The notes below the pieces were generated by a model, which searched no databases, was not told the DNA's origin, and was given only the letters and a program-made list of their open reading frames with translations. A stretch of 37,182 bases of DNA, taken from a candidate division WOR-3 bacterium (GTDB lineage Bacteria; SDB-A). A program made the translations under genes and the position numbers. This document shows positions 1 to 37,182 of this stretch, in pieces; the stretch's first letter is position 1, and each line of letters starts with the position of its first letter. The DNA lies in assembly GCA_016934535.1 (NCBI GenBank), contig JAFGSQ010000006.1, positions 66,617 through 103,798 of the forward strand. The letters run 5' to 3'.

Positions 1-625
1 CGAACGTAAAAACCATGAAAAACATTGAAAATTCAGGTATCCAGATATGACGAAAAGCTTCGCGAAGAGCCGGATTTTTGAAGTTTTCTATAAATTCCTC
101 CGTGCTGACATTCATCAAATGTTTTATTTTTCTTCCCTTTGTAACAAAGAGAAGACCCATTCTTGCATAGTTCACCAATTTCTTGAAAAAGGGATCGGCG
201 TCGGAAGGTTTGTCAAAACCGAGGCACATTCTAATGCTGTTTGTGAAATCTTTAATCGGTTTTTCGTCCTCAGGAGAAAATTCAAGCAATTGTTTTTCGA
301 ATTTATCCACGTCTGAGTAGAAAATCAGTTTTCTTCCGTCAGCATACTCGTAGCGCATGAATTCATCCAAATCTATGAATTTGCTTCCTCCGGTTATTCC
401 GACTTCTTGCCAAAATCTGTACATGCCGCTTTTGGGAGAAGAACCTACGAGCCAGTGGACGCACCCGTCAATGGTGTATCCCTTCCTTTTCCAGGCGGTG
501 CAAAGACCTCCGGGCAGATTGTGCGATTCGAATATTTCTGTCTTGTATCCGTTCATTTGAGCATATATGCCTGCGGACATTCCGGCGAATCCCGCTCCGA
601 TGATTATTATCGAGCCGTCTTTCAT
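1..625 (-). CDS. NAD(P)/FAD-dependent oxidoreductase, phytoene dehydrogenase-like (runs off window start)
   Basis: Not in ORF track. Manual translation from ATG at 625 gives MKDGSIIIIGAGFAGMSAGIYAQMNGYKTEIFESHNLPGGLCTAWKRKGYTIDGCVHW, with a Rossmann GxGxxG and the GG motif. GGAAGG SD upstream; frame open to base 1. Confidence 0.88.
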   Translation of the reverse strand, partial: MKDGSIIIIGAGFAGMSAGIYAQMNGYKTEIFESHNLPGGLCTAWKRKGYTIDGCVHWLVGSSPKSGMYRFWQEVGITGGSKFIDLDEFMRYEYADGRKLIFYSDVDKFEKQLLEFSPEDEKPIKDFTNSIRMCLGFDKPSDADPFFKKLVNYARMGLLFVTKGRKIKHLMNVSTEEFIENFKNPALREAFRHIWIPEFSMFFMVFTF

Positions 626-660
626 GTCGCCCTTCCTTTTGCCTTTATAACTTTCAAAGT

Positions 661-2076
661 TTACGGTCTGAATTCCTTTTTCTCCAAATCTTCGCATTCA
701 ACTTCGTTGATTATTTCCTGTTCTACTACTTTGCTTGCGTCAAAACTTTTAATGGCAATTCTCTTTCTCCAGTTGCCGCTTTTGTAATAGAGGAGCGAGG
801 CGAACGCTCCGAAACACCATGCGACAGGTATCCCCCACCAAATGCCTGATGTACCTATAAACCTCGACAAAAAATATGAAAGCGGAACTCTGAACGCCCA
901 GAGAGAGAAAAGGGTGATTATCATCGGTATCAATGTGTCGCCGGCGCCTCTGAGAAGCCCGTTTGAAGCGAACATAACGGAAAAGGCGATATAAAAAGAG
1001 CTGACTATCAACAAATATTCTCTTCCTATGCTGACGACTTCCGGATCGGTGTTAAAAATCCTGATCAAGTCTCCGCCCTTGAAATAAATTAGCAGAGTCA
1101 CTGCAAGCGAATATATTATCGACATTAAAAGCGTACTTTTTAAGCCCTTGGAGACTCTTTGCATTTTTTTCGCTCCTATGTTCTGGCCTGTAAAAGTCGA
1201 AAGAGCCATAGAAAAATTCATGGCGGGCATCATCGCAAAGGAGTCAATTCTACCCGCTGCCGTGAAAGCTGTCAGGGCGTTAGTTCCGAAACCGTTGACT
1301 ATTTTAGTCAAAGCCATCATGCCGAGGGATACGAACATCTGCTGTACACCAGACGGGATTCCGATTCTTATGCTCTCCGTGAATATTTTTTTGTCAAATC
1401 TGCAGTTTCTTATCCTCAGGGACAGCAGCGGATTTTTCATATTTAATATGACGACTCCGAGCACGAACGAAATCGTCTGAGCTATCACCGTCGCCCAAGC
1501 GACTCCGGCGACTCCCCATCTGAAAACCAGCACAAAAATAAGGTCGAGAGCTACGTTTATCAAGCTTGAAACAATGAGCAGATACAGAGGCGTTTTGGAA
1601 TCGCCGACTCCTCTCATTATAGCGCTGAGCCCGTTGTATCCGAAAATTGATATGAGTCCGGCAAATATTATATCGAGATAAGTTTTAGCGTCTTTTATGA
1701 CATCGGCGGGAGTGCCTAAAAGCCTGAGTATATACCCGCTCGTCAAAAGTCCTATGAAGGTCATGAGCAAGGCCGTCAAAAACATGACAATGTATGTCGT
1801 GTCTACTGTCGCCCTGAGTTTTTCATAATTTTTTGCTCCGAAAAACTGCGCGACGAGAACCATAGAACCCATGGTAGCTCCCATGATCAGGGCTACAATG
1901 AAAAATATTATGGGAAAACAAACACCGACAGCGCCCAGCGCCCCTTTTCCTATGAACCGACCGACTACAATAGAATCGACAACATTGTAAAACTGCTGAA
2001 ATACATTTCCGAGAAGCATAGGCACGCTGAAAATCAGAATATTTTTTGTGACGCTTCCGCTTGTCATGTCTTTCAT
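661..2076 (-). CDS. MATE family efflux transporter
   Basis: 471 aa, ~12 TM; N-terminal DMTSGS..PMLLGNVFQQFYNVVDSIVVG and two RGxGD repeats typical of MATE. Confidence 0.93.
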   Translation of the reverse strand: MKDMTSGSVTKNILIFSVPMLLGNVFQQFYNVVDSIVVGRFIGKGALGAVGVCFPIIFFIVALIMGATMGSMVLVAQFFGAKNYEKLRATVDTTYIVMFLTALLMTFIGLLTSGYILRLLGTPADVIKDAKTYLDIIFAGLISIFGYNGLSAIMRGVGDSKTPLYLLIVSSLINVALDLIFVLVFRWGVAGVAWATVIAQTISFVLGVVILNMKNPLLSLRIRNCRFDKKIFTESIRIGIPSGVQQMFVSLGMMALTKIVNGFGTNALTAFTAAGRIDSFAMMPAMNFSMALSTFTGQNIGAKKMQRVSKGLKSTLLMSIIYSLAVTLLIYFKGGDLIRIFNTDPEVVSIGREYLLIVSSFYIAFSVMFASNGLLRGAGDTLIPMIITLFSLWAFRVPLSYFLSRFIGTSGIWWGIPVAWCFGAFASLLYYKSGNWRKRIAIKSFDASKVVEQEIINEVECEDLEKKEFRP

Positions 2077-2307
2077 GTAATGTTTCCCTTTTACATCAAT
2101 TTATAAGTCGGGGAGGAATAATTTTCAGAATCATCGATGAAATCATACTTCAAATGCAGACATGAATCATTCGATATTTTATATCTTTTGATTTCTAAAC
2201 TTTGATAAAGCCTTCAGTGACATAAAAACAAACAGCGCGGGAAAATTTATTTTAAACCGGGAGGCATGGGGTCAAGAATAATATTTGCTATTGGAATGCG
2301 TTTTTCA

Positions 2308-3420
2308 TCAGACAACGGTCGGATCTGAGCGTTCCTGCTTTTCATATTCATCTACAAGGGTTCCAATTAATTCTTTAACAGAAATGATTTTATTTACTCT
2401 GTAGGCATTAGCTCCCGCAAAAACGAATCCGTCATCGAGGTTGCCTTTTTTGGCGTTTGTAAGGGCCAGAGCTATGCAATAAGACACTTTGTTGAAATCG
2501 CACGTTCTCAAACACGTCCACGGGCATTTGAAGGGTTTTTTATGGCCGTCCAATACGTCTTTTATAAACTTGTTTCTGATGGCTCTTCCCGGCAAACCAA
2601 CAGGACTGTCTATTATGACAATGTCTTCTTCTTTGCAATTTATGTAAGCCTCTTTAAATTCGTCAGACGCGTCACACTCATGGGTTGCGACAAATCTTGT
2701 CGCCATCTGCACTCCCTGGGCTCCCATTCGAATAAACTTATGAATATCCGCTCCCGTGTAAATACCGCCGGCGGCGATCACTGGGATTTTTTTACTGAAC
2801 TGCTGTTCGTATACTTTTAATACAGATAATACTTCAGGTAATATCTTTTCCAATTGATAATCCGGGTCGAAGATGTGATCTTTTTTGAAACCGAGGTGTC
2901 CTCCGGCCAAAGGCCCTTCGACGACCACCGCATCAGGAACATGATTGTATTTTTTAGCCCAATGGTGAAATATTATTTTAGCGACATTTGCCGATGACAC
3001 TATTGGTATAAATTTTGTCGGAATATTTTTAATTCTTTCAAGCGTCAGTGTTTCAGGTATTTTTAACAGAAGTCCCGCTCCCATTAAAACCAAATCAATT
3101 CCCTCATCTACCGCAGTAAGTACCAAATCATCAAAATCCGAAAGAGCCAGCATGACGTTGACGCCTATGAGGCCGTTTGTCTGTTTTCTCGCTTTTCTGA
3201 TTTCGTTTTTTAAAACTCTTATGTTCGCTTCTTTGTAATTTGTCAGGAAATCGGGTTCAAGCATGCCGATTCCCGCTGTGGCAATGACACCAATCCCACC
3301 CTCTTTTGCCACCGCGGCTGCCAGACCCGAAAGCGAAATACCGACTCCCATACCCCCCTGAATTATCGGTATCTTTGCTTCAAGATTTCCTATTTTTAAT
3401 ATTGGCATACTTTGATTCAT
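2308..3420 (-). CDS. Nitronate monooxygenase family (2-nitropropane dioxygenase/FabK-like) flavoprotein
   Basis: PIIQGGMGVG, EGPLAGGHLG, IAAGGI and GVQMATRF motifs. Confidence 0.9.
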   Translation of the reverse strand: MNQSMPILKIGNLEAKIPIIQGGMGVGISLSGLAAAVAKEGGIGVIATAGIGMLEPDFLTNYKEANIRVLKNEIRKARKQTNGLIGVNVMLALSDFDDLVLTAVDEGIDLVLMGAGLLLKIPETLTLERIKNIPTKFIPIVSSANVAKIIFHHWAKKYNHVPDAVVVEGPLAGGHLGFKKDHIFDPDYQLEKILPEVLSVLKVYEQQFSKKIPVIAAGGIYTGADIHKFIRMGAQGVQMATRFVATHECDASDEFKEAYINCKEEDIVIIDSPVGLPGRAIRNKFIKDVLDGHKKPFKCPWTCLRTCDFNKVSYCIALALTNAKKGNLDDGFVFAGANAYRVNKIISVKELIGTLVDEYEKQERSDPTVV

Positions 3421-3663
3421 AAACTGTTCCTTCTTAGTATTGTATCTGCTTACAGAGGGTGTGTGCTCCCGAATCCCAGGAAAGTGTTATCGAAAATTTA
3501 TCTGGTGAAATGAATTTTTCACAAACATCTTGATTATAAATATTAAACTTTAACGTCTTTTCAATATACCTGTTGTTAGTTTTGTTGTGATTACCGTTTC
3601 CGTTCTCATCAATTTAACGGATTTTCCTTATAAAACATATTTCCCCGTTTCTATTAACACAGG

Positions 3664-3692
3664 ATTTTAAGACTCTTTAAGGTTTATGTCAA
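3664..3692 (-). promoter_or_regulatory. sigma70-type promoter upstream of the nitronate monooxygenase gene
   Basis: TTGACA-N17-TAAAAT on minus strand. Confidence 0.6.
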
Positions 3693-3731
3693 CTTTTCGT
3701 CGGTTAAATTTTCTGACACTCATTTTTGCTC

Positions 3732-4020
3732 AGGTCAATAAAGTAACCGACAAAGGCGAGGGTTTTGGCAAAACCGTCTTAGTCGGACCGCTCTGTCACA
3801 GCTTTTTCCGGTTTTATCATAATTTTCGAGTTTTCCACTGTCTGGTCCAAGAAGCCTTCAAGGCACGCAACGGCGATTATTATGCTTCCCCCCCAGACGC
3901 CGAACCTGTGCATTGGTTGGCGGAACCAAGGATTGACGTGGGCATATTCCCTGCGGGGCTAAGGTATATTGCCGTTTTTCCTGTATTTGTCGAAATTATA
4001 GCGGAGAAGGTTGTTGACCT
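3732..4020 (-). ncRNA. Candidate structured non-coding RNA (~290 nt), family unassigned
   Basis: GC-richer intergenic island closed by AGGTCAA/TTGACCT, with nested helices, preceded by TTGACA-N16-CATAAT (4028-4055); no credible ORF. Confidence 0.45.
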
Positions 4021-4128
4021 TTTCAAAATTATGTAAAAAAATACTAAATTGTCAAATACGAAAGAATTATATGGAGCATTTCTTTACAACCAATAGGTTG
4101 AAGACAAAACCTTTTAAAGAATTTGTCG

Positions 4129-5058
4129 TCACAACCACAAAAAGAAAATATAGACAATATAAATCATGACGAAGACTGCGCCTTCCTTACGGGACAGCCT
4201 GAAATTTGATTTCAGAAACGGGAAGAGTAACAATCCGACGAGAAACATGACCAAAAGATCGTCTATCTTTAATAGAGGAAACGAAAAAGATGAAATGGTT
4301 CCTGAAATCCCGAGGACGAAACCTAAATTCAAAGTACACGCGCCGATTATGTTGCCAATGGCAAGGTCCGCCTCTTTTCTTATAGAAGCGATTACGGACG
4401 ACGCCAGTTCGGGCAGGCTTGTGCCGACAGCGACAATGGAAATACCTATTATTTCCTCGCTGACTCCGAAAAACCGAGCGAGATCGATTCCTCCCTTAAT
4501 CAGCAGATTCGCCCCTATCAGCAAAGCAGACAGACCGCCTGCCATCGAAATTACAAGTAAAAACCAGGGAGTTCTGCAGATTTTCCTGTCTTCTTTTTCG
4601 GCGTCTTTTTCCCGCACAGCCATGAAAATGGTAAAAGCAATGTACATGGCGCAGAAAAATACCAGTATTACAGCTTCCACTCTGAAAAGTTTCCTGTCGA
4701 ATAGAAACACAAAGGCCAGCGCCGACATAATTACGAGAAATGGAGAATCCCGTTTTACCGCCTTGAGGTGTACTCTCAGCGGATTTATGAGAGAAGCTAT
4801 GCCGAGAATTAAAGCTATGTTCACGATGTTCGACCCCAGAACATTTCCTACGGCAAGGCCCGCATATCCTGATAGAGCTGATTTTACACCGACAACAAGT
4901 TCCGGACTGCTCGTTCCGAACGAGACAACCGTCAGCCCAACGACCAGAGGAGAAATCCCCAACCTTTTTGCCAGTCCTGAACTTCCTCTGACCAGAAATT
5001 CTGCTCCTCCCGTGAGAAAGATTATTCCCAAAACAAGTAATACAACGGTCAAGAGCAC
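4129..5058 (-). CDS. Calcium/sodium antiporter (CaCA, YrbG-like)
   Basis: Two alpha repeats GTSSPEL..GNVLGSN and GTSLPEL..GNIIGA; highly hydrophobic. Confidence 0.92.
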   Translation of the reverse strand: MLLTVVLLVLGIIFLTGGAEFLVRGSSGLAKRLGISPLVVGLTVVSFGTSSPELVVGVKSALSGYAGLAVGNVLGSNIVNIALILGIASLINPLRVHLKAVKRDSPFLVIMSALAFVFLFDRKLFRVEAVILVFFCAMYIAFTIFMAVREKDAEKEDRKICRTPWFLLVISMAGGLSALLIGANLLIKGGIDLARFFGVSEEIIGISIVAVGTSLPELASSVIASIRKEADLAIGNIIGACTLNLGFVLGISGTISSFSFPLLKIDDLLVMFLVGLLLFPFLKSNFRLSRKEGAVFVMIYIVYIFFLWL

Positions 5059-5128
5059 AAATTTCCTTTCCCGGTTCGTTTATGTTCTTTATCAGAATTA
5101 AAATTAATGTAAAACGATTGATTATTCT

Positions 5129-6061
5129 TTACAAGAATTTCTTGAGGACAAAGAATATCAGAGCTCCCGCAGATAAAAGAACGGATCCCAGAATTACAAT
5201 TAGAAATGCATAGACACTGTGCTGAAAGGGCAGTCCCACGTTCATGCCGTAAATACTCGCAATAAGTGTCGGTATCATGAGAACCAGGGAAATAGCAGTC
5301 AGTTTTTTTACCACGACGTTGAGATTGTTAGAAATTATCGAAGCGAAAGCGTCCATCATCCCGCTCAATATATTGCTGTGTATGTTCGCCATCTCAATCG
5401 CCTGCTTGTTTTCGGTCATAGCGTCTTCAAGCGCCTCAATTTCGTCTTCGTACAATTTCAGTACGACTCCTTTTTGAATCTTTTCAAGCAACAGTTCATT
5501 TGATCTCAATGCAGTCGTGAAAAATACGAGTGATTTTTCTATTGTCAACAGATCGTACAATTCCGTGTTTTTTATTGATTTTTTCAGGTCCTTTTCTATC
5601 AAAGAAGTCTCTTTGTTCAATGCTTTCAAAAAGATAAGAAAATTTATTGATGACCTTAAAAATAACGTCAAAAGAAAAATGTTTTTTGTTGTAATCCTTA
5701 TATTTTTCATTTTGCTAAACAATACATTTCTTATCACGATATTGTCCTGAAGGCATATGGTTATCAGGCATTTTTCATGAAAAATGACGCCTATAGGAAC
5801 GGTAAAATATGATACGTCCCTGTTTTTATCGAAGGCGGGACCCCTCATTATAAACAATGTGTAATTCTCGTCTTTTTCGTATCTCGACTGTTCGTCAATA
5901 TCGAGTATGTCTGATATGTTTTCTCCGTCAATTTCGAATTTTTCAATGAGCCATGATTTTTCTGATTCATCCGGATCAACAACATTGATCCAGCAATTTT
6001 CCTGGAATTCGCCGATTTCCTTGATATCTTTTTCGTTGAAAATTTTGTAGAATTTTATCAT
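5129..6061 (-). CDS. corA: CorA family Mg2+ transporter
   Basis: Soluble N-domain plus two C-terminal TMs with PTLIASIYGMN signature. Confidence 0.9.
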   Translation of the reverse strand: MIKFYKIFNEKDIKEIGEFQENCWINVVDPDESEKSWLIEKFEIDGENISDILDIDEQSRYEKDENYTLFIMRGPAFDKNRDVSYFTVPIGVIFHEKCLITICLQDNIVIRNVLFSKMKNIRITTKNIFLLTLFLRSSINFLIFLKALNKETSLIEKDLKKSIKNTELYDLLTIEKSLVFFTTALRSNELLLEKIQKGVVLKLYEDEIEALEDAMTENKQAIEMANIHSNILSGMMDAFASIISNNLNVVVKKLTAISLVLMIPTLIASIYGMNVGLPFQHSVYAFLIVILGSVLLSAGALIFFVLKKFL

Positions 6062-6343
6062 TGTTCACTCCTTGCAATCCTTCCGGCTTATCGCCTCCAA
6101 AAAGATTTGTGAGTAAAACAATATTTATTCGGAGGCAACAATCAAATATTTTTAGACCGACAGCCGCTACAATCACTATCCATAAAATCATTCCTCCTTG
6201 AAGACGGGTCCCTAATGATAGCTTCGTTAGTAATTTTTTGTAAACACATTTTATACCCATTATAAACACATGAGCCGAACACCGGAATGACTTCATCCCG
6301 AAATTCCTTTCTGTTTTCAGTCCTCTCCTTGGAATTCACTTTC

Positions 6344-7003
6344 TTAAGATTTCATTTTCGAGAATTTATTCGAATCACTTTTTTTTCCGATTATAAACAA
6401 TGAATCTCCCTGATTTAAAACCGTTTGTGAATCGGGTATTTCAATTATATTGTCTTTGTTTTCGTTTCTGACACCTATTATAAGAATCTGAAATTTTTTT
6501 CTGATGTCAAGTTTTTGAAGCGTTTTCCCCGTCAAAGACAAAGGACAAATCACTTCCTGAAGTACGAACTCCTCCGAAAAAGGAATGTATTCGCGAACAT
6601 TTTTCATGCTTAAGAGGAAAGAAAGTCGCTGCGCCTCATCCTTTTCAGGATAAACAATCCTTTTGACGCCGATTGTCTGAAGCAGATTGTAATGGTCATC
6701 GGATAAAGCCTTGACTAATATATTTTTAACGTCAAGAGTCTTTAAATATTGAACAATAAGAACGCTCGTTTCAATTCTGGGTCCTACGCTGACAATTACA
6801 CCGTCGAACTCTTTAATGTTTAAATCCCTCAAGACTTTTATATTCGTCACGTCCGCTTGAAAAGCCAATGTTATGCGATCTTTAATGACGTCTATTTTTT
6901 CCTTGTCTGAATCAACGGCAACAACGCCATGACCATTTTTTGCTAGGCTAACAGCAATATTCATACCGAAGCTTCCTAACCCTATGACTGCATATTTATT
7001 CAC
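6344..7003 (-). CDS. ktrA: KtrA/TrkA family K+ uptake regulatory (RCK) subunit
   Basis: VIGLGSFG nucleotide-binding motif, TrkA-C domain, adjacent to ktrB. Confidence 0.88.
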   Translation of the reverse strand: MNKYAVIGLGSFGMNIAVSLAKNGHGVVAVDSDKEKIDVIKDRITLAFQADVTNIKVLRDLNIKEFDGVIVSVGPRIETSVLIVQYLKTLDVKNILVKALSDDHYNLLQTIGVKRIVYPEKDEAQRLSFLLSMKNVREYIPFSEEFVLQEVICPLSLTGKTLQKLDIRKKFQILIIGVRNENKDNIIEIPDSQTVLNQGDSLFIIGKKSDSNKFSKMKS

Positions 7004-7013
7004 GTTAATGCTC

Positions 7014-8369
7014 CTATCCTATGTATATTTCTTCTTCAGGACATTTCAATGAACGTGGTTTTTTCCTGCTCATTATCAAAAAACCGAGAGTCAGCGGACC
7101 GATGCGTCCGACAAACATGGTTACAGATAATACTATCTTACCGGTATTGCTCAAACCACAAGTAATACCGGTAGAAAGACCCGCGTTTCCCAGAGCGGAT
7201 ACAATTTCAAATAAGATCTGAAGAAACGTTCCTTTCTCAGTTATAGTCAGAATCAACAGATTCACTACAATGAAAAGTATAAAAAGCATAAACACACCCA
7301 TTGATTTGTTTACAGCATCGTTGGATATTTTCCGTTTAAGAACATTGACCGTAACATTTTCACCTCCATTTATGATAGATAAAACAAAAAGACATATAAC
7401 ACCGGCAGTGCTTGTTTTAATGCCTCCACCCGTACTTCCCGGCGAGGCGCCTATGAACATGAGAATCATTATCAAGACCATACTTACATTATTCATTTCT
7501 TTAATATTAATCGTGTTGAATCCGTCCGTAGTTGATGCCGAGATAACTTGAAAAAAAGAGTATTGAAATCTTTGCCCTAGAGTGGTTTCCGAGCCCCATT
7601 TTCCTGCTGCGATCAAAAAAATTGCGCTGACGCAAATTATGACCGTAGTGACAAGCAATACGAACTTGGTGTGCACAGTTAATTGCCGGTTGCCTATTTT
7701 TGATGATTTATTTTTAAAATACGATAACAAATCGAACAAAACAACAAATCCTATTCCTCCTAACAGGGAAAGAATGCTTATGGTCAGGTTGACAATGACG
7801 CTGTTTTGATATCCAATCAAACTGTCAGGGAACAAGCAAAAACCCGCCGTGCAAAAAGCGGACACTGAATGAAACGTACCAAAATACAGTGAACTGAGAA
7901 TGCTGAACCTGCCAATCCAAAACAGAGATAAAATTAGTGCCCCGATAAACTCGGATATAATCGTTAAAATCATTGCAGAGAAAAATAATTTCCCGAGTAT
8001 TCTGAGATTCGTTCCAGACAGCGATTCTTTTGCAACAATTTGAGTCCACAGGTCAGATTTAACACCCAAGATATACATAAAAAAAATGATAAAAGTCATG
8101 TAGCCAAGGCCACCAATTTGAAAAATAGCGAGTAAAACAATTTGCCCGAACAAAGTATAATCTCTCCCAATATCAACCACCGAAAGACCTGTCGTACTTA
8201 TTCCGGATGAAGCCATAAAAAACGAATCTATGAAACTCTGCCATTGCCCGTTTTTCATCGCCGGGGGAGATCCGAGTAGAAAAGCACCGATTAAAGTTAT
8301 AATGAAATAACCCGCGACCAATACTTCGTACGGATGTAGTTTTTGACGATATATACTGCGTTTTTCCAT
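7014..8369 (-). CDS. ktrB: KtrB/TrkH family K+ uptake membrane subunit
   Basis: Pore motifs STTGL, FCTAGF, TTDGF, GNAGLS; GASPGSTGGGIK; MFVGRIG. Confidence 0.92.
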   Translation of the reverse strand: MEKRSIYRQKLHPYEVLVAGYFIITLIGAFLLGSPPAMKNGQWQSFIDSFFMASSGISTTGLSVVDIGRDYTLFGQIVLLAIFQIGGLGYMTFIIFFMYILGVKSDLWTQIVAKESLSGTNLRILGKLFFSAMILTIISEFIGALILSLFWIGRFSILSSLYFGTFHSVSAFCTAGFCLFPDSLIGYQNSVIVNLTISILSLLGGIGFVVLFDLLSYFKNKSSKIGNRQLTVHTKFVLLVTTVIICVSAIFLIAAGKWGSETTLGQRFQYSFFQVISASTTDGFNTINIKEMNNVSMVLIMILMFIGASPGSTGGGIKTSTAGVICLFVLSIINGGENVTVNVLKRKISNDAVNKSMGVFMLFILFIVVNLLILTITEKGTFLQILFEIVSALGNAGLSTGITCGLSNTGKIVLSVTMFVGRIGPLTLGFLIMSRKKPRSLKCPEEEIYIG

Positions 8370-8437
8370 GTCTATCCTTACTTTTTCAGGGCAAGGATAA
8401 ACAAGACCGCAAAAACGGTTATGTTTGGGTATTCTTG

Positions 8438-8562
8438 CCCTTCCAAAAGCCTGCGAGGTTAGCTGACGGGCTCGGGTTTGGAAGTACCCTATCCTGTTTC
8501 AGGAATACGCCCCTAAAATTGGGTCCCCCGTATTCATGGCCGTTTTCATGAATTTCGGCGTC
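8438..8562 (-). ncRNA. c-di-AMP riboswitch (ydaO/yuaA)
   Basis: Minus strand CGCCGAA..ACGGGGGACCCA..GGGGCGTAT..AGGG..CCCGAGCCCGTCAGCTAACCTCGCAGGC matches the ydaO consensus; CTTCCAAA/TTTGGAAG pseudoknot; lies upstream of K+ uptake genes. Confidence 0.93.
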
Positions 8563-8586
8563 TGTAACGGCAATTTTTTGGGTAGC

Positions 8587-8615
8587 AGTGTAAGAAAATT
8601 CTATCGTTTTGTCAA
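8587..8615 (-). promoter_or_regulatory. sigma70-type promoter for riboswitch-ktrBA transcript
   Basis: TTGACA-N17-TACACT ~25 nt before aptamer. Confidence 0.65.
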
Positions 8616-8670
8616 CAATTCTTTTATAACACTCCGCATTGTAAAATGGTTTCGTTCATCTATCAGTTAC

Positions 8671-8976
8671 TTACCCCCAAAAGCAGCCTTTCTCATCCTC
8701 TGTTACGATTTTGAGAAACTTTTTCAAGGTCTTAACAACAGGTTCCGGATCGTAAGGATGCCATTTCAAGTCTCTTTTCATCCAATATATTTTCCATTGA
8801 TTTTTTGATTTTACGTGGACCGTCTTTGCAATCGGGTGTTCAATTTTCAGCATAGGATCACGCAAAGAAGATCGAATTTCAAAAATTATTATGCTTTGTT
8901 TTTCAATTTTATAAGCGATATCAATCCTGTCGCGAATTTCTTCCTTTGGCCGGATGCGATTGATGAAATTTTCCAT
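8671..8976 (-). CDS. DUF3024 family protein
   Basis: RP.EEIR..D..Y, IAK, WKIYWMKRDLKWHPY, D..GCFWG C-terminus. Confidence 0.8.
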   Translation of the reverse strand: MENFINRIRPKEEIRDRIDIAYKIEKQSIIIFEIRSSLRDPMLKIEHPIAKTVHVKSKNQWKIYWMKRDLKWHPYDPEPVVKTLKKFLKIVTEDEKGCFWG

Positions 8977-9037
8977 CGTTTCAACTATATCTAAATTTTT
9001 TTATTCATACTATCATTGACTTTACATCATTATTTTA

Positions 9038-9144
9038 ATTTAACAACTGCAATGTAGCTCGTTTTGTTGCGGAGCAATACGACGAAAGCCTGGCGCCAGG
9101 GCCGCTTCAGCGAAGTACACGGCAACTGAAACGCTGTTATATGC
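9038..9144 (-). mobile_element. attC-like (integron cassette) recombination site
   Basis: Minus: GCATATAAC ... GTTAAAT (GTTRRRY). 107-bp GC-rich imperfect palindrome (CGTTTCAGTTGC/GCAACAAAACG; central CCTGGCGCCAGG) between two co-oriented genes. Confidence 0.55.
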
Positions 9145-9181
9145 ATACTTCCTACACCCTTCTTACTTCACATGCTATTTT

Positions 9182-9889
9182 TTATTTCATCAATCCAAAT
9201 GCCAAAGCGATAAAACCTGGACCGGATAAACATGCATGCAATATTATTGCCGTCCATGTATTATGTGTTTTTTGAGCAATAAAAGGAACGATTATTAATG
9301 TTGGTAAAAGAATGATCAAATTTCCTAATCCGAAAGCAAGATGAAATAAACCCCACAAAAACGCATTGAGCAACCAAGCGGATTTTCCAATTTTTCTTTC
9401 CATCCTCGGCAGAACGACTCCGCGCCAGACAAAATTTTCACCCAGAATATTTACGGGCCAGTATAAAGCCCAAAGAGCGAACATCCATAAATGCCCATTC
9501 GTCCATGCCTCCGCGTTCCTCGCAAAAGGGGGATTGGTATCCAGTTTCAGTAAACGGCAAAACGTAAATGCAATTCCACTGCCTACAATGATCCCCAAAA
9601 ATCCGAAAAACGTCTGTTTCAAATCATATTTTGTAAGTTTTCGAATCCTCAGCCTCTCCTTTAAGTTTTGCACTTTTCTTTCCGACAGTAAAATCAGTAT
9701 TCCTCCTGTAATAACAGGTACAAATATCATGGGTACGGATAAAATCATCCACGCACAAAGATTATTGACTTTGCGTTCGCTCAAAATCGGAACAGCCAGG
9801 TAAATGGTTATATATTGAAGCAGGCTTCCGATAATAAATATTGATGCATCTGGTATAAGCTTATATAGATTTTTGTCTTTACCAATCAT
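9182..9889 (-). CDS. CPBP (CAAX/Abi) family intramembrane protease-like protein
   Basis: Multi-TM; GENFVWRG, WGLFH and IILH motifs (variant of EExxxR/FxxxH/HxxxN). Confidence 0.78.
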   Translation of the reverse strand: MIGKDKNLYKLIPDASIFIIGSLLQYITIYLAVPILSERKVNNLCAWMILSVPMIFVPVITGGILILLSERKVQNLKERLRIRKLTKYDLKQTFFGFLGIIVGSGIAFTFCRLLKLDTNPPFARNAEAWTNGHLWMFALWALYWPVNILGENFVWRGVVLPRMERKIGKSAWLLNAFLWGLFHLAFGLGNLIILLPTLIIVPFIAQKTHNTWTAIILHACLSGPGFIALAFGLMK

Positions 9890-9991
9890 AATTTACAAAA
9901 CTTAGTTTCCATATTTTGCAAAAGTTGAGAAAAAGTTTAACATTCTGAAATTAATAGGCGAGAATCTTTTCTCTTTCTTTCAGTTCAAAAA

Positions 9992-10318
9992 TCATTGTTT
10001 TTTATTGAGCTTTGAAACAGCGGAAATAACTTCTTTTGTTACGTCTTTACCGCCTTTGCCGTTCAGATACAGGCTTTGTATTGTGTAAATCGGCCCCCAC
10101 GGAATTCCCCACCAGCCGAAAAGCCAGGTCAACAGTGAATACTTGAAAGAATATTTTATTTTCTTTTCGTTTCCCCTGACGAAATAAATCGCCGACACTC
10201 GTTTAAACGTTAGAATAACGATGGATACGCAGTACTGAAAAACAAGAAATTTCCCTCCGGCTGCAATTTCTCTCAAAAGGTCTTCTCCGCTAAAACCATC
10301 GATATTTTTAAATTTCAT
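9992..10318 (-). CDS. Conserved hypothetical membrane protein
   Basis: AGGAG SD; GGKF..FQYCVS and GWWGIPWGPIYT motifs. Confidence 0.75.
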   Translation of the reverse strand: MKFKNIDGFSGEDLLREIAAGGKFLVFQYCVSIVILTFKRVSAIYFVRGNEKKIKYSFKYSLLTWLFGWWGIPWGPIYTIQSLYLNGKGGKDVTKEVISAVSKLNKKQ

Positions 10319-10355
10319 GTTGACTCCTGCTTAATATATGCATTTTGTTACCTAA

Positions 10356-11147
10356 TTATTCATCAATGAATGATCCCTTTTGAATGTTCTGCGATATGTC
10401 GCTCAGAAACCTCGCCATTGGTGAACCGTCTATAACGTCGTGATCCATGAGAATCGTCATGTTGAGAATTTCTCTTATTTGGATATTGTCGCCTACTACG
10501 ACCGGTTTCTTTGTAATAGTGCTTATTCCGAAGCAAATCGGATGCACCGATACGGGAATGAACCATCCCGTTACATTTCCCATCATACCTATCGAAGTGA
10601 AAGCGACGTTCCCCATTTTCGAGTAAGCAGTTTTGGGATGCTTTAAAACGTAATTCCAGAAAAACCTTCGGGCAAAACCCGGCAGGACATAGTAAATGCG
10701 TTCATAGAAACTTGTCTTTCTCTGTAGGACGATGTCTTTTTCAGTAACTATTCTATCTTTCGCTTCGCTTATCTGCTCGGTTATGGATTCGACGTTCCTT
10801 TTATCTGCCTTTTCAATTATCAAAGGAACCGGAACTTTTTGTCCTAAGATTTCCTTCTCGACTATTAAAGAGACATTTATATCTTCAAAAATCCGGGCAC
10901 TGCATTTTCCTTCCAAATATGAAGCAGCCAGTTCGTATTCTTTTATCGTCTTGGATATCACTTTTATCAACCATGCCGTGAAAGAGATTCTACCTCTTTC
11001 CCGTTTATACTTTTTGATTTTCTCTCTTCCCGCCGTGACGTCAACTTCGATGAGTGCAGCAATGTGGTGCTTCTGCAGGCCGACCGAACATATGTCTATC
11101 GTGGCTATTCTCGTCTTGGGAAATCTGTGAATTTTCGATTTCGGCAT
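10356..11147 (-). CDS. Stand-alone 2-oxoacid dehydrogenase E2-like acyltransferase catalytic domain
   Basis: C-terminal DHDVIDG (E2 DHRxxDG-like); no lipoyl domain. Confidence 0.78.
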   Translation of the reverse strand: MPKSKIHRFPKTRIATIDICSVGLQKHHIAALIEVDVTAGREKIKKYKRERGRISFTAWLIKVISKTIKEYELAASYLEGKCSARIFEDINVSLIVEKEILGQKVPVPLIIEKADKRNVESITEQISEAKDRIVTEKDIVLQRKTSFYERIYYVLPGFARRFFWNYVLKHPKTAYSKMGNVAFTSIGMMGNVTGWFIPVSVHPICFGISTITKKPVVVGDNIQIREILNMTILMDHDVIDGSPMARFLSDISQNIQKGSFIDE

Positions 11148-11187
11148 ATTTATTTTAAAGTTTTAACACTGAAATTTGTTGTTGCCG

Positions 11188-12831
11188 TTATTTTGTCAGA
11201 ACCAGCAAATAATTCCGTGTCTCTATTCCGCAAGTCAAACGGCAGACGTACTGGCCGGGAGGAAGATCGGAGCCGTCAATAATCGTTTCATGACTTCCGG
11301 GACCGTATATCTGTCCGTTCAAGAGACGTCTTACTTCCCTGCCCGTAAGATCGTACAAACTCAAACCGACCGATGAGATTTCGGACAGACAGAACCTTAT
11401 CACTGCCTTTTCTCTGAGAGGATTCGGAAAGCTTTCAAAATCCAAAATACCTTCAGACAATACAGGCTCTTCCTCGACATCTGTCGAGACATTTTCAAAT
11501 ATCACCAGATTGCCCGGATCGCTTGTCGTCCACCATACAGCTTCACCTTTTCCGTCGCTATCGAAATCTGATCCGAGAAGTCTTAAGCCGCTTTGACCCA
11601 CGGCAGTAGTTCCCAACTCCCAGTAAATTTCGAGGCTGTCGTCGCCTGCGTACTGGAATATCTGTGTATAGTTGGGTACCTGGCACATCAGCTCGTTAAA
11701 GCCGTCGCCGTCTATGTCTCCCGTCACAACTCCGCCATTGACGATTCCGGATGTTCGTTGATGTGTCCAAACGAGCTGAAAAGAATCATTGCCCGCCGAC
11801 TCGTACACCAAAAAAGACCACACCGCTGTAGGGAACCCTTCTCCTCCCGCGACTACAAAATCCCCTTTTCCGTCTCTGTCGAGGTCCGGGCCTGAAGTCA
11901 CCCAATAAAGATTGTTGGTCGGAATACTGTAATCGCTCCATACTTCCTGGTATTGATTGTCACCCGTACATTCTATTACATGAATGGATCCGACATTGTC
12001 GCCTGCTACGACCAGCACTATTTCTCTATTCCCGTCCCCGTCAAAATCTCCCGTTGCAAACTGACCGCATACATCGTAATACCCATAGCTAAGCGTATAA
12101 ACCTGTACAAAACTGTTGTCTCCGTTGTTTTCCCAAATGGACAGAAGACAATCGTGGTTTCCCTGACTCACGCCTATATATTCCCTGTAGCCATCCTCGT
12201 CGAGATCATCCATCAACATGTAATTGACACCGATGTTGTTTTCAGGCAAAACCAGAACGACAGAATCAGGGTATAATCCGGCTCCGCGGGACTCTACAAA
12301 AAACAGATCCCGGGGTACGCCGCTTGTTCCTGTTCCAAAGACCATTTCCGGTTTTCCGTCTTCATCTCCGTCGCCAGCACATAAAAAATATGTAAAATAT
12401 GATCCCACCGGGTTCGGATATACGAATGCGCATTCAAACTGATTGTCGGACAGTGACTTATAGACGTATGTCGTTTCGCCCCAATTGCTGTAGACAAGAT
12501 TATCCTGTCCGTCGCTGTTGAGGTCGTATACACGCAATTGTCCAGCAGAAAAAACATTGCCCGGGCACTGCCACTGGGCTATCAGAGTTAGGACTCCATC
12601 TGTTGTGAAATCACGTCCGGCATCTTCCATTGTTTGAGCCTGGCATGCTCCTTTTGCCTGCCATTTCAAAATTTCTCCACTCCAAAACGACCAATCAATT
12701 GAATCTGTCTTCAAAGTATATTGACGTTCGTCTATAATTATTTCACTGTTGCCGAGCGTGTTAGAATTCAAATTAACTTTCATGAAGGCTAAAACAAAAA
12801 CAATAACCGAAAATATTCTCAGCGCTTTCAT
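11188..12831 (-). CDS. Secreted FG-GAP/VCBS repeat protein with C-terminal sorting (T9SS-A/FlgD-Ig-like) domain
   Basis: Signal peptide; repeated DxDxDG..E motifs; C-terminal FPNP...LYDLTGR..L.PGQY. Confidence 0.82.
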   Translation of the reverse strand: MKALRIFSVIVFVLAFMKVNLNSNTLGNSEIIIDERQYTLKTDSIDWSFWSGEILKWQAKGACQAQTMEDAGRDFTTDGVLTLIAQWQCPGNVFSAGQLRVYDLNSDGQDNLVYSNWGETTYVYKSLSDNQFECAFVYPNPVGSYFTYFLCAGDGDEDGKPEMVFGTGTSGVPRDLFFVESRGAGLYPDSVVLVLPENNIGVNYMLMDDLDEDGYREYIGVSQGNHDCLLSIWENNGDNSFVQVYTLSYGYYDVCGQFATGDFDGDGNREIVLVVAGDNVGSIHVIECTGDNQYQEVWSDYSIPTNNLYWVTSGPDLDRDGKGDFVVAGGEGFPTAVWSFLVYESAGNDSFQLVWTHQRTSGIVNGGVVTGDIDGDGFNELMCQVPNYTQIFQYAGDDSLEIYWELGTTAVGQSGLRLLGSDFDSDGKGEAVWWTTSDPGNLVIFENVSTDVEEEPVLSEGILDFESFPNPLREKAVIRFCLSEISSVGLSLYDLTGREVRRLLNGQIYGPGSHETIIDGSDLPPGQYVCRLTCGIETRNYLLVLTK

Positions 12832-12929
12832 AAAAACCTCTCTTTAACAGGTGACATGTATAAATCTACCTGAACCTTTTCACATTTCATAGAAATTTCA
12901 AAATTAAATATCTTTATCATTCGCCCTCT

Positions 12930-14066
12930 TCATATTACTGTCAGGGCTTCATCCATGCTTTGAAGAAAAAAATCCACATCATCTAAGGTGATTGTCAGGG
13001 CAGGGTCCAGCCTCAAAACTTCAAAGTCCGGCCTTTTTACGAGAATTATTTTTTTCTCTATCAATTTTTCAAAAACATGATTTGCGTAAAAGTGCCTTTC
13101 TTCAAATTCAACAGCAATCATCAATCCTCTTCCCCTGACCTCTTTTATCTTTCCATGCCTGAACTTAATGACGTCAATTTCATCTTTTATCTTCTTTCCA
13201 ATGGATCTGCTCCTTGATAAAAGGTCTTCATTTTCAATAACTTCAATCACTTTGCCTGCCACTGCCGCTCCGAGCGGGTCGTTTTGATGAGACTGGGAAT
13301 GATGAAAGCTTTTTAAATCGATCCTTTTTATAATTTCATCGGAAATCGCAACACTGCTTACGGGATATCCGTTTCCGAGACCCTTGCCCATGGCGACTAT
13401 ATCGGGGACTATTCCGTAGTGTTCACAACCAAACCAATAACCGGTTCTTCCAATTCCTGTGGTGACCTCATTTGCTATTACCATCCCGCCGTTTTCCCTC
13501 ACCTTAGATGTTATTTCTGATATCAGTTCGTTTGGCGGGAAACCGACCAGTCCCATTGAACTGCCCGGTTCAAATACAAAAGCGGATATTTTTCCGAAAT
13601 CAATTTCATCAATTTTTTGACCGTTCATCCAATCGAAATTTATCCATTGTTTTGAACATCTCTCTCCTGTTGTTCCAAATGCCGACAGGTAGCAATTCTT
13701 CATCGTAAGTAAATACGGTTTATTCGATATGCTTTTGGCTAGTTTAACTGAAAACTCGACCGCTTCGCTTCCTGAACTTAGAAACACGCATTTTCCGGAA
13801 TTAAGTTTTGTTATTTCAAGTATTTTTCCTGCTGTTTGATCTATTACTGGATCGAGATAGCAGTAACCCGTGTGAATAATTTTACCCGCCTGTTCGGAGA
13901 TGATTTTTGTAATATCCGGATGACAGTGTCCAAGCGGCATGCACCAGATACCGGATTCGAGATCCAAATATCTGTTTCCATGGGAATCGAAAACCGAACA
14001 ATTCTCAGCCCTCACTATATTTTTAAACAACAGTTCATGGCCTGTTGTATTGAGAATATTTTTCAA
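12930..14066 (-). CDS. Class III PLP-dependent aminotransferase
   Basis: SGSEAVE, NEVTTGIGRTG, PDIVAMGKGLGNG, VRGRGLM. Confidence 0.88.
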   Translation of the reverse strand: MKNILNTTGHELLFKNIVRAENCSVFDSHGNRYLDLESGIWCMPLGHCHPDITKIISEQAGKIIHTGYCYLDPVIDQTAGKILEITKLNSGKCVFLSSGSEAVEFSVKLAKSISNKPYLLTMKNCYLSAFGTTGERCSKQWINFDWMNGQKIDEIDFGKISAFVFEPGSSMGLVGFPPNELISEITSKVRENGGMVIANEVTTGIGRTGYWFGCEHYGIVPDIVAMGKGLGNGYPVSSVAISDEIIKRIDLKSFHHSQSHQNDPLGAAVAGKVIEVIENEDLLSRSRSIGKKIKDEIDVIKFRHGKIKEVRGRGLMIAVEFEERHFYANHVFEKLIEKKIILVKRPDFEVLRLDPALTITLDDVDFFLQSMDEALTVI

Positions 14067-14100
14067 AAAACCGCCTTATTAAATGTATTAAACCTGACAA

Positions 14101-15195
14101 TCACTGTCTTTCCGTGCAAAAAGCATTTGTCTGCCATGCAATTTTTCTGACAATGTCATCGTGTTGAAAGAGCATACAGTTCTTTAGAGGGTTTTCTTTA
14201 TCGTGAAAAGTATTCCTCAACTGTTTGAAAAATTCAGAATTTAATATATCAAGAATGGATTTATCCCTTATATTGTCAACGGCATAGTGTGAAAACGGGC
14301 ATGGTTCGACATTGCCATTTGCGTTTATGTGAATGAAACCGTTTCCGGCTGACATGCACCCCGGTTTTTTGTACTCGTCTTCCGGGAAACTGAAAAAAGT
14401 AATCCCCGCCCTTTTATTAAGCTTCTGTATCTTCATTCTCTTTATTTTTATATCGTCTTCATCAAGTATCAATTCCCCGCGAAACGTCTTCGGCATAGGA
14501 ATATAATCTATAATAAATCCAAATTTCGCGCCGAACCTTAGAAGAGAATCCGCATATTTATATGACAGAACATCATTCAAATTTTTATGTGTAATCATGC
14601 AAGAGAAGCCGAAAGCGACATTATTCTCTTTGAAAAGAGACAAGGCTTTTGACACTTTCTCACCCATACCAAAACCTCTTCTGTGATCTATATATGAATC
14701 ATCTCCGTCCCAGGAGAGAACAGGTATAATATTTCTTGCTTTCTTTATTCTAATCGTCTTTTCACGATCTAACAGCGATCCGTTTGTAAAAAGAAAAAAC
14801 AGAATGTCTTTCTTTTCAGACAGCTTCTCAACCAAGCTCGGAAACAACAAAGGCTCTCCTCCAACGACGATAAATATGTAAATTCCCAGGTCTTTCGCTT
14901 GTTCCAGAATTCTTTCAACATCATTCATTTCGATTTGGTTTTCTTTGGGATAATGCCTGGCGTAACATCCAAGACAGTTCAAATTGCACTTCCATGTCAC
15001 GGATAAAATGCACACGTGAGGAACTGGTGTATTATAAGCCTCTTGTTTCTTTCTTCTTCTTCTCTCTCCAAGAAAGACGGTAATCAAGACAGTTAGAGTT
15101 TTGCACAGCAAATATAAATCAGGAGGAAAATCCTTTGTAAAAAATTTTCTCGTCGCTAAAAAGAAATAATTATATGAATTGATTTTTTTTTTCAT
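14101..15195 (-). CDS. Radical SAM protein with SPASM/twitch-like C-terminus
   Basis: CNLNCLGC; GGEP; C.AG...HINANGNVEPCPF. Confidence 0.88.
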   Translation of the reverse strand: MKKKINSYNYFFLATRKFFTKDFPPDLYLLCKTLTVLITVFLGERRRRKKQEAYNTPVPHVCILSVTWKCNLNCLGCYARHYPKENQIEMNDVERILEQAKDLGIYIFIVVGGEPLLFPSLVEKLSEKKDILFFLFTNGSLLDREKTIRIKKARNIIPVLSWDGDDSYIDHRRGFGMGEKVSKALSLFKENNVAFGFSCMITHKNLNDVLSYKYADSLLRFGAKFGFIIDYIPMPKTFRGELILDEDDIKIKRMKIQKLNKRAGITFFSFPEDEYKKPGCMSAGNGFIHINANGNVEPCPFSHYAVDNIRDKSILDILNSEFFKQLRNTFHDKENPLKNCMLFQHDDIVRKIAWQTNAFCTERQ

Positions 15196-15314
15196 AAATT
15201 CAAGATTGTTTTTTTACTTTTTCAAACACTCAATTAATGCCTCTTAATCCAAAATCGCAACACCTATACCGATTGATTAAAATTTGTTTGTCCAATTAGT
15301 GTTCTTACGATTCA

Positions 15315-15734
15315 TTATTCTATCAAAAAAGTTTCTGATTTAAAATTGCTGTAATATCGCCCTTTATGGGCGGTAAATTTCAGCACACAATAATCCGGAT
15401 CTGAAACTCCTTTTGAATAATAGATCTCATCGCCTTCTCTCCAAATCATCTTTTTGCTTCTGGAATCATGCATAACCTTCATTTCTCCTATTAGCATGAC
15501 GCCTTTATAAAACTTTTTATCATAAAAATAAACACACGCCTTGGGATTTGATGTATACTGTTCCACTCTCATGGAAGATGTATTCGTAGTCAGATATATT
15601 TCCTTAATACCTTTTCTTTTTCTAGGAGACAGCATGGCTTTCATGTTCGGAAAACCATCTTTGTCTATCGAACCGATAATTGTGACGCTGGATTTATCAA
15701 TTATGTTACCAATTGTCTCTTCAGCATTTTTCAT
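15315..15734 (-). CDS. Pyridoxamine 5'-phosphate oxidase family (general stress protein 26-like)
   Basis: GFP..M, TNTSS, NPKACVYF, YYSKGVSDPDY; AGGAGG SD. Confidence 0.83.
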   Translation of the reverse strand: MKNAEETIGNIIDKSSVTIIGSIDKDGFPNMKAMLSPRKRKGIKEIYLTTNTSSMRVEQYTSNPKACVYFYDKKFYKGVMLIGEMKVMHDSRSKKMIWREGDEIYYSKGVSDPDYCVLKFTAHKGRYYSNFKSETFLIE

Positions 15735-15841
15735 TGAGTCCTCCTGAAATTATTTATTATCACAGTTGCCTCTTTTATTTGTTCAGCCGGCAATATAGAT
15801 TTTGCACAAATCGTTTTATCTCGCAAACGTTTTTATTATCA

Positions 15842-16432
15842 TCATTTCAGGCCAAGTTTTTTGTTTTCTTTCAACAATTGTACGGATTCTTTTAATCTTT
15901 TACGCCTGGTATCTTCCTTTTTTGCGCTTGTTATCCAATATATGAAATTTCTTTGATATGTCGGGGCAAGTTTGGTGAAATTCTCCAGAGCCGGCTGGTT
16001 TTTCTTGAACTCTTCAACGACAAAAACAGGCGCGGAAAATTCATTTCGGGGTTTTTCAGATGTTTTCTTACTTTTCAAAATGACTTTGCCGCCTTTTATG
16101 AACGATTCTATTTTTCTCAGACCGGCCTCTGTCATTTCACCTCTGTCTATTAGAGAGGCTACCATCTTTTTGTTGACTGAAGACCAATTAGCCGTGTTTG
16201 TCCTCGGAGTGAATTTTCTTACATATTTTTCTTCGTCGATTCTTTTGACAATGCTGTCAATCCATCCCCAGCAGAGAGCAGTTTCGAGTGCATCCCTGTA
16301 TTCTATACATTCCATATTTGTGTGCTTTTTATAGAAAATGATCCAGACGCCCGGGCTATTGTCGTAATATTTTTTAAGCCAATTCAGAAAGGCAATTTTA
16401 TCGGGAAAATATATCTGTTCGAGTTCTTTCAC
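15842..16432 (-). CDS. YdeI/OmpD-associated family protein
   Basis: ALCWGWIDS, FTPR...WS..NK, WITSAKKEDTR. Confidence 0.88.
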   Translation of the reverse strand: MKELEQIYFPDKIAFLNWLKKYYDNSPGVWIIFYKKHTNMECIEYRDALETALCWGWIDSIVKRIDEEKYVRKFTPRTNTANWSSVNKKMVASLIDRGEMTEAGLRKIESFIKGGKVILKSKKTSEKPRNEFSAPVFVVEEFKKNQPALENFTKLAPTYQRNFIYWITSAKKEDTRRKRLKESVQLLKENKKLGLK

Positions 16433-16488
16433 GTCTTTTGAAAATCATCATAAGCAATGATGTATTTAGATTTCGATATTTTCATAAC

Positions 16489-17775
16489 TTATATTTTAAT
16501 TCCTATGCCTGTCCTGAACAGAACAGTTGCGTCCAGCTGATAACCTTCCATAAAACCTACGGATTTGTATCCAAGTTCTAGAACTGCTGAAATAGGGTAG
16601 TCTGTTTCCGTAAAGTCATAATAGCCTCTAACAGAAAACGCTCCACCGACGCCTCCGCCTTTTTCAATACCCGGAATGCTGTCAAACCTGAGATCGGGTT
16701 GCTTCCAAAGATCCAGATTTAAGTCTGCAGAAAATCTGTCGCGCGAGTAGATATTCCGAAAAACGACTCCGAAGCCTCCCCAAGATTTGTAAAATGTGTG
16801 GTCTCCAATTCTCAAATCCATCAATAAAATTCTGTGTCCGATACTGAGATAGTTTTCCAGATGGTATTCAAGACCAAAAGGAGTCAATCCTGTTCTGACG
16901 ACAGGAACATACTCGATTTTTCCGAAACGGATGGCCGGAAAACCGCTTGAAACATTACCGTCCCACAGATATGTCTTCAATCCGATGAAGAGAGCAAAAA
17001 CGACAAAAGGATTGATCATGTCGAGCCGGGACATGGATTTCAGTTTCTCGACAGTAAACAGCGGAACAGCGGGATCGGAATAGCCCATAACTTCGTTGAG
17101 AATTCGTACATAAGCACGCGGGTCTGTATCCTGTACATTCTTGGTTAAATCATTTTCTGCGTCTTGAATATATCTGAACTTAATCTGCCATGACCAGAAA
17201 TATTGCATCGCCTCACGATAGTGAATTGACTTCGTCGCCATCCATCTTAGTCCGAGATTCCGGTTCAAGATGCTGTGCGCTTCGATTCCCCCCTGCCATA
17301 TTCCCAGCAGCTCGTGCTGGCTGATGATGTTTCCGGAAATACTGACCGAAGCTTCTCCTCCGCCCTTGCCGTAAGGGGGAGGCGCATCGTATGCATAATG
17401 GACATTGTCGATGCCGAATTCTCGATAGCGTGCACCGTGTCCGAAAAATTCATGAGCAAACACCACCGAAAAATAATCCACTGGAACGTCGAGTATCGCG
17501 TATTTGGCGAACCGAACCAGCAATCCTGCTGATTTACCCGGAATTGTATTCTCGTCAAACCATTTGACTTTTATTAATTCATCTTCAGTTCTCGTTATCG
17601 CAAAATGAACGGCTCCAATGTTTTCACATCCACTTATCATAGTCAGGTTTGGATCATATAAAAGGGACAGGCGCACCCGGCTATGCCGGTTTTCAAGAGA
17701 CAAATCTGGTACGGAAGACTCAACGGTAGGTGAAAATAGTATAAACGCCAGAATTATGGAAGAAAAAAGTTTCAT
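16489..17775 (-). CDS. Hypothetical exported, probably outer-membrane protein
   Basis: Signal peptide; HEFFGHG motif; C-terminal amphipathic beta-strand pattern. Confidence 0.65.
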   Translation of the reverse strand: MKLFSSIILAFILFSPTVESSVPDLSLENRHSRVRLSLLYDPNLTMISGCENIGAVHFAITRTEDELIKVKWFDENTIPGKSAGLLVRFAKYAILDVPVDYFSVVFAHEFFGHGARYREFGIDNVHYAYDAPPPYGKGGGEASVSISGNIISQHELLGIWQGGIEAHSILNRNLGLRWMATKSIHYREAMQYFWSWQIKFRYIQDAENDLTKNVQDTDPRAYVRILNEVMGYSDPAVPLFTVEKLKSMSRLDMINPFVVFALFIGLKTYLWDGNVSSGFPAIRFGKIEYVPVVRTGLTPFGLEYHLENYLSIGHRILLMDLRIGDHTFYKSWGGFGVVFRNIYSRDRFSADLNLDLWKQPDLRFDSIPGIEKGGGVGGAFSVRGYYDFTETDYPISAVLELGYKSVGFMEGYQLDATVLFRTGIGIKI

Positions 17776-18548
17776 TGATGCTCCGATAACATTCTTTTAG
17801 ATTGTGAATTTATCAATATAAAACTAATTATTGACAAGCCACCGAGAAAAACCAACATCTGTATTGTTCCGACAAAATTATTGAACAATTCAGGCTCGTT
17901 GAATCCGTGAACGATGTAATATCCAAAAAACAACATGTTCCAGGCAAGATGCAGCGCCCAGGCCCAGTAAATATGACCTGAATATATTATTAAATTGTTC
18001 CGGATGAATCCAGCCAAAAACAAATTAAAAATCGTTAAAAACGACAGATAGCCTCTGTTTTGACCAATACAAATCCTGTAAAAAAGAAGATGAAACAAAG
18101 CAAAAACAACTGCCATTATTAAAGATGCTGATATGGAATATTTTTTTGGAAATCTTCTTATTATTGGCAAAAACAGCAACGCTCCGTAAACCAGTTCTTC
18201 GTTGAACGTTTGGCCGATCGTTTGAATTATTGAAAAATGTATGGATATTTTTCTGTTGAAAAGCAAGTCTTTCTGATGGCAAATTGACATTATAATGAAA
18301 TACGATGAAATGAAAACTAGTAAAAAAATTACTATGAATACAACCAAGTCAGTGAATTTCAGCTTTAAACCGAGTTTATATGCCCATTTTTTCTGCCAAA
18401 AAAGAAGCGTCAACCCTATTATTAGAAACGAGCCTATTAAAGAAATATCGTATCCGGTGTAAGTGAACAAAATATAACTGCAGAATACAAGAAAATAATA
18501 AAGAACTGTTTTGAGTATTTTCAGGGTTTTTGCTGATGTTTTGCGCAT
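17772..18548 (-). CDS. CPBP (CAAX/Abi) family intramembrane metalloprotease
   Basis: NEELVY, FALFH and HLAWN motifs; multi-TM. Confidence 0.75.
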   Translation of the reverse strand: MRKTSAKTLKILKTVLYYFLVFCSYILFTYTGYDISLIGSFLIIGLTLLFWQKKWAYKLGLKLKFTDLVVFIVIFLLVFISSYFIIMSICHQKDLLFNRKISIHFSIIQTIGQTFNEELVYGALLFLPIIRRFPKKYSISASLIMAVVFALFHLLFYRICIGQNRGYLSFLTIFNLFLAGFIRNNLIIYSGHIYWAWALHLAWNMLFFGYYIVHGFNEPELFNNFVGTIQMLVFLGGLSIISFILINSQSKRMLSEHQ

Positions 18549-19105
18549 GTTTGAATCTTGTATATTACTTGTGTTCCATTTTCCTCCGCGCTTTTTCTGA
18601 TTACATCTTCAAAAAACCATTTGTATTCATTTTCTTTAACATCTACATATTTTTCCAAGTTGTCGTCACAAAAATTTTTTAATATTTGCATCTTGATCAA
18701 GTTGTATTTTTCAACATATTCTACGTGCTTTATAAGATAATCCCTGAACAAAATGTGACGGGTGAGTTCTCTCGCTCCTTTTACGCACACATAGAGATGG
18801 TGTCTGATCGAGTCCAGAATTTCATTGCAGGCTCCGCCTTTTCTTTTAAAAGCTTCTCTTCCTTCGATCCCCTGATCTCCGTTGTGGTTATAACCTATCA
18901 TTTCAAGTTCCCGTTTAACGGCATCAAAACTTTGAACGTCGTCTATTTCCATGTCTATGTCTATTACAGGTTTTGCGTACATTCCGGGTATTGATGTACT
19001 GCCCACGTGATACATCCGGTGATTTGATTTGACATATTCCTGTATTTCAATTCTGATTTGTTCGAACTGATAGGGCCATTTTTTGTCATATTTTTGAATA
19101 ATCAC
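18521..19105 (-). CDS. GrpB family nucleotidyltransferase-fold protein
   Basis: HVGSTSIPGMYAKPVIDID, HHLYV, FRDYL. Confidence 0.88.
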   Translation of the reverse strand: MIIQKYDKKWPYQFEQIRIEIQEYVKSNHRMYHVGSTSIPGMYAKPVIDIDMEIDDVQSFDAVKRELEMIGYNHNGDQGIEGREAFKRKGGACNEILDSIRHHLYVCVKGARELTRHILFRDYLIKHVEYVEKYNLIKMQILKNFCDDNLEKYVDVKENEYKWFFEDVIRKSAEENGTQVIYKIQTCAKHQQKP

Positions 19106-19121
19106 GACGAATCCTCAAAAA

Positions 19122-19754
19122 TCAAGGGTTTTCAAATCCGAATCTGAACCGAATCAGATATCCGTTGTCAAATTCGTAAACGGCGTTATATTGAGGCACG
19201 TTGTATCTTTCAAGAAATCCGGAACCGTTGGATTCATCTATTTTATACAAATAGATACTTGTCTCATCGAAAACGACACTGTCCGGTTCACCTTTTATTG
19301 CCCTCAGATCTCCTATAGAGATTCCCAGTTTGATGCCGTTTTCTGTTTTAAACTCGCTTTCGCGGCTTGTTTGTAATTCTCTCCCGCTGCCGTCGTTGTA
19401 TTTTATCTCAAAACCGGAAATATCTGCTCTATCAGCAGTGGTATGAAAATAAACCTTCATCCGCTGATTTCTGTCATTTGACAAGACTTCGACAGAGAAC
19501 AGTGCATTTTGGTTCAACTTATCCAAAACGTCATCACCCAAATATTCTGAAATGTTTTCAGAATTCATCAAACTTATTCCGCCTATGGAAGTGTCCGGAA
19601 TGAAAACAGGTTTTAAGGAATCCGGCAGTTGTGAATATCCGTCGTGCTCATATTTTTCAGGATACGGAATCATTTCTCTGTTATGCGGATTTTCTTTGCA
19701 GGAACTATCAAAAAGCAGGATTAACAGAATTAAAAGTATTTGAAAGTGTTTCAT
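19122..19754 (-). CDS. Hypothetical lipoprotein
   Basis: MKH + hydrophobic stretch + lipobox-like SSC. Confidence 0.65.
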   Translation of the reverse strand: MKHFQILLILLILLFDSSCKENPHNREMIPYPEKYEHDGYSQLPDSLKPVFIPDTSIGGISLMNSENISEYLGDDVLDKLNQNALFSVEVLSNDRNQRMKVYFHTTADRADISGFEIKYNDGSGRELQTSRESEFKTENGIKLGISIGDLRAIKGEPDSVVFDETSIYLYKIDESNGSGFLERYNVPQYNAVYEFDNGYLIRFRFGFENP

Positions 19755-19813
19755 TATCCTTTAATATTGAATATTCTTCATATTGTCAAGAGTATCATCT
19801 TATAAAAATATTT

Positions 19814-20365
19814 CTATTTTCTTTCGTCCCATTCCCGTTTCAACAAAGCATACTGAAATTCACTTCCCCATTTTCCCTTGAAAAATACATTCTCAATAAA
19901 GTGTCCTTCCCGCCTGAATCCTGTACTTTTCAGCAAGTTGATTGAAGCAATGTTTTCAGCATCGACAATTTCCTGGACCCGATGAATTTTTTTTGTGTCA
20001 AACAGGAAAGTCAAAATTCCCAATAAAGTTTCCTTCGCATATCCCTTTTTTTGTTCAAGGTGTGAAACGGTAATTCCAATTTCCGCAATCCTTATGTCGT
20101 TCCGGTCAAGTTTGATTGCACAATCACCTATAAGCTTTTTTAATTCAATGTTTTCAATTCCGTATTGTACCCACTCTCCGGCTTTTCCAAAATACCTGGT
20201 TGAATTTTCAGTAATAAACAATTCAGCCTGTTCTGTCGTCATTGTATCAAATCCCTGATACTTTGTAACTTCCGGATTTGAACGATAAAAGTGAAAGTCA
20301 TAGAGGTCTTTCATTTCGAGGTGTCGTATTTTAAGCCGTTCAGTTGTTATTAGCAATTTTCCCAT
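19814..20365 (-). CDS. GNAT N-acetyltransferase (RimJ/RimL-like)
   Basis: TERL.IR, EIG, QKKGYA, N.AS..LL...GF..EG. Confidence 0.88.
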   Translation of the reverse strand: MGKLLITTERLKIRHLEMKDLYDFHFYRSNPEVTKYQGFDTMTTEQAELFITENSTRYFGKAGEWVQYGIENIELKKLIGDCAIKLDRNDIRIAEIGITVSHLEQKKGYAKETLLGILTFLFDTKKIHRVQEIVDAENIASINLLKSTGFRREGHFIENVFFKGKWGSEFQYALLKREWDERK

Positions 20366-20627
20366 TTCCTTTAATCCTTTTTACATTTTATAAGAAGGGT
20401 TCATCCATTCCTGTTGTCTTGATGATATTAATAAATATTTGCATCAACAATTATCATATTCGTTTTGCAAAGCCGGTAAGTTTATCTGATTATTTGCCGG
20501 TTGGAAATAACAAAATCGGGAACATAAAACCGGGTAATTGTAAAATGATTTTTTATGAGTTCAATCATTTGCTTTGGATCCGATCTGATTTTCCAATTAC
20601 CCAGGAGAATACCAAACAAATATGGAC

Positions 20628-20890
20628 TCATGCTTCAATCCATCGGATGGGCAGGCCGTCAGCTTTTTTTGGCTCGTTCCAGCATTCCAGGTACAATGTC
20701 CGGACCAGTAATGTCAATTCCATACTGGGCCAGAGGGATTGTTATTCTGCCGGTGCCGCATCCAAGTTCGAGCGCCGCTCCGCCAAGCTTTTTGGCGATA
20801 GCAAGGTAAAACGGCCCGTCAGGTTCAAAACTGTTGTTCTCACAGTCATACAAGCCTGGATCTTCATACTCTTTCAGATTATTACCGCCG
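20628..20890 (-). pseudogene. Class I SAM methyltransferase fragment
   Basis: LELGCGTGR motif I; no proper ATG/SD; frameshift in A7 run (20664-20670) continues as ADGLPIRWIEA then stops; C-terminal half missing. Confidence 0.75.
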
Positions 20891-20991
20891 GTAATAATAT
20901 TCCGAACTCCCTGTGGTTACCCGCTGTGATAATTTCTCTTCTCTTTTGCACTCAGAATAACATCACATGATACACAAACATTAAATCAATT

Positions 20992-21384
20992 CTATAATTT
21001 TTCTTCTTCCGGTTCTTTGCCAAAGCAATAAAACTTTGACACACCTTCTTTAAAATACAGGACTTCGAACAATCCATCGTTACTTTTGTACGTGCCTTTT
21101 AAAATGGGATTATTTTCCAGCATTACCTTCCTCGCGTCTTCCGAGTCATCTTTCGCAATTTTTCCGCTCACCCGAATCCATGCCTTGTCATTCATAGCAG
21201 ATATTTCAATATTCGAATTATTTATCATTTGTTTATAGCAGTCTTTCTTGTTATTTGTGCAGATATAAAGACGGTCCTTATGTCTGCATAAAGCTCCGAA
21301 AGGTCTTACTCGGGGTTTATCCCCGTCGACAGTCGCGACATAAAAAACACCGGCGCCTTTAAGGAATTTTAACGTACGTTCCAT
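20992..21384 (-). CDS. Pyridoxamine 5'-phosphate oxidase family protein
   Basis: FYVATVDGDKPRVRPFG, KQM..N..IEI, WIRV.G; AGGAG SD. Confidence 0.83.
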   Translation of the reverse strand: MERTLKFLKGAGVFYVATVDGDKPRVRPFGALCRHKDRLYICTNNKKDCYKQMINNSNIEISAMNDKAWIRVSGKIAKDDSEDARKVMLENNPILKGTYKSNDGLFEVLYFKEGVSKFYCFGKEPEEEKL

Positions 21385-21468
21385 GTTGTACTCCTATTGT
21401 TTTCTTTTCAAATCAATACTCATTTTTAATAACCTTTTATTCAAATCCATTGTCAGCAACCCTTATAA

Positions 21469-22473
21469 CTATATTTTCCTCATTTCGACAAGGCATAGAT
21501 CCTTTTCTCCGTCTTTAAATTCCCTAAGATCTGAAACTGTCAACCCGGTTTTTCCGGCAAGAATTGACAGAGCATCTATCCCGGAAAAAAGATCTGCAGC
21601 TTCCGCAAACGCCTTGTATTCATCGAGAGAAATGATATGGTTCAACCACGGTTCTCTGTTCAAAAGCGCGAAGTAGGATCCATCTTTACTCAATACACGT
21701 TTGACCTCTCTTAATAGAGAGCTGATTCCGGTGATCTCCTGAAGTGCCATCACCGAACTGACAACGTCCATTGATTCGTCCGGAAAAGGCATTCCCCGCA
21801 CGTCCCCGCCTATTGCCTCACAATTTGAAGAGCGACCTATCATTCTGAACTTCTCCTGGATGATCCAGAGACATTTCAGGTCTCTCTCTACGGCGAATAT
21901 GCGCGTACCTGCGGAGAGATTATGAGCCAATGACGTCACGGAACTGCCGCTTCCTGAAGCAAAATCAAGCAGAGTTCTGGGTTTTAGGGATACAATGGAC
22001 CTAATGAATTCTTGTACCGGTTCTGCCGGATATTTGAGGACTTCTAAAAATTTCTTTTTTCTGTTCCGGGCAGACAGCCAACGACCTCTTTGGATATACC
22101 TGATCCTGCCTTCCTGCTTTTTCAGGTCCGGAAGTATATCCCGTGATGGGACAGCAGTTTTTCCCTCAGGTTTTTTAATTAATTTTATTGCGTTTTCAAT
22201 CCCCAGCCCTTTGAGACGATAAAGTGAGAAGGGACCATCGGGTTTACGTATCTCTCCCGGAGACAGCACTTCGTCAATCGGAGCAATCCAATCGTGAACT
22301 TTATCATCGGACAAAAGTATTGGCCTGCCGTGGAATATGGGAAATTTTTCAGAGCATTTTTTACAGCAAAGACTCCCTGAAATCAATTCATTTTTCCGGA
22401 CCCGTATTCGCTTTTCGTCCAGCTTTCCTTTACAGCGCGTACAACATAGAAGATTTAGGGTAAGTCTATTCAC
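21469..22473 (-). CDS. Class I SAM methyltransferase with N-terminal Trm112-like zinc domain
   Basis: CTRC...CKKC..FPI..G.P; LDFASGSG; GDVRGMPFPDESMD; EVKRVL. Confidence 0.8.
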   Translation of the reverse strand: MNRLTLNLLCCTRCKGKLDEKRIRVRKNELISGSLCCKKCSEKFPIFHGRPILLSDDKVHDWIAPIDEVLSPGEIRKPDGPFSLYRLKGLGIENAIKLIKKPEGKTAVPSRDILPDLKKQEGRIRYIQRGRWLSARNRKKKFLEVLKYPAEPVQEFIRSIVSLKPRTLLDFASGSGSSVTSLAHNLSAGTRIFAVERDLKCLWIIQEKFRMIGRSSNCEAIGGDVRGMPFPDESMDVVSSVMALQEITGISSLLREVKRVLSKDGSYFALLNREPWLNHIISLDEYKAFAEAADLFSGIDALSILAGKTGLTVSDLREFKDGEKDLCLVEMRKI

Positions 22474-22589
22474 TTTACTTCAATTGGTAAATCAATGGAT
22501 TCAATTCATGGTCAGTGTAAAAAGTGTCAAAATCTTTGATCAAAAAAAGTTGACTTAACTCACTGCCTGGACAACTGATTTTCATATAG

Positions 22590-23087
22590 TCATTTTCCCA
22601 TTTTCTTTACCAGTGATATTTCATTCGGTTTAAAACCAAGCTTTTCGTACAATTGCTTGGCGGGATTTGACACTAATACGTTAAGATCGACCTCTTCCAC
22701 GTTCATCTGTTGACCCCATTCCAACATCTTCCCAATCAGTTGCTCCGCAACTCCTTTTCGACGTGCATTAGGTTCAACATATACAGCGCTCAGATGCAAA
22801 CGCTTTTTTTCAACAAATATGCTGTCCAAAGGTTCGATGTCCGCTGAAACCATACCGATTACATCGTCTTTTTGCGACTCGTGATAAGCGATGAGAAATA
22901 TATGTTCTATACTGTAAATATTTGACCTGACATTTTTTTCCATTGCTATCCATACTGAATTAGATTTATCAACTCTATGGCCGCTGTAATTTTCCATCTC
23001 AAGAACCATATTCCTGATAAGATCAGTGATAACCGCAACGTCTTCTATTGTACCCGTTCGTATTTCAATCTGATTTTCTTTCATCAC
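22590..23087 (-). CDS. GNAT N-acetyltransferase
   Basis: VYVEPNARRKGVA, NPAKQLYEKLGF. Confidence 0.88.
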   Translation of the reverse strand: MMKENQIEIRTGTIEDVAVITDLIRNMVLEMENYSGHRVDKSNSVWIAMEKNVRSNIYSIEHIFLIAYHESQKDDVIGMVSADIEPLDSIFVEKKRLHLSAVYVEPNARRKGVAEQLIGKMLEWGQQMNVEEVDLNVLVSNPAKQLYEKLGFKPNEISLVKKMGK

Positions 23088-23297
23088 TTGATCTCAATAA
23101 ATTAAATTTAACCGGTTCATGTCATTTCTTCCTATTTAAATTTTCTTAACCACAATAAAAAACTCGGTTGCACGGCTTTATGACGAAATTTCGGATTCCA
23201 TGATTCGGTTCAAACATTTTCAATCCAACTGATCAATGATTTTTCTTTTTCACATCATCAGAGTGTATGCAAAATACGACACAATAACGACCATTAA

Positions 23298-23537
23298 CAT
23301 TAACAAGTAGTTAATTAAAAAGCAGTGGTTTTCCTTCATTAATTATTGGTTAAGAGTTAATCTTGAAAAAATTTCCCTGTCCACCCTCATCCTTCACCGG
23401 CGAGAAAGAACTTTTTTGTTGTCAATAAATTGTTGATTGAAAAAATATTTCGAAATGTTTGGGCACAGAGATGATTTCAGGCTTTTCCCCTTCTATGAGG
23501 TTTTTAGTATTTTATATCTGAAAAATATTAATGTCAA
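23298..23537 (-). repeat. Promoter-leader module, degenerate copy C
   Basis: TTGACA-N17-TAAAAT (23509-23537); AAACCTCATAGAAGGGGAAA leader like copy B; AATTAAC-TACTT-GTTAATG inverted site at 23298-23316. Confidence 0.5.
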
Positions 23538-23554
23538 ATAACCCAAGAATGAAA

Positions 23555-24808
23555 TCAATAGAGCCTGATTTCCTTGGGCCAAGGGGTTTCCATGGATGCA
23601 CGCCATGTCTTATCGATGTATTGATGTGTATACGATTGCTCGACAATATGAAAATAGTAACTTCCTGACATCGTCAATTCCCACCCATTACTTGTTCGCT
23701 TAAACAATTTTAATTTCTCCCCCAATTTCAAGTAGAAAGAAAAATCATTTTTCAATCTTGTCTCAAATAATTTAAAATAAGAATCTTCATTTAACACGCC
23801 ATTATAACAGTTCCAGAACAACCAATACGCTCTTCTTGTCCTCGGCGTAAACTCCATTTTCAACACGGTCGGAATCCTGCCCTTATTCAGCGAATCAATA
23901 TACGAATCAACAGAAAAGGTGTTCATTTTAAAAGCATCATTTCCTAGAGAAGCGGCGCTTGGCCCAAACCCCAAAAAACAATCACGGGTCACGGAAGAGT
24001 ATCTCGGAGAGTCCTTTTTCCCGAACGTCCAGACAGACGTTCTTATAAAATTTCTGGCCCAGGCAATCTCCAACAAACCATCGAGCAAATCCTTTTTCTG
24101 GCTGTTTCCCAAGGGTTTGTTCCGATTATTAGCATAACTGAAATCAATAAACGGATATGCTGATATTTGTGTTGCGCCAAGATCTACTGCGCGGGAAAAA
24201 TCTTCTTGAATATTTTGTCTAGTCTGACCCGGGATTCCGAATATTAGGTCTATATCAACGGCTTTGAACTTCTGAGAACATAGTTTTTTTAACTGTTTGG
24301 CACCGTCTGTATATTCTCTACCCAGATTGTTCAGCAGTTGTTCGTCAAACGACTGAATCCCGACGCTTACCATATCAATGTTCGCGCCCAAAAGTTTTTT
24401 TGACGTATCTTTTTCAATATCTTGTGGATGTAATTCTATTCCTGCCAATCCCTTAATTACATATCTGTCATCTAATTCTCTGCGAATATTTTCAAGATAA
24501 TCAACTGCCAGGGCCGGGCTTCCACCTCCAAAATAGAGAGTTGTAAATTTGTTTTCAGAATTCCCGATAATTCTACCGGCAATATCAATTTCAACAGAAA
24601 GCGCTTTTAAGTATGCACTAAACTTGTCTTTTTCAAAGGTTTCCTTGTAATAGGGGCAAAAATCGCACAATGCTTTGCAAAATGGTACATGAACATATAA
24701 TCCGACATCGCGATCGTTGAAATCAGGTAAAAAACCCGTGGCTTTTTTAAACAGGTAAAGTTTTAACTGTTGTCCTATGAATACTCTCAATAAATGAGTC
24801 AGCATCAA
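23555..24808 (-). CDS. HemN-like (coproporphyrinogen III oxidase family) radical SAM protein
   Basis: LYVHVPFCKALCDFCPY, YFGGGSP, SVGIQSF, DLIFGIPGQT. Confidence 0.87.
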   Translation of the reverse strand: MMLTHLLRVFIGQQLKLYLFKKATGFLPDFNDRDVGLYVHVPFCKALCDFCPYYKETFEKDKFSAYLKALSVEIDIAGRIIGNSENKFTTLYFGGGSPALAVDYLENIRRELDDRYVIKGLAGIELHPQDIEKDTSKKLLGANIDMVSVGIQSFDEQLLNNLGREYTDGAKQLKKLCSQKFKAVDIDLIFGIPGQTRQNIQEDFSRAVDLGATQISAYPFIDFSYANNRNKPLGNSQKKDLLDGLLEIAWARNFIRTSVWTFGKKDSPRYSSVTRDCFLGFGPSAASLGNDAFKMNTFSVDSYIDSLNKGRIPTVLKMEFTPRTRRAYWLFWNCYNGVLNEDSYFKLFETRLKNDFSFYLKLGEKLKLFKRTSNGWELTMSGSYYFHIVEQSYTHQYIDKTWRASMETPWPKEIRLY

Positions 24809-24962
24809 AACCGTCTTTTTTATTTTTCCCAGATTTTCAATATTATCTGTGGATTTTTATTTTTCCCAATACCGGGTCTCAACAGTTGGATAACAACCGC
24901 AAATATTATATCATAAATGCCAATTAGGATTAAGCGACCGAAGTTGGAGAAACGGGCAAAGG

Positions 24963-25901
24963 TTATTGAAACAGTTGAGTGTATATGGATTTTTTGTATT
25001 TTTTTAATACTCGTAAAGCCCTCAGCGTATTCCATGTACTGCTCTTTCCGGTCTCTTCCATGTCAAAATGAATCAGTCCGGGATGTTTTTGCTGAACGGG
25101 CCAAGTATTATTTTTTAGTTTTTTAGACATTATTATTTCTAACGCGTCTTCCATTCTGTCGTCAAATTTTTGACCGACGCTTTGAAAATAGTCCAGACAC
25201 CAAAGAATATCGTATCTCCATCTCGTCGGATATGAAAGCATTGTCATTTTTCTGTCTATTACTTTTCCGGTTTTATCAGACTTGTATAATTTATGCATAA
25301 GAATAAACTCGTGCGACTGTATTATTGATTTTTTTATTTCTTTTATTCTATACATATAATTATTGTCGATATACATCTTTAATCCCTCTAAGATATTTAT
25401 TGTCGTGTGAAGAGAGCTGTGGTTTGTGTCAAACTCCCAGCGGCAATTCCAACCGCTGTCTGGAAACTGTTTTTCAAGAATGAAATCAATTATTTCCGAT
25501 AGTCTGCTGTCATTCAATTCAACATAACAGCAAATAAACAACAGCATGCCGCAAATACAAAGGTCCAAATATCGTTCTTTTTTCTTTTCCGGTATTCTCC
25601 ACAATTTTTCCAACAACAGTTTACTGCTTTGGAATATCCTTTTGTCCTGAGGGGGAGCCATGTTGATCAAATCCAGCAAAGTATAAGTCGTCGAAATCCA
25701 CTTCGGAGAATAAATACCGTTTCCCCATGTACAGCTATTATCATCACGCAGATCCATAAACGCTTTCCCCCACCCTTTTTTTAATATTTTGGATCTGTCC
25801 TGTGTGAGTTCAATCTCTTCGAAATCGAGCAGGTCTCTTTTAACTTGATAAATTACTGAGGGATCGCCTTTCATAAACCAATCAAGTAAATCATTATTCA
25901 T
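24963..25901 (-). CDS. Conserved hypothetical, prenyltransferase/squalene-cyclase-like repeat protein
   Basis: GIYSPKWISTTYTL, Q.PDSGWNC, YPTRWRYDIL, S.WNTLRALRVL; start moved to ATG 25901 behind GAGGAG. Confidence 0.72.
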   Translation of the reverse strand: MNNDLLDWFMKGDPSVIYQVKRDLLDFEEIELTQDRSKILKKGWGKAFMDLRDDNSCTWGNGIYSPKWISTTYTLLDLINMAPPQDKRIFQSSKLLLEKLWRIPEKKKERYLDLCICGMLLFICCYVELNDSRLSEIIDFILEKQFPDSGWNCRWEFDTNHSSLHTTINILEGLKMYIDNNYMYRIKEIKKSIIQSHEFILMHKLYKSDKTGKVIDRKMTMLSYPTRWRYDILWCLDYFQSVGQKFDDRMEDALEIIMSKKLKNNTWPVQQKHPGLIHFDMEETGKSSTWNTLRALRVLKKYKKSIYTQLFQ

Positions 25902-25968
25902 TTTATTTACTCCTCGTTTCGTCAAATATTACTATGCTTTTCATTTTCATCTTTGTCATGAATTAAAT

Positions 25969-26676
25969 TTACCTCTCCATAGCTTTTATTTTTAAATCTT
26001 TCGGTATTTTTTCAATGGCGTACCGTAAAGCGGTTCGTGGCATTTGACTCTTGTTTTTTATTACATAATCAAACACCTCTTTTTGACGGGCTTCACTAGC
26101 AGCTTTGAGCATCCAGCCGTAACCTTTTTGAACCAAATCATCTTTATCCAAAAGCAGAATATCAGCAATTTCTAAAATTTCCTTTAGAAATTTTCCCTTT
26201 CTTGCCGGTATAATCAATGACACGGACGACGCTCGGCGCATCCATCTGTTTTTTGATTTGGCCATGTCTTTTAATCTGCATAAATACTTGGGATACATTA
26301 CAATGAATTCTCCAACCGTATGATTGCAAAGAGTATCGCATGAAGCCCAGTTATCGACATATTTGTCTACCCATTTCTCGAAAATTTGAAAGTCTTCAGG
26401 TTCGAATTTCTTATGGATATAATAAGACCAATGGCAGGCAATGAACGATTCTTCAATAAATCCGGATTGCCATAACCTTTCGCAAATGTCAAATATTTCA
26501 GATTTTGTCTTTGATTCGATAAATTTGAAATATTCCCTGCTTATTTTATTTACAATTGGAACCTTTACCCCGTAAAACTTTATCTTTTCCTTAAAAAATT
26601 TCTGACTGGTTAACTCAGTTTTTTCATCAATGTTTTTTCTCAGTTCTGTTCTTATTTTCTCAATGATTTTTTCCAT
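25969..26676 (-). CDS. DNA alkylation repair protein (AlkD-like HEAT repeat)
   Basis: YGVKVP, VDNWASCD, W.RR, D..VQKGYGWMLK, RTALRYAIEK. Confidence 0.87.
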   Translation of the reverse strand: MEKIIEKIRTELRKNIDEKTELTSQKFFKEKIKFYGVKVPIVNKISREYFKFIESKTKSEIFDICERLWQSGFIEESFIACHWSYYIHKKFEPEDFQIFEKWVDKYVDNWASCDTLCNHTVGEFIVMYPKYLCRLKDMAKSKNRWMRRASSVSLIIPARKGKFLKEILEIADILLLDKDDLVQKGYGWMLKAASEARQKEVFDYVIKNKSQMPRTALRYAIEKIPKDLKIKAMER

Positions 26677-26768
26677 AATTAACTGAATTCCTGTCTTTTA
26701 AATTTCTTATCTATATTTGTACAATGTATGACAATTTTCCTAAATTAATATACTTTGCTTGTTTATAT

Positions 26769-27173
26769 TTATTCTTTTACCCAATTCTCAATTCTTATTC
26801 CATCTACTCTTTCAAACTCTTTTATGTTATTTGTGACAAGGATGAGCTTTTTCGTTTTTGCCTGAGCTGCCAACAATAAATCCATTTGACCTATTATTTT
26901 ACCTTTTTTTTCCAAATCTGTTTTAATAATCCCAAAATTAACTGCATCTTTGTCGTCAAATGCTAAAATATTGAAGATTGATAAAAACTCAATCAAAGCT
27001 ATTTTATTCTTTTCAGGGAATTGGCTTTTTGAAACTCCAAATTCTAATTCAGCAATTGTTATTGCTGATATATAAATATCTTTTTTAGATTTTATTTTTA
27101 ATGTCTTTAAAACATCTGCAGGCTTTTTCTTTATGATATAGATACAAATATTCGTATCCAGCAGATACATCAA
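26769..27173 (-). CDS. vapC: VapC PIN-domain toxin
   Basis: YLLDTNICIY, AELEFG, DLLLAAQA, LVTNN.KEF.RV.G...ENW. Confidence 0.93.
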   Translation of the reverse strand: MMYLLDTNICIYIIKKKPADVLKTLKIKSKKDIYISAITIAELEFGVSKSQFPEKNKIALIEFLSIFNILAFDDKDAVNFGIIKTDLEKKGKIIGQMDLLLAAQAKTKKLILVTNNIKEFERVDGIRIENWVKE

Positions 27174-27400
27174 AACTCTTCTCGTATTTGATTTTTCCCT
27201 TGATTACGGCCTTCTTTCATAAAATCATCAGTGAAACCATTCAAACCTTGAAGGAATACTTCCCATAATTTATCGTGCGGGAGAAGAATAACGGCGTCAC
27301 CAATTTTCTGGATTAGAACATCTTTCCCTGAAAACTGGAATTCCTTGGGTAAACGAACGGCCTGACTTCTGCCATTTATAAAAAGTTTTGCGTTTTTCAT
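27170..27400 (-). CDS. vapB: VapB (AbrB/SpoVT-type) antitoxin
   Basis: AKLFINGRSQAVRLPKEFQF; GGAGGT SD before ATG 27400; overlaps vapC start. Confidence 0.92.
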   Translation of the reverse strand: MKNAKLFINGRSQAVRLPKEFQFSGKDVLIQKIGDAVILLPHDKLWEVFLQGLNGFTDDFMKEGRNQGKNQIREEF

Positions 27401-27418
27401 TTTCTCACCTCCGGCAAC

Positions 27419-27447
27419 AGTATATATCATGGTATAGATTCTGTCAA
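27419..27447 (-). promoter_or_regulatory. vapBC promoter with overlapping palindrome (putative operator)
   Basis: TTGACA-N17-TATACT; imperfect palindrome TATATCATGGTATA at 27423-27436. Confidence 0.65.
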
Positions 27448-27549
27448 TATTTTAACTAAACCTTCAAACATCGATTATGGAAAAGTCATGAATAAAAATC
27501 ACATATCCTTTGTTGCCGGTAGGGTCTAAAATTTAAAAATATTTTTACT

Positions 27550-30500
27550 CTAATTCAATTTTATGGTTTTAATCTCAAATGGTTTGAATTTCAAGCTGAT
27601 TGATCCGCAATTTTCAAAGTCGAGTTGCTCAGTTATATTTTCCAGGAGATCGGTTTCAGAACAATTTTTATAATTAGCTTTGGGCTGAAAGATAAACTCG
27701 CCGTTGCGACCGCAGGTCTCGTAAAATCTCAGGACAATTCCTTTCCCTTTCTCAGCCGGTTTAATTGCCTCTATTTTAATATTTCCGCTGTCACCAATAA
27801 TTGTCATAGGGTTTTGAAAGTCAGGAATTATTTTGGCTGAAAACCTGAGAAGTGGAGTATTGAATTCATGAGCCTTTTTCCAGGTGTCGCTCACCTCTAT
27901 CCGGTTTTTGTGAACATAGTAAGCAAAAGCAAATCCATGGATTCCCTGATCGGCAATATTGCCGTCAGGCATGACGGGAGAGCGCAGAAGATTTAGGTCA
28001 ATAGTCGAACCTTTAATATAATGACCGTATTTGCAGTCGTTGAGCACGGCAAAACCGTAGCTGTGGTTGCTCAATCCTGCATAACGGTGAGCGCAGATTT
28101 CAAAACGTGCGGTATCCCAGCTTGTGTTATTATTATTGGGACGGCTGATTGAACCAAACTGAATTTCCGATATGGAATCATTGCAGAGAACTGACGTTTC
28201 GGCTGACAACCTCAGCATTTTTCTCTTTTCCTGCCAATGAACAGTATTGTCAAACCTCAAAAGAGAGGATCCCTCTTCAAGAGTTATATCCTGTTCTATG
28301 AGACTCTCCGCAATTTTAAGCTTTTGCAGTATTTTAATTCTGAATCGGTTGATTTCAATAACATTTCGTTCCAGGAGTTTTGGTTTTATCGGAGGCTTTT
28401 CCCGGTAATAATGGTTGATGTCCCATGCTTCCCATTTGAGCGGTTCATCGTCATACAACAAAAACTGGTTTGCCGGTCCGCTCAGAAATTCGTAATCATA
28501 TTCTTTATGAAAAAAGGATCCAATGCTTCCATCGTCTTCCAGTCTGATTCTGACCAAGCTGTTTTCCAGTACATTGTCTTTAAAAGATAGTTCGTTAAAT
28601 GTATCTTTTTTGAGTTCCGTGGTTCCCGTTGTCACGGCGATCATTGCCATTGGAGGCAAATCGAGGCAAAAGATCAGCTTGTCATCCTGCCTTTCGGCAA
28701 AAAACCTTTCTCCTGTCTCTGTAAAAACCTCGTTTTGTTCTTTATCAACCGGAAGTTCAACTGTCTCCCTGCGTTCCCAGTTGAGGGTATTCATAAAAAC
28801 ATGATACTTGCCGGAAGTTTCCTCATCATAAAATTCACTCAATATTTGGGTCTGAATTTCATCCAATAGAGATAAATTTTTCTCACTGAGAGCATGAGCG
28901 TCTTCATAGACCTGTTTTATTGAGGAACCGGGCAGAATATCGTGAAACTGATTGAGCAGAGTGTTTTTCCAGATTTTCTCCAGTTCTTTTACAAAAATTC
29001 CTCCGTTTATCGCCGAAAGAAATTCTATATCTCTGAGTCTTTGCTCAAGTCTGCGGTTATATTTTTTCATCAGGGCCTGTGTAGTATAAGTTCCCCTGTG
29101 CAGTTCAAGATAAAGCTCTCCCACCCAAACCGGCAGGATGTTTTTATCAATTTCGCTGATTTTTTTGAAAAAATCCTGTGCAAAAGCAAACTTGAACCGG
29201 GGTACACCGTCGGTGTTCTGCTGGCGCAGGCCGTATTCAATATGTTCTCTTCCCGGTCCGCCGCCGCCGTCTCCGTTTCCGTAGAGATTCAAAAAAGCGT
29301 CGGCAATGTCGCTCTGAGAAAATTTTTCTTCACCTTTAATAAGTTCTTTGGGAGTGTTGGCAACATTGTAGTCGTCAGTCGGCAAAAAGTGCGCAATGAC
29401 AGAACTTCCGTCAATGCCCTGCCAGTTGAAAAGATGATGCGGAAAGCGGTTGGTTTCATTCCAGGATATCTTCATTGTCATAAAATAGTCAACTCCGCAC
29501 TTTTTTAGAATCTGGGGCAAGGCGGCGCTGTAACCGAAAACGTCGGGCAGCCAAAGATTGTTGATTTCCTTTCCGAACTCATCCCTGAAAAACCTTTTTC
29601 CGTATAGACATTGTCTGACCAGAGATTCCGAACCGGAAAGATTCATATCCGGCTCCACCCACATGGCTCCCTGTAATTCCCAGCAGCCTTCCTCGACGGC
29701 TCTGCGGATTTTCTCAAAAAGCAGGGGCTGATCCTGCTTGACCCATTCGTAGAGCTGAGGCTGACTGGCTCCGAATTTGTACAGGGGATATTCTTCCATC
29801 ATCTGCAAAGCCGTTGCAAATGTTCTAATCCCTTTCCGTCTGGTTTCTCTGACCGGCCAGAGCCATGCCATGTCAAGATGGGCATGACCTATGGAATAGA
29901 CTGTCAGAGCCGACCAGGATGCCGGCACAGCCAGAAGAGATTTGGTAATATTCAGGGAATTTTCTATAAAACAGTTTTCATCCGGCAGATTTAAAATTTT
30001 GTTGAGCTCCGAGAAAATTCTTTTTCTGCGGACCGAACCGTTTTTCTGGTTTTCAGCGATCTCGTAGAGCACCCGCATATCCATCCATAATTCAAAAATT
30101 TTCTTGTCAAAACGGACAAGATCAGACCCATTCAAAAAATAATCCTTTTTGCCTGCTTCTCCGAAAAGCGAATTGGCCGAAGTCTCAAGAATAAGTTCAA
30201 ATTTATCCCCTGCCGGTTTTATTAAGGGGTAATAGTATTTTCCTGCCCTGAGATCCCAATGTATTTTGTTTGTAAGTCCGGCGACCGGAATCTTGTTTTC
30301 AAAGACGCACGATTCTCCGTCAGTGTCGAGATAGACACCGAAATCGGAGTTCTGCCATTCTTTTGGTATTGTTCCGTAAAACTTAAACCACCCGCAATCC
30401 CAGACCTCCCCCCATTTTTCTCCGGTTTGAATCTGCTGAAAATCCATGGTCTGCATCTTTTCATAACTCACCGGGATATTTTTGGTATTAATGTAGAAAG

Positions 30501-30627
30501 CTTTTAAGGGAATGGCATCAAAATAGACTTTTTTGCCGAGTCTTTCTATAAACTGCTTTATTCTTTCGCCGTATATTTTCTCATTCTGCATAAATTTCTC
30601 TGCTGAATGATTCCACTGCCTGTTCAA
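27550..30627 (-). CDS. Alpha-mannosidase, glycoside hydrolase family 38 (true start may be ATG 30591)
   Basis: GHAHLDMAWLWP, WLPDVFGYS, GDGGGG, GELYLELHRGTYT, NQFHDILPGS. Confidence 0.93.
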   Translation of the reverse strand: MNRQWNHSAEKFMQNEKIYGERIKQFIERLGKKVYFDAIPLKAFYINTKNIPVSYEKMQTMDFQQIQTGEKWGEVWDCGWFKFYGTIPKEWQNSDFGVYLDTDGESCVFENKIPVAGLTNKIHWDLRAGKYYYPLIKPAGDKFELILETSANSLFGEAGKKDYFLNGSDLVRFDKKIFELWMDMRVLYEIAENQKNGSVRRKRIFSELNKILNLPDENCFIENSLNITKSLLAVPASWSALTVYSIGHAHLDMAWLWPVRETRRKGIRTFATALQMMEEYPLYKFGASQPQLYEWVKQDQPLLFEKIRRAVEEGCWELQGAMWVEPDMNLSGSESLVRQCLYGKRFFRDEFGKEINNLWLPDVFGYSAALPQILKKCGVDYFMTMKISWNETNRFPHHLFNWQGIDGSSVIAHFLPTDDYNVANTPKELIKGEEKFSQSDIADAFLNLYGNGDGGGGPGREHIEYGLRQQNTDGVPRFKFAFAQDFFKKISEIDKNILPVWVGELYLELHRGTYTTQALMKKYNRRLEQRLRDIEFLSAINGGIFVKELEKIWKNTLLNQFHDILPGSSIKQVYEDAHALSEKNLSLLDEIQTQILSEFYDEETSGKYHVFMNTLNWERRETVELPVDKEQNEVFTETGERFFAERQDDKLIFCLDLPPMAMIAVTTGTTELKKDTFNELSFKDNVLENSLVRIRLEDDGSIGSFFHKEYDYEFLSGPANQFLLYDDEPLKWEAWDINHYYREKPPIKPKLLERNVIEINRFRIKILQKLKIAESLIEQDITLEEGSSLLRFDNTVHWQEKRKMLRLSAETSVLCNDSISEIQFGSISRPNNNNTSWDTARFEICAHRYAGLSNHSYGFAVLNDCKYGHYIKGSTIDLNLLRSPVMPDGNIADQGIHGFAFAYYVHKNRIEVSDTWKKAHEFNTPLLRFSAKIIPDFQNPMTIIGDSGNIKIEAIKPAEKGKGIVLRFYETCGRNGEFIFQPKANYKNCSETDLLENITEQLDFENCGSISLKFKPFEIKTIKLN

Positions 30628-30642
30628 CTGAATCTATTTGCC

Positions 30643-31311
30643 TCACCACTCTTCTCTTACTTTTCCAAATAAACTGATTAGGTCTTCTTCCAGATTCCGC
30701 TTCTCAGCAGCAATAGACTTCAATGAACAAAGAGCACTTCTCGCTATACAAGCCTTATAGGACCAACTGTATGGACTTTGAGCAGGGTCATCATCATTGA
30801 TTTCCAAGTCTCCTGCAACAACGGCCATTGAAAGCAGTTGCGTGTTTTCAATGATCCATAACCACATTTGATCATCAGGAGGGAAAAGGTCTTCTTCCCA
30901 AACCTCCACCTGTCGGCTGTGATCGATTCCCTTCTTCACAACTTGTGTATTTTCTTGCGTGGGTTCTTTCAGCCAGGCTTCAACATTCTTGAGTTGTTTC
31001 TCAATAGTCTCCCCATCGAGACATGGGTCGGTTTCTAGAAAGGCAAAACCGAGGTCTTTGACTTGAACAAGATGGTTTTCAAAAACATAATCCCACGCAT
31101 AGCGTGCGAAGAAGGTTGCGAACAGGATAGCTGTACTTCGGTCGAGTTCGGCAAGTTGCTGCATGAACGTATCGAAAGATTTCTCCAGGGGTAGGGTCGC
31201 AAAAAGCCAATTTTTGGTTGGCGGATTTGTGTTTTCATTGCAAAGTAGAAAGAATTTGTTAATATCAACGATTTGTGCGATTTGTCTCTTGATTTCTTCC
31301 AGTTTCATCAT
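30643..31311 (-). CDS. Hypothetical protein
   Basis: 222-aa ORF with AGGAG SD; no motif recognised. Confidence 0.65.
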   Translation of the reverse strand: MMKLEEIKRQIAQIVDINKFFLLCNENTNPPTKNWLFATLPLEKSFDTFMQQLAELDRSTAILFATFFARYAWDYVFENHLVQVKDLGFAFLETDPCLDGETIEKQLKNVEAWLKEPTQENTQVVKKGIDHSRQVEVWEEDLFPPDDQMWLWIIENTQLLSMAVVAGDLEINDDDPAQSPYSWSYKACIARSALCSLKSIAAEKRNLEEDLISLFGKVREEW

Positions 31312-31344
31312 TTTTAATATCTCCTGATTGTGTTTTTGTCACAG

Positions 31345-31685
31345 ACCCGGCATAAGATTAGGATTACTAATGACAAAGCATGCGTTGCTTTCAATCATTG
31401 TCTATCCTAAGTTGAATGCTAATTGAAGATTTATTTTGGTGAATGACCCGCAGTAAAGAAATAATTGGTCCTTACCCCTTCAGTGGTTTTGTATCTCAAT
31501 ATTAAAATTGCATATGGGAGCTGTCAAATACTGAATCATTTCTTTTCAGTCTATATTTTCTATTTCATTTTTTGGATTTATTCTAATGTAATGGCTTAAA
31601 TTCGTTAAGTCCATATTTTGAGCCATTCTACATGAAAACCGAGTAAAAAAAATGATTCAAAAACTTCAGAGACAATATTTTTCTC
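31345..31685 (-). repeat. Promoter-leader module, copy A (longest)
   Basis: 31475-31685 aligns with 34426-34640; 31351-31480 aligns with 36871-37004 (shared CTAATCTTATG end); TTGACA-N17-TAATAT at 31499-31527. Confidence 0.75.
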
Positions 31686-31748
31686 AACAATAATATTTCG
31701 GCTGGTTACGAAAGAAGTTGATATAGAGCTGTAACTTATGCCACAGTA

Positions 31749-32612
31749 TTACACTTTTTTTGAATCCAGTATTTTCTTCAGTTTATCTATGCCGGGTTTT
31801 GTTTTATAAAGAGGTACGGATTCTTTTCGTTGCGGAAAAAGGTTTTCTTCGAAAACAGTATTTTCTGTAGTGTTATAAATAACTCCGAGAGAAAATTTAT
31901 TGTTTTCAAGTGCATTGCGCATTGCCTTGTCTCTGTCTGTTGAATCCCAGGATTCATCCAGATAGTATGTATTGTCTCGATACCAGCGAAAATTATTTTC
32001 TTTATTGAATGAAACGCAGGGTTGCAGTATGTCAACCAAAGAATATCCTTTATGGATTATCGCTTTTTTTATAATCTCTCTGGTTTTATCAACATCCCCG
32101 GAAAAAGCCCTGGCGACAAATGAAGCGCCCATTGCTACAGCAACAGCGGCAGGATTAAACGGTTCAAGATATACACCGGCAGTCTGAACGGGAGTTTTGA
32201 AGCCACGTTTACTTGTCGGAGAAGCCTGCCCTTTTGTGAGGCCGTAAACCATATTGTTATGAACAAGGTTGGTTATATCCGGATTTCTGCGGATTGTTGC
32301 CAGAAAATGATTTCCACCCTCGCCGTAAGTGCATCCGTCGCCGCTTTCAGCAATAACAGTCAGTTTGGGATCAGTCGCCTTTATGGCTGTCGCCGCCGGC
32401 AGTGATCTGCCGTGAAGACCGTTGAAGAAACTAACATTAATATATTGAGGCATTTTCGCGGCCTGACCTATGCCAGAAACCATAACAAGCTGATCTCTTT
32501 GAATCTTCAGGTCATCAAGAGCCCCTTTTAGCGCTTTGAGTATATCAAAGTTGCCGCATCCCGGGCACCACGCGATATCAATTTCCCTATTAAAATCAAA
32601 AATGGATGACAT
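31749..32612 (-). CDS. 2-oxoacid:ferredoxin oxidoreductase beta subunit
   Basis: WCPGCG, LHGR, SGDG TPP motif, [18 protein letters not shown]. Confidence 0.93.
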
Positions 32613-32616
32613 GAAT

Positions 32617-34365
32617 TTACCTCTCTGCCGGGTTTATGAATTCTTGTGTCAGTTCTTCCACGCTGAAAGGCATTCCATTATATTTAGTAATCTTCCTGTC
32701 GAATTCAAAGCTTGTAAGCATCCGTATAAGCAGGGCGAATTGTGACGAGAAATTATTTTCGACGATTATGGTTTTGCTCGCTTTTTTTAAATATATTTCT
32801 GTCTGCCTGTGTAAAGGGAAAAGCTGGGTGAAATGCAGGAGAGCCGTATCCTTTGCACCCGAAGATATGAGTGCTTCAAGTACCGTTTCAAGTGTCGAAC
32901 CCCACGAAACAATGAGTGTTGTGTAGTTTTCTGGGCCATAAAGATCGGGAGCTATAATATCTGGTTCCATAGCTTTAATTTTCCCCATTCTTTTGTTTAC
33001 CTGAGCAGTTCTGACAGAAAAACTTTCTGTTATGTATCCTCCTTCATCGTGTTCATCGCTGTCAACACAGACTATCCCTGTGCCGTATCCGGGAATTCCT
33101 CTGGGTGAAATTCCGGTGTCTGAAATTGTGTATCGCTGATATTTATCATCAGTTTCAACAATAATGTTTTCGTTAGAAAATTCATCCATTTTTATTTCAG
33201 GGATGGTGGTGTATGAGTCAAGATAGTACTGATCTGTCAGGATAATGACCGGCACCTGATATTTATCGGCAATGTGAAAGGATCTCGCGGCAAGAAATAA
33301 ACCCTGACGGAAGTTTCCCGGAGCGTATATTACCCGTGGAAATTCGCCATGACCGGCGAAAAGTGTGAAGAGGAGATCGCTTTGTTCGGTTCTCGTCGGT
33401 AATCCTGTTGCGGGTCCGGGTCTTTGTCCGATGTGAATTACCACAGGGGATTCGGTGGCGCCCGCGAGACTTAAGCCCTCTGCCATCAGCGCGAAGCCTC
33501 CTCCCGATGTGGTGACCATTGCGCGGCCTCCTGCATACCAGGACGCGATTGCCATATTGATCGCGGAAATTTCATCTTCAGCCTGTTCAACGGCTATATT
33601 CAATTCTGTTGAATGTTTCGCGAAATTTACAAGAACATCAGTCGAGGGCGACATCGGATAAGAAGAAATGAAGTTGCATCCTCCGGCAATGGACCCGTAG
33701 GTTATTGTCTCTGCACCATTCAACAGTATTTCCTGTGAAAGCGCCGGAGCTGGATCCGGAATCCGGATTACCTGCCGGTTGTTGAATAATTCCTGCCCTT
33801 TTTCAAATCCCGCGGAAGCTGCATTAATGTTACTATCAATTTTATCGGAGGCGGCAGATGAGAAATAGGATTGCACCTGATCTATAAGCATATAACGATC
33901 AATTTTAAAAAGGGCGGCGAATAGTCCCATTATTAAAAGGTTCAGGTATTGTTTCCCTCCGGACTCTTTCGCCATTTCTGTAAAAGGAATATCTATAAAA
34001 GTATAATTTTCATTTTTGTAAATATCATTAATAAAGACTGCTTCACCAATGATAACTGTATCGGAACCGATTCTCTCTTTGAACCGGTCCATAGCCCCTT
34101 CACCGAATGGAATAAATATATCTATTCTGTCGGTAAATGCGGTTTTTCTTTGTGAAGAAACTCGAATTAACGTTGAGTTGTTGCCTCCTCTAATCCGCGA
34201 CATAAATTCACTGTATGAAAAAATATATCTTCCTGAAATTTTAAACATCCTCAATAAAAGACGTTCGAGGGTTTGTATACCCTGGCCGGCCTGACCAGAG
34301 AGTACGATTGACAGGTCTAAACTGTTTTCTGTCATTGAAGCTTTTGTATCCCTTGAGTTCATCAT
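32617..34365 (-). CDS. 2-oxoacid:ferredoxin oxidoreductase alpha (gamma-alpha fused) subunit
   Basis: [41 protein letters not shown]. Confidence 0.93.
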
Positions 34366-34425
34366 TCTTTTACTGGAAAATTATGTTTACGAGACAGGAT
34401 GTTCCTAAGGCAGGTTCTTGCATTT

Positions 34426-34640
34426 CCCCTTCAGTGAGGTTTGTTATTTTATATTAAAACCGTGAAGAGTTGTTGTCAAATTCTGAATTATTCTTTTTCA
34501 GTCTATTTTTTCTGTTTCATTATTTGGATTTAATCTAATGCAATGACATTAAATTCTTCGAGTCAAGCATTTGCACTATTCATTCTAAAAATTGAACGAT
34601 GAAAAATATTTTAAACAACTTCAGAGATAGTTATTTTCTC
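34426..34640 (-). repeat. Promoter-leader module, copy B (leader truncated by the oxidoreductase gene)
   Basis: Imperfect direct repeat of 31475-31685 (CCCCTTCAGTG..TGTCAAAT.CTGAAT..TTTTCAGTCTAT..TTTGGATTTA.TCTAATG..AACTTCAGAGA); TTGACA-N17-TAATAT at 34451-34479. Confidence 0.8.
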
Positions 34641-34696
34641 TCAAGCTGAGGTCGCTATCTCTGGATGATTCCGGTTTGAAACGGTTGTTGCGCAAT

Positions 34697-35191
34697 TTAA
34701 CCAATATATTTCTTTCCTATAATAGATTCAATATCCAATCTCAGTATTGTCACTTTATTATACGATTCATCATTCTTTATGTTTCTTTCAAATATCGGCT
34801 TTGGATCTTTTTCAAGATGGTTCAATAAAATCTGGAGTCCATGTTTCTTTTCTTCCAGGTCTGAAACAATAAATATATTGCCGCGTACTATAAGTGAAGA
34901 ATAATCATGATCACATTGAGTTTCCAAATAGCCTTTATCCTCTATTATTGTTCCGCATACTTTGCTGTTCATTTTTATATAATCAAGTTTATCGCCTTTA
35001 TTCGCGCAGTGAAAATAGAAGCAATTCCTGTTTTTATCAAAACCATAACTCAAAGTTACAATATAGGGATTATCATTTACTGACAATGCAAGTGAAATAT
35101 GATTTCCAATTTTTATTATTTTGTTTATTTCACTTTGATCCAGAATTTCATTACGTAAACGCTTTGGATGATACTGCATTGCATTCTCCAT
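34697..35191 (-). CDS. Pyridoxamine 5'-phosphate oxidase family, Nim-like flavin-binding protein
   Basis: PYIVTLSYG, FYFHCANKG.K, N.KVC, Y.S.I..G, GK C-terminus. Confidence 0.82.
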   Translation of the reverse strand: MENAMQYHPKRLRNEILDQSEINKIIKIGNHISLALSVNDNPYIVTLSYGFDKNRNCFYFHCANKGDKLDYIKMNSKVCGTIIEDKGYLETQCDHDYSSLIVRGNIFIVSDLEEKKHGLQILLNHLEKDPKPIFERNIKNDESYNKVTILRLDIESIIGKKYIG

Positions 35192-35283
35192 TCAAGTAAT
35201 TCAATTATTCTTTGAGCACGCGACAGCGCGTCCGCACAACGCCTGCACCGGCAAAATCTAAAAGAGGAGGATCGTGATTCCTC

Positions 35284-36873
35284 TCATTCAAAGTGCTTGT
35301 ACTCCGCCCAGGCGCGGTCGATCGGGACATGCCGGTCGCGTACGATAAATATCTTCAGATTATTCTCCTCTGGCATGCAATGCATGCACGTGTGCAGACC
35401 GGCCTGCATGACGTCGCCGTAGGACTCGAAGTAATCTTCCCGGTTTCCACCCAGCCGGATAAATGTCGTCACCGGCATTGGGCCGACACCCCAAAACCAG
35501 TAAGAGTTGTGGTTGCATATCACACGCGGCAGAAGATATTTGTGCGCGTACAACTCCAGCGCACCTGCCTCGCCGTAATTCGTGACGAAGACAACCGTCG
35601 TGGCCCGTTCGGTATCTGGAATAGAGACATAAGCCTTCGATACATTCTGCGCAAGCTCCTCCCACCCGTGCATGTCGGCGAAGAACTGCGGAAGATCCCC
35701 GAGTTCCTGGTTTTCCGGCGTGTTCGGCGCTACACCAAGCGCTTTTGAGTAACTCAGGTACAAATTCACGGGCAGGATCGGAATAGCAAACGGCGCGAGA
35801 ACCGCTCCCGATAGGACGAGGATCGTTGGAACGCCCCAGCGCCATGGGAATTTAGCCGTGCCGAGGCAGACACCGCCACAAGCAAATATCATCGGGTAGG
35901 CTGCAACGATGTACTCCGATTTTGTATGAGAGTTGGCGATAAGTACTCCAAACACAGTGAGGAACATTATACCGATGAGCCGTCGCGAACGTTCATCTTT
36001 ATGAGTAAAACACCACACGAGACCCGGCAGTGAAACCAAGTACGTAAACGGATTCATTCCCCAGAACTGATCGACGACAAAGCGCCACCGGGTGAGTGAT
36101 GAATACTTCTGCTCCAAAGCGTTCCGCATGAACTCGATGTGTGGCCAGCCGTTCAGGGCATTCCAGATCACAAAGGGTGAGAAAATCGCGAGAGCAACAG
36201 CTGCCGCCGCGTATGGCCCAGGGGTCTTGAGCTGAAAGCGCAATCGCCTGTCGAATAAAATTACAGCGGAAACGCCTGCTCCAAGCCATAGAACGCTTGT
36301 CTTATTGAGAAGTCCCAGGCCAAGAACAAATCCAAGCCAGATCCATGCCTTGAACCTGGCGCTTTCAGCTGCTCCGATAAGCGCATGGACCGCCAAAAGC
36401 CAGAACATGACGTCGAGGCTGTTCATCGAGAAGTAAGTGTGGAGACTCAGCATCTGCGGAGCGGCCAATAACGCCAGCGAAGCCAGTACGATCGAGGCGC
36501 GGCCTCCTCCCATTCGCCGGGCGAGGATGCCCGTTAGAGCAACGGACACGCCGAAGAGAATAGCAGGTACGAGGCGAATGGCAAACACTGAATCACCGAA
36601 GAGACTGCACGCTACTGCTAAGACGAAAATCGATAGAGGCGGTTGATCAACATATCCCGCATCGAGATGTTTACTGCAAGCGATATAATAGAGCTCATCC
36701 CGAAAATACCCGTAACCGCCTATGGTGTTTGCGATGATGAGCACGGTGAGCGCCAACACCGCCATTACGAAAATCGTAACCCAGTTCGATGAACGCGCCT
36801 TTCCTGCAGTTTCTGTTTTTGTCAGGTCTATCTGGGCAGATTCATCGCCCTCACCACACATGATGCTCAACAT
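35284..36873 (-). CDS. GT-C membrane glycosyltransferase (GT39/ArnT-like); start uncertain
   Basis: YFRDELYY, GYVDQPPL, GLGLLNK, many TMs, NYGEAGA; visibly GC-richer than flanks. Confidence 0.85.
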   Translation of the reverse strand: MLSIMCGEGDESAQIDLTKTETAGKARSSNWVTIFVMAVLALTVLIIANTIGGYGYFRDELYYIACSKHLDAGYVDQPPLSIFVLAVACSLFGDSVFAIRLVPAILFGVSVALTGILARRMGGGRASIVLASLALLAAPQMLSLHTYFSMNSLDVMFWLLAVHALIGAAESARFKAWIWLGFVLGLGLLNKTSVLWLGAGVSAVILFDRRLRFQLKTPGPYAAAAVALAIFSPFVIWNALNGWPHIEFMRNALEQKYSSLTRWRFVVDQFWGMNPFTYLVSLPGLVWCFTHKDERSRRLIGIMFLTVFGVLIANSHTKSEYIVAAYPMIFACGGVCLGTAKFPWRWGVPTILVLSGAVLAPFAIPILPVNLYLSYSKALGVAPNTPENQELGDLPQFFADMHGWEELAQNVSKAYVSIPDTERATTVVFVTNYGEAGALELYAHKYLLPRVICNHNSYWFWGVGPMPVTTFIRLGGNREDYFESYGDVMQAGLHTCMHCMPEENNLKIFIVRDRHVPIDRAWAEYKHFE

Positions 36874-37051
36874 AAGATTAGTCGTAACAATTCAAAAAGA
36901 ATGGTTTACGCTCCATAATTACCTGGTTTCTGTTGGCTGTTAATTGAAAAAAAAATATTAGTTAAATAGCGCTTAGAAAAGAAATGATTTGGTATTTCTC
37001 CTCCAATAAACAAGTATGAATAATAATAGAACTGTAGTTATTTCAAGTCAA
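36865..37051 (-). repeat. Promoter-leader module, copy D, ending in attI-like site
   Basis: TTGACT-N17-TATTAT (37023-37051); leader colinear with copy A; GACTAAT-CTTAT-GTTGAGC at 36865-36883. Confidence 0.6.
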
Positions 37052-37182
37052 ACAAGGATTTTTAATTTAGGATAGTTGTTTATCTTTTGTTCTTAGTAAA
37101 AAATATATTTTAAACCACTAGTGTCCTATAAAAAATAAAAAGAAAAAGACTGGTTCCTAAAAAGAAAATATAATCAAAAAAA

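Follow-up and report, generated by a model that had tools for sequence, protein, structure and literature searches.

Four intergenic regions on the minus strand of the window, the 37,182-nucleotide stretch of DNA analysed here, are copies of one promoter-leader module, and each heads a different block of accessory genes. We consider it fairly probable that a relic of an integrase gene now serves as a portable expression module, much like a putative mobile promoter; the promoter-leader unit itself is probably what remains of a broken integrase gene. The window was compared with its own genome (G000; 2.2 Mb, 100% complete) and with the five known relatives of that genome (G001-G005).

Four homologous promoter modules

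The first-pass annotation had described four mutually homologous minus-strand regions with sigma70 promoters of 17-nt spacing, and both observations are confirmed, the homology by blastn, nhmmer and shuffle controls and the hexamers by position. Module D (36871..37064, minus strand; leave-out profile E 2e-6 over 37062-36964) carries TTGACT (37051-37046) and TATTAT (37028-37023), followed by the purine block GGAGGAG (37004-36998), no ATG, and a leader that extends to CTAATCTTATG at 36881-36871. Module B (34366..34640, minus strand; E 1.6e-15) begins with an upstream segment common with A (34640-34480), and its promoter, TTGACA (34479-34474) and TAATAT (34456-34451), precedes the block GAAGGGG (34432-34426) and an ATG at 34423. 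Module A (31351..31685, minus strand; E 1.1e-5) has the corresponding upstream segment (31685-31528), TTGACA (31527-31522), TAATAT (31504-31499) and GAAGGGG (31481-31475) without an ATG behind it, and its D-type leader reaches CTAATCTTATG at 31361-31351; A alone is preceded by a 15-nt inverted repeat. Module C (23380..23554, minus strand; E 1.1e-10) combines TTGACA (23537-23532), TAAAAT (23514-23509) and GAAGGGG (23493-23487), again without ATG, with a heavily decayed leader. The earlier statement that the purine block starts no real gene holds for A, C and D, where the ATG is lost, and fails for B, in which the ATG opens a vestigial 17-codon ORF (34423-34370) whose stop codon (34372-34370) falls 4 nt ahead of the ATG of an oxidoreductase gene (34365). 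Separate from module D, the end of a multi-copy element closes the contig (37116..37182, minus strand); some 67-90 nt of it also terminate contigs C38, C16 and C59 and recur in G001:C71, and its copies diverge after ..CACTAGTG.

Between A and B, blastn aligns 31685-31472 with 34640-34423 (73% identity across 218 nt, E 4e-32), including about 158 nt ahead of the -35 box, in line with the roughly 160 bp of upstream homology claimed at first pass. The leaders of A and D are colinear, as had also been claimed, at 62% identity over 135 nt (E 5e-5). Once promoter and purine block are taken out, their local alignment scores z = 12.2 against 300 shuffles, and the similarity does stop at the common CTAATCTTATG, 148 and 152 nt past the -10 box. 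Modules B and C match at 81% identity over 42 nt only (blastn). A nucleotide HMM built from seven copies outside the window recovers all four window copies, and B, C, D and A are its only non-training matches in the genome, the next match having an E-value of 0.88. The similarity thus exceeds both chance and generic promoter likeness. A covariance model of the family (R1) gave 7, 2, 2, 3, 2 and 0 matches at E<=0.01 in G000 to G005, respectively; the best match in 35 genomes outside the family reached E 2e-4 (22.5 bits), and when only matches better than this are counted as solid the numbers are 7, 1, 1, 2, 1 and 0.

Twelve columns are invariant in an alignment of 11 copies: five in the -35 box (TTGAC), two in the -10 box (its first and last T), three in the purine or Shine-Dalgarno block (G, A and G) and two A's ahead of the ATG. 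Expression signals, that is promoter and ribosome-binding site, therefore appear to be what selection kept in the modules, and the promoters are predicted to be active from their consensus match and conservation. Among 59 sigma70-like sites in 22400-37182, promoters C, A, B and D are four of the seven best, and each cargo block in the window has a promoter of its own that matches 10-11 of 12 consensus positions. The block AAACCTCACTGAAGGGGAAATG is kept just past the start site in the modules, and A and B have a near-palindrome, GAAT(S/A)ATTC, immediately 5' of the -35 box.

Leaders and a tyrosine recombinase gene

Similarity searches identify the leader of the better-preserved copies as the decayed 3' end of an XerA-like tyrosine recombinase gene. 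Behind the purine block of the copy on G002:C83 lies a 60-aa ORF that aligns, at 46% identity (E 4.5e-9), with the C-terminal end of a complete 282-aa integrase of G005, itself XerA-like (NF040815, 244 bits against a cut-off of 220); E-values of about 1e-5 link the same ORF to the IntI-like genes in G004 and G005. The copy on contig C58 matches positions 151-168 of PF00589 (E 0.009; tblastn E 1e-4), and a relic on G004:C93 is still followed by the downstream sequence of the G005 integrase. A DNA profile of the relics also picks a real Xer gene (E 7e-10) and the copy C62b (E 0.002). The PF00589 tyrosine recombinases of G000 comprise two full Xer-like genes and one 18-residue relic, and no matching XerA-like recombinase was found in this genus. 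The link to a tyrosine recombinase drawn by the first-pass annotation thus stands, with the qualification that the gene concerned appears to be XerA-like and represented by its 3' end, and is not IntI.

The relic profile detected none of the four window leaders (E>10), and the leader of C bears no significant likeness to any other leader compared; the recombinase origin of the window leaders is for these reasons deduced by transitivity, through intermediate copies and an alignment by eye. The leader of B resembles those of C58 (z 4.9) and G001_C101 (z 5.6), and that of A, besides its likeness to D, resembles the leader of G003_C1 (z 3.5). By eye, ..ISNPNLM.. aligns to ..ISNPLDDVM.., and the common CTAATCTTATG can be read as a remnant of the C-terminal ..SNPLDD.. 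motif of the recombinase, in which case the similarity between A and D would end at the stop region of the relic.

The module may have originated by an internal deletion in a recombinase gene, which would have spared the gene's promoter, the start codons ATG-CAA-GAA and roughly the final 55 codons. This hypothesis draws on weak matches: the start ATGCAAGAA is identical in the G005 integrase, copy B and copy C58, and contig C46 carries a 30-codon N-terminal relic with TATTTGACTTGA upstream, both of whose matches are weak (tblastn E 0.10; PF02899 E 0.066).

Variable cargo and mosaic copies

The expectation that the downstream gene would differ between strains and relatives was borne out: the cargo is accessory, and the genes tested are without orthologues in the relatives. 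Module D heads a membrane glycosyltransferase gene of PMT_2 (GT-C) type (35284..36873, minus strand; PF13231 E 3.3e-25) with a GC content of ~49-50% against ~32-47% in other bins of the window, followed by a gene for a Pyridox_ox_2 protein resembling the Nim family (34697..35191, minus strand; PF12900 E 7.9e-15; NimABCDEF E 4.5e-15, under the cut-off of that model). Behind B lies a 2-oxoacid:acceptor oxidoreductase (31749..34365, minus strand; alpha 32617-34365, beta 31749-32612) that passes TIGR03710 (587 bits, cut-off 483) and NF008821 (454 bits, cut-off 438) and has no orthologue in the five relatives, only paralogues at 28-34% identity. The two genes behind A (27550..31311, minus strand) encode a 222-aa protein of no known family (30643-31311), found in none of the five relatives, and a 1025-aa protein resembling mannosylglycerate hydrolase or mannosidase (27550-30627); in contigs of a ~95%-identical strain position 30600 is joined to 31560, so that module A and the 222-aa gene are skipped. 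The cargo of C, a GNAT acetyltransferase gene by family scan (22590..23087, minus strand), is missing from the orthologous place in G002:C59 and from the ~95%-identical strain (joint 20494 to 23235). On G002:C59 the promoter orthologous to C directly precedes a homologue of the 334-aa methyltransferase gene, and the difference between G000 and G002 spans ..ATAGAAG to ..ATTGAAG, so the extra ~1 kb of G000, consisting of leader and GNAT gene, sits exactly behind the promoter. When 23755-36977 was compared with three congeners, the only DNA match was a D-like module.

Other genes found behind modules are a Phd/RelE pair (named by reading ORF translations), a methyltransferase and a 184-aa protein, and in the relatives an O-methyltransferase, a 333-aa protein and a membrane protein, together with a DNA methyltransferase and KatG (named from reading the sequence). 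On contig C62 of G000 a toxin-antitoxin pair lies between two modules whose identity, roughly measured, is 80% across the promoter part and 64% across 70 nt of leader; G003 has a single diverged module there and G002 none recognisable. Similar upstream sequences hence front non-paralogous genes of unrelated families within one genome, as in the definition of mobile promoters.

Promoter and leader halves have separate affinities. The promoter of G002_C83 is like that of G003_C37 (z 13.9) and its leader like that of G001_C101 (z 21.6). The promoter part of D, with hexamers removed, resembles G002_C83 (z 8.6) and G003_C37 (z 6.6), and its leader resembles that of A (z 9.8 when halves are compared), while A joins a B-like upstream part and promoter to a D-like leader. 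The homology between A and B ends at the purine block, and breakpoints between copies, where visible, cluster there, about 20 nt past the -10 box, and not 150 nt downstream. Nor does homology always end at G|TTRRRY, as the first-pass proposal would predict: copies stop at different points past the purine block, B at ~60 nt, A and D at ~125-130 nt, and C58 and G001 at ~330 nt.

Alternative explanations and known relatives of the module

The purine-block breakpoints and the module-toxin-antitoxin-module layout in G000 agree with a site-specific mechanism no less well than with passive spread, and it is conceivable, if unlikely, that a site-specific, promoter-swapping cassette system uses the modules as its joints. 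Circular cassettes built as leader-cargo-promoter would recombine within (C)ACTGAAGG(G/A)GAAATG, the conserved block that separates promoter from leader, perhaps through a lost XerA-like recombinase or a resident Xer; the resident promoter would then read the incoming cargo and the incoming promoter the displaced gene. The reassorted promoter and leader halves, the A-B homology that stops at the purine block and the extra ~1 kb exactly behind promoter C are all consistent with such a system, the pair of modules on C62 has the pattern of a Campbell-type insertion at a module, with an identity between the two copies that seems low for RecA-driven exchange, and relatives of the same family encode an XerA-like integrase and IntI. 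Weighing against it, the genus lacks a matching recombinase, the breakpoints cannot be placed on one dinucleotide (similarity between G002_C83 and G003_C37 continues ~25 nt beyond the ATG), and the strain-level deletions (30600 to 31560; 20494 to 23235) end away from the block. Homology-guided exchange would favour the block too, because it is also the longest conserved stretch. Xer-dependent modules of pdif type are flanked by 28-nt dif-like sites; a naive dif pattern scan returned 413 weak matches, in which no more than 6 of the 11 arm positions were palindromic, and no dif-like standout.

It is improbable that the modules go back to several independent integrations of related elements, each of which split its integrase gene on entry and left a C-terminal integrase fragment as a scar beside captured genes, the principle of the SSV-type 'suicidal' integrases described by Badel et al. 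(2020, PMC7253208). The fragments are indeed C-terminal, share a start point in the gene and adjoin accessory genes, and the one N-terminal relic, on C46, adjoins a GC-rich foreign gene. That work likewise deals with pseudogene fragments that have a constant break point beside captured genes, and with fast-evolving integrase pseudogenes that recombine into hybrids. The system it treats is archaeal and ours bacterial, and all module copies have a homologous promoter and Shine-Dalgarno block 5' of the break, which is not expected from independent insertions into different targets. Furthermore, no N-terminal fragment was found at the far end of any window block (tblastn, full G005 integrase, contig C61), and no tRNA gene that could be a target was found in the window.

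Slightly less probable again is a shared regulatory leader, be it a riboswitch-like RNA, a small RNA or a regulon operator, kept by function and not by descent. The retention of AAACCTCACTGAAGGGGAAATG and the near-palindrome of A and B would suit it, but the modules have no Rfam match at gathering score or E<=5, the alignment of 11 copies yields 0 base pairs in RNAalifold, and the similarity reaches further than a shared operator would account for, into spacers and recombinase-derived sequence.

The first-pass annotation had itself proposed that a Pc-attI unit was duplicated along an integron array served by IntI in trans. Its idea of several expression points survives, because one promoter-leader unit has been copied several times and heads unrelated gene blocks; that the unit is an integron Pc-attI is not supported. 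The complete genome has no IntI (best TIGR02249 score 87 bits, cut-off 265); as a positive control, the same model finds the IntI gene of G004:C250 at 394 bits, and G005:C253 is similar by eye. The 7-5-7 attI string GACTAAT-CTTAT-GTTGAGC does occur in D, but A has GCCGGGT in place of GTTGAGC and the motif is missing from B and C, so that a common attI core at the homology end point is lacking, GTTGAGC following CTTAT in D only. No attC-like repeats were seen on reading all intergenic regions by eye, and of the 16 inverted-repeat pairs located in 17000-37182 not one follows a cargo gene the way an attC site would. A single common promoter serving promoterless cassettes was rejected, each block having its own. 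Classical attI flanks the 5' end of intI, whereas the relic is the 3' end of an XerA-like gene without the IntI-specific insert. Cargo such as toxin-antitoxin pairs and GNAT enzymes resembles typical integron cassette content, and the modules share with an integron a promoter that heads co-oriented acquired genes and an adjoining tyrosine recombinase relic. Integron cassettes rarely hold promoters, according to the definitions of Cury et al. (2016, PMC4889954). With IntI absent and copy ends variable, both of which the first-pass annotation had named as refuting observations, a true integron platform with several attI sites is very improbable, and was rejected.

The preferred reading, a reused integrase relic, has its closest parallel in putative mobile promoters, homologous promoter-bearing upstream sequences that precede non-homologous genes, both inside a single genome and among related ones, for which a role in rewiring or switching on genes has been suggested (Nijveen, Matus-Garcia and van Passel 2012, PMC3575422). 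That inventory required a match of 50 nt or more at 80% identity or better between -150 and -50 from the start codon; our modules, at 62-81% (A-B 73% over 218 nt, B-C 81% over 42 nt, A-D 62% over 135 nt), fall under this threshold, and their homology differs in taking in the -10 box, the Shine-Dalgarno block and the leader. Their leader is moreover traceable, for the window copies via intermediates, to a tyrosine recombinase gene; the study names insertion sequences, tRNAs and riboswitches among such promoters and leaves integrase relics unmentioned (PMC3575422). Correia elements, ERIC and REPIN likewise are short repeated DNA that gives neighbours promoters (PMC3575422), but the modules have no family-wide terminal inverted repeats or target duplications, and their copy number is low.

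The modules would accordingly form a small paralogous family, each with a strong sigma70 promoter, a Shine-Dalgarno block, sometimes a start codon, and then a decayed recombinase 3' end. Copies would have spread and been re-joined by recombination, which would give promoter halves and leader halves their separate histories. In B, translation of the oxidoreductase gene is probably coupled to that of the 17-codon ORF ahead of it. More generally, the accessory genes that promoter and ribosome-binding site would now drive are unrelated to one another, and many are species-specific.

A repeated promoter and leader module and its cargo

The window makes up the final 37 kb of a 104-kb contig of genome G000 (2.23 Mb in 76 contigs, 100% complete as judged by marker genes). 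Four minus-strand regions within it, A (31351..31685), B (34366..34640), C (23380..23554) and D (36871..37064), had been described in the first-pass annotation as homologous copies of a promoter and purine block, and their sequences read as claimed. The promoters combine TTGAC(A/T), a 17-nt spacer and TA(A/T)(A/T)AT, match 10-11 of the 12 consensus positions, and are four of the top seven among 59 promoter-like sites between 22400 and 37182. The purine block (GAAGGGG or GGAGGAG), read as a Shine-Dalgarno sequence, lies 14-19 nt past the -10 box and is followed by a leader. A and B share 73% identity across 218 nt (E 4e-32), A and D 62% across 135 nt (E 5e-5), and B and C 81% across 42 nt (E 0.005-0.008). 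After removal of promoter and purine block, the A-D leader pair scores z = 12.2 (300 shuffles); z > 3 is reached by four of the 42 leader pairs that involve a window copy, namely A-D, A-G003_C1, B-C58 and B-G001_C101, in which the outside partners are copies on another contig of G000 (C58) or in relatives. A control profile trained on seven copies, all from outside the window, retrieved B (1.6e-15), C (1.1e-10), D (2e-6) and A (1.1e-5) as its sole non-training matches in the genome, the following match having an E value of 0.88. The similarity of the four regions is therefore not the generic promoter resemblance to be expected in an AT-rich background.

Three further copies occur in G000, one on contig C58 and two on C62 (C62a and C62b). 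Six genomes of the phylum were searched (G000-G005), in which R1, a sequence-only covariance model built from 11 copies, gave 7, 2, 2, 3, 2 and 0 matches at E <= 0.01. As its best match in 35 genomes of other families had an E value of 2e-4, weaker matches are regarded as noise; those weaker than 1e-4 (G001:C71, G004:C284, G002:C100 and G003:C5) lie at the level of these unrelated genomes and are not counted from the model alone. The solid counts are thus 7, 1, 1, 2, 1 and 0, and 11 of these 12 copies are the model's own training copies. By eye, G004:C284 and G004:C93 share about 90% identity, and G001:C71 carries CTTACTGAAGGGGATATG upstream of katG. No Rfam family matched the modules, and the pattern of promoter plus CAYWGAAGGGGAAATG had 0 matches in JGI metagenome contigs, from which the window genome's own records were possibly left out.

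The genes behind the modules are mutually unrelated. A precedes a 222-aa orphan and a mannosidase-like protein, B the alpha and beta subunits of a 2-oxoacid oxidoreductase, C a GNAT acetyltransferase, and D a PMT_2 glycosyltransferase (GC ~50%) and a Nim-like protein. Elsewhere in G000 the cargo is a 184-aa protein (C58), a Phd/RelE-type pair named by reading ORF translations (C62a) and a methyltransferase (C62b). In the relatives it includes an O-methyltransferase, a 333-aa protein and a membrane protein, together with a DNA methyltransferase and KatG, both named by sequence reading. Among the five relatives the cargo of A and B has no orthologue, B having paralogues only (28-34% identity).

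Conserved signals and the variable region

Twelve columns are invariant in the alignment of 11 copies: five in the -35 box (TTGAC), two in the -10 box (its outer T's), three in the purine block and a pair of A's ahead of the ATG. The remainder of the module decays freely, start codon included; the ATG is lost in A, C and D, and ORF lengths differ. Since the invariant columns are expression signals, selection has preserved the promoter and the ribosome-binding site. In B, a 17-codon ORF stops 4 nt ahead of the ATG of the oxidoreductase gene, whose own Shine-Dalgarno sequence is weak, an arrangement that suggests translational coupling from the short ORF. The window's DNA is present in communities of sediment or wastewater. 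None of the listed sequencing runs that contain it is of RNA, and its words are almost absent from the two RNA runs of the same study, so that these data are uninformative on expression.

Other candidate signals were set aside. A hairpin (CCUC..GGGG) masking the Shine-Dalgarno block changes register from copy to copy, and RNAalifold predicts no base pairing for the aligned modules. An invertible promoter was dismissed because TTCAGT..ACTGAA flanks the promoter in A only, with 5-6 nt matching; CTGAAG, considered as a flanking direct repeat, lies upstream in A, B, C58 and the relative's copy G003_C37 and is missing from the other copies. Immediately ahead of promoter A, a 15-nt inverted repeat (31532-31546 and 31645-31659, 93% complementary) encloses 98 nt, and a near-palindrome, GAAT(C/G/A)ATTC, is seen at 31540 and again near 30610 and ahead of B.

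Positions 1-6245 are syntenic with congeners at 73-87%, and 23755-36977 has no DNA match in three congeners except for a D-like module; between 6 and 37 kb the window is variable throughout, beyond the module neighbourhoods too. At locus C, the orthologous promoter in G002 stands immediately upstream of the gene for a 334-aa methyltransferase; relative to it, G000 has about 1 kb extra (leader and GNAT gene) between ..ATAGAAG and ..ATTGAAG. At the C62 locus, G000 carries a toxin-antitoxin pair between two modules and G003 a single diverged module; none is recognisable in G002. A strain about 95% identical, assembled in contigs of two wastewater runs that belong to a single study, is colinear over 31591-35384 (B, its cargo and the Nim-like gene). 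A joint from 30600 to 31560 skips module A and the 222-aa gene, to be taken with caution because its shorter side has only 29 letters. A second joint, from 20494 to 23235, skips three genes behind C, and the D leader diverges from 36829 on.

Further features were recorded along the window. The wastewater strain has 778 additional letters at 19120-19129, separating the gene at 18521-19105 from that at 19122-19754, and its deletion breakpoint at 20494 falls within a 626-nt 'intergenic' stretch (20366-20991, minus strand) that by eye resembles a frameshifted class I methyltransferase gene (..LELGCGTGRITIPLA..). A c-di-AMP riboswitch (8433-8570, minus strand; RF00379, 85.8 bits, gathering score 38) precedes the 451-aa gene at 7014-8369. 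A VapB/VapC pair (26769-27447, minus strand; NF047862 and NF047863, both above cut-off) has its own promoter at 27447-27419, matching 11 of 12 positions, and the listed VapB start is probably some ten codons too early. The contig end (37116-37182) is the terminal ~67-90 nt of a multi-copy element, itself unassembled, and this terminal sequence likewise closes contigs C38, C16 and C59 and is present in G001:C71; it bears a hairpin, GACTGGTTCC..GGAACCAGTC, and the terminus ..ATAGGACACTAGTG.

Leaders as probable remnants of a recombinase gene

The origin of the leader is clearest in relatives. In the G002 copy (G002:C83) an intact 60-codon ORF past the purine block matches the C-terminus of a complete 282-aa tyrosine recombinase of G005 (46% identity, E 4.5e-9) across the ..HNSSKTT.IYTH.. 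stretch, catalytic tyrosine included, and two IntI-like proteins more weakly. The G005 protein is XerA-like (NF040815, 244 bits, cut-off 220), and the relic in the modules is of XerA-like type. The C58 copy matches the terminal part of Pfam's integrase model (E 0.009; tblastn E 1e-4), and about 160 nt of G004:C93 closely resemble the G005 integrase gene (~80% by eye), the sequence past the integrase stop being the same in both. A DNA profile built from these relics recovers copy C62b (E 0.002) as well as a true Xer gene (E 7e-10) and detects none of the four window copies, so that a recombinase origin of A-D would be transitive, by way of intermediate copies.

These intermediates can be followed in the sequences. 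The B leader reads as a shortened leader of the C58/G001 type, and B, C58 and the G005 integrase share the start ATG-CAA-GAA. The leader starts of A and D resemble G003_C1 and G003_C37, the latter reading MSKHFFAALCLIENG where the integrase has MLRHSFATHLLEQG. In our reading, ..ATTAGTAATCCTAATCTTATG in A would correspond to the gene end ..ISNPLDD.., in which case the abrupt stop of A-D similarity would be the end of the dead gene. The break point in the gene is common to all copies, which argues that one truncated form was propagated; an internal deletion is a possible source of that form. On contig C46 (G000:C46:45100-45340; extract L063 ~1100-1341), an integrase N-terminal relic of about 30 codons, with one stop and its start lost, follows TATTTGACTTGA, which matches the D-type -35 region, and directly precedes a GC-rich PAS-domain gene; both matches of the relic are weak (E 0.10; PF02899 E 0.066), and it may represent the opposite end of this family of dead genes.

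Directly past the integrase stop, G005 (extract L022 ~1341-1497) and G004:C93 (L024) share a short conserved ORF or site, MIKEKY(T/R)QLCL(F/Y)H.., with CAATTG and ATTCC..GGAAT symmetry, and C58 and G001_C101 retain remnants of it (MIDPKYH and MTNLKYH). It is a possible target site of the recombinase itself.

Exchange of module halves and its meaning

Promoter and leader parts were compared separately in 55 pairs (hexamers and purine block removed, 400 shuffles each), and 22 reached z >= 3 in either part. G002_C83 pairs with G003_C37 in the promoter (z 13.9; leader 1.3) and with G001_C101 in the leader (z 21.6; promoter 1.6), the promoter of D pairs with that of G002_C83 (z 8.6) and its leader with that of A (z 9.8), and homology between A and B extends no further than the purine block. 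Such differing partners indicate that the halves have different histories, with exchange near the Shine-Dalgarno block. Reassortment was judged from these shuffle tests, because the pairwise identity table, computed with end gaps left unpenalised, is unreliable and was used only for C62a/C62b.

The reading we favour, and consider reasonably probable, is that the promoter, ribosome-binding site and 3' remnant of a dead integrase gene were reused and reshuffled as a portable module for expressing accessory genes. Such modules would be a modified form of the 'putative mobile promoter' (PMC3575422), with the difference that their origin can be traced here. The search of the literature, thin on subscription journals, returned no report of integrase relics reused as promoters.

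The same exchanges could instead reflect a site-specific cassette system lacking attC. It would descend from a XerA-like integrase, and each joint would still be marked by the relic of that integrase's gene. Crossover would fall in the conserved block ACTGAAGGRGAAATG between promoter and leader, every mobile unit would bring its own promoter, and insertion would swap the promoters of resident and incoming genes. Exchange has indeed occurred near this block; as no single dinucleotide can be named as the breakpoint and no conserved run is longer than the block, homology-guided exchange would also serve, and a naive scan for dif/Xer sites gave nothing usable. We regard this system as unlikely. 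A classical multi-attI integron, the original proposal, is rejected on the first-pass annotation's own terms: G000 has no IntI to act in trans, only two Xer-like recombinases. The attI-like '7-5-7' string is present in D only, each gene block has a promoter of its own, reading of the intergenic regions and a scan for inverted repeats showed no attC-like repeats behind the genes, and the window has no tRNA gene. Integrons do occur in the family, as G004:C250 encodes an integron-type integrase (L027 1501-2781, 426 aa, TIGR02249 394 bits) and G005:C253 a protein that is IntI-like by eye (L026 61-1305, 414 aa), both with an N-terminal extension of about 110 residues.

To our knowledge, little is known of how expression of newly acquired genes is achieved. 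Here a single promoter and ribosome-binding module, whose descent can be traced to a dead integrase gene, stands ahead of at least seven unrelated blocks of accessory genes in a genome of 2.2 Mb, and sister species carry it with different cargo. Were the cassette system true, it would be a second, independent integron-like platform for capture and expression, in a little-sampled phylum. As reused promoters of a dead gene, the modules offer a specific instance of promoter reuse, of known origin, that can be put to the test, and a setting in which to ask whether reuse comes about by chance recombination or at a dedicated site. They also warn that integron-like layouts may form without integron machinery.
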